Shown in pieces: positions 1 through 64,000 of a stretch of 64,000 nt of DNA. How positions within the stretch are numbered: position 1 is the first letter of the stretch; every line of letters begins with the position of its first letter. The DNA is from an uncultured delta proteobacterium. Lineage in GTDB: Bacteria; Myxococcota; UBA727; VGSZ01. Location: contig CAVZJB010000004.1 in NCBI GenBank assembly GCA_963775425.1, positions 544,001 to 608,000 on the forward strand, read 5' to 3'. The notes beneath the pieces were generated by a model. It saw only the letters and a program-made list of their open reading frames with translations, was not told the origin of the DNA and did not search any database. Position numbers and translations under genes: made by a program.

Positions 1-3000
1 CTCCTCGTTCGTGTTCTTGAGGCGTGCAAGGTACGTGGTGCGTGGGCGCACGTTCAGCTCCTGAAGCATCTCGTAGTTGCGGTCCGACAGCTTGAGCTGC
101 GCGACCTTGGAGTCCTTCAGGTTGATGTTGCCGAAGGTGATGGCCTCGGTCGGGCAGGTCTGCGCGCACGCCGGCGTGACGGCGCCGTCGGGGAGCGCCT
201 TGCGATCCTCGCCGCGGCGCTTGGCGGCGATCTTGGCCTCTTCGATGCGCTGCGTGCAGTACGTGCACTTCTCCATGACGCCGCGGTACCGCACCGTGAC
301 GTCGGGGTTGCGCTGGAGCTTCTGCGTCATCATCCGCTCGTTGCGGTGCGGGTTCCGGTACGTGTTCCCGGTGACGGTGAAGTCGAGGTAGTTGAAGCGC
401 CGCACCTTGTAGGGGCAGTTGTTGTTGCAGTACCGCGTGCCGATGCAGCGGTTGTACGCCATGGAGTTCAACCCCTCCTCGTCATGCGTGGTGGCGCCCA
501 CCGGGCACACGGGCTCGCAGGGGGCCTCTTCACACTGCATGCAAGGCACCGGCTGGTGGCCGGATTCGGGGTTGTCGACGTCGCCGCTGAAGTAGCGATC
601 GAGCCGAATCCAGTGCATCTCGCGACCGATCATCACCTGATGCCGGCCCACGATGGCGATGTTGTTCTCCGAATGGCACGCCACGGTGCACGCGTTGCAC
701 CCGATGCAAGCCGTGAGGTCGATGACCATGCCCCACTGCTGCCCCTCGAAGATGATCTCGTTCACCGGCTGGATGGGCTTGCGCGGGTTGGTGGGGTTGG
801 TGTTCTGCGCGACCAATTCCTCGGGGATGTCGCCGTCGTGTGCGAACGCCGGGTTCTCCTGGTAGATCTTGAGCGAGGCCTTCTTGTAGTCCGGCCGGTG
901 GCGATGGGTCTTGTTGAAGGGGTCCATCTTGCCGTCGACGGCCTGGAGGACGCGCCCGGCGCCCGTGGCCGCCGACATCTCCGCGAAGGAGATCTCCCGG
1001 AAGGGGTTGGACGGCATGGCGAAGTGATCCTGCGTGGAGCAGAGATCACGCGTGCCGCCCGGGATGCTGAGCTTCACGCCCTCGATGACGGTGCTCGCGT
1101 CCTGCATCAACACGTGCGCGTCGATGCCGCTCTTCCAGTCGACGTCGGCGCCGCCCTCGTCGAGCACCGACACCGGGCCGCGCATGCCGCCCATGGCCGT
1201 CTCGCCGAAGGTCTTTCCGTAGCCGCGGTGGATGGCGATGGTGTACGGCGCGTAGCCGGGGAGCACGAAGACGGGGCCGCGCAGCGTGGCGCCGCCGACG
1301 CTGAGGTCGACGAGGTCGGCGCGGTATGCGTTCTTGTGCACCTTGCTCTTGATGCCGAGGTCCTTCGCCAGGCCCGGCCCCATGATGACGGCGTTGTCCC
1401 AGCACAGCTTGGTCATCGAGTCGGGCAGCTCTTGCGTCCAGGTGACATCGGCGAGCCGTCCGTCGAGCAGGCAGCCGTGGAGCACCACGAGCTCGAGCGC
1501 GTCCTTGGACGGCGCGGCGCCCTTGAGCGCTGCCACCGCCGCCTGGATGTCCGCGGTCTTGGGCGCAGCGGCGCCGACGGGGTACGCGGTGGCGGGGATG
1601 ATCCCGTCGACGAGCGAGCGGCGCCAGGCCTTCTCGTTTGCGAGCGAGCCGCCGGCGCCGCGCCAGGTGGCCTGCACCAGCTTGCGGTCGTTCGCGGCGT
1701 CGGAGGCCGGGTCAGCGCCGAAGACCTGCGCGAGGATCTGCGCGTGGGTGCGCGCGCCGAAGAGCGGGACCACCAGCGGCTGCACGATGGCCGCCGTGCC
1801 GTCCCAGGCGCGCGCGTCGGCCCAGGCCTCGAGGAAGTGCGCGAGCGGCACGTGCCACTGCGCATGCTTGTCGCCGGTCTCCTCGGGGAGGACGCCGGCG
1901 TGGATGACGGTCTTGGCCTTGCCGAGCGCGTCGTTGATCTTGAGCGCGCCGGGCGCGGTGTAGGACGGGTTGGCCTCGAGGACGACGAGGGTGTCGACCT
2001 GCCCGGCGTTGAGCGCGTCCGCGAGCGCCTTGAGCGACTCGCCCGTGGTCACCATGGGCTTGGCGTCCGGGATGGTGCTCACGAGCATCGACCCGGCGTC
2101 GACGGCGCCGACGGCGACGTTCACGGCGTGCGCGAGCGCGTGGGCCGCCGGCGGCTGCCGCTCACCCACGAGGACGAGGCCCTTGTTCTTGGCGAGGTCG
2201 GCGGCGACCGCGACCACGAACTTCTCCGCGCCCTCGGGCGCCTTCTGCGACGCGTCGCCCAGCGCACCGAGCGCGACGCCGTGCTTGCTCGCCAGCTCGG
2301 CGGCGATGGCGCGCAGGAACGCCGGCCCGTGGGCCGAGGCGAGGCGGAGGCGGTTGTCGGCGGAGGCACCCGTCGGCGTGAACACGCCCTCCACGGCGTA
2401 CAGCCGCGACATCTTGGCGGCCTCGGAGCCGTTCAGGATCTTTCTGCCCTTGGACCACTTGCGCGCGTTCTTCAGGTGGTCGGGACCCTCGTTCAGGAAG
2501 TCCGCGTCGAGCGCGAGCACGACCTTGGCCTTCTCGAGGTCGTAGTGGACGCGCGCGCCGGGACCGAACGCGATCTCGGCGCCCTTCTTGGTGTTGTCGG
2601 GCGACAGCGGGTCCCAGCGATAGACCTTGGCGTTGGGGAGCTTGGCGAGCCCGGCGTCGAGCACGCGCTGGGTGGTGGGGGCCTCTTCGTCCTCGAGCAG
2701 GATGGCGAGGCCCTGCCCGCCGTTCCCGGCGAGCTTCGCGAACTGGGTCTTGGCGAACGCGTCCCAGTCCGCCCAGGCCACTTCCTTGCCCGCGTTCTTG
2801 GGGCTGCGCGCGCGATCGGGGTTGTAGAGCTTGAGCACCTCGGTCTGCGCCCAGACGTCGGCGGCGCCGAGGGACCCCGGGTGCGCCGGGTTGCCCTCGA
2901 TCTTGGTGGGCCGCCCCTCGTGCGCCTCGACGACGAGGCCGACGCCGCCCTCGGAGCGCGGCTGCACGGTGGCGTAGTAGTTGGGGATGCCCGGGATGAT

Positions 3001-3258
3001 CTCCTCGGGCTGGTGCGCGTACGGCAGGATCTCTTCTTCGGGCCTGCGGAAGCACGCGGTGAGCCCGCTCATCGCGAGGGACGCGCCGGCGAGCTTCAGC
3101 ATCGTGCGCCGCTGCATGGCGGTGAGCGGCGCGGTACCGGAGGGGAGCTCCACGTCGTACTTGTCGACGACGGAGGCGTCGTGCGCCTTGTCCTCGAGCG
3201 AACGCCAGTGGGTCGCTTCGGTAGCGCGGAGAACGGGTCCGTAGGGATCGCGCTTCAT
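1..3258 (-). CDS. actB: Alternative complex III subunit ActB (molybdopterin-oxidoreductase-like plus 4Fe-4S domain); runs off the left edge
   Basis: Not in the ORF track. Manual translation from ATG 3258 gives MKRDPYGP..HWRSLED..MQRRTMLKL (Tat-like), EGRPTKIEGNPAHP, then the Fe-S motifs CIGCNACTVACHSENN, CMQCEEAPCEPVC, YNRCIGTRYCNNNCPYKVRRFN and EKCTYCTQRI. Lies directly downstream of actA. Confidence 0.92.
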   Translation of the reverse strand, partial: MKRDPYGPVLRATEATHWRSLEDKAHDASVVDKYDVELPSGTAPLTAMQRRTMLKLAGASLAMSGLTACFRRPEEEILPYAHQPEEIIPGIPNYYATVQPRSEGGVGLVVEAHEGRPTKIEGNPAHPGSLGAADVWAQTEVLKLYNPDRARSPKNAGKEVAWADWDAFAKTQFAKLAGNGGQGLAILLEDEEAPTTQRVLDAGLAKLPNAKVYRWDPLSPDNTKKGAEIAFGPGARVHYDLEKAKVVLALDADFLNEGPDHLKNARKWSKGRKILNGSEAAKMSRLYAVEGVFTPTGASADNRLRLASAHGPAFLRAIAAELASKHGVALGALGDASQKAPEGAEKFVVAVAADLAKNKGLVLVGERQPPAAHALAHAVNVAVGAVDAGSMLVSTIPDAKPMVTTGESLKALADALNAGQVDTLVVLEANPSYTAPGALKINDALGKAKTVIHAGVLPEETGDKHAQWHVPLAHFLEAWADARAWDGTAAIVQPLVVPLFGARTHAQILAQVFGADPASDAANDRKLVQATWRGAGGSLANEKAWRRSLVDGIIPATAYPVGAAAPKTADIQAAVAALKGAAPSKDALELVVLHGCLLDGRLADVTWTQELPDSMTKLCWDNAVIMGPGLAKDLGIKSKVHKNAYRADLVDLSVGGATLRGPVFVLPGYAPYTIAIHRGYGKTFGETAMGGMRGPVSVLDEGGADVDWKSGIDAHVLMQDASTVIEGVKLSIPGGTRDLCSTQDHFAMPSNPFREISFAEMSAATGAGRVLQAVDGKMDPFNKTHRHRPDYKKASLKIYQENPAFAHDGDIPEELVAQNTNPTNPRKPIQPVNEIIFEGQQWGMVIDLTACIGCNACTVACHSENNIAIVGRHQVMIGREMHWIRLDRYFSGDVDNPESGHQPVPCMQCEEAPCEPVCPVGATTHDEEGLNSMAYNRCIGTRYCNNNCPYKVRRFNYLDFTVTGNTYRNPHRNERMMTQKLQRNPDVTVRYRGVMEKCTYCTQRIEEAKIAAKRRGEDRKALPDGAVTPACAQTCPTEAITFGNINLKDSKVAQLKLSDRNYEMLQELNVRPRTTYLARLKNTNEE

Positions 3259-3271
3259 GAGATTTCCTCGC

Positions 3272-3994
3272 TCAGCGGTGGCAGCCGTTGCAGCCGGCGT
3301 AGGCGTGGGTGGTGAAGGAGCCGTCGGGGTTCTGCACGAACACGCCGGTCTGGCGTCCCGGGGGGGCGAGGGTGGCGGCGATGGCGCGCTGGCGATCGGG
3401 CCAGCCGAGCGGCGGCTCCCAGCCCATCTTGGTCATGTCCTCGACGGGGCGGAGGTTGGGCGCGGGGTCGTTGTGGCAGGCGAGGCACCACGACATCGAC
3501 AGCGGCTGCTGCTGCGCCACGCGGTCCATGGTGTCGATGCGGCCGTGGCAGGTCTCGCAGCCGATGGCCGCGCGATTGTCACCGACGCCGACGCCCACGT
3601 GCGCGCTGTGGTTGAAGTACACGTAGTCCGGCACCTTGTGGATGCGCAGCCACGGGATGGAGGTGTTGTTCTTCCAGCTCTCGCGCACGGGCTCGAGCAG
3701 CGGCGAGTCCTTCCGCGCCGTGCGGTGGCAGTTCATGCACACCTGCGTGGGCGGGACGCCGGCGGCCGGGCTGCGCTCCACGTTGTAGTGGCAGTAGCGG
3801 CAGTCCATCTCCAGGTCACCCGCGTGCAGCCGATGGCTGTACGGGACCGGCTGCACCGGCTGGTAGCCGACGTCGGTGTGTTTCGGCGACGCCCAGTACC
3901 AGACGGCAAAGACGACGAAACACACGCCGACAGTGCCGAACACGGTGCCGTAGAGGGGGATGGCGTTCGTCCAGCGGGGAAATATCTGGGCCAT
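3272..3994 (-). CDS. actA: Alternative complex III pentaheme cytochrome c subunit ActA
   Basis: MAQIFPRWTN start, N-terminal TM helix, GYQPVQPVPYSHRLHAG, five CxxCH motifs (CRYCH, CMNCH, CETCH, CLACH, CNGCH), PDYVYFNHSAHV. Confidence 0.92.
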   Translation of the reverse strand: MAQIFPRWTNAIPLYGTVFGTVGVCFVVFAVWYWASPKHTDVGYQPVQPVPYSHRLHAGDLEMDCRYCHYNVERSPAAGVPPTQVCMNCHRTARKDSPLLEPVRESWKNNTSIPWLRIHKVPDYVYFNHSAHVGVGVGDNRAAIGCETCHGRIDTMDRVAQQQPLSMSWCLACHNDPAPNLRPVEDMTKMGWEPPLGWPDRQRAIAATLAPPGRQTGVFVQNPDGSFTTHAYAGCNGCHR

Positions 3995-4098
3995 GCTGTG
4001 CGTCCTCTGCTGCGGCGCGCGGTAGCACACGGATGCGCAGCGTCACAAGGACGAAACTGTGCGCGCGTGCCCTGACGCCATCGTCGACGATGTGCGCC

Positions 4099-4115
4099 CG
4101 CGGCAAACTGCCGCA
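4099..4115. promoter_or_regulatory. Candidate RegA/PrrA-family binding box upstream of actA
   Basis: CGCGGC-AAACT-GCCGCA matches the GCGRC-N5-GYCGC RegR/PrrA consensus; about 105 bp upstream of actA. Confidence 0.5.
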
Positions 4116-4124
4116 ACTGCGGCG

Positions 4125-4760
4125 TTATGGGCGTGGACCGGACTTCGCGAGGAGGCGCGCGGCGTTGATCAGGTTTCCGCGCGCGAGCTCGTCGGCGTCC
4201 CAGAAGCCGCGCACGTCGCCGTTTTGATCGACGAGCGCGAGCTTGCGTGAGTGACGGATCTTTCCCTTGTCGTCGGGGGCGTCGCCCATCTCGACCTTGA
4301 AGCGGTTCACGAGCAGATCGCGCACGCGCACGGGATCACCGGTGAGGAGCTTCCACCGCCCGCGCGGCACGGCGCGCCTGGTGGCTTCGGCGGCGAGCAC
4401 TTCCGGCGTGTCGCGCGTGGGATCCACCGTGAACGACACGAGCGCGATGGGCGCGACGCCGGCCTTGCCCGCGAGGTCCTCGACGTGGCGCAGGATCTTT
4501 CCCGCCGTGGCGTCCTCGTCGGCGCACGCGCCGGGGCATCGCGTGAAGAAGAAGCTCGCCACCCACACCTTGCCCTTGAGGTCGACGCTGCCGAACGGCT
4601 TGCCGCTCTCGTCGACGAGCTCCCAGTTGCCGAGGCTGCCGATGGGCGGCGGCGCGCGCAGGAACTGCTTCTGGCAGAAGGGGAGGACGGTGAGGCACAC
4701 CGCGCCGGCGACGAACGCCGCGGCGAACGGATAGCGAAAGACGACTTCCTTGAGCGTCAC
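4125..4760 (-). CDS. SCO1/SenC-family copper chaperone
   Basis: GTG start overlapping the ctaB stop; LKGKVWVASFFFTRCPGAC (CxxxC), SFTVDPTRDTPE, distal His in IRHSRKLALVD. Confidence 0.88.
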   Translation of the reverse strand: MTLKEVVFRYPFAAAFVAGAVCLTVLPFCQKQFLRAPPPIGSLGNWELVDESGKPFGSVDLKGKVWVASFFFTRCPGACADEDATAGKILRHVEDLAGKAGVAPIALVSFTVDPTRDTPEVLAAEATRRAVPRGRWKLLTGDPVRVRDLLVNRFKVEMGDAPDDKGKIRHSRKLALVDQNGDVRGFWDADELARGNLINAARLLAKSGPRP

Positions 4761-5692
4761 CACACCCGCCGCAGGACGGCGTCCACCGCGAGCGCGCCGA
4801 ACAAGGCCGTCTGGTACACGAGCGACGCGAAGAACACCCGCCGCGCCCCCGCCGACGCCGGCGTGCCGCGCGCGAACGCGGGGAGCGCGCGCGCCGACAG
4901 GAGCACGAACCACGCGCCGGCCACGGTGGCGACGACGGCGGTGACCGGGCCGCCGACGTGAAGCGGCACGAGCAGGACGCCGCACACCGCGAGGAGGAGC
5001 GCGCTGCCCGCGAGGAGCACCTGCGACGCCGACAGCCCCCACACCGACGGCGCCACCTTGTGGCCCGCCGACGCGTACTCGCGCTCGCGATAGATGGCGA
5101 TGGCGAGGAAGTGTGGCACCTGCCAGAGAAAGACCCAGAAGAACAGCGCCGTGCCGACGACGTCGAAGCGGCCGGTGACGGCGGTGCTGCCCATGAGCGC
5201 GGGCATGGCGCCGGGCACCGCGCCCACGATGAGCGCCCACGGGCTCGTGCGCTTCATCGGCGTGTAGACGAGGACGTAGATGAACAGCGAAAAGAGGGTG
5301 AGCGCGGTGCTCAAGGGGCCGGCGTGGACGGCGAGCAGCGGCAGCGCGCCGAAGGAGAGGCCGCCGCCCACCACGAGCGCCCACGCGCCCGACAGCCGGC
5401 CCGCGGGCAACGGCCGCGCGGCGGTGCGCTTCATGAGGGCGTCCACGTCGCGCTCGACCCACATGTTGAGCGCGCCGGCGCCGGCGACCGCCATGGCGAT
5501 GCCGAGCAACGACAACAGCGCGTCGACCACGCCGATGGAGCCCGGCGCGAGCAGCATCGCGCCGGCGCCGACGATGAGCGCCATGGTGGTGATGCCCGGC
5601 TTGGTGAGCGCGACGACGTCACGGCCCGTGGCAAGGAGGGATCGCGGGAGCGCGGCGAGGGTGGGGAGAGGCGCGTCGACCGTGTCGGCCAT
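4757..5692 (-). CDS. ctaB: Protoheme IX farnesyltransferase (heme o synthase)
   Basis: LTKPGI, ALNMWVERDVDALMKRTAARPLPAG, YTPMKR, GAVPGAMP, WQVPHF; multi-TM. Confidence 0.93.
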   Translation of the reverse strand: MADTVDAPLPTLAALPRSLLATGRDVVALTKPGITTMALIVGAGAMLLAPGSIGVVDALLSLLGIAMAVAGAGALNMWVERDVDALMKRTAARPLPAGRLSGAWALVVGGGLSFGALPLLAVHAGPLSTALTLFSLFIYVLVYTPMKRTSPWALIVGAVPGAMPALMGSTAVTGRFDVVGTALFFWVFLWQVPHFLAIAIYREREYASAGHKVAPSVWGLSASQVLLAGSALLLAVCGVLLVPLHVGGPVTAVVATVAGAWFVLLSARALPAFARGTPASAGARRVFFASLVYQTALFGALAVDAVLRRVW

Positions 5693-5823
5693 CGGCGCAG
5701 GCTATCCGTCTCGGCTCATCCGTCAACCAGATGAGCACGAGCGCGCGTGTGCGAAACGTCAGGCGCGCTCTCCCGGCCTCTCGGCCGAGTCGCGGAGCGC
5801 GTCGCGCGCTCGATAATTGCCAC

Positions 5824-7026
5824 GTGCCTTGGCCGTCTCGAGCCCACGCCGCCGCGACCTGCGCGATCGCCTGCTTCACGGCGTGCGCGCCGGCCGCTGA
5901 GCCGTGCCACGACGGATCGGACTGCTCGGACGAAGCGCGCTGCGAAGCCGGCGTCTGCGTCGTCGGCTCCGGCGACGTCGCCCCCGCGCCGGGGCCGCCC
6001 GTGGCGCCGCCGACGGCGCCCGCGTTCGAGCACTCCCGCGCGATCGTGATCCCCGCCGGGCGCGTCTCCGACAAGCTGTTCGGCTTCCCCGTTGTCGTCG
6101 CGGTGAAGAGCGACAACCTGCGATCGTTGGCCGCCGGCGGCCAGGTGCGCGGGCCGGGCGACATCGCGTTCGTCCAGGGAGATCAGCTCCTGTACGCGGA
6201 CATCGAGGAGTGGGACGGTGACGCGGGCCACCTCACCGCCTGGGTACAACTGCCCGTGTTGGCGAGCGCCACCGACACCGCGTTCGCGCTCGTCTGGGGC
6301 CTCGACGCCGACGTCGACAGCCGGCCGAACGCGGTGTGGCTCGGCAAGTACTTCGCCGTGTGGCACCTCGGCGAGGACCCCGACGACGACGACTTCGTCG
6401 ACGCCACGGGGCGCGGGAACGACGGGGCGTCCGAAGGCCTCCACCACCGAAACAGGGTGGGCGGCGTCGCCGGCCACGCCGTCGAGATCGACGACACCGA
6501 CGAAGCGGTCGTGATCGACTCCGAGGATCTCAACCGCGCAGGCAGCACCACCGTCGAGGCGTGGGTGCGCGTCGACACGCTGGATTCGGTGATGCGCGTG
6601 TTCCACCGCGGCGGCCGGTTCGACAACATCCTCGACCTCCTCGTGATGCGCGGCGTGCAAGCGGCGCGGGTGGCCGGCGCGTTCAGCGTCGGCGCGGCGG
6701 GGACGGTGCCCTCGACGCTGGACGTCCCGACGTTCGAGCTCGGCACGTGGCACCAGTTGGTGGGCGTATTCGACGAGGCCAGCGAGAACGCCGCCCTCTA
6801 CGTCGACGGAAAGGCCCGGGCGACGAGCGTGCTGCGCGCGTCGTCCGTGGCTCCCTCGACGATCAGCACCATCGGCAACAGCCCGGCGGACGACGGCTAC
6901 GACGAGGTCGACAGCGTCGTCGACGAGGTGCGCGTGGGGCAGGTCGCGCTCCCGCCGGCCTGGATCGCCGCGTCGTACGCGAACGTCAGCGATCCCGGCT
7001 TCCTCGTGCTCGGACCCAATCCGTAG
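5824..7026 (+). CDS. Lipoprotein with DUF2341-like and LamG/concanavalin-like domains
   Basis: Lipobox-like Cys and Cys-rich repeat; GDIAF..LYADIEEWD..AWVQLP (DUF2341-like); AVWHL, TVEAWV, WHQLVGVFD, LYVDG, DEVRV..WIAASYAN (LamG-like). Start chosen at GTG 5824; the ORF track starts at 5731. Confidence 0.7.
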   Translation: MPWPSRAHAAATCAIACFTACAPAAEPCHDGSDCSDEARCEAGVCVVGSGDVAPAPGPPVAPPTAPAFEHSRAIVIPAGRVSDKLFGFPVVVAVKSDNLRSLAAGGQVRGPGDIAFVQGDQLLYADIEEWDGDAGHLTAWVQLPVLASATDTAFALVWGLDADVDSRPNAVWLGKYFAVWHLGEDPDDDDFVDATGRGNDGASEGLHHRNRVGGVAGHAVEIDDTDEAVVIDSEDLNRAGSTTVEAWVRVDTLDSVMRVFHRGGRFDNILDLLVMRGVQAARVAGAFSVGAAGTVPSTLDVPTFELGTWHQLVGVFDEASENAALYVDGKARATSVLRASSVAPSTISTIGNSPADDGYDEVDSVVDEVRVGQVALPPAWIAASYANVSDPGFLVLGPNP

Positions 7027-7052
7027 CGGCGGTTTGTGTCAGGATGCGCCTC

Positions 7053-8000
7053 ATGCGCACGCTGTATCCCCCTGTGGAGCCGTTCGACACGTTTCGCCTC
7101 CGCGTCTCTCCCGTTCACGAGCTCCATGTCGAGCAGTGCGGCAACGCCGACGGCCCGGCGGTCGTGTTCTTTCACGGCGGCCCCGGCGGCGGCATCGACC
7201 CGATGCACCGTCGCTACTTCGACGCGTCCAAGTACCGCATCGTCCTGTTCGATCAGCGCGGCGCGGGGCGCAGCACGCCGCACGCGTGCCTCGACGAAAA
7301 CACCACCTGGGACCTCATCGCGGACGCCGAGAAGATCCGCGAGAAGCTCGGCATCGCCGCGTGGCACGTGTTCGGTGGCTCCTGGGGATCGACGCTGTCC
7401 CTCGCGTACGCGGTGACGCACCCGGACCGCACGAGGAGCCTCACGCTGCGCGGGGTGTTTCTCCTTCGCGAAGCCGAGATCCGCTGGTTCTACCAGGACG
7501 GCGCGTCGTGGATCTTTCCGGAGGCGTGGGAGCGCTACGTCGAGCACATCCCCGTCGAGGAGCGCGGCGATCTGCTGGCCGCGTACCACCAGCGCCTCAC
7601 GAGCGGCGATCCCGCCCTCGAGGCGGCGAGCGCGCGGGCGTGGAGCGTCTGGGAAGGGTCGACGTCGAAGCTCATCCCCGACGACGGCCTCATCGCCCGC
7701 TGCGCCAGCGACATGTTCGCGCGGCAGCTCTCGCGCATCGAGGCGCACTACTTCGTGAACAAGGGCTTCTTCGAGAAGGACGGCTGGCTGCTCGAGCAGA
7801 CGAGGAAGCTGAAGACGCCCGCGGTGATCGTGCAGGGGCGCTACGACGTCGTGTGCCCGGCGCGCAGCGCGTGGGACCTCAAGCGCGCGATGCCGCACGC
7901 GGAGCTGCGCATCATCCCCGACGCCGGCCACGCCTCGAGCGAGCTCGGCATCATCGACGCGCTGATCCAGGCCACCGACAAGTTCGCGGCGCTGCCGTGA
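7053..8000 (+). CDS. pip: Proline iminopeptidase
   Basis: LYPPVEP, HGGPGGG, FDQRGAGRSTPHA, GGSWGS nucleophile motif, QGRYDVVCP, AGH. Confidence 0.95.
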   Translation: MRTLYPPVEPFDTFRLRVSPVHELHVEQCGNADGPAVVFFHGGPGGGIDPMHRRYFDASKYRIVLFDQRGAGRSTPHACLDENTTWDLIADAEKIREKLGIAAWHVFGGSWGSTLSLAYAVTHPDRTRSLTLRGVFLLREAEIRWFYQDGASWIFPEAWERYVEHIPVEERGDLLAAYHQRLTSGDPALEAASARAWSVWEGSTSKLIPDDGLIARCASDMFARQLSRIEAHYFVNKGFFEKDGWLLEQTRKLKTPAVIVQGRYDVVCPARSAWDLKRAMPHAELRIIPDAGHASSELGIIDALIQATDKFAALP

Positions 8001-8389
8001 ACCGCACCGCGCTCGTCGCCGCCCTCGCGGCCGCCCTCCTCATCGCGGGCATCGGCTTCTGGCTCACCCTTCGCCCGGCCACGCACGCGCCGCGCATCCT
8101 CGACGCCGGCCCGCCCGAGGCCGCGCTCGCCCGCGCCCGCGCGCAGCTCAAGCTCGGCACGCCCAAGGGCCCGCGGCTGCGTCGCCTGGCGCCGGCGCCG
8201 GGACGGCCCCCGGGCCAGGACGCGCCCGACCCCGTGAAGCTGTCGTGGCTGCGCAAGGCGTGCCCGAAGATCCCCTGCCGCAGCGACGTCGAGACCCTGG
8301 AGTCTCGCCGAGCGCGCACCGGCGACGACGACGGGCTGCACACCGCGCTGCAGGCGTGCTTCCACGTCTGCCTCAACTCCGCACGCTAG
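7997..8389 (+). CDS. Hypothetical membrane-anchored protein with four Cys
   Basis: GTG overlaps the pip stop (GTGA); N-terminal TM; CPKIPC...ACFHVC. Confidence 0.55.
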   Translation: MNRTALVAALAAALLIAGIGFWLTLRPATHAPRILDAGPPEAALARARAQLKLGTPKGPRLRRLAPAPGRPPGQDAPDPVKLSWLRKACPKIPCRSDVETLESRRARTGDDDGLHTALQACFHVCLNSAR

Positions 8390-9632
8390 CGGCGAGCAGA
8401 CGGCTCGCGACGCCGTCCCAGCTCCAACGCGTGAGCGTCGCCCGGCGTGAAGCGTCGCGCAGCGTGGCGCGATCGGCAGCGTCGAGGCCGAGGACACGCG
8501 CGAGACAATCGCGGAGCGCGGCGACGTCACCGGTAGGGAAGCTCACGAGCTCCTTCAAGCGCGGCGGCAGCTCCGCCTCGAGGCCGGCCGCGATCTCGGC
8601 GAGGCCGGAGTGGCGGGCGACGACGGGCGGGCAGCCGGCGGCGGCGGCTTCGGCGGCGACCATCCCGAAGGCCTCGGGGAAGATCGACGGGACGACGCAG
8701 ACGTCGGCAAGCGCGAGGAGGTGTCGCAGGTGGCGGTGCTCGAGCGCGCCGGTGAACAGCGCGCGCCGGCCGCGCGCCTGCTCCTCGAGGGCGGCGCGCG
8801 CGTCGCCGAAGCCGACGATGACCGCGCGGGCGTCGAGGCCGGCGAGCGCGTCGAGGAGGACGTGCACGCCCTTTTGGCGCATGAGCTTGCCGAAGTAGAC
8901 GACGAGCGGCGCGTCGTTCGGCTCGAGGAAGGCGCGAAGGCGCGCGGCGTTTTCCTCGTCGGGCAGGCGCTCCTCGCGGTTGCCGGGGTTTTCGGGGTCG
9001 CGCGCGGCCTCGTCGAGGAGCGCCGCCAGCGCCTCCTCCCGCGGGGCGGGCGCCCAGGCGTCGACGTCGACGCCCGGGGGGACCTCGTGGACCTTGGCTG
9101 CGTCGACGGGGCCGCAGACGTCGTCGAGGACGCCGCGGATGTGGGCGGAGCCGACGAAGACCGCGCTGGCCTTGTCGAGGCACTCGTGTCCCCAGGCGGC
9201 GAGCGCCGGCGTGTGGCGCATGGAGTACTCGAGCTCGGAGCCGTGCGCCTTGACGGCGAAGCGCGCGCCGGTGGCCACGCCGACGGGGCCGCCGAGGAGG
9301 ACGTGGTTGGTGAAGACCAGGTCGGCAGGGAGGTGTGCGCGGAGGGCGGCGGCGTTTCTCTCCACCCACGCGTCCAGGTCTGCGCGGGAGCAGTCCTGCA
9401 CGAGCCTGACGTCGTAGCCGGCGTAGCGGTCGAGGACGAACACGGGCAGGAGGCCGTGGACGTCGGGGCGAACGACGGAGGCGCCCCCGACGTCGAAGTC
9501 CTCCGGGTGCGGCTCCTGGCAGAACACGGTGACGTCGTGGCCCGCGCGCTTCCAGGCGCGCGCGAGCATGCGCGTGTAGACGTTCGACCCCGTGCCGCCG
9601 AGCAGATAGCCGTGCCACAGGAGGATCTTCAC
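8373..9632 (-). CDS. Glycosyltransferase family 4 (GT-B)
   Basis: GYLLGGTGSNVY, GKLMRQKGV, VVPSIFPEAFGMVAAEAAAAG. Confidence 0.9.
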   Translation of the reverse strand: MKILLWHGYLLGGTGSNVYTRMLARAWKRAGHDVTVFCQEPHPEDFDVGGASVVRPDVHGLLPVFVLDRYAGYDVRLVQDCSRADLDAWVERNAAALRAHLPADLVFTNHVLLGGPVGVATGARFAVKAHGSELEYSMRHTPALAAWGHECLDKASAVFVGSAHIRGVLDDVCGPVDAAKVHEVPPGVDVDAWAPAPREEALAALLDEAARDPENPGNREERLPDEENAARLRAFLEPNDAPLVVYFGKLMRQKGVHVLLDALAGLDARAVIVGFGDARAALEEQARGRRALFTGALEHRHLRHLLALADVCVVPSIFPEAFGMVAAEAAAAGCPPVVARHSGLAEIAAGLEAELPPRLKELVSFPTGDVAALRDCLARVLGLDAADRATLRDASRRATLTRWSWDGVASRLLAASVRS

Positions 9633-9731
9633 GGCGCCGACCCTCCTGCGGACGACGCCGGCGGCGACGCGGCGAGGGCCAACGCGGCGGGGAGCGGGCC
9701 GACCATGAGCGGAGGATACCGCCCCGGCGCC

Positions 9732-10349
9732 TCAGCGCACGGCGATGACGACGAGCGCCACCGCCGCGGCGAGCAGGCCGAGCGGCAGGAGCAACTGCGT
9801 GGCCACGCCGAACGCGGCCCAGGCGAGCACGGCGCGCGTGTCGGCGGCGGTGGGCACGGCGTCGTCGGCGGCGCCGACGAGCGCGCGCACCTCGCCCACC
9901 GTGCGGTCGAGGTCCGCGTCGGAGAAGCGATCAAAGACGCGGTAGACGCTCTGCTTGGCGGTGCGGCCGCGCGCGTAGGCGGCGACGAGGTCGCGCGGCC
10001 AGCGCAGGACTCCCATGGCGACGCCGCCGGCGTCGATGAACGTGCCGAACCAGTAGCGGCCGAGGCCCATGGCGAGCTCGAACGCGGAGATGCGCAGCTC
10101 GCCGTTCCAGTCGGTGCCGTAGCCGGTCACGATGTGGTCGATGTCGTGGACACGCACCGCCTCCCTGCGAGGCGCGAGGTTCGGCAGGTACGCGGTCAAC
10201 GGCCCCACCGGCAGCCGGACCCAGCGATCGCTGTACGTGCTGTCGTCGAAGCCGCTCCTCGCGAAGTAGCGGGCGCGCGCCTCGCGCAGGGTGATGTCGT
10301 CGGGATACGTCGCGCGGGTCTCGTCCGCGCTCATCGTCGCATGGGTCAT
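9732..10349 (-). CDS. Membrane protein with Coq4-like HDxxH..TGY metal motif
   Basis: ATG overlaps the TetR stop; VRVHDIDHIVTGYGTDWNGE..ISAFE; C-terminal TM helix. Confidence 0.6.
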   Translation of the reverse strand: MTHATMSADETRATYPDDITLREARARYFARSGFDDSTYSDRWVRLPVGPLTAYLPNLAPRREAVRVHDIDHIVTGYGTDWNGELRISAFELAMGLGRYWFGTFIDAGGVAMGVLRWPRDLVAAYARGRTAKQSVYRVFDRFSDADLDRTVGEVRALVGAADDAVPTAADTRAVLAWAAFGVATQLLLPLGLLAAAVALVVIAVR

Positions 10350-10960
10350 GGGGACGCACCTTTGTCGAGGAGGACGAGGCTCTGTCGCAACAGCAGCCTC
10401 GCCGCGTCGTGCGCTTCGCCGGCGGGATCGCCGAGGTCGCCGGAGAGCCACGCGGTGAGCGCTCCGAAGTACAGGGAGAAGGTGGCGGCGGCGAACATGA
10501 AGGGGTCGACGTCGTCGCGCACGCGGCCCGCCGCCTGGTGCGCGCAGACGCGGCTGGCGACGGCGCCGAGCAGCTCGAAGGTGAGCGCGCGCATGCCCTC
10601 GCGCGTGTTGCCCTCGAGCCACGGCAGCTCCTTCACGAGCACGCGCGCGAGCGGCGGGTCGCGACGGTAGACGTCGAAGAACGCGCCGTAGAAGTGCATG
10701 CAGAGCTCCGTGAGCTCGCCGCCCTCGGGCGCGCTCGCCTCGGCCTCCCGCAGGGCGGCGCCGATCTCGCTCTCGAACACCAGGGCGACGACGTCGGCGC
10801 GGGTCTTGGCGTAGAGGAAGAGCGTCCCGTGGGCCACGCGCGCGCGCTTGGCGATCTGCCGGGTGGTGGTGGCGTCGTGGCCCTGCTTCGAAAACAGCGC
10901 CTTGGCCGCGGCGATGATGCGCTCGCGCTTGGCCCGCTGGTTGTCCTCTCGCCGCCCCAT
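10346..10960 (-). CDS. TetR/AcrR family transcriptional regulator
   Basis: RERIIAAAKALFSKQGHDATTTRQIAKRARVAHGTLFLYAKTR HTH. Confidence 0.92.
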   Translation of the reverse strand: MGRREDNQRAKRERIIAAAKALFSKQGHDATTTRQIAKRARVAHGTLFLYAKTRADVVALVFESEIGAALREAEASAPEGGELTELCMHFYGAFFDVYRRDPPLARVLVKELPWLEGNTREGMRALTFELLGAVASRVCAHQAAGRVRDDVDPFMFAAATFSLYFGALTAWLSGDLGDPAGEAHDAARLLLRQSLVLLDKGASP

Positions 10961-10965
10961 GATTC

Positions 10966-11012
10966 TGAGCATGCTCACTTTCGAGGCCGCGCGCAATGAG
11001 CGCGCTCACTTT
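10966..11012. promoter_or_regulatory. Two palindromic TetR operator candidates
   Basis: TGAGCATGCTCA (10966-10977) and TGAGCGCGCTCA (10997-11008), each followed by CTTT, 31 bp apart, directly upstream of the tetR start. Confidence 0.7.
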
Positions 11013-11230
11013 TTCGCGCGCCCGTTTTCCAGGGGTTGCGGCTGACACGCATCACCCCGCGCGCCTGACACATGGGCGGCGGTGTGAACGCGCGATCCCG
11101 CGGGCCGCACTGATGGCGCAACCGGAGCACGGGCCCCGGTGATTCCTGAGACCACCCCGGAAGGGGACCCGCCGCCGACGACGACGAGCGCAGTGCGCCC
11201 GTGGTCCCGACGTGCGCCCGGAGGTTCTGC

Positions 11231-12700
11231 ATGATGAAAGTCACCACACACATCGTGATCGCCGCCTTCGCCACGACCGCCGCGTCGTTGGCCGTGGGCC
11301 TCTCGGGCTGCACGCCCGCCACCTCGAGGACGAGCCCGCGCGAGCTGCGCGGAGGCGTGCTCACGTCCATGGGCTTCTCGCTCACGGACGACGGGGATCC
11401 GTCGACGCCGGCGGGCGACCTGTCCGCGTCGTTCGACTCGCCCGTCATCGGCGCCGAGGAGGATCTCCTCGACGCCGGCACCGCCCACGCCGTCTTCGAC
11501 GACGGCGAGCGCGATCTGTCGTCGGCCACCGTCATCGACGCGTACCCCGACGCCGACGTCGTCTACGCCGTGCTCTTCGACGAAAACGAGCCCTGGCGCT
11601 ACGTGATCGTCGCCGCCCACGGCGCCGACCTCGTCGCCGGCGCCGACGTCGCGCTCGACGGGCAAGACGCCGCCGCGCTCGTGGTGGACGAAAACACCGG
11701 CTCCGGCTTCCTGTCGTCGTCGGGCACGCTGCACGTCGACACGGCCGAGCTCACGAGCGGCGGCCGCCTCTCGGGCTCGCTCGACGCCGGGCTCGTGGAG
11801 GTCGGGCTCGATTCGTGGCCCGAGGCGCTCTTTCCGTTCACCGTCGACGGGCAACCGAGCGAGCGCGCCGCCGCCGACGGCGCCGGCACCTTCGCGGCAG
11901 TGACCTCGGTCGACGGCAGCTCCCCGCCCGGCACCGCCGACGTCAGCGTGAGCGTCGACGGCTACGGCACCTTCACCGGCGGCGCCGCCTACGCGATGCC
12001 CGCGGACGACAGCGACACCGTCATCGTCATCGAGGACGGCGCCGGCGGCCGCGGCGCGCTCGCGATCTTCGTGGACAACAGCGCGCTCGCCGCCGGCACC
12101 GTCTCGCTCGGCGGCTACGTCGCCGGCGCGTCTCTCCTCGAGGAGGACGGCACGCAGATCGCGTTCGTCGACGGGACGCTCACGCTCGACGCCGTGGACA
12201 CGAGCGAGGGCGGCGTCATCAGCGGCTCGTTCAGCGTCACCGGCGACGCGTACGTGTTGCCGCCGGACGCCTACGGAGATCCGGGCGACCCGGGCAACCC
12301 CGACGGCGAGGACTGCACCGGCATCGACACGCTGGCCTCGACGTTCACGCCCGCGCAGGCGTACCTGCAGACGGCGACGCCGGACGATCAGTTCCCCGCG
12401 GGCTACGACCGCGCGCTCACGCTCACCGACGACGGCGCCGGGATGTTCGGGGTGCTGATCCCCACCGGCGTCGATCTGCACGCCGGCGACGCCTACGCGT
12501 TTTCCACCGTGGACTTCGAGGGCCGCCCGTTCCCCGCGGCTGGGCTGGCGATCGCGACGTGCTCACAGTGGATCGACGTCGAGAGCGGCACGCTGACAGC
12601 CGTGCTCGACGACGCGTCGGGCACGGTGTCCGGCTCGTTGAGCTACGTCGTCGACGGCGCCTCGCGCGAGCTGGGGTTCGAGGTCCCGCTCGTCCCATAG
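11231..12700 (+). CDS. Acidic secreted lipoprotein with repeated beta-rich modules, function unknown
   Basis: GGAGG RBS; signal peptide with LSGC lipobox; recurring SGTL..D....G.ISGS[LF] modules; Asp/Gly/Thr rich. Confidence 0.7.
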   Translation: MMKVTTHIVIAAFATTAASLAVGLSGCTPATSRTSPRELRGGVLTSMGFSLTDDGDPSTPAGDLSASFDSPVIGAEEDLLDAGTAHAVFDDGERDLSSATVIDAYPDADVVYAVLFDENEPWRYVIVAAHGADLVAGADVALDGQDAAALVVDENTGSGFLSSSGTLHVDTAELTSGGRLSGSLDAGLVEVGLDSWPEALFPFTVDGQPSERAAADGAGTFAAVTSVDGSSPPGTADVSVSVDGYGTFTGGAAYAMPADDSDTVIVIEDGAGGRGALAIFVDNSALAAGTVSLGGYVAGASLLEEDGTQIAFVDGTLTLDAVDTSEGGVISGSFSVTGDAYVLPPDAYGDPGDPGNPDGEDCTGIDTLASTFTPAQAYLQTATPDDQFPAGYDRALTLTDDGAGMFGVLIPTGVDLHAGDAYAFSTVDFEGRPFPAAGLAIATCSQWIDVESGTLTAVLDDASGTVSGSLSYVVDGASRELGFEVPLVP

Positions 12701-12775
12701 GCCGCCGGGCGCGACGGCCGTGACGGCGGTCACCACCGCTGACATGAACCGGGCGCGGTGGTGCCAAAGGGGGGC

Positions 12776-13730
12776 ATGACCCTCCTCCGCCGCGCCCCGT
12801 CCGTCGCCGCCCTCCTGCTCGCCGCCGCGCCCACCGCCGGCTGCATCCTCGTCGACACAGGGCCCGGGACCCCGCGCGGGCCGGCGGGGGACCCGAGCGC
12901 CGCCGAGGACGCGGTCGCCGAGGCGCCGGCGTTCTTCGCGGGGATCAGCGGGCTGTGGACGGGCCCCGCGAGCCGCACGCCGCTCGGCGACTTCCCGCTG
13001 CTGAACATGGACGTCCGCGACGTCGACGGGCGCACGCTCTTTGCGCGCACCGACCTCGACGCCGACAACTCCTTGCGCTTCTCCTTCGAGGTCGAGGACG
13101 CCGGCGACGCCCCGGCGCTCGTCTTTCGTAACGGCGGCTATTTCCAGGGCCTGCTCCGCGACTCGCGCACGTCGCTGCGCGCGCGCGACGGAGACTCCTG
13201 GCGGTTTTGCGCGGTGGACCGAGGCTGCGACTACATCGACGCCACCTTCGCGCTCGACGGCGACGAGCTCACGCTCCAGGTCGACGTGAACGGCGCGCAA
13301 CACCTCACCTGGGCCGCGCACCGCGCCGAGGAGCGCCCCCTGCCCGACGGCTACCCCGAGGACGGCACGCCGGTGGCGCCGGGGGACTTCCCGCCGCTGT
13401 CGTCCCTCGACGTCGACGTCGGCTTTTCCGCGCTCGACGCCGACGCCGACGTCTGGGTCTTCCTCTCCACGACGCCGTGCGGGACCACCTTTTCGTGCAC
13501 CGCCGCTCGCCAGAATCTCCGCGGCCGCGCCCGCCGGCGCCACGGCGGCGACGGTGCACTTCGATCAACTGCACCCGGGCCGCTACGACGTGAACGTGTT
13601 GCTCGACAGAAACCGCGACCTCGCGACGTCCCTGCGCCCCGACGCCGGCGACGGCGTCGCGCTCCCGGACCGCCCCGTCGACGTCGACGGCGCCGCGTCG
13701 ACGAGCGCGTCGATCGCGTTCACGCTGTAG
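12776..13730 (+). CDS. Hypothetical lipoprotein, split by a +1 frameshift at about 13511-13517
   Basis: TAGC lipobox. Span is 3n+1; removing one A from CAGAATC restores ..RQISAAAPAG..HFDQLHPGRYDVNVLLDRNRD..TL* with normal codon usage. Confidence 0.65.
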
Positions 13731-13739
13731 CGACGAGGC

Positions 13740-15806
13740 TCACTCGAGCTGCGCGTCGAGCTTGGCCACCTGGCCGTCGGCGGCCTCGACGGCGAAGACC
13801 TTCTCGCCCTTGCCCTCGAGGCGCACGACCACGCGGTGCTTGCCGCCGGGGACGGAGAGCTGCAGCGGCGTGAAGCCGTGCACCTGTTGATCGTCGACGA
13901 AGACCTCGGCGCCGGGCGGCGACGAGCGCACGTCGAGCGTGGCGTGCGGGCGCCCGTGGATGGCTTGCTCGACCTCCTCGAGCCGCAGCTCCACGACGAG
14001 CGGCACGCCCGCGACGGGGACGCGTTGCACCACCACGGGCGCGCGCGCGAGCGGGTGCTCGGCGCGGATCTCGAGCATCTCGCCGGGCGTCACCTTCATG
14101 CCGGGCACGACCCTCTTGCCGTTGGCGGTGACGACGGCGTCGCGCGGATAGACGCGGACGCGCAGCTCGACGGGCAGCGGCGTCAGGTGCACCTTGAGGG
14201 ATTGGCCCGCACCGCTGACGACGATCTTGTGTCGCTGCGTCTCGTAGCCGTCGGCTTCGAAGATGAGCTCCTCTTCTGTGCCCACCGCCATCGGGATGTG
14301 CGCGGGGGAGACGTACTTGGGATCGGGCACGTCGGCGAGCGAGATGCGCGTGGTGGCCGGCTCCGCCACGACGAGCACGTCGACGTCTCCGCCCGCAGGC
14401 ACCGGCGCCGGCGGCGTATCCGGCGGCGTATCCGGCGGCGTATCCGGCGGCGTATCCGGCGGGACGCCTGGCCGCGGCGCCAGCGTCGGGGCGGCGGTGA
14501 CCGGCCGCGAGAGGATGCCCGCGGCCTCGAGCCGCGGCTTCAGCAGCAGCGCTCCCACGACGAGGACGAGCGCGCCGAGCACGATCCCCGCCGCCACCGC
14601 CGGCAAGCGCGAGCCGCTCTGCTTGCGCGGACGGCGCGGCGCCCGCGCCACGCTCGACACGCCCGTCGGCTCCGGCTCGGCGTCCTTCATGCGCGCGCGC
14701 GCGTCGGCGCGCACCGGCGGGCGGAACGCCGTGCGGGTGGCGTCCTCGTCGCCGTCGTCGGCGCCGTGCAGCGGCGTGGCGCTCGACGCGTCGCGCAGTC
14801 GCTCGGCGCGCATCTTCTGCCCGCGGGACAGCTCGTCGTCGGCCGGCGCCTCGCGCTCGCCGCCGTCGTCGTCCTCGCCGAAGACGTCGCGCACCTTTCG
14901 CGCGACGCGCTCCGCCGTGTAGCCGGGGTCGCGCTTGTAGAGGTAGCTGCGCACGTGGGCGGCGAAGGTGGCGGCGTCCTTGAAGCGCTGGCTGCGATCC
15001 TTTTCGAGCGCCGTGTCGAGGATGTCCATCAGCTCGCGATCGATGAGCCCCTCGCGCGCGAGGTCGGGCGTGTCCTCCTTGAGGATGGCGTCCATGATCT
15101 CGATCTCGGCGTCGCCGGGGAAGCGCTGGCGGTTGGCGAGCATCTCGAAGAACACGATGCCGGCGGAGAACACGTCGACGCGGTGATCGATGGCCTTGCC
15201 CTTGATGAGCTTGGGCGAGAGCTGCTCGGGCGCCATGTAGCGCAGCTTGCCCTTCACCGCCGAGCCCTGCGTGACCTCGAGGCGCTCGCGCGCGCGCGCG
15301 ATGCCGAAGTCGATGACCTTGACGACGCCGTCCATGGAGATGAGGACGTTTTGCGGGCTCACATCCCTGTGGATGATGGCGGCCGGCTTTCCCCGGTGGT
15401 CCTTCTGGACGTGGGCGGCGTGGAGGCCCTCGAGGATCTGGACGATGATGTAGCAGGCGTCGAGGATGTCGAGGCGCTTGCCCACCTTCTTCATCTTGCG
15501 CAGCAGGCGGGAGAGCGCGTGCCCGTCCACGTACTCCATGGCGATGAAGTAGTCGCCCTCCTCCTCGCCGAGCTCGAGCACCTGCACCACGTTCGGGTGG
15601 TTCAAGAGCACCGAGATGCGCGCCTCGTCGACGAGCATGTTCACGACGTGCGCGTTCTGGGAGAACTGCGGCAGGATGCGCTTGAGCGCGACGTTCTTTT
15701 CGAAGCCGTGGGCGCCCGTGGACTTCGCGAGCCACACCTCACCCATGCCGCCCTTGCCGATGCGGCGGACGAGTGTGTAACGGCCCAGCTTTTCGCCCTC
15801 GGGCAT
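13740..15806 (-). CDS. Membrane Ser/Thr protein kinase with C-terminal PEGA domains
   Basis: IGKGGMGEV, VALKRI, HRDVSPQN, DFGIA, YMAPE; TM; PDTP linker; VRSSPPGAEVFVD..TPL (PEGA). Confidence 0.93.
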   Translation of the reverse strand: MPEGEKLGRYTLVRRIGKGGMGEVWLAKSTGAHGFEKNVALKRILPQFSQNAHVVNMLVDEARISVLLNHPNVVQVLELGEEEGDYFIAMEYVDGHALSRLLRKMKKVGKRLDILDACYIIVQILEGLHAAHVQKDHRGKPAAIIHRDVSPQNVLISMDGVVKVIDFGIARARERLEVTQGSAVKGKLRYMAPEQLSPKLIKGKAIDHRVDVFSAGIVFFEMLANRQRFPGDAEIEIMDAILKEDTPDLAREGLIDRELMDILDTALEKDRSQRFKDAATFAAHVRSYLYKRDPGYTAERVARKVRDVFGEDDDGGEREAPADDELSRGQKMRAERLRDASSATPLHGADDGDEDATRTAFRPPVRADARARMKDAEPEPTGVSSVARAPRRPRKQSGSRLPAVAAGIVLGALVLVVGALLLKPRLEAAGILSRPVTAAPTLAPRPGVPPDTPPDTPPDTPPDTPPAPVPAGGDVDVLVVAEPATTRISLADVPDPKYVSPAHIPMAVGTEEELIFEADGYETQRHKIVVSGAGQSLKVHLTPLPVELRVRVYPRDAVVTANGKRVVPGMKVTPGEMLEIRAEHPLARAPVVVQRVPVAGVPLVVELRLEEVEQAIHGRPHATLDVRSSPPGAEVFVDDQQVHGFTPLQLSVPGGKHRVVVRLEGKGEKVFAVEAADGQVAKLDAQLE
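14408..14462. repeat. 12-bp tandem repeat (PDTP linker)
   Basis: CCGGCGGCGTAT x4.5 inside the kinase gene. Confidence 0.85.
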
Positions 15807-15853
15807 CCCGGGGATACTAACGGCTGCGCGCGCCGCCGTGGCAACATGACGAC

Positions 15854-17122
15854 GTGCAGACCCTGCTCGTTGCGTGCGCGCTGGCCGCGGCCGCCGGCTC
15901 CGTCGACGCCGGAGCCGCCGACGGCCCCATCTTCTTCGGGACCGCCGTGCGCGGCCGCGTCTCCAAGGACATGGCGACGCACTTCAAGGCCTCCATCGAG
16001 CGCTCGCTGGCCAAGCAGGGCATCAAGGTGCTCGACGCCTCGGCCGCCGCCGAGGACAGCACCGCCACCGCGGCCGCGGAAGCGCGCGCCGCCCTCGACG
16101 AGGCCATCAGCGCCTACAACGACGACGACTGGCCCACGGCCCTCGCCGACAGCGCGCGCGCGCTCAAGAGCTTCGAGGAGGGGCCCGCCTTCACGAGCGA
16201 CGACCTCGCCTGGGGCCTCTACCGCGACATCCTCTCCTTGCGCGCGCTGACCTACCTCAAGATGCGCAAGCGGCACGACGCCGACGAGGCGGTGCGGGCG
16301 CTCCTCGTGGTGCTGCCACGTTGGGCCCCCAACCGCGAGAAGGCGCCGCCGGACCTCATCCGGCACGTCGACGACGTCAAGGACGAGCTGCGCGCGCTGC
16401 CGCCCGCGAGCATCGAGGTGCAGAGCCGGCCCTCGGGCGCCAAGGTCATCGTCGACGGACGGGAGCGGGGCCGCTCGCCCCTCATCGTCGACGGGCTCGC
16501 GCCGGGGATGCACTACGTCGGCCTCGAGGGGAAATCGGGGCGGTACACGGAGAAAGTCCCCCTGAGCGAGAACGGGGCCGCCGTCGCCGCGCGGCTCGGC
16601 AGCCGCAAGGGGGCGGCGGCGCGGGACGTTGTGCGCGCGCTGTCCAAGCCCACCACGGCGCCGGCGTTCGTGGAGGCCATCACCGGCGTCGACGACGACG
16701 CGCTCGTGATGGTGCTCCTGCCCAAGGGAAAGAAGCGGGCGACGCTCGTCGGGGCGCGGGTGCGCGACGGCGAGGTGAAGACCGTGTGCGGGGTGATCGC
16801 CGCAGACAACGACAACGACCGCGAGCGGGCCACCTTCGTCCTGGTGCAAGGGCTCCTCCAGCGCACCTCGGACGGCTGGTTGGACGAGGCCAAGGACGAG
16901 GACCTGGCCACCCTCCGCCCGACGCTGTTCGCCGGCACCGGGACGCTCGTCGACGAGGCGGAGACGGAGGAGGAGCCGATGAACCCCGCGGTGATCGCGA
17001 GCGCCATCGTCGGCGCCGTGGCCGCGGTGGCCGTCGTCGGCGCGGGCGTGGGATTCTATGTGACGCAGGAGCTGAAGAAGAATGACGGGTTCACGTACAC
17101 GGTGGACACGAGCAAGCTTTGA
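15854..17122 (+). CDS. PEGA-domain secreted/membrane protein with TPR-like helices
   Basis: Signal peptide; IEVQSRPSGAKVIVDG..GRSP (PEGA); C-terminal hydrophobic helix. Confidence 0.8.
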   Translation: MQTLLVACALAAAAGSVDAGAADGPIFFGTAVRGRVSKDMATHFKASIERSLAKQGIKVLDASAAAEDSTATAAAEARAALDEAISAYNDDDWPTALADSARALKSFEEGPAFTSDDLAWGLYRDILSLRALTYLKMRKRHDADEAVRALLVVLPRWAPNREKAPPDLIRHVDDVKDELRALPPASIEVQSRPSGAKVIVDGRERGRSPLIVDGLAPGMHYVGLEGKSGRYTEKVPLSENGAAVAARLGSRKGAAARDVVRALSKPTTAPAFVEAITGVDDDALVMVLLPKGKKRATLVGARVRDGEVKTVCGVIAADNDNDRERATFVLVQGLLQRTSDGWLDEAKDEDLATLRPTLFAGTGTLVDEAETEEEPMNPAVIASAIVGAVAAVAVVGAGVGFYVTQELKKNDGFTYTVDTSKL

Positions 17123-17537
17123 GGCCGCGTGCCTCGTGCTCGGCCTCGGGCTCGCCGGCTGCGGAGGGCAGCCGCAGCTCATCATCACCCTCACACGCGA
17201 CCCGGCGCTCGCGGCGTCGCCCCCGTTCGTGAAGCTCCACCTCCAGGCGCTCGATCAGCCGGGGCCCGACGAGGCCGGCCCGTTCGACGTCACGGCCATC
17301 CCCAGCAACCTCTTCGAGGCGATCCCCCCGGGGACGGCCTTGTCCATCGACGTCTTCGGCTGCCAGACCGCCGCCGCCGAGCTCTGCCAGGACGACATCT
17401 CCTTCACCGCGCGCGGCTGCACCGACCACTTCATCACGCTCACCAAGGCCGAGGGCCAACAGGTGAGCATCGAGCTGCACAAGGCCGCCGACGGTGCGGC
17501 GATCTGTCCGACGCTGGAGCCCGGCGCCTCCCCGTAG
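17082..17537 (+). CDS. Hypothetical lipoprotein
   Basis: LGLGLAGC lipobox; four downstream Cys; overlaps the upstream gene. Confidence 0.65.
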   Translation: MTGSRTRWTRASFEAACLVLGLGLAGCGGQPQLIITLTRDPALAASPPFVKLHLQALDQPGPDEAGPFDVTAIPSNLFEAIPPGTALSIDVFGCQTAAAELCQDDISFTARGCTDHFITLTKAEGQQVSIELHKAADGAAICPTLEPGASP

Positions 17538-17538
17538 C

Positions 17539-17769
17539 TCACCCGGAGCGTGGCACCGGGTCCTCTTCCGGATGCGCTCCCGCGACCTCGCCGGTGTCGT
17601 GCGTCCGCGACGCGAGGATCTTCAGGGCCTTCTCCAGACGAGCGACCGTCTCTTCGAGGACGCTCACGCGTTGCTCTTTCTCGACGAGCGCCTGGTGCAG
17701 GTCCTCGATCGATTGGTCGTGAAAAGCGAGCTTGGTCTCGATCTCGACGAGTCTCTCGTTGTCGCTCAC
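17539..17769 (-). CDS. slyX: SlyX family coiled-coil protein
   Basis: GTG start; ERLVEIETKLAFHDQSIEDLHQAL. Confidence 0.8.
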   Translation of the reverse strand: MSDNERLVEIETKLAFHDQSIEDLHQALVEKEQRVSVLEETVARLEKALKILASRTHDTGEVAGAHPEEDPVPRSG

Positions 17770-17808
17770 GGGTTGCCTCGGGTACGTTGGCTGTGGGGGA
17801 TCAACATC

Positions 17809-18514
17809 ATGCACGACGTCGACGATGAGGGCAGCCTCGTTCCGCTTTTCCTGTCGGTGGGCGCCACCCTGGCCGCGTCCACCGAAGCCCTGCTCCGCTC
17901 CACCACGCGCACGCTCGATCTCGAGAGCAGCGAGGGCATCGTGCGCCGCTGGCGCCGGCGCATCTTCCGCGCGGGCGATCACACCATCGACGTCGAGGGC
18001 CGGGAGAACGTCGAGCACGGCCGCGCCTACCTCGTGATGTCCAACCATCGCTCGCTCCTCGACATCCCCGCCGTGCTCGCGGCGTTTCCCACGCCCATCC
18101 GCACGCTGTCGCCCGTGTTGTCGCGCCTCGGCTTCCTCCGCGACGTCGACGACGCTCGCGAGCGGCTGCGCGAGGGCATCTCGGTCTGGCTCGCGCCCGA
18201 GGGGCGCCGCTTCCACGACGGTGCGCTCCACGACTTCCGCCGCCGCACCTTCGAGCTCGCGCTCGACCTCGGCGTGCCCATCGTCCCGATGTGGATCGAG
18301 GGCACCGATCAGAATCCGCAAGCGCGGCTCTTTGCGCTTCCTGCCCAAGCGCCACGTCCACGTGAAGATCGGCCCGCCGCTCGACGCCGACGTCGACGAC
18401 GCCGAGCTGCTCGTCACCCGCGTGCGCGCGGCGCTCCTGGCGCTCTCGCCGTTGATGACGGCGACGACGCCTACGCCGGCCACGCTCGAGCACCCACCCA
18501 CGCTCGCAGCGTAG
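17809..18514 (+). CDS. Lysophospholipid acyltransferase (PlsC-like), +1 frameshift at about 18310-18316
   Basis: VEGRENV, MSNHRSLLD (NHxSxxD), WLAPEGRR, VPIVPMWIEGT; span is 3n+1 and is repaired by CAGAATC->CAGATC. Confidence 0.7.
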
Positions 18515-18525
18515 GCCGCGCCCAC

Positions 18526-19130
18526 GTGGCGCGCGCGACGCCCTTGTGGCGCGCGCGACGCCCTTGTGGCGCGCGCGACGCCCCTTGTGGCGCGCGCGAC
18601 GCCCCGGTGCCTCTTGTGGCGCGCACGAGGCCCGGTGTGGCGTACGCGACGCCCTTGTCGCGCGCGCGACGCTCCGGTTCGCGCGCGACGCCCCGTGCCG
18701 CGCGCGCGACGCCCTTGTGGCGCGCGCCACGCCCCGGTGCCTCTTGTGGCGCGCACGACGCCCCGTGTGGCCCGTGCCGCGCGCGCGACGCCCTTGTGGC
18801 GCGCGCCACGCCCCGGTGCCTCTTGTGGCGCGCGCACGACGCCCCGTGTGGCGCCCCCGATGCCCCGTGTCGCGCGCGACGCCCCGTGCCGCGCGCGCGA
18901 CGCCCGTGTGGCGCGCCACGCCCCGGTGCCTCTTGTGGCGCGCGCGACGCCCCGTGTGGCGCGCGCCACGCCCCTTGTCGCGCGCGACGCCCCGTGGCGC
19001 GCGCGCGACGCCCGTGTGGCGCGCGCGACGCCCCTTGTGGCGCGCGCCACGCCCCGTGCCGCGCGCGCGACGCCCCGTGTGGCGCGCGCGACGCCCGTGT
19101 GGCGCCCCCGATGCCCCGTGTCGCGCGCGG
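18526..19130. repeat. Intergenic minisatellite of about 20-21-bp palindromic units
   Basis: Roughly 28 units of consensus TGTGGCGCGCGCGACGCCC(C)(T/G), with recurring CCGGTGCCTC inserts, between convergent genes. Confidence 0.9.
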
Positions 19131-19137
19131 GACGTAG

Positions 19138-19158
19138 GGCGGGGGCTCGTCCCCCGCC
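19138..19158. terminator. Stem-loop between convergent genes
   Basis: GGCGGGGG-CTCGT-CCCCCGCC, 5 bp after the stop of 19164..20096; no U-tract. Confidence 0.45.
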
Positions 19159-19163
19159 TCGTC

Positions 19164-20096
19164 TCAGAAAAACCCGAAGCGCAGCGCCGCCGACGCCGAC
19201 GCCGACGCAGGCCGATTCATGCCGGCGTGCGAGAGCGGGACGCCGGAGCTCAGTCCGACGAGGAGCGTCCAATGCGGATCGACCTTCCACGACGCCAGGG
19301 CGCCGGCGGACACCACGAGCGCGTTCGAGCCTTCGGCGACCTTGCCGTCGAGCGTGTACGGCGCGTCCCACACGATGCCCGCGCTGCCGCCGACGACGAC
19401 GCCACCGGCGACCTCGGCGCCCGCGGAGACGCCGGCGGCGGCGGTGGGGCCGAGCGCCTCGACGCCGCCCTTGACGTGAAACGGCATGTACGCGGTGGCC
19501 CCGAGGTCCGCGTGCGCGAAGAACGCGCCGAGCGTCTTGTCCGCGGACAGCGCGGCGCCGGCGCCGAACGCGCCGCGGCTGGTGGCGTCGGTGGCGAGCG
19601 GCGCCCTGGCCTCCTCGGGGCGCCGGCCGGTGGCGAACAGCGCCGAGCCGATGACGGCGACTGTGGGCCACGCGCCCGCCGCGCGCTCGTCGGCGATCTG
19701 CCAGCGCAGGCTGCCCTGGGCGTCGCCGAGCGCGGCGCCGGCGCCGCCCGCGTCGCCCACGCCGCGCGCGGTGGCCACCGCCGGCAACGACGCCGACAGC
19801 TCCAAAGACGGCGCGAGGCGCAGGAGCGCGTACGGCTCGAGGCGTAGCTCGTCCTCGTGGTAGCCGCCGCTGTTCGGGTGGAAGGCGCCGGCGGCATCCC
19901 AGGTGCCGAGCGTGTCGGCGAGCGAGAGCCGCGCGCCGAGCGCCGCTTGCTCCCACATGGCCAGGCGCCCCACGCCGAACATCGCCGACGTCATGCAGCA
20001 GCCCGCCGCTCGCGCCGGGGATGACGCGAGCGCGAGAGCGACGACGACGCCGGCGACCGACGCGGCCGCGGATATGCACGTGGGTCTAGGGCACAT
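19164..20096 (-). CDS. Putative outer-membrane beta-barrel/transporter with N-terminal CC motif
   Basis: Signal peptide ..PARA-AGCCM; alternating amphipathic strands; GAALGDAQGSLRWQ; C-terminal ALRFGFF. Confidence 0.6.
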   Translation of the reverse strand: MCPRPTCISAAASVAGVVVALALASSPARAAGCCMTSAMFGVGRLAMWEQAALGARLSLADTLGTWDAAGAFHPNSGGYHEDELRLEPYALLRLAPSLELSASLPAVATARGVGDAGGAGAALGDAQGSLRWQIADERAAGAWPTVAVIGSALFATGRRPEEARAPLATDATSRGAFGAGAALSADKTLGAFFAHADLGATAYMPFHVKGGVEALGPTAAAGVSAGAEVAGGVVVGGSAGIVWDAPYTLDGKVAEGSNALVVSAGALASWKVDPHWTLLVGLSSGVPLSHAGMNRPASASASAALRFGFF

Positions 20097-20538
20097 CGAA
20101 CGAGGGCGCCGCGCTGCCGCTGGCCGGACCGCTCAACGACGTGCGCAGCTCCCACTCGCCGGGCATGATGAGGTCGACGTTGTCGACGAGGTAGCGGCCG
20201 TCGCCCTGGTCCGTTGCCGATGGGACCACCGATGTGCCGTGGCCCATGCGCGGCATGTACGGGGTGATCTGGATGTCGAGACCCGGCACGCCCTGCCCGT
20301 CGACGTCGACGACGCGGAGCTCGAACGGCACGACGCCGACGATGGGCGGCTGCGGGTCGCTGCGCAGCTCCAGGTGGAGCGCGCCGTCGTCGGTGTCGAC
20401 GGCGACGAGCGCGTCGTCGGGGAACACCGGCGGGCCGTCGTCGACGGGCGCGGCGGGCGCCGCACCGCAAGCCGACAGGCCCAGCGCAGCGACGACGCCG
20501 GCGAGGGCGGGCAGGCAAACCGGGACGAGACGGGGCAT
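20086..20538 (-). CDS. YtkA/FixH-like lipoprotein (copy B1)
   Basis: LSAC lipobox; ITPYMPRMGHG; GDGRY..NVDLIMPGEWEL. Confidence 0.78.
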   Translation of the reverse strand: MPRLVPVCLPALAGVVAALGLSACGAAPAAPVDDGPPVFPDDALVAVDTDDGALHLELRSDPQPPIVGVVPFELRVVDVDGQGVPGLDIQITPYMPRMGHGTSVVPSATDQGDGRYLVDNVDLIMPGEWELRTSLSGPASGSAAPSFDVP

Positions 20539-20607
20539 CGCTGCGAGCTTATCGCGCAGAGCGGCGCGCGTCTCGGCCGGAGGGACGATGTGTGGCCCGC
20601 CGCACGC

Positions 20608-21183
20608 TCAGGGCACGTCGATGAAGAACGCCGCGTGACCGTGCTGCGAGGTCTCGCTGTCGACGCAGTTTTCGTAGAAGTGGAAGCGGACGGTCCAGCG
20701 CCCCGGCGCGTCGAAGCGCACCGGCGTGATGGTGTAGACGCCGGCATCGCCCTCGGTGGTGGCGGTGCCGGCGTTCGGCGCGGGGTGGTTGTCGTCGAGG
20801 AACACCTCGGCGCGCGCGTTGGCCCCGGCGGCGGGGGCGTCGTTGTCGGCGAGCTTGGTGGCGGTGACGGTGAAGGTGACGTCGGCGCCCTCGGTGACGT
20901 CGGAGACGGAGTACTTCACGTGGTACTTGCAGTCGTCGTCGTCACCCTCGGTGTTGAACATCGTCGCGCCGTAGTCGTCGTCGCCCGCGTCGCCTTCGCC
21001 CTCGCCCTCGCCGACGCCGTCGCAGACGGCCGGGTCGGTGAGCACCGGCGTCACGCCCTGGCAGTGGGTGTCGGCGGCGCCGTCGACGGGGCCGCCGACG
21101 TCGGCGGGAGGGGGGCACCCGGTGAGCGCGGCGACGGCCGCGAGGAGCGGGACGGAGGCGAGGGAGAGATGGGAGATGCGCAT
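20608..21183 (-). CDS. His/Cys-rich YtkA-like lipoprotein (copy A1)
   Basis: LTGC lipobox; HCQG, GEGEGEG, DDDDCKYHV, GVYTITPVRFDAPGRWTVRFH, QHGHAAFFIDVP. Confidence 0.72.
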   Translation of the reverse strand: MRISHLSLASVPLLAAVAALTGCPPPADVGGPVDGAADTHCQGVTPVLTDPAVCDGVGEGEGEGDAGDDDYGATMFNTEGDDDDCKYHVKYSVSDVTEGADVTFTVTATKLADNDAPAAGANARAEVFLDDNHPAPNAGTATTEGDAGVYTITPVRFDAPGRWTVRFHFYENCVDSETSQHGHAAFFIDVP

Positions 21184-21218
21184 GGGGAAGGCGTACCCGG
21201 ACGCTCTCTCGAGGTCGA

Positions 21219-21235
21219 TGCGACACAGCGCCGCA
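21219..21235. promoter_or_regulatory. RegA/PrrA-type binding box
   Basis: TGCGAC-ACAGC-GCCGCA, about 36 bp upstream of the 21183 start. Confidence 0.6.
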
Positions 21236-21339
21236 CGCGCCGTGTCCGCGCCGCGCTCGCCCTCGCCGCGGCTCTCAGAGGCTGATCCGCGTCATCGAGA
21301 CCGCCGCGAGTGGCCACGAGGGCTGGCCCGATGGACCGT

Positions 21340-21972
21340 TGATCCGAGCCACCCGGAAGGGGACGGTGCTACGGCCACACGGCGGAGCGGAAAGGAGCTG
21401 CGAGCTCGGCGACGATGACGCGCGCCGAGTTGAGCGCCGGGGCGCCGAGCTCTCCGCTCCTTTCCGCTCCGGCGGCCGTGTGCTCGGTGGGCTCGACCTC
21501 GACGGGTTCACAGCGAGCGCCAAGGCCGTGCAGTTTGGCGGTGGGCGCCCGATTACGAGCCCGCGGATGCTCGTCACGGTGGCGACGGAAGGCAAGGGAT
21601 CGGGAGCGCCCGGGAGATCCCGCCACCTCGGCCGCGCGGGGCCGGCGATCGCGGCAAGCACCAAAAGCAGTACAGGGCGTGGATGAAGAGCGCCGCAGCG
21701 AAGGCGCGATACCGCACGCGCCCTGGTCTCGCCGAGCACGCCAACGCCGTCGACACGCTCTACGTACGGGGGCTAGCGAAGGTGACGACGGTCGCCCTGA
21801 TGGCAGCCGTGGCCTTCAACCTGCTGCAGAACCTCGCGAAGCTCACCGCCTGAAGTCCGCGCCGACGTCGCATCGAGGCACGTCGGCGCGCACACGACCC
21901 GCACGAACCCGCCACGTGCGCTGATAGCGGGATCACAACACCGCTCGGACCCGCCGTTTCCTCACAACCTGC
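21340..21972 (+). mobile_element. Internally deleted IS1182-family transposase remnant
   Basis: N-terminal fragment LDLDGFTASAKAV..GRPITSPRML; C-terminal fragment (21683-21853) MKSAAAKARYRTR..LAEHANA..VRGLAKV..VALMAAVAFNLL; TTTCCTCACAACCT IR-like end near 21957-21970; codon usage differs from neighbours. Confidence 0.65.
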
Positions 21973-22077
21973 AGCGGTTCTTGCGCGCCGACGTGCCTCG
22001 CCACGTACTCCGCGCGGCGAGCCACCTTGTGGGCGGCTTCGCCGAGTGCTGCTACGCCTTATTTTTTCGTCAGCCTT

Positions 22078-22626
22078 TCACGACTTCGGCGGCAGTTTTT
22101 GCAGCTTTCTCTGCAGCGAGCGCCGATGGATGCGCAGGCGCCGCGCCGCCTCCGAGACGTTGCCCTCGCAATCGGCGAGCACACGGTGGATGTGCTCCCA
22201 CTCGGCACGCGCGAGGGAGACGTCGGGGATCGCGACCCCGCCGGACGGCTCGACGACGTCCTCGAGCCCGAGCGCCGACAGGAGCGCCGCGACGGTGACG
22301 GGCTTTTGCAGGTAGTGGACGGCGCCGGCCTGGATGGCGTCGACGGCGGTGGGCACGCTGCCGTATCCCGTGAGCACCACGATGCGGGTGTGCGGGTCGA
22401 TGGCGAGCAGGCCGCGCAACACGTCGAGGCCGGTGATGCCCGGCATGCGCAGGTCCACGACCGCGAGCTCCGGCGGGTCCGCGCGCGCGGCGAGGAGCGC
22501 CGCCTCGCCGTCGCCCTCGGTGCGCACCGACAGGCCGCGCTCGCGCAGCGCCGCGGCGAGGCGCGTGCGAAAGGGCTCGTCGTCGTCGACGAGGAGCACG
22601 CTCGGGGCGTCGGCGTCGGCGCTCAC
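22078..22626 (-). CDS. regA: RegA/PrrA/ActR-family response regulator
   Basis: LLVDDDEPFR, VVDLRMP, LTGYGSVPTAVDAI, SLARAEWEHIHRVLADCEGNVSEAARRLRIHRRSLQRKL. Confidence 0.9.
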   Translation of the reverse strand: MSADADAPSVLLVDDDEPFRTRLAAALRERGLSVRTEGDGEAALLAARADPPELAVVDLRMPGITGLDVLRGLLAIDPHTRIVVLTGYGSVPTAVDAIQAGAVHYLQKPVTVAALLSALGLEDVVEPSGGVAIPDVSLARAEWEHIHRVLADCEGNVSEAARRLRIHRRSLQRKLQKLPPKS

Positions 22627-23813
22627 CGAAACCTCCAGACGGCGCGCGTCTCGACGCCGGGCGTGGAGGTGAGCTCGAGGGCACCACCGAGCTGCTCGGC
22701 GAGCGAGCGCGCGACGAATACGCCCAGGCCCATGCCTTCGCCCGGGGCACGCGTGGTGAAAAACGGCTCGCCGACGTGCGCGAGCGCGTGCGCCGGGATG
22801 CCGGCGCCGTGGTCGACGACGGCGACGGCGAGGCCGGGACCGGCGACGACGCTCACCTCGCCCGGGCCCGCGACGAGCGCGTTGCGCACGAGGCCGCGCA
22901 GCGCGCCGGCGACCGCGCGCCCGGGCACGGTCACCTCACGATTCTCGACGATCTCCACGATCACGCGCTCGCGCCCTCGCACGCCCTCGAGCGCCATGTC
23001 GACGAGCGCGCGCAGCGACAGCGGGCCGATGGCGTCGCTGGCAGCGTGGCCCCCGTCGAGCGCGAGCTGCTCGAGGATGGCTCGGCAGCGCGACACCTGC
23101 TCGAGCACGAGGCGCGCGTCGCCGCTGCGCGCGTCGCCCGGGTCGAGCTTGCGCAAGAGCTCCTCGGCCGCGACCCCGATGGTCGCCAGCGGCGTCGACA
23201 GCTCGTGCGCCGCGCCGCCCGCGAGCGTGGCCAGCGACGCCAGCCGGGTGTGGCGGGCCTCCAGATCGCGCGCGCGCCGCACGGCTCGCTGGACCCGGTT
23301 CACGAACAGGCACACGAGGCCGGCGGCGACGATGAACGCCACCCACATCCCCTTGAGGTGCAGCGCCATGTGCTCGTGGTGGTGGCGCGACACGTCCGTG
23401 AACAAGAAGAGGAGCCCGTACGCCACGGTGGCGATAACGGCCACCGCCCACGCGCCCGCGCCCCCGAGCACCACCGCGGCGAGGCTCACGTGCACCAGGT
23501 AGAGGAACGTGAACGGGTTGAACGGCCCGCCGGTGAGCGCGAGCAGGAGCGTCAGCGTGGCGATGTCGGCGACGAGGATGATGACCAGCGCCCCGCGGGG
23601 CACGCGGGTGACCCGGCGTCGCGCGACCTCGAGGGCCGCGTTCGCCAGCGCGTTGGCGACGACGACGGCGACGGCGCGCCCGACGGCGACCTCGTCGGGC
23701 GCGAGCCAGAGCACCGCGGCGAGCACCGCCGCTTGGGCGAACACCGCGCCCCAGCGGAGCCGCACGAGCTCGCGCAAATGGATGACACCCTCGTCCTCAC
23801 GGCCCGTCGCCAC
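22623..23813 (-). CDS. regB: RegB/PrrB-family membrane sensor histidine kinase
   Basis: LVRLRW, GGPFNPF (GGxxNPF), HLKGMW, AAHELSTPL H-box, RCRAIL Cys, GEPFFTT, GMGLG. Start taken at GTG 23813 (ORF track: 23921) because a RegA box lies at 23847. Confidence 0.88.
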   Translation of the reverse strand: MATGREDEGVIHLRELVRLRWGAVFAQAAVLAAVLWLAPDEVAVGRAVAVVVANALANAALEVARRRVTRVPRGALVIILVADIATLTLLLALTGGPFNPFTFLYLVHVSLAAVVLGGAGAWAVAVIATVAYGLLFLFTDVSRHHHEHMALHLKGMWVAFIVAAGLVCLFVNRVQRAVRRARDLEARHTRLASLATLAGGAAHELSTPLATIGVAAEELLRKLDPGDARSGDARLVLEQVSRCRAILEQLALDGGHAASDAIGPLSLRALVDMALEGVRGRERVIVEIVENREVTVPGRAVAGALRGLVRNALVAGPGEVSVVAGPGLAVAVVDHGAGIPAHALAHVGEPFFTTRAPGEGMGLGVFVARSLAEQLGGALELTSTPGVETRAVWRFR

Positions 23814-23846
23814 GGGCTCCCATAGCAAGGCTGCGCCGTCCGCGCC

Positions 23847-23863
23847 TGCGACACGGTGCCGCA
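23847..23863. promoter_or_regulatory. RegA/PrrA-type binding box (autoregulatory)
   Basis: TGCGAC-ACGGT-GCCGCA, about 34 bp upstream of the in-frame GTG of regB. Confidence 0.6.
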
Positions 23864-23922
23864 CGTGAGCGGCGGGCGCCGCTGCGGGAGCGAGACGCGG
23901 CGGCGCGGCGGCCGCCCTCATC

Positions 23923-24645
23923 TCAAGGGTTGAGGAACGTGATCAGGTCGGCGACGTCGTCGTCGCTCAACTGTTCCTTCGTGAACGGCGGCATGCTCCC
24001 GCCGATGCCGAAGAACGCGCCGTGGCGGATCTTCTCGATGACAACGAGGTCGGCAGGAAAGCCGATCTCCTTGGCGAAGCTCTCGCTGGCTTCGGGCACG
24101 AGCACCGCCAGCTCCGTGAGCCGCCCCTCGCCTGTGTGGGGCGCGCCGTGGCAGACCGCGCACGCGTGATCCCAGATGTCGGCGCCGTGGCTCGCGTCGC
24201 CCTTGGGCAGCGAGACGACGTTTTCGACGATGGTGAGCGGCAGCGTGTCCTCGCCCGCATCTCCACCGGGCGCGTCGGCGGCGCTCGAGAGGTACTCGTA
24301 GATCGCGCGGGCGCGCGGGTCGTCCCGGGTGAACGCCGTTCCCCGCATGAAGAACGTGAAGCACGCGTTGGTGGCGTCGAGGAGGTTCGTCGAGTACCCG
24401 CCCCAGAAGCGCGTGCGCCGCGCCGCGTTCTTCAAATCGTAGCCCGCGAAGACGCGGTCACCGGGGTCGCCCATGGCATGGCACGTGGCGCAGGAGAACT
24501 TGTTGACCTCGCTGTCGGCGAGCCGCGCGTCGTTGAAGAGCTGCTCGCCGACGTCCTTGGCCGGGACGGGGCCGCAGCCCGCACCGAGCCCCATGAGCAG
24601 CGCGGCGCCCGCGAGCGTGACGACGAGCGGCGTGCGGGGCGTCAT
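23923..24645 (-). CDS. Diheme c-type cytochrome lipoprotein
   Basis: GAGC lipobox; CATCH and CAVCH; NACFTFFMRG; GGSMPPF. Confidence 0.85.
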   Translation of the reverse strand: MTPRTPLVVTLAGAALLMGLGAGCGPVPAKDVGEQLFNDARLADSEVNKFSCATCHAMGDPGDRVFAGYDLKNAARRTRFWGGYSTNLLDATNACFTFFMRGTAFTRDDPRARAIYEYLSSAADAPGGDAGEDTLPLTIVENVVSLPKGDASHGADIWDHACAVCHGAPHTGEGRLTELAVLVPEASESFAKEIGFPADLVVIEKIRHGAFFGIGGSMPPFTKEQLSDDDVADLITFLNP

Positions 24646-25907
24646 TGGGGCACCCGCATGGCCGCGATGTCATCGGGGAAGATGCCGAGCGTGACCTTCC
24701 CCAACAGCGCGTGAGGCGGCGCGGCGTCGAACACCAAGAAGCTGCCCGGGTTCGTGTGGTCGCCTTCGCAGACGGTGAAGATCTTCGTGCCGTCCTCGTT
24801 GAACCGCGCCACGTGGGGGAGCACGCAGTCCGACGGGCTCACGAAGATGGTGGACTCGAACGTCAACGTGCCGCCGCTGACGTCAAAGAGGGTGACGCCA
24901 TCGGTGTTCTGATGCGCGATCAGCATGGTGTCGCCGCGCACGTCGCCGAACGACGCTACGCCGGGGAGCTGGAACTTCTGCCCGTTGAGCGAGCGCGAGG
25001 GGATGTCGACGCCGATGACCTCGCCGCTGCTGAAACACGACACCCACGCCGTCTCGCCGTCGACGGTGATGCCGTACGGCTGGCAGATGGGGTTGTCGAG
25101 CGTGCCCGGGTTGTCGATCACCTGCAGGACGTCGACGTGGTGGTCGTCGCCGACGAGGTCGATGATGGCGACGTGGTCGTTGTAGCAGGAGGTCACCGCC
25201 GTCGAGGAGTCGGGGGTGAAGCCGATGCCGTGCGCGGCCGGACACGTCTCCACGAACGTGGGCTTGTCCATGGTCTCCGGGTCGATGATGGCGAGCCGCG
25301 AATCGACGTCGGGGCCCTCCGTGATGCCGTTGCCGATCGCCGTGGTGACCTTGGCGAGATCGAAGTGCGACGCCACCAGCGTCTTTCCGTCCGGCGTGAG
25401 CCGGATGTCGCCCGGGTTCGGGTCCACGCGCGACGCGGCGACGAACGAGTTGTCCGAGACGCGCATCTTGACCATGTGCCCCGGGATGGTGCCGGCGCCG
25501 TGGACGCCGTGCGGCCCCGAGCCCGAGCCGGGCACGAAGTTGGAGACCCCGTAGTAGTAGAACTGGCCGTCGGCGCCGGCGACGCAGTGGTGCGGCCCCT
25601 CGCGCTCCACCGGCACGAAGCCCGCCGGCACCTTGCCGAGCAACACCGGCGCGCCCGCGTCGGCGCTGTCGAGGTCGATGACGCTGATGGTGTCCTCGAG
25701 GTTGTCGGTGACGTAGATGCGGCCCTCGCCCGGCCCGGGCGACGGCATGAGCGGCGCCGTGGGCCACACCTTGTCCGCGGGGATGTCGAACGTCATCACC
25801 GGCAGGTGGTCGGGGTCGAACGTGCACCCGGCAGCGGCGCCGCCGGCCGCGACGACGGCGACGACGAGCTCCACCAGGCGTGCGCGCGCGCGCTCTCTCG
25901 TCGTCAC
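24642..25907 (-). CDS. YncE/YVTN-like beta-propeller lipoprotein
   Basis: GTG overlapping the upstream stop; AAGC lipobox; RIYVTDNLEDTISVID, NPGDIRLTPDGK, AHGIGFTPD repeats; EGPHH and GPHGVHG. Confidence 0.78.
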   Translation of the reverse strand: MTTRERARARLVELVVAVVAAGGAAAGCTFDPDHLPVMTFDIPADKVWPTAPLMPSPGPGEGRIYVTDNLEDTISVIDLDSADAGAPVLLGKVPAGFVPVEREGPHHCVAGADGQFYYYGVSNFVPGSGSGPHGVHGAGTIPGHMVKMRVSDNSFVAASRVDPNPGDIRLTPDGKTLVASHFDLAKVTTAIGNGITEGPDVDSRLAIIDPETMDKPTFVETCPAAHGIGFTPDSSTAVTSCYNDHVAIIDLVGDDHHVDVLQVIDNPGTLDNPICQPYGITVDGETAWVSCFSSGEVIGVDIPSRSLNGQKFQLPGVASFGDVRGDTMLIAHQNTDGVTLFDVSGGTLTFESTIFVSPSDCVLPHVARFNEDGTKIFTVCEGDHTNPGSFLVFDAAPPHALLGKVTLGIFPDDIAAMRVPQ

Positions 25908-27346
25908 TCGGGCTCCCCGCACGCGATCCAGGCGAGCAGCGTGGTGCGCTCGTCCGGCGCGAGCTTCCCGTCCGCGGGCATGGTGCACGCGGCGACGTCG
26001 GCGAGCATGTTGTCGTGCTGGTCGATCGCGCCCTGGCGCGTGTCGAGCGGCTCGGCGGCCGCGGCGCCGTCGGCGGTGTGGCAGTACACGCAGCTCTTCT
26101 CGAGGATGGGCGCGACGTCCGCGGCGTAGCTCGGCGGCGTCGCGGGGCACGAAGGCGCGCCGTCGTCGGGGCAGTCGAAGGCCGGCCCGAAGTCCGGGTT
26201 GGCGACGAAGCTCTCGTCGGTGAGGCTCGAGAGGAAGGCGAGCAAGCCGTTCTTCTCGTCGTCGTCGAGCGTGAACCCCTTCACCAGAGGGTCCTTGAGC
26301 GGGTTCTGGCTGCCGTCGCCGGCGTTGTCCTCGCCGTCCGCGATGGCGCGGCCGGCGTGCGCGTATTGATCGACGAGCACGCTGTCGAGCGTGGCCATGG
26401 AGCCGTCGTGCATGTACGGCGCCGTGAGGTCGATGTTGCGCAGGCTGGTCGCGCGGAACTTGCCCATGTCGCCGTCGTCGTCGGTGAAGTCGATGAGGCC
26501 GCGATCGCCTGCGGGGTACGCGCCGGCGCCGTCGACGTTGTACAGGCCGGTGTTGTGATAGACAGCGGCCACCGGGAACGCGTCCGTGGTGGACGTGGAG
26601 GTGTCGGCGAGGTTGAAGTCGCCGTGGCAGTGGTAGCACTCGCACTTCTCGGAGAAGAAGAGCGTGAGCCCCCTCTTGGCGTCGTCGCTGAGCGCGGCGT
26701 CGTCGTGATCGTTGAAGTAGCGATCGTAGGGCGTGTCGCCCGACAGGAGCGTGCGCTCGAACGACGCGATGGCCTTCTTGACGTTGGTGGTGGTGAACGG
26801 GTCTCGCTCGTCGGGGAAGGCCGCGGTGAAGAGCTGCGCGTAGGTGTCGTCGTCGCGCAGGGCGGAGACGATGTCCGCGTCGATGCCCGAGAGCCCGAGC
26901 TCGACGGGGTGCTCGGAGAACATCGGGATGTCCATCTGCTTCTCGAGCGTGCCCTGCGCGGGGTTGGACCACGTGTTGGCGACGTTGTACGCCACGTTGG
27001 TGAGGCTCATGGCGTTGTGCTCGGTGAGGTCGCCGGTGGCGCCGCGCGCGCGGACGCGGCCGTCGGTGAAGCCCTTCACCTGGATGTGGCAGGTGCCGCA
27101 CGACGTGGTGCCGTTCACCGACAAGCGCTTCTCGTAAAAGAGGTGGTGCCCGAGCTCGACCTTCTCGTCGGTCATGGGGTTGTCGTCGGGCACGCGCGGG
27201 GTCGGCAGCGCGGGCGGCGGCGGGTGCCGCTCGAAGAAGTCCTTGGGCTTGCGCGGCGTCGGCGGCGGACACCCCGCGAGCGAGAGCGCCGCGGCGAGCG
27301 TCGCGAGAGGCGCCCCCAGCGCCACGGCGACCGCCCTCGCCTTCAT
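25904..27346 (-). CDS. mbnH: MbnH-like di-heme enzyme (bCcP/MauG superfamily) with fused third c-heme domain
   Basis: LAGC lipobox; PDDNPMTDEKVELGHHLFYEKRLS..SCGTCH; CYHCH; YHNTGLYNVDG; GKFRATSLRNI.LTAPYMHDGS; extra C-terminal CVYCH domain; directly follows MbnP. Confidence 0.88.
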   Translation of the reverse strand: MKARAVAVALGAPLATLAAALSLAGCPPPTPRKPKDFFERHPPPPALPTPRVPDDNPMTDEKVELGHHLFYEKRLSVNGTTSCGTCHIQVKGFTDGRVRARGATGDLTEHNAMSLTNVAYNVANTWSNPAQGTLEKQMDIPMFSEHPVELGLSGIDADIVSALRDDDTYAQLFTAAFPDERDPFTTTNVKKAIASFERTLLSGDTPYDRYFNDHDDAALSDDAKRGLTLFFSEKCECYHCHGDFNLADTSTSTTDAFPVAAVYHNTGLYNVDGAGAYPAGDRGLIDFTDDDGDMGKFRATSLRNIDLTAPYMHDGSMATLDSVLVDQYAHAGRAIADGEDNAGDGSQNPLKDPLVKGFTLDDDEKNGLLAFLSSLTDESFVANPDFGPAFDCPDDGAPSCPATPPSYAADVAPILEKSCVYCHTADGAAAAEPLDTRQGAIDQHDNMLADVAACTMPADGKLAPDERTTLLAWIACGEPE

Positions 27347-28194
27347 GGGGCCGCCCCCACGCCGAACACGGACTGCGCCGGCGCCTCCTCGCCCGCGGCG
27401 AAGGGGAGCCCGACGCTGTGAAAGAGGCTCTCGCAGTCGGGGTCCGTCGGCTCGGACATGCAGCCCGGCGCGGTGTCGGCGGTGTTGTTGTCGATGTCCG
27501 CGCCCGACAGGAGCGCGCCCACGTCGATGGTGACGGCCTTGTCGGGGCTCCAGTCGGACAGGGAGATGGTCGGGCGGTTCGGGTGGTCGCATCCCTGGAC
27601 GACGCCGCCGGCGCCGACGTCGCAACCGGCGCTGCCGACGTGGCAGTACCAGCCCTCGGGCTGCCCGTCCGAGTAGATGTCGAGCTTGAAGAAGCGATAG
27701 CCCGCGGCCCACCCCCAGTAGAGCGACGAGAGGTTGAGCGGCGACGGCGCCTTGCTCGCGTCGGCGTGGTCGACGTCGTCGGGGACGCCCACGTCGAAGG
27801 TGACGCCGTCGTACGTGCCCTCGGGCGCGTGGACATTGACGACGGTGCGCGTGTCGGCGGTGCCCGGGCTGCACTTGCCCGTGCCGTCCTCGAAGTCCAG
27901 CAGCGCGACGCCCTTGGCCTGCCAGGGCGCCTCGTCGTCGACGGTGGCGTCGACGTCGCCGTCTGCGCCGTGCAGGCGCACGTGCGAGATGTACACGCGC
28001 AGGTCGCCGATCTGCATGGACGAGCCGCTGCTGCCGATGCCGGTGTAGCTCTGCCCGCACGCGAGCGGCGCGCCGGCCACGGTGGCGGCGAAGGTGAGCG
28101 AGACGGCCTGACCGGGATCGTCGGGAGGCGGACAACCACCGAGCCCGGCGGCCATGACGGCGACGACGGCGACGGTGAGGATGCGCATCTTCAT
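27343..28194 (-). CDS. mbnP: MbnP-family copper-binding protein (metallo-mystery pair, four-Cys)
   Basis: GGC lipobox; DLRVYIS, WQAKGVALLDFEDGTGKC, PSPLN..LYWGWAAGYRF (WxW), HVGSAGC, CDHPNR, PGCMS..DPDC. Confidence 0.9.
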   Translation of the reverse strand: MKMRILTVAVVAVMAAGLGGCPPPDDPGQAVSLTFAATVAGAPLACGQSYTGIGSSGSSMQIGDLRVYISHVRLHGADGDVDATVDDEAPWQAKGVALLDFEDGTGKCSPGTADTRTVVNVHAPEGTYDGVTFDVGVPDDVDHADASKAPSPLNLSSLYWGWAAGYRFFKLDIYSDGQPEGWYCHVGSAGCDVGAGGVVQGCDHPNRPTISLSDWSPDKAVTIDVGALLSGADIDNNTADTAPGCMSEPTDPDCESLFHSVGLPFAAGEEAPAQSVFGVGAAP

Positions 28195-28214
28195 GTCGTA
28201 CCACTCCAGAAGGG

Positions 28215-28652
28215 TCAATTGTCGGGCGATCCGCACACGAGCCACGTGAGGAGCATCGATCGGGCGTCGGGGGGCAACACGACACCCGCGTCGGGCGGCG
28301 GCATCGTGCACGCGTAGACCTGATTGAGCACCGCGCTGCGGCGACGAAAGACGTCGTCGTAGTCGACGAGGGGCTTGTTCGCCACCGCCGCGCCGGGCGC
28401 GTGGCATTGATCGCAGGTGCTCGCGAAGATGGGCTCGACGTCGGCCTGGAAGCTCGGCGCGGGCGAGGGGCACTCGCTCGGCAAGTCGTTCGGGCAAGGG
28501 CCGTCGTCGACGCCTGCGTCGGGAGGGTCGACGCCGCCCGGGCACGCGGCGGCGCCGAGCGACAGGAGCGCGACCGCGACGAGCTGCGGCGCGCCCCAAC
28601 GGGTCGATCCTCTAGGGCACGTCAAAGCTCGGGTCCGCGGTGTCATCGTCAT
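28215..28652 (-). CDS. Monoheme cytochrome c lipoprotein (paralog of the MbnH C-terminal domain)
   Basis: AAAC lipobox; PSFQADVEPIFASTCDQCH..ACTMP..LLTWLVCG; start position uncertain. Confidence 0.78.
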   Translation of the reverse strand: MTMTPRTRALTCPRGSTRWGAPQLVAVALLSLGAAACPGGVDPPDAGVDDGPCPNDLPSECPSPAPSFQADVEPIFASTCDQCHAPGAAVANKPLVDYDDVFRRRSAVLNQVYACTMPPPDAGVVLPPDARSMLLTWLVCGSPDN

Positions 28653-29055
28653 CGAAGGTGGTCTGCAGCTCCCAGAGGCCGCTCATGATGAGGTCGACGT
28701 TGTCGACGGTGTAGACGCCGTCGCCGTCCTCGCTCACGCTGGGGTGCACGGAGGCCCCGTGGTTCATCTGCGGCATCCAGGGCTTCACCGTGAAGGAGAG
28801 CCCCGTGAGCGGCGCCCCGTCGGCGTCGGTGACCACGAACTGAAACGGTGTCACGCCCACGGCGGGCGGCTGCGGCGACGAGCGCACCTCGATGTGCTTG
28901 GCCGCGTTGGTGCTGTCGACGGAGAGGAGCGCCTGGTCGGGGAACACCACCGGCGCGGGCTCGGGCTCGCCCTCTGCCGCCTGCCCGAAGCAACCGGCGA
29001 CGCCGAACAGGGCGAGGGTGGCGACGACGACAGGCAGGGAGCGGGAGAGCGGCAT
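28612..29055 (-). CDS. YtkA/FixH-like lipoprotein (copy B2)
   Basis: VAGC lipobox; VKPWMPQMNHG; GDGVY..NVDLIMSGLWEL; paralog of 20086..20538. Confidence 0.78.
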   Translation of the reverse strand: MPLSRSLPVVVATLALFGVAGCFGQAAEGEPEPAPVVFPDQALLSVDSTNAAKHIEVRSSPQPPAVGVTPFQFVVTDADGAPLTGLSFTVKPWMPQMNHGASVHPSVSEDGDGVYTVDNVDLIMSGLWELQTTFDDDDTADPSFDVP

Positions 29056-29062
29056 GAAGACC

Positions 29063-29647
29063 TCAGGGCACGTCGATGAAGAACGCGACGTGTCCGTGCT
29101 GTGACGTGTCGCTGTCGACGCAGTTTTCGTAGAGGTGGAAGCGGACGGTCCACCGGCCCGCCTTGTCGAAGCGGATGGGGCCGACGGTGTACACGCCGGG
29201 GCCGCTCTCGAGGGTGGTGGTCCCCGAATTCGGCGCGGGGTGGGTCTCGTCGAGGAAGACCTCGGCGCGCGTGTTGGCGCCGGCGGCGGGGGCGTCGTTC
29301 TCCGCCAGCTTGGTGGCGGTGACGGTGAAGGTGACGTCGCGGTCTTCGGTGACGGGCGTGACGTCGAACTTCACGTGGTACTTGCAGTCGTCGTCGTCGG
29401 CCTCGGTGTTGAACAGCGTGGGGCCGTAATCGTCGGCGGCGTCGCCTTCGCCTTCGCCTTCACCTTCACCTTCACCTTCACCGGCGCCGTCGCACACGGC
29501 GGGGTCGGTGAGGACGGGCGTCACGCCCTGGCAGTGGGTGTCCGCGTCACCGGTGACGGGACCGCCGACGGCCTCTGCAGGCGGCGGACAGGCCGCGCAC
29601 AGCGCCACGGCCATCGAGGGAAGCAGGGTCCGGACGACGATGCGCAT
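29063..29647 (-). CDS. His/Cys-rich YtkA-like lipoprotein (copy A2)
   Basis: CAAC lipobox; highly similar to 20608..21183 (THCQGVTPVLTDPAVCDG, DDDDCKYHV, QHGH.AFFIDVP). Confidence 0.72.
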   Translation of the reverse strand: MRIVVRTLLPSMAVALCAACPPPAEAVGGPVTGDADTHCQGVTPVLTDPAVCDGAGEGEGEGEGEGEGDAADDYGPTLFNTEADDDDCKYHVKFDVTPVTEDRDVTFTVTATKLAENDAPAAGANTRAEVFLDETHPAPNSGTTTLESGPGVYTVGPIRFDKAGRWTVRFHLYENCVDSDTSQHGHVAFFIDVP

Positions 29648-29695
29648 GCTCGGGCTTGTATACGGGGCAGCCCGGCGCGTCGATGCGGGTTGATC

Positions 29696-29720
29696 AGCGA
29701 CCGGAGGGAGCGGCCGCGCT
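29696..29720. repeat. REP-like 25-bp element, copy 1
   Basis: AGCGACCGGAGGGAGCGGCCGCGCT, identical to 35310-35334, flanked by GATC arms. Confidence 0.7.
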
Positions 29721-29812
29721 TGATCCGGACGCACGAGCGGCACGCTCGTCGCGACGCGCTGGTGAGCGCAAAGGAGACCGGGGGCATGATCACAAACGAA
29801 ACTGTCAGGCCC

Positions 29813-29852
29813 GTCTTTGGACATGACGTCACTCGGCATCACGTCCAAAGAC
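29813..29852. terminator. Inverted repeat just after the 29859 stop
   Basis: GTCTTTGGACATGA...TCACGTCCAAAGAC (14-bp stem, one mismatch). Confidence 0.45.
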
Positions 29853-29858
29853 GTGACG

Positions 29859-30470
29859 TCACTCGACATGAAAGGTCACCGGGTTGCCTTTGTAGGGGCC
29901 CTCGCTGACCCGGTTGTTCACCAGATACGCCCCGACGATGCTCGCGGTGATGTCCTCGCCCTTGTGGTCCTTGAGCTCCTTCCACGCCGCGTCGTCGAGC
30001 GTGACCTGAAGGTTGGACGTGTGCACGCCGAGCGGGCAGGTGCGCCCCGACAGCGGCATCTCGATGAGGTACATGTCGCCGGTCTTGGGCGGCAGGTGCG
30101 CGAGCGCCGGCGGGTCGAGCGCACCGAACAGCGCGTCCGCGGCGCCGCCGATGAAGCCGCGCGCGGGCACACGCACGGCCTTGCGCGCGGGCTTGCGCGC
30201 CGGCTCCAGGGACGCCACGCGCAGCGGCGAGGTCCAGGTGAACGTCGGCGCCGCGCGGACCGCCGCGCCGTCCGCCGGGGCCGTGAACACCGGCGAGCTC
30301 GCCTCGTCGAAGGTGGCGTGCGGCTCCACGTCCTTCATCGTGAGCCAGGTGTCGTCGGTGACGTTGCCGTCGAAGGCCGGCTCCTGGTCCGGCTCGAGAC
30401 AGGGGTCCCCCGTCGGACCGCACGCGGCGGCGAGGGAGGCAAGACACAAGGCGACGACGACCACGCGCAT
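29859..30470 (-). CDS. Hypothetical lipoprotein heading the Mbn-PH cluster
   Basis: MRVVVVALCLASLAAAC lipobox; PTFTWTS; PPALAHLPP; LVNNRVSEGPY. Confidence 0.7.
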   Translation of the reverse strand: MRVVVVALCLASLAAACGPTGDPCLEPDQEPAFDGNVTDDTWLTMKDVEPHATFDEASSPVFTAPADGAAVRAAPTFTWTSPLRVASLEPARKPARKAVRVPARGFIGGAADALFGALDPPALAHLPPKTGDMYLIEMPLSGRTCPLGVHTSNLQVTLDDAAWKELKDHKGEDITASIVGAYLVNNRVSEGPYKGNPVTFHVE

Positions 30471-30689
30471 CCGGACAACCTCGGCGTCGACGGCGCAACA
30501 GCGCCGGCGCCGTCCATGTCGTACCTCGCCGAGCGCGATCGGGACAGTGGGCATGCGTCCGATCCTCGCCGGATCCTCGTCGAGGAGCACGCCGTCTCGT
30601 GCGCCAGAGCACACCCGAGCACGGAGGAATTCTGCCTCGCTGCGCCGACAAGCCCCGGCGGCCGGCGGCCCGCGTCCTTACGTTGGCCC

Positions 30690-32012
30690 ATGGGGCAGCC
30701 GAGCACCGAGCACCTCGACGTCGACGACATGCTCCACGCATGGGCCGTCCTGTCGGGGCCCGAGCGGCGCGAAGGGTTCACGCTGCTGGACCACACCGCG
30801 GCAGAGGAGCTGTTCCTGTCGCTGCCCGCGCGTGACCAAGCGGACCTGCTGCACTCTCTGCTGCCGAACGAGCGGCGGCTGTGGCTGCGCTTGTTGCCGC
30901 CGGACGACGCCGCCGACGTCATCCAGGCGTCGCCCGAGGAGGAACGCGGCGAGCTGTTGGCGCTGCTCGACGACCAGGCGCGCCGCGACGTCACGGCGCT
31001 GCTCGCCTACGAGGAGGACGTCGCCGGCGGCGTGATGAGCACGCGCTTCGCGCGGCTGCGTCCGGACATGAGCGTCGACGAGGCCATCCAATATCTGCGT
31101 CGTCAGGCGCGCGCGCGCGTGGAGACGCTCTACTACGCCTACGTGCTCGACGCGGGCCAACACATGCTCGGCGTCGTCTCCTTCCGCGACCTGTTCGCCG
31201 CGCCGCCGGGCGCCCTCGTGCGGGACATCATGATCACCGAGGTGGTCACCGTGCCCGAGACCATGGACCAGGAGGCCGTGGCGCACCTGTTCGCGGACAA
31301 CGACCTCATCGCCGTCCCCGTCGTCGACGCGGCGAGCCGCATGAAGGGCATCATCACCGTCGACGACATCGTCGACGTGGTCGCCGAGGAGGCCACCGAG
31401 GACATCCAGAAGGTCGGCGGCACCGAGGCGCTCTCGGGCCCCTACCTCGGCGTGCGCATGACCGAGATGGTGAAGAAGCGCGCGGGCTGGCTCACCATCC
31501 TGTTCGTCGGCGAGATGCTCACCGCGTCGGCGATGGGGTACTTCCAGCACGAGATCGAGCGCGCGGTGGTGCTCGCGCTGTTCATCCCGCTCATCATCTC
31601 GTCGGGCGGCAACTCGGGCTCGCAGGCGTCCACGCTCATCATCCGCTCGCTCGCCCTCGGGGAGCTCGGCCTGCGCGACTGGCCGCGCGTCCTGCGCCGC
31701 GAGCTGCTCTCGGGCCTCACGCTCGGGGTGGTGCTCGGCGCCATCGGCTTCGTGCGGGTGGTGATGTGGGCGCTGATCTTTCGTATGTACGGGCCGCACT
31801 TCCTGCTCGTCGCGGCCACCGTCGGCGTGAGCCTCGTCGGCGTCGTCACCTGGGGCACGGTCACGGGCTCCATGCTCCCGTTCGCGTTGCGCCGCGCGGG
31901 CTTCGATCCCGCGAGCGCCTCGGCGCCGTTCGTGGCCACGCTCATCGACGTCACCGGGCTCGTCATCTACTTCTCGGCGGCGTCGGTCCTCTTCCTGCGC
32001 GTCCTCGAGTAG
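30690..32012 (+). CDS. mgtE: Magnesium transporter MgtE
   Basis: LPPDDAAD, AGGVMS, CBS pair, KRAGWL, ISSGGNSGSQAS, DPASASAPFVATLIDVTG. Confidence 0.95.
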   Translation: MGQPSTEHLDVDDMLHAWAVLSGPERREGFTLLDHTAAEELFLSLPARDQADLLHSLLPNERRLWLRLLPPDDAADVIQASPEEERGELLALLDDQARRDVTALLAYEEDVAGGVMSTRFARLRPDMSVDEAIQYLRRQARARVETLYYAYVLDAGQHMLGVVSFRDLFAAPPGALVRDIMITEVVTVPETMDQEAVAHLFADNDLIAVPVVDAASRMKGIITVDDIVDVVAEEATEDIQKVGGTEALSGPYLGVRMTEMVKKRAGWLTILFVGEMLTASAMGYFQHEIERAVVLALFIPLIISSGGNSGSQASTLIIRSLALGELGLRDWPRVLRRELLSGLTLGVVLGAIGFVRVVMWALIFRMYGPHFLLVAATVGVSLVGVVTWGTVTGSMLPFALRRAGFDPASASAPFVATLIDVTGLVIYFSAASVLFLRVLE

Positions 32013-32034
32013 ACCGCTCGACGGGGCGCGCCGC

Positions 32035-32289
32035 TCAGCGCCGGCGGCCGGCGTCGGCGCGGCCGTCGTCGACGAAGCCCGCGTCGAACGCGACGCCGGC
32101 GTCCACGGGTGGCCCCGCGTCGGCCGGGTCGAAGTCGTCGGGCGGCGAGCGCACCTGGCAACCGCCGCGGACGCACACGAGGGGGAGGCAATCGGTGTCG
32201 TCGACGCAGCGGGCGTCGGGGATCGCGCAGCCGGTGACGCCGAGCGCGATCGAGCAGAAGAAGAGGCGAGCGAGGATGTGTCGGCTCAT
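32035..32289 (-). CDS. Small Cys-rich lipoprotein
   Basis: VTGC lipobox; CVDDTDC..VCVRGGC; DAG repeats. Confidence 0.55.
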   Translation of the reverse strand: MSRHILARLFFCSIALGVTGCAIPDARCVDDTDCLPLVCVRGGCQVRSPPDDFDPADAGPPVDAGVAFDAGFVDDGRADAGRRR

Positions 32290-32326
32290 AGCTCCAGTCT
32301 GGACTCTCGCACAGCCTCCCGAGACT

Positions 32327-32340
32327 CATGCATATACATG
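32327..32340. promoter_or_regulatory. Candidate MarR operator
   Basis: AT-rich near-palindrome CATGCATATACATG, 33 bp upstream of the marR GTG. Confidence 0.5.
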
Positions 32341-32373
32341 TCATGTTGTATCAGGTGGGCTATCGTCCACGCC

Positions 32374-32799
32374 GTGAACGATCGCGACCTGACCCGCCGC
32401 ATGTTCCGGGAGTGCTTCGCGTTCCGCGTCCGCCGGGCGTCGCGCGTCATCTCGCGCACGTATGACCAGGCCCTACAGGACGTCGATCTGACGGCGACGC
32501 AGCTCATGGTGTTGTCGGCCATCGTCAACCGCCCCGACTTGAAGATGGCCGAGCTCGCCGACGAGCTCGGCCTCGAGGCGTCGACGTTCTCACGCGCCAC
32601 AGCGCTGCTGGTCCGCCGCAAGCTCTTGCGCCGCACGTCCAGCTCCAGCCGCCGCGAGCGCTTCTTCGCGGTCACCCCTGCCGGCCGCCGCAAGATCCGC
32701 GCGGCGTTCTCGCGCTGGGAGAGCGCGCAGGCGCAGGTGCGCCATCAGATCGGCGCCGACATCTTCGCGTCGCTGACACGCGCGCTGAGCGCGCTGTAG
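32374..32799 (+). CDS. MarR family winged-helix regulator
   Basis: CFAFRVRRASRVISRTYD..LTATQLMVL..LADELGLEASTFSR..VTPAGR..WESAQ. Confidence 0.88.
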   Translation: MNDRDLTRRMFRECFAFRVRRASRVISRTYDQALQDVDLTATQLMVLSAIVNRPDLKMAELADELGLEASTFSRATALLVRRKLLRRTSSSSRRERFFAVTPAGRRKIRAAFSRWESAQAQVRHQIGADIFASLTRALSAL

Positions 32800-32829
32800 G
32801 GCGAAGCCGCCGCCGCGCGCAGGCGCCGC

Positions 32830-35265
32830 TCACATCGGCAGGTTGAACACGAACGACGTCCCCTGCCCCACGGTGCTCTCGACACGCAGCGCTCCGCCGT
32901 GCGACTCCACGATGCCTTTGCTGATGGTGAGGCCGAGGCCGGTGCCCTTCTCCGCGTGCTCCGGCGCGGACCAGAAGGGCTCGAAGAGGCGCTGCAGCCT
33001 GTCGGCGGCGATCCCGGCGCCCTGGTCGGACACCGACACCTCCACCTCACTCGTCGTCCGCCGACAACGCACGGTGACCACGCCTCCGCGCGGCGAGAAC
33101 TTGATGGCGTTGCCGAGGAGGTTGGCGAGGAGCTGCAAGACGCGCCGGCGGTCGCACGATACGACGGCGCCGGCGAGCGCGTCGTCGAAGCGCACCTCGA
33201 CCCCGAGCGCGGTGGCGGCCGGCTGCTGCTCGTCGATGGCTTCGCGCACCGCGGCGGAGAGGTCTTCCCGCTTCTTCACCACCGCGAGCCGGCCCGCCTG
33301 GATGCTCGCCATGTCGAGCAGGTCGCTGATCAAGCGCTCCATGCTGCGCACGCCGCGCCGGATGCTCTCCACGTGGGCGCAGGCGGCCGCGTCGGCGGCG
33401 AGGTGCTTGTGCAGCAGCGTGGCAGCGAGGGCGACCGCGCTCAACGGGTTCTTCAGGTCGTGCGAGACCACCGCGAGCACCTCTTCGCGTGTACGTACCG
33501 CTCTTTGGGCGTGCTCGTAGAGCCGCGCGTTGTCCACCGCGAGCGAGGCACGGCGCGCGAGCTCGCTCATCACGGCGACGTCGACATCGTCGAAGCGGCG
33601 CCCGGACCCGGCCTGCACGAAGGTGAGCGCCCCCATGACGCGCTCCCGCGCCCGCAACGGGGCGATGAAGATCGACCGGAGGCCCAGCGCGCGCACCAGG
33701 GTGCGCACCTCCTCGTCGGCGATGCCCGCGGCGTCTTCATCGGTGAACCACGGCATCAGCTCCGGGTTCCCCGTGGCCAGGACCCGCGACAGCATCGGGT
33801 GGTCGACGGACGGGACACCCTGGTGCTCGTCGATCGCCAGCGCGCGGCGTCGCGCGAACCGCTCCACGATGTCGAGCTTCGTGGGGTCCTCGTGCGCCAT
33901 CGCGAGCTGGTGCACGCGTTTCCCCTCGCCCTCGTCGGGCACCACGTCCACCACGCACCAGTCCGCGATGCGCGGCACCACGAGGTTGGCGACGCGATCC
34001 AGCGTGATGCGCGGGTCGAGCGAAGAGGCGAGGAGCTTGGTGGCCTCCGAGAGGAATCGCTCCTTGTCTTCCTCACGGGTTCGCTCGTCGACGTCGAGGA
34101 GCACGGCCACCGCTTCAACATGCCGGCCCGCGTCGTCGACGACGGGCGCCGCCACCACCGAGACACGACGGTCGGTGCCGGTGCGATGATCCCTCACGAG
34201 CAGGTCGCGGGTGCTGCCCTCGCCGCGCAGGGCGCGCACGAGCGGGAGGTCGTCCACCGCCAGCGGCTTCCCCGTGCTGGGGTCGCACGGGCGGTCGCCT
34301 TCGCACGCGTCGAGCCGGGGGCCGTCGCTCTCTCCGGGCTCCCGCGCGATGCCCAGCATCTCGCGCGCCGTTGCGTTCCAGCGCTTGAGCCGGCGCGCGC
34401 CGGCGATGAGCACGGCGGCGGGAATGCTCTCGATGACGGCCTCGAGCTCGGCGGCGGTGTGCTCCGCGCGCGTCTGCGCATCGCGCACGTCGGTGACCTC
34501 GCCGGCGACGATGCCTGCGCCCAGCGTGTCGCCGTTCGCCGATCGCACGGGAAAGAAGCTCGCGAGGAAGCACCGCGCGCGCCCCCCGGGCGCCGCGCGC
34601 TTGGTGAATTCGACGTTCACCAACGGCTCGCCGGTCTCGATCACGTGGCGCACCGCGCTCGCGATGAGGGTGCCGTCTTCGCCGGACTCCTCCTCGATGC
34701 TCCGGCCGACCTGCTCGGAGAGGGAGCGGCCGTCGAAGTCCGCGAGCGCGGCGTTGATTCGCCGGTAGCGAAGGTCGGTGCCGACGAAGGCGATGCCATG
34801 CGGAGAGGCCGCCAGCAGCGCGTCGAGGGTCGCCGCCGTGTGCTCCGCCTGCGCGAACAGCGCGTCATCGGCTCTCGTGTCGACGAGCGCGTGTGCCATT
34901 GCGAGGTCGATCGCCGCGTTGAGCGCACGCAGCTCGGCGTGCGCCGTGGCCGCGCCCCGGCGCTCGCGTTGCCACACGTCGAGCACGACGCCGCGCAGCG
35001 CCGCGAGCTCGATCGCCGCCGGATGCAGGTCGAGCTTCGGGCGGAGCGCGGGAGCGGGCGCCGCCGAAGGGCCCGCGCGCGCCGCCGCGTCCACCGCGGC
35101 GGCGACCTCGTCGACGAGCCGCGGAACGTCGAAGATAGGCTGCGTCCGCTCGGGCGCCTCGTCGAACGTCGGGCGCCGCTGCTCGAAGCCGCGCAAGATC
35201 TCGTCGCGGAACCGGGCGAACGAGGCGACCGGGCTCTCGTCGACGGGGCGGACGCTCGACGCCAT
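32830..35265 (-). CDS. Cytoplasmic PAS-PAS-GAF histidine kinase
   Basis: GIAFVGTDLRYRRIN (PAS), LPLVRALRGE (PAS), VPRIADWC..DNARLY (GAF), SHDLKNPL, NLLGNAIKF, GTGLGL. Confidence 0.92.
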   Translation of the reverse strand: MASSVRPVDESPVASFARFRDEILRGFEQRRPTFDEAPERTQPIFDVPRLVDEVAAAVDAAARAGPSAAPAPALRPKLDLHPAAIELAALRGVVLDVWQRERRGAATAHAELRALNAAIDLAMAHALVDTRADDALFAQAEHTAATLDALLAASPHGIAFVGTDLRYRRINAALADFDGRSLSEQVGRSIEEESGEDGTLIASAVRHVIETGEPLVNVEFTKRAAPGGRARCFLASFFPVRSANGDTLGAGIVAGEVTDVRDAQTRAEHTAAELEAVIESIPAAVLIAGARRLKRWNATAREMLGIAREPGESDGPRLDACEGDRPCDPSTGKPLAVDDLPLVRALRGEGSTRDLLVRDHRTGTDRRVSVVAAPVVDDAGRHVEAVAVLLDVDERTREEDKERFLSEATKLLASSLDPRITLDRVANLVVPRIADWCVVDVVPDEGEGKRVHQLAMAHEDPTKLDIVERFARRRALAIDEHQGVPSVDHPMLSRVLATGNPELMPWFTDEDAAGIADEEVRTLVRALGLRSIFIAPLRARERVMGALTFVQAGSGRRFDDVDVAVMSELARRASLAVDNARLYEHAQRAVRTREEVLAVVSHDLKNPLSAVALAATLLHKHLAADAAACAHVESIRRGVRSMERLISDLLDMASIQAGRLAVVKKREDLSAAVREAIDEQQPAATALGVEVRFDDALAGAVVSCDRRRVLQLLANLLGNAIKFSPRGGVVTVRCRRTTSEVEVSVSDQGAGIAADRLQRLFEPFWSAPEHAEKGTGLGLTISKGIVESHGGALRVESTVGQGTSFVFNLPM

Positions 35266-35309
35266 GCGGAGACATAGGAGCGCCCTTTGAATCGGCCAAA
35301 CAAGAATCA

Positions 35310-35334
35310 AGCGACCGGAGGGAGCGGCCGCGCT
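35310..35334. repeat. REP-like 25-bp element, copy 2
   Basis: Identical to 29696-29720. Confidence 0.7.
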
Positions 35335-35625
35335 GATCACAGGACCCACCGCTGCGTGCCGCGGTCGATTCCGTGCCGCGGATCCACGACCGAATCGATT
35401 TCATCTCCGCCGCGAATGCGTCGGCTCGGGCGCGCCGCGCCCCCCCGCGCGTGACGCGAGCCCAAACAAAACGTGCATTCTGTTTCATCGCCGTCGCCGG
35501 GCGGTCTCCGCCATCCCTGACGGCGCGGGGTGCGACACGGCGAAGATCCGGGCTGCGACAGGCCGGCGCCGCCCCCCACCCCTCGAGGCCGCTTGTCCTA
35601 TCCTCGCCGTTCCCCGGGGATTCAC

Positions 35626-38600
35626 ATGAAGCGTCTCGTCCTGCTCGCGCTGCCCGCCCTCCTCGCCGACTGCCTGTGCGGCGCGCCGCCGGTGCCGAAC
35701 CCGCCGCCCATCAAGGCAGCACCCACGGGCTTCTTCATCGGCGAAGCGTTCTCCGACGGGGAGAGCGTCGGCGGTGTGCGGGTGAGCGTGTACGGGACCA
35801 CCGCGTCGGCCACCAGCGTCGCCGGCAAGCAGTTCGTGCTCCAGCCCATCCCGGTCCGCACGCACACCGTCGACATGGCGAGCGCGGACGGTCGCTTCGC
35901 CACCCGCTTCCAGCAGGCGCTCGACGCAGGCGGCGAGACGGTCTTGCTGAGCGCCGGCGACACCACGCTGCGGGCGCCCGCCACGCTGACGGGAACCGTC
36001 GTGCTCTCCGACGGCCAGAGCCCCGTCGGCGCCGTCGTCTACCTCGTGCAGGGAGACGCCGATCAGGTGGCCCCCGTCGGCGACGACGGCACGTTCTCGC
36101 TGAGCCCGCTCCCCGTCGGCCACGTCGCCATCGGCGTGAGCAAGGCCGGCTACGACATCGACCGCGAGGAGGTCGATCTCGCCGAGGGGACCCAGGACTT
36201 CGGCAACGCCATCCAGCTCTCACCGCTGCAGGACACCGCCGCGCTCGTCAACATCACCAGCAAGGTGTTGCTCGCGGGCGAGACGGATCACTCGGGCACC
36301 ACGGTGCTCGTCGACGACGGCGATCAGATCGTCATCACCGACGCCGCCGGCAGCTTCACCGCCGCCGTCGCCCCCGGGCGCCACTCGCTCACCGCGGAGC
36401 GCCCGGGCTTCGACACGGTGGAGCTGCCGAGCGTCAGCGTCAGCGAGAGCGGGAGCGTCGACGAGGGGCTCGTCGAGATCTTCCTCGCGCCGTCGACGGC
36501 ATCGAACGCCGCGCCGCCGCCGCCGCCGCCCGGCGACGGGCCGGTGCTCACCATCGAAGCGCCGGCCGCGGGGTCCGAGCTCACCGCGGGCGTACCGCTG
36601 CCGTTCACGGCGAGCATCGCGAACGTGTCGCCCACGAGCCCGCTTCTGTCGCAGATCGAGTGGCGCGTGCGCGTCGTCGGCGACAGCGATCCGGGCGCGC
36701 TGCTCGGCACGGGCTCCGTGCTCGCCGCCACGCTGCCGGCCTCGCTCGCGGGCGAGCTCCTCGAGATCACCGCGGAGGTCCCCGGCGAGGACCTCCTCGA
36801 CAGCGTCGCGGTCAGCGCGCGCCAATTCCTCAAGAGCGAGGTGCGCCCGGGCATCGACGCCGTGCTCGTCCCGCCGCCGGCGGCCACCGTCGCCGCCGAC
36901 GGCGTCCTGGAGGTGCACATCCAGCAGGGCCACCCCGCCATCCTCGCGCCCGCCGACGCAGTCAGCGTCTCGTGGACCAGCGACACGGGCCTCGACTTCG
37001 CGCAGCAGGTCGACCTCGGGGTGCTCCCCGTCGGCACGCACACGTTCACGGCGCACGTGGCGACGCCCGACGGCCTCGTGGACGCGCTCGACGTGCGCGT
37101 CATCGTCGACGCGCTGCAGTTCGACCTGACGGTGGTGCAGCCGGCCGCCGGCACCGTGTTTTTCACGGACCAGCCGCTGCCGCTGCAGGTGCAGGTCACC
37201 CACGGCTTCGAGCCGGTGTTCCCGCAAGCCGCGGTGGCCTGGCGCACCGACGCGGGCACGCAGCTCGCCGCCGGCGCCATCGCCAGCACCTTCAGCGCGC
37301 CCACCGGCTCGCAGGCGCTCCTCGTCGACGTCACCGACGCCGTCGGCAACGTGCGCAGCGCCGTGGTGGACTACCAGCTCGAGCCCATCTCGTTCACCGC
37401 GAGCTTCAACGCCCCGGCCGACAACCTCGACGTGCAGCAGGGCGACCCGGTCACGTTCAACATCGGCTTCTCCCACAGCCGCGTCGCCAGCGACGACCCG
37501 AGCGTCACCGTCAGCCTCACCTCCAACCTCCAGGGCCCCATCGGCAGCGGCGCCCCCAACAGCGACATCACCGTCACCGACCTCGTCCCCGGCACGCACA
37601 CCATCACCGCGCGCGTGGTCGCCGGCGGGCGCATCGCCACCGCCACGCACACGGTCGTCGTCGAGGCGCCGTTCGTCACCGCCACGGTGACGCAGCCGGC
37701 GCTCCACAACGTGCTCGCGCTCGACGGCACCGCCATGCGCTTCACCGTGCAGGTGGGCGCGTCGCAGGGCGCCACGCCGCGCGTGAGCTGGCTCCTCGAC
37801 GGACAGGAATTCGACCCCGCCTGGGACAACTACGGCGCCGACCCGCTCGCGGGCGCCGTGCGCAGCGACGTCAATCTCGGCAACTACACGCAGGGCGCCG
37901 GCATCTTTGCCGACCCCCGCTGGGGCGCCGGCGCGCACGTCGTGCAGGCGTGGGTGCGGCTCGACGACCCGGCCGTCGAGGCGCTCGGCTGCACCAACGC
38001 AGGCGTCGCCTCCCGCTGCGTCTCCATCAACGTGCAGGTGTTCCAGGCCCTTGAGGACAAGGGGCTGGCCGGCGACGTCACGCTCACGTCCACGGACCCC
38101 GTGGAGCGCTGGTCCGGCGGCATCGTGCTCCACAGCCGCTACTTCATCGAGGGCGGCACGCTCATCATCGACCCCGGCACCACCGTGGTGGTCGACATGG
38201 CCAACCGCACAAACCCGGCCAACCAGGACTCGAGCGGCGGCCGCGGCATCCAGCTCCGCGAGGGGACGCTCCAGGTGGGCGGCGCGGGCAACGTGCCGCC
38301 GGTGGTGTTTCAAACGCGCAAGCAGTTCGCGCAAAACAACAACTGGGACGGCATCCGCAACCTGTCGGGCGCGCCCGGCGGCGCGCTGCGGGTGTTGTCG
38401 CTGCAGAACGTCGTGGTTCGCGACGCGAACGCGGGCGTGAACCTGGGCTTCACCTCCATGCTGCCCGACGCCGAGCCGACGTTCGAAAACGTGCGCGTGG
38501 AAAATTCCGACCGGGGCATCACCGTGGCGTGTCCGTCGACCTTCAACGGCGTCTCCTTCGCCAACATCCGCAACGAAGCGCTCACCCTGCAGGACGACGC

Positions 38601-40839
38601 GCTGTGCCCGCCCTCCACCGACATCGCCAACGTCGACATCGAGGGCGCCGGCACCGGCATCCTGGTGTCCAACCGCAGCGCGGTACGCACCTACAACTTC
38701 ACGAACATCGTCGTGGACGGCGCCGGGACGGGCATCGACCTGCGCGACAACGTCGAGGCCACGGTGGACGGGAGCTCGTTCAAGAACGTCGGGCCCGGGA
38801 ATCAGTTCTCCGAAGCCGTGCTCATGTTCGGGACCAACGGCTCGCTCGAGGTCACAAACAGCACGTTCGAAAACGACGGCGCGGGCGTGGTCTTTCAGGT
38901 GAGCGCCGCGGGACATCTCGAGGTCGACGGCAACAGCTTCACGCGCTCCACCCGCGCCGTGCGCACGCTCACGCAGGGGACGGCGGACATCCACTTGAAC
39001 AGCTTCATCCAGAGCAGCTCGTTCGACATCGCACAGGAGAGCTCCCACGCCGTCGACGTCGACGCCCGCGGGAACTTCTTCGGCGACTTCGGCGACGCGA
39101 GCACCACAGGCGGCCAGATCGCACGCGCCCCCACGGGCCTCGCCGTCCCGCTCAGCCGCATCCTCGACGGGTTCGATGACACCAACTCGTCCATCATCCG
39201 CGTCGACAACCCCTTGCCGACGGCGTCCCTCCCCGAGGCGTACATCAGCGAGCCCACCAACACGGAGACGTACACCAACGACACGTGCATCCCGTTCGTG
39301 GCGGCGGCGCCGCTGTCGGGCATCGACGTCGACGCTTGCACCTGGTCCATCTTCCCCATCGGCGGCGATCCCGCCGCCGGCACCGCGGTCACCGTGCAGG
39401 CGGGCTGCGCGCAGGACGCCGTCGCCTCCGGCGACCACGGCGTGGCCCTCACGTGCGGCGGCGTGCTCGAGCAGGTCTCCCGGTTCCACGTCGACGACAC
39501 GCACCTGCCCTCGCGCATCCAGCCCCCCGGGCTCACCGTGGCGGCGGGCACCACGCGCACCGTCGGCGGCGACATCATCGTCGAGCCCGGCGCCACCCTC
39601 ACCCTCGAGCCCGGCAGCCATCTCCTCGTCTCGGCCGGCGACGCCGCGCACGACACGCTGCCCGCCACCGACGGCGGCCGCCTCGGCTCCAACGGCAAGA
39701 GCGAGCTCATCGTCCAGGGCACGTTGGCGGTCGGCGCGCCGGGGGCGTCGTCCGACGTGGTGATCGAGCCGACGTCGGCGGGAGCGAGCCCGGGGTTCTG
39801 GGGCGGCATCATCACCGCGCGCGGCGGCGTCGCCACCTTCGACCACGCGGTGATCAACGGCGCATCCACGGTGTCCATCGGCGACTTCGCCACCAACGAT
39901 CCGTTCACCGCTCCCGATGTGCGCTTCCGCGATGTCAGCATCGCCAACGTCACCGACGTCAGCCGCGGCGTGTGCCCCCGTGAGCTCACGCGCGTGGACC
40001 TGGACAACGTCGACCTCGGCGCGTTCGACTGCAACGCCGCCGCCGACTTCATCGTCACCGGCGGGACCTGGACCAACCTCAAGTCGAGCCAGAGCATGAT
40101 GCGCATCGACAACTTCACTACGCGTATCGTGGACCCCGCCGTCACCATCGACGGCCTGTCGCTCCACGGCTCCACGAGCAACGCGTCCGCGATCGAGATG
40201 CGCGGCGTGGTCGCCAACCTCTTCGTGAGCAATTCCACCTTCGAGGCCTTTGGGCGGCTGGTCACGGCCACCACCACGGCCGGCACCCTCAACGTCGCGG
40301 ACTCCACCTTGCGGCAGTTCACGGACAGCAACCAAGGCCTCTTCGAGGTCCTGGGCAACAGCTCGGTCGACGTGTCCCACAGCCTCATCCAGGGGGGACC
40401 GCACCTCGTCACGTTCGACTGCGGCTCGTTCACGTTGCGCGACAGCCGCGTGGTCGACGTGCCGGTGCCCTTCAACAACCTGAGCACCCAGGCCTTCGAC
40501 GCGCTCACGGTCAACGGGTCCCAATTCGAAAACGCCCAGGACGTGTTCGACATCGACTCCGTCTCGAACAACGCCGGCGTCGCCCTCGGCTACGACCTGT
40601 CGGGAAACAACTTCATCGGCACCACGGACAAGGTGCTCCGCATCCGCAACACGGCCACGGCGCTGCAGACGCAGTACGACCTCTCGGGCAGCTTCTTCGG
40701 CACGGGCGTGGACACCAACGCCGAGGTCGAGGCGCTGATCACGGACCCGCGCACCGACGCATCCCCGTCCGACCAGATCGTCGGCAAGACCGACTACAGC
40801 GGCTTTTCGACGTCGGCGCTCACCCTGGGGACGCCGTGA
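35626..40839 (+). CDS. Large secreted/surface protein (carboxypeptidase-regulatory-like and Ig-like repeats plus right-handed beta-helix regions)
   Basis: MKRLVLLAL signal peptide with Cys; DGTFSL..G..I.VSKAGY repeats; W.SD..LPVGTHT.T Ig-like repeats; TLIIDPGT..WDGI and beta-helix Asn ladders; about 1740 aa. Confidence 0.8.
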   Translation: MKRLVLLALPALLADCLCGAPPVPNPPPIKAAPTGFFIGEAFSDGESVGGVRVSVYGTTASATSVAGKQFVLQPIPVRTHTVDMASADGRFATRFQQALDAGGETVLLSAGDTTLRAPATLTGTVVLSDGQSPVGAVVYLVQGDADQVAPVGDDGTFSLSPLPVGHVAIGVSKAGYDIDREEVDLAEGTQDFGNAIQLSPLQDTAALVNITSKVLLAGETDHSGTTVLVDDGDQIVITDAAGSFTAAVAPGRHSLTAERPGFDTVELPSVSVSESGSVDEGLVEIFLAPSTASNAAPPPPPPGDGPVLTIEAPAAGSELTAGVPLPFTASIANVSPTSPLLSQIEWRVRVVGDSDPGALLGTGSVLAATLPASLAGELLEITAEVPGEDLLDSVAVSARQFLKSEVRPGIDAVLVPPPAATVAADGVLEVHIQQGHPAILAPADAVSVSWTSDTGLDFAQQVDLGVLPVGTHTFTAHVATPDGLVDALDVRVIVDALQFDLTVVQPAAGTVFFTDQPLPLQVQVTHGFEPVFPQAAVAWRTDAGTQLAAGAIASTFSAPTGSQALLVDVTDAVGNVRSAVVDYQLEPISFTASFNAPADNLDVQQGDPVTFNIGFSHSRVASDDPSVTVSLTSNLQGPIGSGAPNSDITVTDLVPGTHTITARVVAGGRIATATHTVVVEAPFVTATVTQPALHNVLALDGTAMRFTVQVGASQGATPRVSWLLDGQEFDPAWDNYGADPLAGAVRSDVNLGNYTQGAGIFADPRWGAGAHVVQAWVRLDDPAVEALGCTNAGVASRCVSINVQVFQALEDKGLAGDVTLTSTDPVERWSGGIVLHSRYFIEGGTLIIDPGTTVVVDMANRTNPANQDSSGGRGIQLREGTLQVGGAGNVPPVVFQTRKQFAQNNNWDGIRNLSGAPGGALRVLSLQNVVVRDANAGVNLGFTSMLPDAEPTFENVRVENSDRGITVACPSTFNGVSFANIRNEALTLQDDALCPPSTDIANVDIEGAGTGILVSNRSAVRTYNFTNIVVDGAGTGIDLRDNVEATVDGSSFKNVGPGNQFSEAVLMFGTNGSLEVTNSTFENDGAGVVFQVSAAGHLEVDGNSFTRSTRAVRTLTQGTADIHLNSFIQSSSFDIAQESSHAVDVDARGNFFGDFGDASTTGGQIARAPTGLAVPLSRILDGFDDTNSSIIRVDNPLPTASLPEAYISEPTNTETYTNDTCIPFVAAAPLSGIDVDACTWSIFPIGGDPAAGTAVTVQAGCAQDAVASGDHGVALTCGGVLEQVSRFHVDDTHLPSRIQPPGLTVAAGTTRTVGGDIIVEPGATLTLEPGSHLLVSAGDAAHDTLPATDGGRLGSNGKSELIVQGTLAVGAPGASSDVVIEPTSAGASPGFWGGIITARGGVATFDHAVINGASTVSIGDFATNDPFTAPDVRFRDVSIANVTDVSRGVCPRELTRVDLDNVDLGAFDCNAAADFIVTGGTWTNLKSSQSMMRIDNFTTRIVDPAVTIDGLSLHGSTSNASAIEMRGVVANLFVSNSTFEAFGRLVTATTTAGTLNVADSTLRQFTDSNQGLFEVLGNSSVDVSHSLIQGGPHLVTFDCGSFTLRDSRVVDVPVPFNNLSTQAFDALTVNGSQFENAQDVFDIDSVSNNAGVALGYDLSGNNFIGTTDKVLRIRNTATALQTQYDLSGSFFGTGVDTNAEVEALITDPRTDASPSDQIVGKTDYSGFSTSALTLGTP

Positions 40840-42065
40840 TGACCCGCGCCCCGCTCACCTTCGCCGTCTCGCTCCTCCTCGCCGCCGCCGCCGCGCACGC
40901 GCAGGACGCCGCAGCCGCCGCCGAACACGACGCCCCCAAGGCCGACGCCGCCAAGGACGACGCGGCCAAGGACGACGCCGCCAAGGACGACGCCGCCAAG
41001 GACGACGCCGCCAAGGACGACGCCGCCAAGGACGACGGCGACGCCGCCGAGGACCACGGGCTCGCGCCCAAGAGCGGGCCGGCGCTGTACGTCGTGGACC
41101 CGAAGATCGTGAACATGGCCAAGAGCGTGGGAGCCACCGTCAGCTCGCTCATCGCCAAGACCGCGGAGCACGAGGGCTTCCGGGTGTTCACGCGCGACGA
41201 CGCCAAGGTCATCCTCGGCCAGAGCGCAGACCTGCAGGAGCTCGGCGGCGACGCCGACGGCGCGTCGCTCTCGGAGCTCGGCAAGGCCGTGGGCGCCAAC
41301 CACGTCGTCGCCGCCGTCGTCTCCGCGGTGGACCAGGACATCGTCGTGCAAGCGCGGCTCATCGACGTCAAGAAGGCGGCGGTGGTCTCGCGGCGCGAGG
41401 TCAAGGCCTCCGACTTCGGCGGCGCCCTCGTCGCCGCGGTGGAGGCGGCCACGCGCCTCGCGCTCCAGCCGGTGTTCGCCGACCAACGCGGCGTGCTCAC
41501 GTTGAAGGTGAGCGAAGAGGGCGCCAATGTCACCGTCGACGACAGCCTCGTCGGCGTCACCCCGCTCGAAAAGCCCCTCGAGCTCGCCGGCGGCCACCAC
41601 CTCTTGGTGGTGGAGAAGAAGGGCTTCATCCGCCACGCCGAGGACGTGAAGGTCACCAAGGGAGCCACCCTCGCGCGCGACGTACGCCTGCGCCCGTCGG
41701 TGGAATTCCTCGAGGACTATCGCGCGAAGAACGGCCTGTACCGAACGCTCGCGTGGACCACCACCATCGCCGGCGGAGCGCTCGCGGTCGCCGCCGGCGG
41801 CCTCGCCGTTCCGTACGCGCTCAAGTCGCAGGAGGTGCTCGACACCACCGCCGAGTACAACGCCATCCCCGACATCACGCCCGAGAAGGCGGCGGAGGGC
41901 AACGCGCTCGTCGCCCAGGCGCGCGACGAGGCGGCGCTGTGGTCCTACGCCGCCGCCGCCGCCGGCTCCGGCGCGCTCATCGCGGGCGGCGCCGCGGCGT
42001 ACTTCTGGATCTTCGGCGACGACCCCGCGCGCTACGACGGCATCGACGGTCCCGCCGCGGAGTGA
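40839..42065 (+). CDS. PEGA-domain protein with KDDAA repeats and C-terminal hydrophobic helices
   Basis: Signal peptide AHA-QD; VSEEGANVTVDD..GVTPL..GHHLLVVEKKGF (PEGA); start overlaps the upstream stop. Confidence 0.82.
   Translation: MTRAPLTFAVSLLLAAAAAHAQDAAAAAEHDAPKADAAKDDAAKDDAAKDDAAKDDAAKDDAAKDDGDAAEDHGLAPKSGPALYVVDPKIVNMAKSVGATVSSLIAKTAEHEGFRVFTRDDAKVILGQSADLQELGGDADGASLSELGKAVGANHVVAAVVSAVDQDIVVQARLIDVKKAAVVSRREVKASDFGGALVAAVEAATRLALQPVFADQRGVLTLKVSEEGANVTVDDSLVGVTPLEKPLELAGGHHLLVVEKKGFIRHAEDVKVTKGATLARDVRLRPSVEFLEDYRAKNGLYRTLAWTTTIAGGALAVAAGGLAVPYALKSQEVLDTTAEYNAIPDITPEKAAEGNALVAQARDEAALWSYAAAAAGSGALIAGGAAAYFWIFGDDPARYDGIDGPAAE
40938..41036. repeat. 15-bp tandem repeat (KDDAA)
   Basis: AAGGACGACGCCGCC x about 6.5. 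Confidence 0.85.
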
Positions 42066-45000
42066 CGTCCGCGGCCGGAGATCCACAGGAAGAACACCGG
42101 CGTCACCACCAGCGTGAAGAGCTGTGAGAACAGCAGGCCGCCGACGACGGCCAGACCGAGGGGCCTGCGCATCTCGGCGCCCGTGCCGAAGCCGATGGCG
42201 ATGGGGAGCGTGCCCACCAGCGCCGCCATCGTCGTCATCATGATGGGGCGGAAGCGGATGATGCTCGCCTCGAAGATGGCTTCGTTGGGGGGCTTTCCCT
42301 GCTTCTGCGCATCGAGGGCGAAGTCCACCATCATGATGCCGTTCTTCTTCACGAGGCCGACGAGCATGACGATGCCGACGAACGCATAGAGCGAGAGGTC
42401 TGCGCCGAACAACAGGAGCGTCAGCAGCGCGCCGAAGCCGGCGAAAGGAAGCGCCGTGAGGATGGTGACCGGGTGGCGGAAGCTCTCGTAGAGCACGCCG
42501 AGCACGATGTAGATGACGACGACGGTGAGCACGAGCAGCCAGCCGAGTCCGGACAAGGACGACTGGAACACCTGCGCGGCGCCCTGGAAGCTGGTCGTGA
42601 CGCCTGCGGGCACGGTCTTGTTTGCCAGGTCCTGCACCGCGCTCACCGCCGGACCGAGCGAGGCGCCCGGCGCCAGGTTGAACGACAGCGTGACGCTCGG
42701 GAGCTGCCCCGAGTGGTTCACCGCCAACGGCGCCGCCGTGGTGTGGAGATCGGCGACCTCGTCGAGAGGCACCAGGGCGCCCGAGTTGGACTTCACGCGG
42801 AGCAGCGAGAGCGCTCGTGGGTCTTCCTGCGCCTCGGGGACCACCTCGAGGATGATCGAGTAGGTGTTGTCCGGGGCGTAGATCGTCGAGACCTGTCGGG
42901 ACGCGAACGCGTCGAACAGCGCGGTCTCCACGGCCATCGCGCTGACGCCCAGCGACGACGCGCGATCGCGGTCGAGCACCACGCGCACCTGCGGGCTCTT
43001 CACCTGAAGGTCGCTGGTGACGTCTTGCAGGAGCGCCACGGCGTGCATCTTGTCCTCGAGCGCGGCGGCCGCCTTGTAGAGCGCGCGTGTGTCGCCGCCC
43101 GAGAGCGTGAGCTGGTACTGGCTCTTCGTGAGCCTGCCGCCGAGCGGGATGGTGCCGGGCTCCTGCAGGAAGACCTTGATTCCCGGGATGCGCGCGAGCT
43201 TCTTGCGCAGCCGCTCGAGGATGACGCCCGCGTCGTCGCGCTTGTTGCGCGGCTCGAGGCGCACGAAGACCATCCCGCTGTTGACTGCGCCGGCGCGCAC
43301 GCCCACCGCGGACATGAAGGCCTCCACGCCGGGCTCGCGGCGAATCACCTCGGCCACCTGCTGCTGGTGGCGCACCATGTCGTCGAAGGAGATGTTCTCC
43401 GCCGCCTCCGTCGACGCGAAGAGCTGGCCGGTGTCCTCGGGCGGCAACAGCCCCTTCGGCACCAGCACGAACAACCCCCCGGTGGCGACGAGCACGAGCG
43501 CGGAGAAGCCGAGCACGAGCTTCACGTGCAGGAGCGCCCAGCGCAGCGCCCGCGCGTAGAGGTTCTGGGCGGCGAAGAACGCGCGCTCGGCGCCCCGCGA
43601 CAAGGCCCCCGGGCGGCGCGCGGCGTCGTGCTCCCTCGTGCTGAGGAAGCGGCTCGCGAGCATCGGGGTCAGCGTCAGCGAGACCATGCCGGAGACGAGG
43701 ATGGCGACGGCGATGGTGACGCCGAACTCGCGAAACAGCCGACCGAGCAGGCCGCCCATGAAGAGCACGGGGATGAACACCGCCGACAGCGACAGCGTCA
43801 TCGACACGATGGTGAAGCCGATCTCGCGCGCGCCGTCGAGCGCCGCCGTGCGCCGGTCTTCACCGCTCTCCATGTGGCGCACGATGTTTTCGAGCATCAC
43901 GATGGCGTCGTCGATGATGAAGCCGACGGACAGCGTCAGCCCCATGAGCGAGAGGTTGTCCAGGCTATATCCGAGCGACCACAAGACGCCGAAGGTCGCG
44001 AGCACCGACAAGGGCAACGCCATGCTCGGGATGAGGGTGGCGCGGGCGCTGCGCAGGAACGCGAAGATCACGAGGATGACCAACGCCAGCGTGATGAGCA
44101 GCGTCAGCTCGACGTCGTTCACCGACGACTGGATGGACGCCGAGCGATCAAAGAGCAGGTGCGCGGTCACCGACGCCGGCAGCCGCTCCTCGAGCTGCGG
44201 GAGCAGCGCGAGGATGGCCTTGGCTACGGCGATGGTGTTGGTGCCGGGCTGGCGCTGGACGGCCAGCACCACCGAGCGCTGCTCCACGCCCCGCGGCCCC
44301 GCCGACACGTAGAACGCGGCGGCGCGGGTGTTCTCGACGCTGTCCACGACCCTGGCGACCTCGTCGAGCCGCACCCAGGCGCCGTCGCGGTACGCGACCA
44401 CCACCGGCCGAAGCTGGGCGGCGTTTTCCACCTGGCCCGTGGCCTGGATGGTGAACGCCAGCCGCGGTCCGCTCAACACGCCGCCTGGGAGGTTGACGTT
44501 GGCGTCCTGCACGGCGCGCGCGACGTCGTCGATGGCGATGTTGCGCTCCTCCAGCGCCTGCGGCGACACCTGCACGCGCAGCGCGTACTTCTGCGCCCCG
44601 AACACCTGCACCTGCGCCACCCCGCTCACCATGGAGATGCGCTGGGCCATGAGCGTCTCGCCGTATTCGTCGAGCTTCCACAGCGGGAGCGTCGGCGATG
44701 TGAGCGCGATGTAGAGCACGGGGTTCGCCGCGGGGTTCACCTTGAAGTACGTGGGCGGCGCCGGCATCTCCGGCGGCAACGAGCGGCCGGCGGCGGCGAT
44801 GGCCGCCTGGACGTCCTGCGCCGCGCCGTCGACGTCCCGGTCGATGTCGAATTGCAGCGTGATCTGCGTGGAGCCGAGGCTCGACGTCGACGTCATCGAA
44901 TCGATGCCGGCGATGGTGGAGAACTGGCGCTCGAGCGGCGTCGCCACCGCCGCCGCCATCGTCTCCGGCGACGCCCCCGGGAGCGCCGCGCTCACGAGGA

Positions 45001-45133
45001 TGGTGGGGAAGTCGACGTTCGGCAGATCGCTCACGGGGAGCGCGCGATAGCCGATGACACCGAAGACGACGATCGCGAGCGAGAGGAGCGTGGTGGCCAC
45101 CGGCCGCCGGATGAACGGACCCGAGATGCTCAC
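42032..45133 (-). CDS. RND efflux permease (MdtB/MdtC/AcrB-like)
   Basis: FIRRPVATTLL, PNVDFPTI, GFIIDDAIVMLENI, KKNGIMMVDFA, RFRPIMMTT. Confidence 0.95.
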   Translation of the reverse strand: MSISGPFIRRPVATTLLSLAIVVFGVIGYRALPVSDLPNVDFPTILVSAALPGASPETMAAAVATPLERQFSTIAGIDSMTSTSSLGSTQITLQFDIDRDVDGAAQDVQAAIAAAGRSLPPEMPAPPTYFKVNPAANPVLYIALTSPTLPLWKLDEYGETLMAQRISMVSGVAQVQVFGAQKYALRVQVSPQALEERNIAIDDVARAVQDANVNLPGGVLSGPRLAFTIQATGQVENAAQLRPVVVAYRDGAWVRLDEVARVVDSVENTRAAAFYVSAGPRGVEQRSVVLAVQRQPGTNTIAVAKAILALLPQLEERLPASVTAHLLFDRSASIQSSVNDVELTLLITLALVILVIFAFLRSARATLIPSMALPLSVLATFGVLWSLGYSLDNLSLMGLTLSVGFIIDDAIVMLENIVRHMESGEDRRTAALDGAREIGFTIVSMTLSLSAVFIPVLFMGGLLGRLFREFGVTIAVAILVSGMVSLTLTPMLASRFLSTREHDAARRPGALSRGAERAFFAAQNLYARALRWALLHVKLVLGFSALVLVATGGLFVLVPKGLLPPEDTGQLFASTEAAENISFDDMVRHQQQVAEVIRREPGVEAFMSAVGVRAGAVNSGMVFVRLEPRNKRDDAGVILERLRKKLARIPGIKVFLQEPGTIPLGGRLTKSQYQLTLSGGDTRALYKAAAALEDKMHAVALLQDVTSDLQVKSPQVRVVLDRDRASSLGVSAMAVETALFDAFASRQVSTIYAPDNTYSIILEVVPEAQEDPRALSLLRVKSNSGALVPLDEVADLHTTAAPLAVNHSGQLPSVTLSFNLAPGASLGPAVSAVQDLANKTVPAGVTTSFQGAAQVFQSSLSGLGWLLVLTVVVIYIVLGVLYESFRHPVTILTALPFAGFGALLTLLLFGADLSLYAFVGIVMLVGLVKKNGIMMVDFALDAQKQGKPPNEAIFEASIIRFRPIMMTTMAALVGTLPIAIGFGTGAEMRRPLGLAVVGGLLFSQLFTLVVTPVFFLWISGRGRHSAAGPSMPS

Positions 45134-46254
45134 GACCGCCCTCCCTGTGGGGGCGAGGGCGCCGACACCGTGACCCGCCGGCCCTGCGTCAGCCCGAGCT
45201 GGCCGTCGACCACCACGGTCTCACCGGGGCGCACGCCGGACTCGATGACGATGACGTTGCCGGCGGCGGGTCCGGTCCGCACCCTGCGCAGCGCCGCCGT
45301 GCCGTTGGACGTGACGACGAAGAGCGTGTCGCCCTCCTGGCCGGTCTGCACCGCGGCGCGCGGCACGACCACCGCGCTCCTGCGGACGCCGAGGTGGACG
45401 CGGACGCGCGCGTACGCGCCCGGCCACAAAGACGCGTCTTCGTTTTCGAACGTGGCCTTGCAGGGCACGGCGCCGGTGCCGGAGTCGACCGCGCTGCCGA
45501 CGAACGTGAGCCTGCCGATGCGCGCCGCGTGCTGCGGCGTCGGCAGCACGGCGACCGGGATGTCGCGGCCCGAGGCGCGGCGGGCGAGCGCGTCGTCGAG
45601 CGACGCGCGCGGGAGCTGGAACGCCACGTAGATGGGCTTGATGCGCCGCACGACCACCACCCCGGTGCCGGCGGCGACGTTGCTCCCCACGTCGACCAGG
45701 CGCTGATCGGCGCGGCCGCTCACGGGCGAGCGCACCGTGGCCCACTCGAGGTTCAAGCGCGCCGTGTGCAACGCCGCGCGATCGGCGTCGAGCGTGGCCG
45801 CCGCCGCGCCCGCCGCGGCGACCTTGGCCTCGGCGTCGGCGGGCGCGATGAGCTGGCGCGCGGCGAGGGCCTTGTAGCGGGCGGCGTCGGCCGCGAGGTT
45901 CTTCTCCTGTGCCTCGTCGCGCGCGAGCACCGCGCGCGCCTGATCCATGGCCGCGCGGTACGGCTCGCGGTCGATGACGAAGAGCACCGCGCCCTTGTCG
46001 ACGTACCCGCCCTCGCGAAACCCGATGCGCTCGATCTGGCCCGAGACGCGCGGCGACACGGTCACCTTGCTCACCGCCATCGCGGTGCCGACCGCGTCGA
46101 CCTCGATGGGCACGTCCTCGACGCGCGCGCGCTCGACGACGACCGGCGCCGCCGCCGGCGCCGGCGCTTCGCCCTTGCCGGAGCTGCACGCGCCCGCGCC
46201 CGAAGCGAGCACGACGATCAACCACGGGAAGCTCGACGCATCTCCGGCGCGCAT
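45130..46254 (-). CDS. RND periplasmic adaptor (MdtA-like)
   Basis: Lipobox; VSPRVSGQI..FREG..V.KG.VLF.ID; VRSPVSGR; FENEDASLWPG. Confidence 0.92.
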   Translation of the reverse strand: MRAGDASSFPWLIVVLASGAGACSSGKGEAPAPAAAPVVVERARVEDVPIEVDAVGTAMAVSKVTVSPRVSGQIERIGFREGGYVDKGAVLFVIDREPYRAAMDQARAVLARDEAQEKNLAADAARYKALAARQLIAPADAEAKVAAAGAAAATLDADRAALHTARLNLEWATVRSPVSGRADQRLVDVGSNVAAGTGVVVVRRIKPIYVAFQLPRASLDDALARRASGRDIPVAVLPTPQHAARIGRLTFVGSAVDSGTGAVPCKATFENEDASLWPGAYARVRVHLGVRRSAVVVPRAAVQTGQEGDTLFVVTSNGTAALRRVRTGPAAGNVIVIESGVRPGETVVVDGQLGLTQGRRVTVSAPSPPQGGRS

Positions 46255-46474
46255 GGCCGCTCCTGCCCTCCGTCACGATCCCCACTCGCGGCGCGCGGCG
46301 CAGCCGGTCCGGTGATCGGGCGCTTGTGCTGCGCGCGGGAGCACAGCCGCGCCGTCCGACGCGCGCATACGCCCACCCCGACCGCGGCGGCGACGTCGTC
46401 GCACGGCCGCCCGGGCCCCCGTGCGGCGCCCACCGATCCGCGCTATGCGCGTCGGCGAACCCGGACGGTGAACG

Positions 46475-46990
46475 ATGACCGACGAACTCAAGCGACACCC
46501 GCGCGTGCGAAACCTCGACGAGGTCGAGCCCCACGAGCTCGGCAACGGCAAGCGCTTCGCCTGCCTCGATCGGCGCCTCGGCGTCGCCACCGGCGCGCAC
46601 GCCCTCGGCTGCTCCCACTACGAAGTGGCGCCCGGCAAGACCGCGTTCCCGTTCCACTACCACTGCGCCAACGAAGAGGCCGTGTTCATCCTCGAGGGCG
46701 AGGGCACCATGCGCCTCGGCGAAGAGCGCGTCCCGGTCCGCGCCGGCGACTACATCGCGATGCCCACCGGACCGGACACCGCGCACCAGCTCGACAACAC
46801 CGGCGGCGGCGCCCTCAAGTACCTCTGCATGTCCACGCTCATCCCCGTCGACGTCGTCGGCTACCCGGACAGCAAGAAGAAGGCCGCGAGCGCCGCCGCC
46901 TCCCTCGAGGACGCCTGGGCCGGCAAGCGTTGGGTCCGGCACATCTGGCGCGACGGCCCATCCGCCGGCTACTACGACGGCGAGGAATGA
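46475..46990 (+). CDS. Cupin-domain protein
   Basis: [39 protein letters not shown]. Confidence 0.9.
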
Positions 46991-46993
46991 ATC

Positions 46994-48787
46994 ATGCGCG
47001 GCGCTGAGCTCATCGGTGACGTCCTCGACCAACACGGCGTGCGCTGTCTCTTCACGCTGTGCGGCGGGCACATCTCGCCCATCCTGGTGGCGGCCAAGAA
47101 GCGCGGCATCCGCGTCGTCGACGTGCGCGACGAGGTCACCGCGGTGTTCGCCGCCGACGCGGTGGGGCGCCTGACCGGCGTGCCCGGCGTCGCCGCGGTG
47201 ACGGCGGGGCCCGGCTGCACCAACACCATCACGGCGATGAAGAACGCGCAGATGGCGGAAAGCCCGGTGGTCCTCCTCGGCGGCGCCACCGCCACGATGT
47301 TGCGCGGCAGGGGCGCGCTGCAGGACATCGATCAGCTCGCGCTCTTCGCGCCATGCACCAAGTGGACCGCGCGCGCCACCAAGGCGCGCGAGCTCCCGTC
47401 GCTCCTCACAGAGGCGTTCTTTCGCGCCAAGCAGGGCGTCCCCGGCCCCGTCTTCCTCGAGTGCCCCGTCGACCTCCTCTACGACCCCGAGCTCGTGCGC
47501 TCCTGGTACGTGCAGAAGGGCGGCGGCAAGAGCATCCAGGAGCGCGCCCTCGCGCTGTATCTCAGGCGCCACGTCGACTCGCTGTTCGACGGGCTCGACG
47601 AGGCCCGCGCGACCACGCCGGTGATCCCGGAGGTGCGCACGCCGCCCCACCACCGGGTGCGAAGCGCGGCCGAGGCGTTCCGCAAGGCCGAGCGCCCCGT
47701 CATCGTCGTCGGCAGCCAGGCGCTCGCGGAGCCCTCCCGCGCCGCCGACGTCGCGCGCGCGCTCGAGGGCATCGGCGCGCCCGTGTACCTCTCGGGCATG
47801 GCGCGCGGCCTCCTCGGCCGCCACGCCGCGCTGCAGGTCCGGCACAAGCGGCGCGACGCGCTCAAGGAGGCCGACGTCGTCCTCCTCGCGGGTACGCCCG
47901 CCGACTTTCGCCTCGACTACGGCCGCCACATCTCGCGCAAGGCCACGTACATCGCCGCCGGCCGCGACAACGCCGCGCTCCACAAGAACCGCTGGCCGCA
48001 GATCGCCGCCGCCGGCGACGCGGGCGCCTTCCTCGTCGCGCTCTGCGCCGAGCTCGGCGGCGCCGTCGCCGCGTCGACGCCCGCACCCGATCGCCCCGCC
48101 GACGCGCCGTCGACGGCGGTGGCGTCGCTGTCGCGGTACGCGCCGTGGGTCGCGCGCCTCAAGGAGCGCGACGCCGCCCGCGACGCCGGCATCGCCGGCG
48201 ACGCCCACGTGCCCGGCGTCGACGGCGTCAACCCGCTCGCCTTTTGCCGCGCGCTCGAGGAGGCCATGGACGAGGACGCCGTCATCGTCGCCGACGGCGG
48301 GGACTTCGTCGCCACCGCGAGCTACATCGTGCGGCCGCGCGCTCCGCTGTCGTGGCTCGATCCCGGCGTGTTCGGCACGCTCGGCGTCGGTGCAGGCTTC
48401 GCCCTCGGCGCCAAGATGCTGCGGCCGGCGCGCGAGCTGTGGGTGGTCTTCGGCGACGGCGCCTTCGGCTGGTCCATGGCGGAGCTCGACACCTTCGCGC
48501 GCCACGGCGTCCCCGTCATCGCCGTCATCGGCAACGACGCCGGCTGGACGCAGATCGCGCGCGAGCAGGTGGAGATGCTCAAGGACGACGTCGGCTGCGT
48601 GCTCGCGCGCACCGACTACGACCAGGTCGGCGTCGCCCTCGGCGGCCACGGCGTGCGCATCGAGACCGACGACGACGTCACCGCCGGCCTCGTGCGCGCC
48701 AAGGAGCTCGCGCGCACGGGCAAGCCGGTGGTGGTCAACGTCCACCTCGGAAAGACCGCGTTCCGCAAGGGCTCCATCTCGATGTGA
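46994..48787 (+). CDS. ThDP-dependent enzyme, ILVBL/HACL2 (acetolactate-synthase-like) type
   Basis: [57 protein letters not shown] ThDP motif, FRKGSISM C-terminus. Confidence 0.88.
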
Positions 48788-48835
48788 GCCGCGCCCCGCG
48801 CGCCGCCGGCGCAGCGCGGCCCATCAAGCGGCCAA

Positions 48836-49315
48836 TCAAGCGGCTGACGGCGACGACGTCGTGCTCGAGCGCTCCGCCGTCCGCGCATAGGTCTTCAGCG
48901 TGCGCTCGGCGGTGAAGTAGCGCTCGAGGTTCCTCTCGAGCGTGACCAGGCCGTCCTTCAGCGCGGCGCCGATGCGGCTCGGCGGCGGACATTCGGCGGC
49001 GATCCGGCGCGCGTCGGCGACGAGCTCGCGGATGGCGACGTGGTCGCGGATGTGGTCCTCGAGGAGGACATCGCCGTCCGGCGTGCCCGCGAACGGGTGC
49101 ACGGTGGCCTCCGCGACGGCGGCATGCCGGAAGATCTCGTCCTTCAGGCGCAGCAGCGCGTGCATGAGCGAGCGGGCGAACAGCGCCGGGACGTCGACGG
49201 CGTGGGCCACCTTCCATCCCAGGTTCTCGAGCCGCGGCAGCTCTTCCTCGAACGCGCGGTGGTAGCGCTCGACGAGCAGGTGGCAGGTGGCGGACACGGT
49301 GGGCTCAGCGATCAT
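48836..49315 (-). CDS. Hemerythrin-like (Ric/ScdA-related) domain protein, degenerate
   Basis: ATG overlaps the upstream stop; ERYHRAFEEELPRL..KVAH; FRHAAVAE; RDH; PP..R..LVTLERNL. Confidence 0.6.
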   Translation of the reverse strand: MIAEPTVSATCHLLVERYHRAFEEELPRLENLGWKVAHAVDVPALFARSLMHALLRLKDEIFRHAAVAEATVHPFAGTPDGDVLLEDHIRDHVAIRELVADARRIAAECPPPSRIGAALKDGLVTLERNLERYFTAERTLKTYARTAERSSTTSSPSAA

Positions 49316-50038
49316 CTTCCCTCCGGAGCCTTGGCCCGGAAGACCGGGGCGGGCGGCAGGTGTCTGAAGAACCATGTGGAGGCGGCGCGACCGAGGGTCG
49401 CGATGGAGCCCGGCTCGTCGAGGCAGGTGCTGGCCCCGGGGATGAGGAGCATCCGGCTTTGCGGCGGAAGGAGACGCAGGCAGTCGCGGCTTTGGTGCGC
49501 GAGGTCGAGGTCGCGACCGCCGATGCACAGGAGCGACGGGGCGCGGACCTTGTGGAGGATCGGCCGCGCGAGGTCGGCGCGGCCGCCGCGGGTGACGACC
49601 GTGCCGACGATGGCGGGCCGCCACGCGGCGGCGACGAGGGCGGCGGCGCCGCCGGTGCCGACGCCGTAGACGCCCACGGGCAGCGGCGCGAGGCGCGCGT
49701 CTGCGCGAACGTGGTCGAGGACCGACGCGAGCCGGCGACCGAGGAAGCCGATATCGAAGCCCAGCGCCCCCCGCTGGGCATCGGCATCGGCTTCCTCGGT
49801 CGTGAGCAGAATCGAGCACCAGCACCCCCAGACCGCGCGCGATCAGCGCCCCCGCCATGGCGTGGCTCTGCGCGGTCGCTCTGCCGTCGCTCTGGGCGAA
49901 GACGACGACCCCCCGTGCCCGGTCCGGCAGCCCCAGGTCTGCGCCGAGCACACCGTCGTCCACGGCCAGTGCGATGCTCTCTCCGATCACCTCACGCCTC
50001 CCCCCGAAGGGCGGTGAGCCCTTCCCCCTGTGTGTCAT
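49312..50038 (-). CDS. Dienelactone-hydrolase-like alpha/beta protein, +1 frameshift at about 49807-49813
   Basis: ARGVVVFA, [shift] DLLTTEE..FDIGFLGRRL, GVYGVGTGGAAAL, VVTRGGRADLA..KVRAPSLLCIGGRD; span is 3n+1. Confidence 0.7.
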
Positions 50039-50220
50039 GTCCCGGGCTCCATCGCCGACAGCGCCCCCGGCGCGCTGCGCCCCTTGGCCGGCGTGAGCTC
50101 GACGATCTGCGGCTGCCATTTGAACGTGACTTCCTTCTCAAGCATGATTCTCGCGGCTTCCTCTGGACTTATGATGTCAATTCTCACTCCAAAGACTCGC
50201 TCCAAAATCACTGTGAGCAT
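50035..50220 (-). CDS. Small hypothetical protein
   Basis: GGAGG RBS before ATG 50220; its stop overlaps the next ATG (ATGA); lower GC than neighbours. Confidence 0.5.
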   Translation of the reverse strand: MLTVILERVFGVRIDIISPEEAARIMLEKEVTFKWQPQIVELTPAKGRSAPGALSAMEPGT

Positions 50221-50421
50221 GGCGCTCACCTCCCCCCATGGCGCGACCTCCCCCGAGAGCGCCGCCGGCCCCGCTCGCCCGGAGGGCGAGCCGAAGGTGT
50301 CGATCGCTGCACAGCTCCTTCACTCGTCTCCCGGAGCTCAATCGATCGTCATTCGCTGAGAAATTCCCCTTCAAAGTCACCTCGAAACAACCGTGCGCCG
50401 CCCAGGTCGGCATTCCCGAAG

Positions 50422-50437
50422 TGCAACTGGCGCGCCC
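50422..50437 (-). promoter_or_regulatory. Candidate sigma54 (-24/-12) promoter
   Basis: Minus strand GGGCGCGCCAGTTGCA has correct GG-N10-GC spacing with TTGCA; near-palindrome CGCAACGTTTGCG at 50511-50523 further upstream. Confidence 0.4.
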
Positions 50438-50686
50438 GCCCCAAAGCGCCGTGGGAACGCGAAGCGTGCCCCCCTTTGTGCGCATGCCTGAGGCGAGCCT
50501 GTGGAGTTCACGCAACGTTTGCGCGACTGATCGACGACGCCGTCCCTGGGCCGTCGTTGCGCCGTCCCGGCCGCCGACCGGCCTCGCGGTCGACGCCGCG
50601 GCCGCGAGGCCCTCGCGTCGCGGCGCGCCGAGCCGTTCCCGCCCCTGCAAAAACGCTGGCGTCCTCGGCGCACTGTCCCCAGGCGC

Positions 50687-51472
50687 TCACCCCACGACGA
50701 CACGGTCGTCGAGGTCGACGCCGACGGGCGCGTGGTCGGAGCCCTTCACGGCGCTCTCGATGCACGCGCCGGTGAGGAACGGCATCAGGCCGGGGCTCGC
50801 CAGCACGAGGTCGATGCGCCACCCGATGTTCTTGTCCCGCACGCCGACGCGCGTCGACCACCATGAGTAGTGGTGGGGCCCCTTCTCGAAGTGGCGGAAC
50901 GTGTCCACCCAGCCGTTTTTCAACCAGCGATCGAGCTCGGCGCGCTCCTCGGGCAGGAAGCCCGAGGTCCTCTGGTTCTGGCGCGGGCGCGCGAGGTCGA
51001 TGTCCTGGTGGGCCGTGTTGATGTCGCCCATGACGAGGATGCGGCCGCCGCGGCGCTTCTCCTCCTCGAGGCGGTCGTACAGCGCGCGCGAGAAGGCGAG
51101 CTTGTACGGCACGCGGCTGTTGTCGCGCTCTTTGCCGTTTCCGTTGGGCACATAGACGTTCACCACGCAGAGCGCGCCGAAGCGGGCGATCTGCACCCGC
51201 CCCTCGGGGTCGAACGCCTCGCCGAGCGCGGTGGTGACGCTGTCGGGCGGCCGGCGCGACAGGAGCCCCACCCCGGAGTAGCCCTTCCGCTGCGCGGGCG
51301 AGATGTGCACGTGCAGCCCCTTGAGCTTGTTCAGCTCGACGGAGAGCTGCTCGGGGTGCGCGCGCACCTCCTGAACGCCGACGACGTCGGCGGCGCTCGC
51401 CTTGAGCCACCGGGTGAAGCCCTTCTTCATGATCGACCGCAAGCCGTTCACGTTCCACGAGCGCACGCGCAT
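50687..51472 (-). CDS. xth: Exodeoxyribonuclease III / AP endonuclease
   Basis: SWNVNGLRS, VQEVRA, KGYSGVG, YVPNG, GDINTAH, YSWWS.R..NIGWRID, SDHAPV. Confidence 0.95.
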   Translation of the reverse strand: MRVRSWNVNGLRSIMKKGFTRWLKASAADVVGVQEVRAHPEQLSVELNKLKGLHVHISPAQRKGYSGVGLLSRRPPDSVTTALGEAFDPEGRVQIARFGALCVVNVYVPNGNGKERDNSRVPYKLAFSRALYDRLEEEKRRGGRILVMGDINTAHQDIDLARPRQNQRTSGFLPEERAELDRWLKNGWVDTFRHFEKGPHHYSWWSTRVGVRDKNIGWRIDLVLASPGLMPFLTGACIESAVKGSDHAPVGVDLDDRVVVG

Positions 51473-51621
51473 GCGCGGGAGCTACGGGCGCCGGGCCCGC
51501 CGGGCAAGCCCCGTGGCGGCCCGCAGCCGCTCCGGCAATTTACGACGCAGATCCAGGGGGTTGAGCATCGAAGCCCGACAGTTTCTGACGGGTTTCGGCC
51601 TATAGGGTGAGGACTTCATCG

Positions 51622-52242
51622 ATGCTCGACACCAACGCTTCCGTCGCCGCCCCCTGCCCTTCCCGCTCCCTCGACGCCCTGGCTCTCGCCGCGCGCAAGA
51701 AGGTCCCCGGCGCCGAGGAGGCGCTGGTGCAGGCGCTGCTCGTGAAGCTCCGCCCCATCGTCCGCTACCGCGTGCACACCTCCGCCCGTGGGGCGCTCTC
51801 GCAGGCCGACGTCGACGACGTCCTGCAGGACGTGGTGCTCCTCGTGTGGCAGCGGGACCTGCCGGTGTTCGACCCGAGCAAGAGCGGCTTCCTCACGTTC
51901 GCCAACCGGCGCCTGCGCTGGCACCTCGCCGACTGCGCCCGCCGCGCCCGGCGCAGCGCGGGCGACGAGGTCGACGACATCGAGCTCGAGGCCGTCGTCG
52001 ACGTCGACCGCGACCCGGAGGCGCTCCTCGACCTGCACCGCGCGGAGGTCGTGCTCCGGGACATGGAGCGCGCCATCGGCGGCGCCGATCGCTCCGCCCG
52101 CGAGGTGCTCGTGCGCCACGACCTGCGCGGCGCCACCCTGATGGAGGTCGCCAAGGAGCTGCACATCCACGTCTCCAACGCGTGCCGCGCGCGCCAGCGC
52201 GGCCTGCGTCACCTCGCCCGCCACCTGGAGGCCCTCGTCTGA
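51622..52242 (+). CDS. ECF-type sigma-70 factor
   Basis: DVDDVLQDVVLLVW..FDPSKSGFLTF (region 2); TLMEVAKELHIH..CRARQRGLRHL (region 4). Confidence 0.82.
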   Translation: MLDTNASVAAPCPSRSLDALALAARKKVPGAEEALVQALLVKLRPIVRYRVHTSARGALSQADVDDVLQDVVLLVWQRDLPVFDPSKSGFLTFANRRLRWHLADCARRARRSAGDEVDDIELEAVVDVDRDPEALLDLHRAEVVLRDMERAIGGADRSAREVLVRHDLRGATLMEVAKELHIHVSNACRARQRGLRHLARHLEALV

Positions 52243-52273
52243 CGAGCTCCTGCGCGGGATACAGTCGGCGTCC

Positions 52274-53023
52274 ATGGACCTCCGCGAGCGCGCCGGCGGC
52301 GCTCACACGGCGCGCCACCCCTGGGAGACCGCCCGCGCGGCCTTCTTCCTGCGCGTGCTCCGCGAGACGCGCATGGATTTTCGCGCGGTCCTCGACGTCG
52401 GCGCCGGCGACGGCTACCTCGCCGCACGGATGCGCGACGAGCTGCTCGCGCCGGGCGCGCGCCAGGTGCTCTGGGACAGCGAGTACAGCGCCGCCGACCT
52501 CGCCGCGCTCGCGCGCGCGGGCCTCACCGCGACCCGCGAGCGCCCCGTGGGCCCCTTCGATCTGCTCCTGCTCGCCGACGTCCTCGAGCACGCCGACGAC
52601 GCCGCGGCCCTGCTCGCGGGCGCCCTCGCCGTCTCCGCGCCCGGCGCGCACGTCCTCGTCAGCGTCCCCGCCTGGCCGGCGCTCTGGTCAACCCACGACG
52701 TCGCCCTGCGCCACCGCCGCCGCTACCGCGCGCGCGAGGCCCGTGCGCTCCTCGAGGGCGCCGGCCTCACGGTGCGCGAGCACGGCGGCGTGTTTCACTC
52801 GTTGATGCTCCCGCGCGCCGCCGCCGTCGTCGCCGAGCGCCTGGCCGGCCGTCGCGCGGACGGCGACGCGGGGCCCGGCGTCGGCGCCTGGCGCGGCGGA
52901 CGCCTCACCTCCGCGCTCGTCTCCGGTGCGCTGCGAGCCGAGCAGCGCCTGCTCGCGCGCCCGCTGTCCCGGCGCGGCGTCGACATCGCCGGACTGTCAT
53001 GGTGGGCGCTCGCGCATCGCTGA
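52274..53023 (+). CDS. Class I SAM-dependent methyltransferase
   Basis: RHPWETARA, VLDVGAGDG, LADVLEH, SVPAWPALWSTHD..HRRRY. Confidence 0.88.
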   Translation: MDLRERAGGAHTARHPWETARAAFFLRVLRETRMDFRAVLDVGAGDGYLAARMRDELLAPGARQVLWDSEYSAADLAALARAGLTATRERPVGPFDLLLLADVLEHADDAAALLAGALAVSAPGAHVLVSVPAWPALWSTHDVALRHRRRYRAREARALLEGAGLTVREHGGVFHSLMLPRAAAVVAERLAGRRADGDAGPGVGAWRGGRLTSALVSGALRAEQRLLARPLSRRGVDIAGLSWWALAHR

Positions 53024-53048
53024 GGTCATCGAGCAAACGGCGGAAGGC

Positions 53049-53783
53049 TCACCGGCGCCGGGCGAGGATCCTGGCGACGTCGACGGCGGCGTGGACCATG
53101 TCGCGGGTCTTGAGCTTGGAGCCCGCCACGTCGCGCCAGGCGCCGAGCGGGACCTCGACGATGCGGGCGGCGCGCGCCTCCCGCTCGCGCCCGGAGCTGC
53201 GTCCGAGGACGCGATCGAGCAGATCGACGTCGAACACCCACGGTGAGCGAAAGGGCTCCGCCAGCGCCGCGCGCAGCTCGTCGTCGACGCGGAAGGCCTT
53301 GGCGCCGCACTGCGTGTCGTAGACCGGGACCCCGAGCGCGAGCGACGCCACCGTGGCGAACACGCGGCCGGCGTAGTGCCGGCGGGCGCGCCGCTCGATC
53401 TGCGCCCCGAGGCGCGCCACGCGCGAGCCGAGCGCGGCGAGCAGCTCGGGGCGCTCGCGCAGCAGGTCGAGGAGCCGCAGCATCTCCCCGGGCGGCGTGG
53501 CGAAATCAGCGTCGAGGTAGCCGACCACGGCGGCGCCGGCGTCGACGCCCGCGCGCAGGCCGACGCGCACCGCCTCGGCCTTGCCGCGGTTCTCGGACAG
53601 CGCCACGACGTGGACGCGGCGGCCGTGGCGCTCCTCGTACGCGCGCAGCAGCTTGAGCGTGTGATCGCGCGAGCCGTCGTCGACGAGCACCAGCTCGACG
53701 TCGGGATCTTCGAGCAGCCTGTCGAGCGCGCGCTCGTCGAGCCGCTGCTCCTCGTCGAAGCAGGGGACCGTCAGCGAGATCAC
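53049..53783 (-). CDS. Glycosyltransferase family 2 (polyprenol-phosphate glucosyltransferase-like)
   Basis: VPCFDEEQRL, VDDGSRD, NRGKAEAVR.G, YLDADFATP, YDTQCGAK. Confidence 0.9.
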   Translation of the reverse strand: MISLTVPCFDEEQRLDERALDRLLEDPDVELVLVDDGSRDHTLKLLRAYEERHGRRVHVVALSENRGKAEAVRVGLRAGVDAGAAVVGYLDADFATPPGEMLRLLDLLRERPELLAALGSRVARLGAQIERRARRHYAGRVFATVASLALGVPVYDTQCGAKAFRVDDELRAALAEPFRSPWVFDVDLLDRVLGRSSGREREARAARIVEVPLGAWRDVAGSKLKTRDMVHAAVDVARILARRR

Positions 53784-53793
53784 GGCGCGCGCG

Positions 53794-55056
53794 TCACGGC
53801 GCGTCGAGCGAGATGACGCGCGCGGTGGCGGAGATGTCTTCGCCGGCGAAGCCGCCCGCGAGGAGCGCGTGGGCGTCGTCGATGCGGGTGAGCGTGAACG
53901 AATACTCGGCGCCGCCGACGTCGGAGAGCACGGGCACGGCGCTCTGGGTGGCGTAGTCCCACGCCTCGCACGACGATGCGTCGACGCCGCCGCACACGAG
54001 CGACAGACACGACAGCGCCACGGACTCGCAGGCGTAGCGCGGCGTGGCGAGGGCGCCCGCGTGGTGCCAGCCGTTGTCGGTGGGGTCGAAGGCCTCGACG
54101 TCGTCGAGGGTGCCCGGGCCGTTCAGGCCCCCGAAGAACAGGCCGCGGCCGTCGCCGTCGACGGACGCGCAGGCGGAGCGGCGCGGGCCGGGGATGGCGG
54201 CGAGCGGCGCGGCGCGGCCGTCGGCGAAGATCATGTCGGCGTCGTCGAGCGACGACGTGAAGTAGCCGCCCGCCATGACGACGCGGCCGTCGCCGAGGCC
54301 GAGCGCGGTGTGCGCGCCGCGCGGCTCGGAGATGGTGCCGGACGCGGCGACGAGAGAGTCGTCGGAGGCGTCGAAGAGCAACACCTCGTCGGGGTAGGCC
54401 TCCGCGTTGTCGCGGCCGCCGAACACGACGACGGTGCCGCCGCCGACGGCGACGGCGGAGAGGCCGGACCGCGGCTCGGGCATGTCGGGACCTGCGCTCC
54501 ACGTCTCGTTCTGCGGGTCCCAGATCTCGGTGCTGGCGAGGTCGCCGTTGTCGTCGGGGGTGGCGGAGTCGTTGTTGAAGCCGCCAAAGGCCACGGCGCG
54601 GCCGTCGTCGAGGGCGACGAGCGCGAGGTCGTAGCGCGCCTGCGCCAGGGATCCCGTGGGGGTGAACGTCTTCGTGGCGGGGTCGAAGAGCGCCGCGCTG
54701 GTGACGCTCTCGTAGGTGTCGTCGTGGCCGCCGGCGAGGAGCACCCGGCCGTCCGCGAGGAGCGCGGCGGCGTGGCGCGTGCGCGCGCTGTCCATGGCGA
54801 TGGGCGCGCCGGCGTGGACGACGACGGCGCCGCCGCAGACCTCGGCGCTCACGTCGCCCTCGCCCTCGCCCTCGCCCGCCTCGCCTTCGCCTTCGCCGAC
54901 GTCACCCTCGCCCTCGGCGGCGTCGCCCTCCCCTTCGCCGACGTCGATGCTGCGGTCGGGGCGGCCGAAGAGGAACGCGTCGTCGCAGGCTCCCGCCAGC
55001 GGCAGGAGGAACGCGAGGACGAGCGACGAGGCGAGCGGGCGAGCACGACGGAGCAT
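53794..55056 (-). CDS. Kelch-repeat lipoprotein with GEGEG linker
   Basis: LAGAC lipobox; R..H.A.LL.DGRVLLAGG..FDP..TF..TG kelch repeats. Confidence 0.88.
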   Translation of the reverse strand: MLRRARPLASSLVLAFLLPLAGACDDAFLFGRPDRSIDVGEGEGDAAEGEGDVGEGEGEAGEGEGEGDVSAEVCGGAVVVHAGAPIAMDSARTRHAAALLADGRVLLAGGHDDTYESVTSAALFDPATKTFTPTGSLAQARYDLALVALDDGRAVAFGGFNNDSATPDDNGDLASTEIWDPQNETWSAGPDMPEPRSGLSAVAVGGGTVVVFGGRDNAEAYPDEVLLFDASDDSLVAASGTISEPRGAHTALGLGDGRVVMAGGYFTSSLDDADMIFADGRAAPLAAIPGPRRSACASVDGDGRGLFFGGLNGPGTLDDVEAFDPTDNGWHHAGALATPRYACESVALSCLSLVCGGVDASSCEAWDYATQSAVPVLSDVGGAEYSFTLTRIDDAHALLAGGFAGEDISATARVISLDAP

Positions 55057-55202
55057 CGCGGGAGCATGACGGCGGCGCGGTCGAGGTCAATGCAGTCCCG
55101 CGTGACTCCAATCGCCGCGCGGGTTGCGCGCCGGGGCCGTTTCCACGATGAACGGCGCGCGGCGAAGCGCGTCGTCGACGTGCGCAGGGTGGCAAGGATC
55201 AG

Positions 55203-56267
55203 ATGACCCGGAAGAAGCGGCGCAAGCTCACGCGACACCCGAAGGACGTGGTGCTCCTGCAGCTCGCGCTGCTGCTGATGCACGGCGAGGGGCTCAGCTA
55301 CGAGCGGCTCGAGAGCGAATTCCTCCTGAAGCGCCGCTCCGCCGAGCGCTACGTGCGGCACCTGCGGGACGCAGGCCTGCCCGTCGTCGCCGCGCGGGAG
55401 GACAGGAAGGCCATCTTCACGCTCGACCCGGGGCGCGCGCGGCTCGACCTCGAGGCCATCGACGTCCCGCTGCACGCGGCGCGGTCGCTGTCGCTCTTGT
55501 TCGTGGCCGCGCAGTTGCTGCCGCGCTCGCTCGGCATCAAGGAGGCGGTGGATCGCACGGTGCGCGCGTCGCTGCGCTTGAGCGGGCTCAAGGCCGCCGC
55601 CGAGCTGCGTCGCCTCGAGGACGCGGTGGTGGTGCTGGAGAACGACGCCAAGGATTACCAGGGGAAGGCGGAGGTCTTTCAGGCCCTCGTCGACGCCGTG
55701 CTCGAGGGGCGCCGCGTGCGCGTGCTCTATCGCTCCCCGAAGAAGAAGCAGCCCGCGGAGGAGACGTTCTTCGCCGCGAGCATCGGCTTGTACAAGGGCG
55801 GGCTCTACGTGCTCGCCGTCCCGCCCGGCGACGACGGCGGCGCGCCCGTGTGGCGCGCGCTCGAGCGCGTCGAGGGCATGCCCGTGGTCGACGGCAAGAG
55901 CCGCATCCCGACGGCGGTGCGCCAGCGCGCGCTCGACGAGGCGCGGCGCCGCTGGGGGCCCGCGCGCCCCAAGGGAAAGGCGCAGGTGATCACGCTGCAC
56001 TTCAGCGAGGCGGCGGCGCCGTACGTGCTCGCGCGGCCGTGGCACGTGGAGGCCGACGTCGAGCCCTGGCCCGGTGGCGGGCTGCGCATGTCGCTTCGCC
56101 TCTCGGGGGCCACGGAGATGTTCGAGTCCTGGGTGAAGTCGTGGGGCTCCGAGGTCCAGGTGCTCCGCCCGAAGGAGATGGCCGAGCGCATCGCCGGCGA
56201 GCTCGCCGACGCCGCGCGGATGCACAAGGACGCGAGCGCGGCCTTCGAGCGCGAGCTCGCGTCGTAG
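55203..56267 (+). CDS. WYL-domain transcriptional regulator (HTH-WYL-WCX)
   Basis: N-terminal HTH RRSAERYVRHLRDAG; LVDAVLEGRRVRVLYRS..GLYVLA..ALERV (WYL); PWH..ESWVKSWGSEVQVLRP (WCX). Confidence 0.88.
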   Translation: MTRKKRRKLTRHPKDVVLLQLALLLMHGEGLSYERLESEFLLKRRSAERYVRHLRDAGLPVVAAREDRKAIFTLDPGRARLDLEAIDVPLHAARSLSLLFVAAQLLPRSLGIKEAVDRTVRASLRLSGLKAAAELRRLEDAVVVLENDAKDYQGKAEVFQALVDAVLEGRRVRVLYRSPKKKQPAEETFFAASIGLYKGGLYVLAVPPGDDGGAPVWRALERVEGMPVVDGKSRIPTAVRQRALDEARRRWGPARPKGKAQVITLHFSEAAAPYVLARPWHVEADVEPWPGGGLRMSLRLSGATEMFESWVKSWGSEVQVLRPKEMAERIAGELADAARMHKDASAAFERELAS

Positions 56268-56305
56268 TCCCCGCGACGCTCGCGCGCCGGGGAGCGCCGC
56301 CCCCC

Positions 56306-56416
56306 GTGGGCGGTGACGAGTGGGGCGGGTGACGGGTGGGGCGGGTGACGGGTGGGGCGGGTGACGCGCGGCGTCGCCATCGTCGCCGAGGGGGATCCAT
56401 CGTCGCCGAGGGGGAT
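56306..56416. repeat. Two adjacent intergenic tandem repeats (16 bp x about 4; 20 bp x2)
   Basis: GTGGGGCGGGTGACGG repeats at 56306-56366; CCATCGTCGCCGAGGGGGAT x2 at 56377-56416. Confidence 0.8.
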
Positions 56417-56448
56417 GACGCCGCGCACAGGCGTGGCAAGCTGGCGCC

Positions 56449-58521
56449 ATGCCCTTCGCCCCCCTCTCGCGCGCCGCCGTCGTCGTCGCCGGGCTCGCCG
56501 CCGCCGCAGCCGGCTGCGCGCCCGATCCCCTCGACATCCCCGCGGGCTGCTCGCCGCTGCTGTCGGACGTCGACTGCGGCGTGCCGTACCCCTCGGACTT
56601 CTACCTCGTCGACGACCCGAGCACGCCCACGGGCAAGCGCATCCACTTCGAGGACGCGGCCAAGCTCATCACCGAGCACGGCCTCTCCGCCGACGTCACC
56701 GACACCACCGCCACCGACGGCTTCTCTCCCGTCACGCCCATCGTCTTCGCCTTCGGCACCGCCGTCGACCAGGCGAGCATGCCCGCGCTGTTCGACGACG
56801 CCACCGCCACCACCACAAAGGGCTTTCACACCGCGCTCATCGACGCCGCCACCGGCGAGCGCATCCCCCACTTCATCGACGTCGACCCCTACGCCGCAGA
56901 CGGCAAGCGCCAGGCGCTCATCATGCACGTCCTCGTGCGGCTCAAGGAAAAGACCCGCTACGTCGTCGCCGTCAGCGGCCTGAAGGGAGAGAGCGGCAAG
57001 GAGGTCGCGCCGCCCGAGGCCTTCCGGCGCATGCGCGACAACAACGTCGGCGACGATCCGGTCCTCAAGCCGCTCCTCGCCCGCTACGAGACCGACATCT
57101 TCCCCGTCCTCGACAAGGACGGCCTCGACCGCGGCGCGCTGCAGCTCGCGTGGGACTTCACCACCGGCAGCGACGAGCTCGCCATGCGCGACATGCTCGG
57201 CGGCCGCGCCCTCGCGCTCGCCGCGCTGGACGCCGCCCCGCCGGTCATCACCGTCGACTCCGTGTTCGAGGGCGACGCCGTCGCCAGCATCGTCGGCAAC
57301 GACCACCCCGAGCTCACCTGGCGCATCATCCGCGGAACCGTCACCGCGCCGCGCATCGTCGAGACCAACGAACCCGGCACGCTCCTCCACAGGGACGCCG
57401 ACGGCAACGTCGCGCTCAACGGCACCACGACCTTCCCCTTCACCGCCATCGTGCCCGCCAGCGTGCGCGACGGCTTCGACGGGGGCGCGCCGATGATGTT
57501 CGGCCACGGCTTCTTCGGCGACCAGGGCGAGCTCGAGGGCATCGCCGCGCGCAGCATCCTCGATCACGCCGGCGTCGTCGGCTTCGCCGTCGATTGGCAG
57601 GGGATGAGCGTCGACGACATCGGCCACGTCGTCGAGCAGATCGGCGGCGACGTCAGCGGCGCCATCGACTTCGGCGATCGCGTGATGCAGGCCATGGTGA
57701 ACTGGATGACCGTCACCCGCGCGGTGAAGCTCGGCCTCTTCACAGAAGACCCGGCGTTTCAACGCCCCACCGACCCTGCGCTGCCCGGCGTCGTCGTCGA
57801 CCCGAACGACGCGTCGCAGGACAACGCCGGCCAGCCCGTGGTCGACCTCGGAAAGCCCATGGGTTACCTCGGCATCAGCCTCGGCCACGTCCTCGGCGGC
57901 ACGCTCTCCGCCCTCGATCCCGACATCGAGCGCAACATGCTGATGGTCGGCGGCGCGGCCTTCTCCACCATGATGTACCGCGCGCGCCCCTTCGATCGCT
58001 TTCGCGCCCTCCTGGCGTTCACCGTGCCCGACGCGCTCGACCAGCAGAAGCTGGCGGCGCAGATGCAGAGCCCGTTCGATCGCTTCGACCCGGCGACGTT
58101 CGCACCGTACGTGGTGGGGAAGGACCTCCCCGTCGGCCCCACCAACCACTTCGAGCGGCGCCACGTGCTCGAGATGTTCGGCATCGGCGATCCGCAGGTG
58201 CCGAACGTCGCCAGCGAGCTGCACGCGCGCATCATGGGCATCCCGCTGATGGCGCCCGCCGCGGGCCGCCCGACGTTCGGGCTCGAGAGCGCCGACTATC
58301 CCCGCGACGGCTCCGGCGTCGTCATCTACGACCTCGGCGTCGACGACAGCTTCTACGCGCAGGCCGAGTCGGGCGACGCCAACATCGTGCACGAAGGCGT
58401 GCGGCGCGTGCCTCAGGCCCTCGACATGATGAAGGAGTTCCTCGCGAACGGCGACATCGTCGACGCCTGCGGTGGCGCGTGCGTCGTGGACCCGAGCGCG
58501 CTCGACATCCCCGGGAGCTGA
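56449..58521 (+). CDS. Secreted lipoprotein alpha/beta hydrolase (lipase-like) with N-terminal Ig-like region
   Basis: AAGC lipobox; PYPSDFY, DGFSP, FGHGFFG, YLGISLG (GxSxG), GIGDPQVPN, IVHEGVR. Confidence 0.8.
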   Translation: MPFAPLSRAAVVVAGLAAAAAGCAPDPLDIPAGCSPLLSDVDCGVPYPSDFYLVDDPSTPTGKRIHFEDAAKLITEHGLSADVTDTTATDGFSPVTPIVFAFGTAVDQASMPALFDDATATTTKGFHTALIDAATGERIPHFIDVDPYAADGKRQALIMHVLVRLKEKTRYVVAVSGLKGESGKEVAPPEAFRRMRDNNVGDDPVLKPLLARYETDIFPVLDKDGLDRGALQLAWDFTTGSDELAMRDMLGGRALALAALDAAPPVITVDSVFEGDAVASIVGNDHPELTWRIIRGTVTAPRIVETNEPGTLLHRDADGNVALNGTTTFPFTAIVPASVRDGFDGGAPMMFGHGFFGDQGELEGIAARSILDHAGVVGFAVDWQGMSVDDIGHVVEQIGGDVSGAIDFGDRVMQAMVNWMTVTRAVKLGLFTEDPAFQRPTDPALPGVVVDPNDASQDNAGQPVVDLGKPMGYLGISLGHVLGGTLSALDPDIERNMLMVGGAAFSTMMYRARPFDRFRALLAFTVPDALDQQKLAAQMQSPFDRFDPATFAPYVVGKDLPVGPTNHFERRHVLEMFGIGDPQVPNVASELHARIMGIPLMAPAAGRPTFGLESADYPRDGSGVVIYDLGVDDSFYAQAESGDANIVHEGVRRVPQALDMMKEFLANGDIVDACGGACVVDPSALDIPGS

Positions 58522-58545
58522 CTCAAAGACCGGAGGGGGCAACGG

Positions 58546-62268
<3,723 letters not shown>

Positions 62269-62270
62269 CG

Positions 62271-64000
62271 CTATCTCGCCTTCTTCCCGGTGTGCAGCTC
62301 GGACGAGAGCGCGTCGATGGCGCCCGCGATCTCCCCGCTGTCCGCGCGGCGCTTGAGGAGCGCGAGATCCTCCTCCGCGTGCTGCGTGTCGCCTTCGGCG
62401 AGCGCCCGCCGCGCCCGCTCGAGATAGGCGTCGCGCGCGCCCGGCGCGCCCGGCTCGAGCGCGATCGCTTGCGAAAAGAGCGCCACGGCCTCGGTGTCGT
62501 CCTTCTCGGTCTTCCCCTGGGCGAGCAGCGCCGCCTGGCGCGCCCGGGTGGCGCCGGCCCCCAACGGCGCACCCGGTGACGACGCGCCCGGCGACGACGC
62601 GCCCGGTGACGACGACGCGCCCGGTGACGATGACGCGCCCGGCGACGACGACGCGCCCGGCGACGACGACGCGCCCGGTGACGCGCCCGGTGACGATGGG
62701 GCGCCCGGCATCGGCGCGCGGGTCACGCCGGTCTCGGGCGTCGCGGAGCTGTACAGGGCGACCACGATCGCGATGATGACCACACCCAGGGCCGCTGCCA
62801 GAAGCCATTTTCGCGCGAGCAGCGCGGCGACGAGCTCTCCCGGGCGATCGTCCGTGCGGTGCGGCAGCTCGGGCAGCCCCAGCGGGGGCAGCGCGGCGTC
62901 GTCCGGGCGCGCCGTCGGCCGCGAGCCCTCGCTGGACAGGCGGGTCACCTGGAGGCCGCGACGCCCGGCGGGGCCGGCGGGAAACGCCTCCACGGGGCTC
63001 GGCGCGGGCGGGGGCGGTGCCGGCCGGGGGACCGGATCGCGCCCGATCCGCTCCTCCGGCGGCCGCTGCGGCGCGCGCTCGGCGAGGTCCTGCGGCGGCA
63101 GCGCGAACGTCGCCCACGCCGCCGCCGCCCCGGACGCCGGCGTCGGCGGCGACTGCGTCGTCACCGGCGCCTGCCGCCCCGTGGCGCCCGGCACAGGCGT
63201 CGGCGGCGCGACGGGGATGACGTCGGCGCGCGCGGCGGGCCGCTTGCGGGTGGCGTCGTTTGGATCGACGGCGGGGAACGTCGCCTCCGAGGCGAGGAGC
63301 TCCTCGAGGGGCATCGACACCGGTCCGGCGTCGACCGCCCGCGAGGGCGTCGGCGGCGTCACGGACGCCACGGACGCCACGGCGACGCCGCCCGGCTTGG
63401 ACGCCGGCCTGGGGGCCCGGACCGTCGGGATCTCGCCGAGGGTGGAGCCGTCGGAGGCGCTCGCGGCCTGCGCGGTGAGCACCTCGACGGCGCGGGTGGG
63501 ATCGTCGAAGCCCACGTCGGCGTCGAGCGGCGGGAGGAGGTCGCCGCCGGGCACCTCGGTGGGTGGCGACGCCTCGCCCGTGCTCAGCGCGATGGTGGCG
63601 TCGTCGAGATCGCTGGGCTCCGGCGCCGGGACAGAGGCGTCGAAGAGGAGCTCCTCATCGTCATCGTCATCGTCGTCGGCGGCCTCGGCGTCCTCGACGG
63701 CTTCGAGCGCCGCGCGGCGCAATGCCTCACCCGGGTGGTGGGCGGTGACCGTGGTCGGGGGCGGGCTCGCGAAGTCCAGCGCCTCGATGGCCCGGGTGGA
63801 CTCGGCGCCGAACGGATCCTCCTCGGGCAGGAGCTGCATCGCGCGATCGAGCTGCGGGCCCAGCGCGAGGTAGGGCTGGTGCGGCGGCAGCCCGAGCGCG
63901 TCCGCCTGCGCCGCCATCTCGGGATCGGCGTAGGCGATGCAAAGCCTGCCGCCCTGCGAGGCAACCGGCGCGCAGCCGAGCTGGCGGCAGAGGTCCCCGT
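62271..64000 (-). CDS. GSPII_N-like domain / Pro-rich linker / TM / TPR-like protein (kinase-less paralog of the neighbouring kinase); 5' end outside the window
   Basis: GDLCRQLGCAPVASQGGRLCIAYADPE..HQPYLAL; TM WLLAAALGVVIIAIVVAL; GASSSP repeats; PGARDAYLERAR..LKRR. Confidence 0.8.
   Translation of the reverse strand, partial: GDLCRQLGCAPVASQGGRLCIAYADPEMAAQADALGLPPHQPYLALGPQLDRAMQLLPEEDPFGAESTRAIEALDFASPPPTTVTAHHPGEALRRAALEAVEDAEAADDDDDDDEELLFDASVPAPEPSDLDDATIALSTGEASPPTEVPGGDLLPPLDADVGFDDPTRAVEVLTAQAASASDGSTLGEIPTVRAPRPASKPGGVAVASVASVTPPTPSRAVDAGPVSMPLEELLASEATFPAVDPNDATRKRPAARADVIPVAPPTPVPGATGRQAPVTTQSPPTPASGAAAAWATFALPPQDLAERAPQRPPEERIGRDPVPRPAPPPPAPSPVEAFPAGPAGRRGLQVTRLSSEGSRPTARPDDAALPPLGLPELPHRTDDRPGELVAALLARKWLLAAALGVVIIAIVVALYSSATPETGVTRAPMPGAPSSPGASPGASSSPGASSSPGASSSPGASSSPGASSPGASSPGAPLGAGATRARQAALLAQGKTEKDDTEAVALFSQAIALEPGAPGARDAYLERARRALAEGDTQHAEEDLALLKRRADSGEIAGAIDALSSELHTGKKAR
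62568..62700. repeat. 15/18-bp tandem repeat (GASSP/GASSSP)
   Basis: GCGCCCGG(T/C)GACGAC(GAC) repeated about 8 times. Confidence 0.8.

Follow-up and report, generated by a model that had tools for sequence, protein, structure and literature searches.

The locus described here raises the question whether a run of genes that includes an MbnP/MbnH pair and a RegB/RegA pair forms one copper system built around MbnP and MbnH, or a composite of several elements. We analysed it within a stretch of 64,000 nucleotides of DNA, hereafter the window. Third-position GC phase, the ORF listing, read-through translation, start mapping and a codon-usage gene call define 13 intact, co-oriented genes on the minus strand (19164-30470), and for 13 of 13 the coordinates are those of a preliminary description of this DNA. 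In transcription order the region comprises:

29859-30470, minus strand: 'lipo', first gene, a putative lipoprotein of 203 aa
29063-29647, minus strand: A2, His/Cys-rich YtkA-domain lipoprotein of the 'A' family
28612-29055, minus strand: B2, Met/His YtkA-domain lipoprotein of the 'B' family
28215-28652, minus strand: monohaem c-type cytochrome, a PSCyt1-like lipoprotein
27343-28194, minus strand: MbnP, MbnP family copper-binding protein
25904-27346, minus strand: MbnH, dihaem enzyme of the MbnH family, fused to a third haem domain
24642-25907, minus strand: propeller, YVTN/YncE-type beta-propeller lipoprotein with seven invariant His
23923-24645, minus strand: dihaem c-type cytochrome, putative lipoprotein
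22623-23921, minus strand: regB, RegB-like redox sensor histidine kinase
22078-22626, minus strand: regA, RegA-like response regulator with receiver domain and Fis-type HTH
21184-22077, no strand: non-coding gap of 894 bp that contains two long hairpins and possibly a transposase fragment
20608-21183, minus strand: A1, second A-family lipoprotein
20086-20538, minus strand: B1, second B-family lipoprotein
19164-20096, minus strand: barrel, outer-membrane beta-barrel with N-terminal Cys-Cys

As the preliminary description had noted, many stop and start codons in this run overlap; start mapping and the ORF listing place overlaps at six of the 12 junctions. The spacings (nt, overlaps negative) are +211 for lipo/A2, +7 for A2/B2, -41 for B2/monohaem, +20 for monohaem/MbnP, -4 each for MbnP/MbnH, MbnH/propeller and propeller/dihaem, +1 for dihaem/regB, -4 for regB/regA (where regA starts with GTG at 22626, overlapping the regB stop in the ORF listing), +69 for A1/B1 and -11 for B1/barrel. 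Terminator-like sites are no commoner in a scan than expected by chance (5 versus 3.7 +/- 2.2). The earlier count of 10 lipoboxes among the 11 non-regulatory products is one made by inspection; a relaxed regular expression flags eight of the 10, and the barrel in addition; in A2 and the dihaem protein, the Cys after the hydrophobic stretch is preceded by non-canonical residues. Co-orientation and overlapping junctions speak for the proposal of the preliminary description, in which a single relay centred on MbnP and MbnH would pass copper from the barrel to the YtkA-like proteins and on to MbnP, with the cytochromes as electron donors, feeding the respiratory chain under RegA/RegB control. We consider this proposal unlikely, in view of the neighbourhood census and the gene distances described below.

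The family assignments of the preliminary description mostly agreed with our HMM search, with MbnP and MbnH above curated cut-offs and three of the four YtkA-domain proteins above the Pfam cut-off. MbnP scores 245 bits with TIGR04052 (cut-off 140) and 138 bits with PF20243, and matches PDB entry 7l6g (E 4.5e-33), with its W-G-W opposite the W-N-W of the solved protein. Two His and the Cys columns are invariant in an alignment of seven sequences, and the single Met next to the WxW motif in 7l6g is replaced by Leu in the window protein, at a position that varies across the family. Excerpts of one study describe a Met copper ligand in the solved MbnP, a kynurenine that MbnH generates in MbnP, itself a copper protein, and partner proteins as the substrates of MauG-type enzymes (PMC11951088); the Met ligand could not be located in the window protein. 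MbnH reaches 458.7 bits with TIGR04039 (cut-off 362.85) and matches PDB entry 6e1c (E 6.2e-101) across residues 44-394. Its three CxxCH motifs are at residues 83, 237 and 419, and the third sits in a C-terminal domain paralogous to the monohaem cytochrome (40% identity, E 4e-18). The pair is thus bona fide, as an MbnP/MbnH-centred relay would require. A scan of 49 window proteins gave no match to a Plug/TonB receptor or DUF692 (MbnB), consistent with the earlier statement that the window contains neither mbnABC nor a TonB-dependent receptor. The lipo product matches no Pfam or NCBIfam model even with the cut-off relaxed to E 10; its nearest Atlas clusters are unnamed lipoproteins whose commonest phylum is Myxococcota (score 0.96, a lead only). 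Comparison with the Paracoccus 'copper uptake system-associated protein' revealed no similarity.

We analysed the YtkA-domain lipoproteins in sequence and in structure. With the PF13115 cut-off at 25.9 bits, B2 (49.5), B1 (36.0) and A2 (27.3) lie above it and A1 alone falls just under (25.4). The A family has 1049 relatives at E<=1e-3 and 405 clusters at 50% identity; its invariant residues are, in A2 numbering, H38, C39, C52, C88, H91, H136, H171, C176, H184 and H186, together with an acidic DDDDC run. A1 and A2 are 74% identical as proteins and 84% identical as DNA over 300 nt. B1 and B2 are 49% identical and have in common the invariant Met/His/Met/Trp residues of their family, whose full invariant set in B2 is M94, H99, G113, M124, G126 and W128. 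The domains of A and B align with each other, which places the THPAPN loop of A opposite the MPxMxHG loop of B. A complex prediction for A and B scored 0.45 versus 0.00 for the best control, its runs agreeing in at least 75% of contacts with partner pLDDT at least 87; 116 of 157 solved complexes reach the mark used, as do two of 215 mismatched pairs, and at scores of 0.60 or below just 18 of the 157 reach it, together with both passing mismatches. This lends weak support to a predicted A-B complex.

The AlphaFold model of A2 (pLDDT 86.2) has as its best PDB fold match CrdA (9ll4, E 3.6e-4, TM 0.75 on the target), followed by weak matches to FetP/P19/FtrA and CopC (TM 0.25-0.37 on the query). 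Ig-like folds are common. The B family profile matches Helicobacter pylori CrdA (E 7.2e-6), the one sequence relative of B with a solved structure, and the PwMPxxGHG loop of B lies opposite the Met-rich loop of CrdA. In excerpts of PMC9182242, Cu(I) is proposed to bind at this loop, CrdA is described as a copper resistance determinant, and the Met-rich motif is common to CopC and PcoC; YtkA/CtaK appears in excerpts of PMC13344008 as a lipoprotein implicated in CuA assembly. These relatives would fit a system for copper detoxification or resistance in the periplasm, in which A and B sequester Cu(I)/Cu(II) in the manner of CrdA and CopC and the barrel is an exit rather than an entry. We hold this to be improbable, as neither the cluster nor its recurrent neighbours include an efflux pump, a P-type ATPase, a multicopper oxidase or a regulator that senses copper, and the associated regulator is of a quinone/redox sensor type. 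Other unambiguous copper markers, such as CopA, CusCBA or CopCD, are likewise absent from both, which also speaks against a copper role in general.

To assess which of these genes belong together, we took a census of loci collected via the A lipoprotein, which approaches the question solely from the accessory genes. Species-representative genomes yielded 220 stretches that encode A-family relatives, and we compared the best 80; a myxobacterial taxon appears in the record titles of 61 of these 80, and no title mentions another phylum. Counting genes that lie no more than 6 kb from A, we found the monohaem cytochrome in 52 of the 80 loci, B in 48, a pentahaem cytochrome of the Cytochrome_C554 family in 33, the barrel in 28, a redoxin in 21, RegA in 18 and RegB in 17. 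Restricting the count to the 45 loci in which A is flanked by 5 kb or more on either side gave 31, 30, 20, 19, 12, 11 and 11, respectively. A same-strand partner directly downstream of A is missing in 31 of the 80 loci, in part because contigs end there. The orders A>monohaem>B>pentahaem and A>B>barrel>redoxin recur, and the recurrent unit consists of A, the monohaem cytochrome c, B and the Cys-Cys barrel, often with RegB/RegA, the pentahaem cytochrome and the redoxin; the last two companions are absent from the window. For MbnP, MbnH and lipo, the same 6-kb range gives only three of the 80 loci each, and the relatives of lipo (26-33% identity in tblastn; L031, L034 and L055) each lie directly downstream of MbnH. 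The propeller was found within 6 kb in none of the 80 loci, also at E 1e-2, and the dihaem cytochrome in none. The accessory genes, which the preliminary description had joined to mbnPH in an expanded MbnP/MbnH cluster, are by this count not conserved with that pair, and the widely conserved core is instead the A/B pair of uncharacterised, copper-chaperone-like lipoproteins. One locus (L055) does bring together A, B, the monohaem cytochrome, lipo, MbnP, RegB/RegA and an MbnH of the same long three-haem form (query residues 16-479 covered) within 7 kb, as an integrated relay would predict.

The census also bears on whether the substrate is copper at all. Most prominent in the conserved set are cytochromes, six of the 80 loci have TonB-dependent receptors close to A, A contains its acidic run, and its weaker fold matches include iron-uptake proteins. 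A redox system for another substrate (iron, another metal, or periplasmic or extracellular electron transfer), with the YtkA-like proteins as carriers or scaffolds, would account for these features. It appears to us slightly less probable than detoxification, since the FetP/P19 matches reach only TM 0.33-0.37 on the query at E near 1e-2, the neighbouring genes showed no Ftr1/EfeU-type permease, the Met/His/Met/Trp set of B is typical of Cu(I) and not of iron, and MbnP is a copper protein.

The proposed supply of the respiratory chain rested on genes elsewhere in the window, which we confirmed and list with an RND pump:

1-3994: ACIII/Qrc-like pair
4125-4763: SCO1/SenC, distant context of the cluster
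4757-5692: heme o synthase (TIGR01473, 226.5 versus 210.3)
42032-46254: RND pump

The first three are compatible with a relay feeding the respiratory chain, but they lie 14.4 kb from the barrel, with unrelated genes on both strands between. Among the 80 A loci, SCO and CtaB are found in none and ActB in one, and a conserved respiratory link is not supported. The RND pump is 11.5 kb from the cluster, again beyond unrelated genes, and adds little to a detoxification role. Within the cluster itself, A1, B1 and the barrel are set apart by the 894-bp gap (21184-22077), in which third-position GC shows no coding phase. The gap holds a plus-strand DDE_Tnp_1_6 match at 21434-21853 (E 0.0053) and two inverted repeats, one with arms of 32 nt at 21380-21411/21443-21474 (91% complementary) and one with arms of 36 nt at 21857-21892/21982-22017 (81% complementary). 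The IS remnant suspected earlier is based on that single transposase match, which scores 17.5 bits and is below the cut-off of 25.1.

We compared the remaining envelope proteins to known families. The monohaem cytochrome has its single CxxCH at residue 80; its family invariably conserves this motif together with C-x-M-P and paired Cys, and a relative in one A locus (L035) matches PF07635 PSCyt1 (E 2e-8). The dihaem cytochrome has CxxCH at residues 52 and 162, its C-terminal half matches Cytochrome_CBB3 (53.6 bits) and Cytochrom_C (42.3 bits), and its only match among the A loci is at E 9e-3 (L080). The propeller has 104 relatives, some with PF10282, PF21783 or PF02239 and some labelled YncE or YVTN by their sources. 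The family profile matches PDB entry 1l0q (1.3e-18), hydrazine synthase beta (1.1e-13, second-best) and YncE (9.8e-6), and H106, H107, H133, H136, H181, H226 and H365 are invariant, together with Asp, Glu and Cys. Such a set of residues, the 4-nt overlaps from MbnP through to the dihaem gene, the action of MauG-type enzymes on partner proteins (excerpts of PMC11951088) and weak matches of the hydrazine synthase gamma subunit model to MbnH could indicate that the central operon serves the propeller, which would be a metalloenzyme with the dihaem cytochrome as redox partner, matured or metalated by MbnH/MbnP and A/B. We regard this as very unlikely: none of the three other MbnP/MbnH-bearing loci has a propeller relative beside the pair, and NosZ matches the profile only at E 0.05. 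Because neither the propeller nor the dihaem cytochrome has a relative in any of the 80 loci, their association with the module is particular to this genome. The barrel has no Pfam match in a Pfam scan; its AlphaFold model is all-beta (pLDDT 83.0) and resembles FapF (5o65, TM 0.72/0.80, E 3e-16) and a COG4313 channel (4rl8, TM 0.69/0.78, E 5e-12). Family members with a captured N-terminus have in common an AQACC motif that directly follows the signal peptide.

The RegB/RegA pair proved real, although both score below cut-off with their best families (ActS/PrrB/RegB, 216 versus 350 bits; ActR/PrrA/RegA, 163 versus 250 bits, with Response_reg and HTH_8 matches). RegB carries GGPFNPF, R-x6-Q in the first membrane helix, a HELSTPL H-box and then R-C-R, features of the types described for RegB in excerpts of PMC3000548; GGxxNPF is found in 15 of the 22 kinases of the single-linkage cluster holding it, itself included. 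RegA has a Cys immediately before the HTH (CEGNVSEAARRL), as described for group 1 RegA (PMC9147068).

The module recurs in A loci while MbnP/MbnH is rare there, and the window thus holds two module copies joined to MbnP/MbnH. We distinguish four elements: two copies of a recurrent, uncharacterised myxobacterial module (A2-B2-monohaem and A1-B1-barrel); the MbnP/MbnH pair, MbnH with its fused third haem domain; the seven-His YncE-type propeller and dihaem cytochrome, both translationally coupled to MbnH; and a RegB/RegA-type quinone/redox two-component system. A composite of this kind with envelope copper handling as its likeliest function is our main reading, to which we assign a probability of about one half. 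A copper role is the best-supported reading given the CrdA match of B, the CrdA fold of A, the copper of MbnP and RegBA-SenC synteny. The copper theme of the preliminary description hence remains plausible, but its MbnP/MbnH-centred integrated form is not supported. Gene identities, family-wide conserved residues, co-occurrence counts and fold similarities are our observations; we infer the metal, its direction of flow (uptake or detoxification), the order of transfer, the regulation and the link to the respiratory chain. In the composite, copper may cross the outer membrane through the barrel, a putative 12-strand FapF/COG4313-like channel with two Cys at its mature N-terminus. A would bind the harder Cu(II) at a His-rich site in the loop equivalent to the Met/His site of B, the monohaem cytochrome may supply an electron, and B would hold Cu(I) with its Met-His-Met-Trp set. 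MbnP, with its WxW Trp converted by MbnH, might provide a further periplasmic copper site, and RegB/RegA could make expression dependent on the quinone-pool redox state.

Parts of this arrangement resemble known systems. The Met-His-Met-Trp set of B is similar to that of CusF or CrdA, and RegBA-SenC synteny offers a precedent for a copper role of a RegBA-linked cluster. On a Paracoccus plasmid, the annotated run consists of MbnP, MbnH, a copper-uptake-associated protein, PCuAC and two successive SCO proteins.

The G+C content of the window is ~72%, and its raw ORF lists are therefore crowded. Third-position GC phase, read-through translations, start mapping and a codon-usage gene call nonetheless converge, as the preliminary description had proposed, on 13 intact, co-oriented genes. 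In the features below, A1 and A2 are His/Cys-rich and B1 and B2 Met/His YtkA-domain lipoproteins, the monohaem cytochrome is a PSCyt1-like cytochrome c lipoprotein, and lipo denotes a 203-aa putative lipoprotein.

1-5692 (window start): ACIII/Qrc-like pair (4Fe-4S subunit and multihaem subunit), SCO1/SenC and heme o synthase
13740-17122, 35626-42065 and 58546-62268 (around the cluster, without evident tie to it): Ser/Thr protein kinases, PEGA-domain proteins and a 1737-aa CarboxypepD_reg and beta-helix protein
18526-19134: tandem array of ~29 copies of a 21-nt repeat, consensus GTGGCGCGCGCGACGCCCCGT, directly downstream of the barrel gene
19164-30470, minus strand: the 13 genes, transcribed in the order lipo, A2, B2, monohaem cytochrome, MbnP, MbnH, propeller, dihaem cytochrome, regB, regA, 894-bp gap, A1, B1, barrel
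21380-21474: hairpin in the regA-A1 gap, 32-nt arms with 91% complementarity
21857-22017: second hairpin in the same gap, 36-nt arms with 81% complementarity

Overlaps of 4 nt join MbnP/MbnH (mbnP stop over mbnH start), MbnH/propeller, propeller/dihaem cytochrome and regB/regA; B1 and the barrel gene overlap by 11 nt, B2 and the monohaem cytochrome gene by 41 nt with the chosen ATG, and the dihaem gene is spaced 1 nt from regB. A divergent MgtE gene (30690-32012) borders the cluster on one side. The 21-nt array bounds it on the other; it has 67% matches and 14% indels and, because of the indels, is unlikely to be coding. An IS remnant had been placed in the gap between regA and A1, and what stands of it is one transposase match, single and sub-threshold. 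The two hairpins, long and imperfect, lie beside this weak transposase-like fragment. A promoter scan gave 0 sites and a scan for terminator-like sites gave 5, against 3.7 +/- 2.2 expected.

Species-representative genomes were scanned with an alignment of A, yielding 292 pattern matches, 220 of which encode a relative. The best 80 of these 220 loci, retrieved with flanks of up to 10 kb per side, were compared by tblastn with the full set of 13 window proteins and representative sequences of the other recurrent neighbours. Record titles name a myxobacterial taxon for 61 of the 80 loci, an unspecific delta- or proteobacterial label for 19 and another phylum for 0. The census was taken from the A side only.

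Genes within 6 kb of A, in all 80 loci and in the subset of 45 whose flanks measure at least 5 kb either side of A
Monohaem cytochrome: 52/80; 31/45
B: 48/80; 30/45
Pentahaem cytochrome (Cytochrome_C554 family): 33/80; 20/45
Barrel: 28/80; 19/45
Redoxin: 21/80; 12/45
RegA: 18/80; 11/45
RegB: 17/80; 11/45
BNR-type propeller: 10/80; 6/45
TonB-dependent receptor: 6/80; 3/45
MbnP, MbnH and lipo: each 3/80; 2/45
Propeller of the window: 0/80; 0/45
Dihaem cytochrome of the window: 0/80; 0/45

What is conserved is A/B together with a small cytochrome and the barrel, a unit that often lies beside a RegB/RegA pair. Typical gene orders are A, monohaem cytochrome, B, pentahaem cytochrome, and A, B, barrel, redoxin. 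The ~480-aa pentahaem cytochrome and the redoxin (examples at 1819-3261 of locus L018 and 2442-3002 of locus L042) are both absent from the window. The preliminary description had read the cluster as an expanded MbnP/MbnH system; counted from the A side, this pair is an occasional guest and not the core. A tie to the respiratory chain, also proposed there, finds no echo in the related loci, with SCO and CtaB at 0 of the 80 A loci and ActB at 1 of the 80. In the three loci bearing MbnP and MbnH, a relative of lipo directly follows MbnH, and lipo thus belongs with this pair and not with A/B. The locus closest overall to the window, L055, encodes A, B, the monohaem cytochrome, a convergent run of MbnP, MbnH (long form) and lipo, and RegBA, in an arrangement unlike that of the window and without the propeller and dihaem genes. 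These two are tightly coupled to MbnH in the window and absent from all 80 related loci. The window further holds two copies of the A/B unit, and the gap that contains the possible transposase fragment separates off the second. We favour reading the cluster as a mosaic put together in this lineage, which makes a single 13-gene machine less likely.

A more speculative reading, to which we give a probability of roughly one in five, is that A, the monohaem cytochrome, B and the Cys-Cys barrel form an undescribed myxobacterial reductive copper-uptake pathway, which is set by RegBA and feeds MbnP and a cuproenzyme propeller. Copper would enter through the barrel and be captured as Cu(II) by the His/Cys-rich A lipoprotein, the dedicated cytochrome c would reduce the captured metal, and the Met/His B lipoprotein would carry Cu(I) onward, with the quinone pool setting the level of the pathway via the RegB/RegA sensor. 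In this genome, the pathway would also supply MbnP and the seven-His beta-propeller, the latter as a new cuproenzyme.

Points for copper come from A and B, among others. Scores against PF13115 (YtkA; gathering score 25.9) are 49.5 for B2, 36.0 for B1, 27.3 for A2 and 25.4 for A1, which lies 0.5 bit under the cut-off yet is 74% identical to A2. Ten invariant His/Cys residues make A a distinct family, with 1049 relatives at E<=1e-3 in a large protein set; a library of 1.84 billion representative proteins holds 405 of its clusters at 50% identity. At the DNA level, A1 and A2 are 84% identical across 300 nt, and the B1 and B2 proteins are only 49% identical. The sequence CCTTCA, a hexanucleotide repeat of 6.3 copies at 29445-29482, encodes a GEGEGE linker in A2, and linker length varies among A relatives. 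Fused forms of A are represented by 3 longer proteins among 8000 candidates. In one of these (P0122, 626 aa), a BNR/sortilin-type propeller is naturally fused to an A-type YtkA domain, mirroring the propeller-then-A gene order of some loci; such fusions are too rare to carry an argument.

Among solved proteins, the B profile has a single significant match, Helicobacter pylori CrdA (9ll2, E 7.2e-6), a relation that holds for the B family only; the invariant PwMPxxGHG loop of B aligns onto the Met-rich loop of CrdA. Met, His, Met and Trp are invariant in B; Trp has a role in CusF. The invariant set is reminiscent of the Met2His set of CusF described in PMC9182242. In the same passages, the Met-rich loop of CrdA is proposed as a Cu(I) site that CopC and PcoC have in common with it (PMC9182242). 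The B family has two forms, one of which, the form of the window, ends in DVP. The second carries an extra Cys pair (N-terminal C..D.R and C-terminal F.FC..G) and occurs mainly in the arrangement A, monohaem cytochrome, B, pentahaem cytochrome.

The predicted model of A (pLDDT 86) has CrdA as its closest fold (TM 0.75 on target), followed weakly by FetP/P19 and CopC. In a domain-to-domain alignment of A and B, the His-bearing THPAPN loop of A lies opposite the Met/His loop of B, which suggests harder and softer versions of one site. Complex prediction weakly supports a contact between A and B, with a score of 0.45 against 0.00 for the best control, at least 75% contact agreement between runs and a partner pLDDT of at least 87. 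Solved complexes attain the mark for such predictions in 116 of 157 cases and mismatches in 2 of 215; at <=0.60, only 18 of the 157 solved complexes do so, together with both passing mismatches.

We keep in play an iron or general redox system, for which the abundant cytochromes, the iron-transport look-alikes among the folds and an acidic run in A would speak; Ig-like folds, too, resemble many proteins. If the metal is copper, its role may be uptake, as in the reading above, or detoxification, and the sequences would be compatible with either. A point against copper is that neither the cluster nor the set of recurrent neighbours includes a classical copper gene (P-type ATPase, multicopper oxidase, CusCBA, CopCD or copper sensor). 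A further role, CuA assembly, is implicated for the Bacillus lipoprotein YtkA/CtaK in the passages drawn from PMC13344008; with regard to such a putative role here, the cluster contains no oxidase genes.

The putative entry point, the barrel (19164-20096), finds nothing in Pfam, even at an E of 10. In its predicted structure (pLDDT 83) it resembles FapF (5o65, TM 0.72/0.80) and the COG4313 channel (4rl8, TM 0.69/0.78), and two cysteines are retained across the family at the mature N-terminus, after the signal peptide. A second putative barrel with an N-terminal CxxCxC adjoins A or MbnP in four loci, L031, L034, L055 (14449-15330) and L060 (8677-9567). Considered as a relative of the Cys-Cys barrel, it gave an hhalign probability of 5.8%, with no relation detectable.

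MbnP and MbnH are themselves firmly assigned: MbnP scores 245 bits against TIGR04052 (cut-off 140) and 138.1 against PF20243 (cut-off 27), with E 4.5e-33 to the solved 7l6g, and MbnH scores 458.7 bits against TIGR04039 (cut-off 362.85) and 143 bits against CCP_MauG, with E 6.2e-101 to the solved 6e1c. MbnP proteins are copper binders in which, according to the parts of PMC11951088 cited here, MbnH converts a Trp of the WxW motif at the copper site to kynurenine. This motif is invariant in 7 aligned sequences, W-G-W of the window aligning with W-N-W of 7l6g; two His are likewise invariant in the alignment, and the Met beside the 7l6g WxW is Leu in the window. MbnH has CxxCH motifs at residues 83, 237 and 419, and its C-terminal domain, which holds the third, shares 40% identity (E 4e-18) with the monohaem cytochrome that is encoded separately two genes upstream. 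The lipo product stays unassigned: Pfam has no usable match for it, even at an E of 10, and a comparison with a Paracoccus copper-uptake-associated protein showed no similarity (E 0.38).

The propeller (24642-25907) was called His-rich in the preliminary description, and it indeed has seven family-invariant histidines (His-106, His-107, His-133, His-136, His-181, His-226 and His-365), together with invariant Asp, Glu and Cys, a set that suggests a metal center from sequence. The single sequence has nothing significant in Pfam, even at E up to 10, and no match in the plasmid collection. A profile of 29 members finds 1l0q (E 1.3e-18), hydrazine synthase beta (E 1.1e-13) and YncE (3vgz, E 9.8e-6), and PF10282 or PF21783 is present in some relatives. 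NosZ-like and thiocyanate-dehydrogenase-like copper propellers were weighed as models for the seven-His propeller and set aside; NosZ appears only at E 0.05. Propeller and dihaem cytochrome are possibly a metalloenzyme and its redox partner.

To our knowledge, outer-membrane copper entry and periplasmic hand-over in Gram-negative bacteria are poorly known beyond methanobactin and a few TonB-dependent routes. The module described here combines recognizable copper-chaperone folds with a dedicated cytochrome and a conserved Cys-Cys barrel, often with a quinone-sensing regulator adjacent, and it is widespread, with A relatives encoded in 220 genome stretches from species representatives. Should the module prove to be a redox-coupled copper pathway, the YtkA/CrdA family would gain a clear biochemical setting, and the work of MbnP/MbnH pairs where no methanobactin is made would be explained. 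The YtkA, CrdA and RegBA families are already known. In the literature searched, which did not extend to the primary MbnPH papers (PNAS 2021, JBC 2019), three things appear undescribed: the module in which A and B lipoproteins are paired and accompanied by a cytochrome and the Cys-Cys barrel, the repeated association of this module with RegBA, and its junction in the window with a three-haem MbnH and a seven-His propeller; those primary papers may already include some of the neighbours. Nothing was found in the literature searched on YtkA together with MbnP. Among the matches listed, the YtkA-like/PF13115 literature concerns Bacillus or a relative and Entamoeba, and MXAN_0976/0977 occurs in no title or abstract. 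The name of the NCBIfam MbnH model includes a Myxococcus locus tag.

The closest known counterpart of MbnP and MbnH is the pair of Methylosinus trichosporium OB3b, with which the window shares adjacent genes in the order P then H, a retained WxW and scores above the curated HMM cut-offs in both proteins. In contrast to that pair, the window lacks mbnABC and a TonB-dependent transporter, as the preliminary description had noted; DUF692, Plug and TonB_dep_Rec find no match among the 49 window proteins scanned (the short mbnA peptide lying outside this search). Its MbnH has a third, PSCyt1-like haem domain, MbnP and MbnH both appear to be lipoproteins, and their neighbours are YtkA-like proteins, cytochromes and the propeller. 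Pairs of MbnP and MbnH remote from mbn genes were described as early as 2013, in the portion of PMC3621798 cited, and a 2026 study, as excerpted, connects mbnPH with methanobactin, either in the release of its copper or in its uptake (PMC13729199).

A Paracoccus seriniphilus plasmid, known to us from its annotation only, has a run of MbnP-MbnH followed by PCuAC, SCO and SCO. It resembles the window in placing MbnPH beside periplasmic CuA-assembly-type chaperones, with no TonB-dependent receptor within 7 kb, and differs in that the chaperones are PCuAC and SCO rather than YtkA-like A/B, and in having no cytochromes, barrel, propeller or RegBA. MbnP matches 12 records of the plasmid collection, three of which were inspected. 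In these RefSeq plasmids (L081 7880-9031, L082 7783-8952, L083 7815-9086), the gene after mbnP is named "methanobactin export MATE transporter MbnM". The Paracoccus product so named scores 440.9 bits on the MbnH model TIGR04039, and the label is thus probably a naming slip in the plasmid annotations.

The regulators compare best with RegB/RegA of alphaproteobacteria (PrrB/PrrA, ActS/ActR). The proposed identity holds insofar as ActS/PrrB/RegB and ActR/PrrA/RegA are the best families and their motifs are present; it falls short in score, at 216.4 against 350 and 162.7 against 250, under the NCBIfam equivalog cut-offs. RegB has GGPFNPF, an R-x6-Q in its first helix (RWGAVFAQ) and the H-box HELSTPL followed by RCR, and RegA has a Cys just before its HTH, CEGNVSEAARRL. 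By motif and order, without alignment to Rhodobacter capsulatus, these correspond to the GGXXNPF quinone site, the helix-1 Arg/Gln, the redox Cys after the H-box and the pre-HTH Cys of RegA described in the sections cited of PMC3000548 and PMC9147068, so that GGXXNPF, R-x6-Q, H-box and both Cys are common to the two systems. As with regB/regA-senC, genes for periplasmic proteins resembling copper chaperones lie together with the pair, but the partners here are YtkA-like lipoproteins and cytochromes instead of senC, and the host is a myxobacterium, not a proteobacterium. Cotranscription with senC, a group 1 trait, was not found, the sole SCO1/SenC gene seen (4125-4763) lying ~17 kb from regA.

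The barrel shares its predicted fold and a similar size (~280-310 residues) with the FapF and COG4313 channels, and the genes around it encode metal-binding lipoproteins rather than amyloid or aromatic-degradation functions. Finally, A and B resemble Bacillus subtilis YtkA/CtaK and H. pylori CrdA in their small size, Ig-like fold and extracytoplasmic location; of these relatives, CtaK is lipid-anchored. Unlike YtkA/CtaK and CrdA, they form pairs of diverged paralogues, one His/Cys-rich (A) and one Met/His (B). The ten family-invariant His/Cys of A are absent from CrdA, which has no His according to the text cited from PMC9182242. The companions of A and B are a cytochrome c and an outer-membrane barrel, in place of oxidase (cta) genes or a Czc-type pump.
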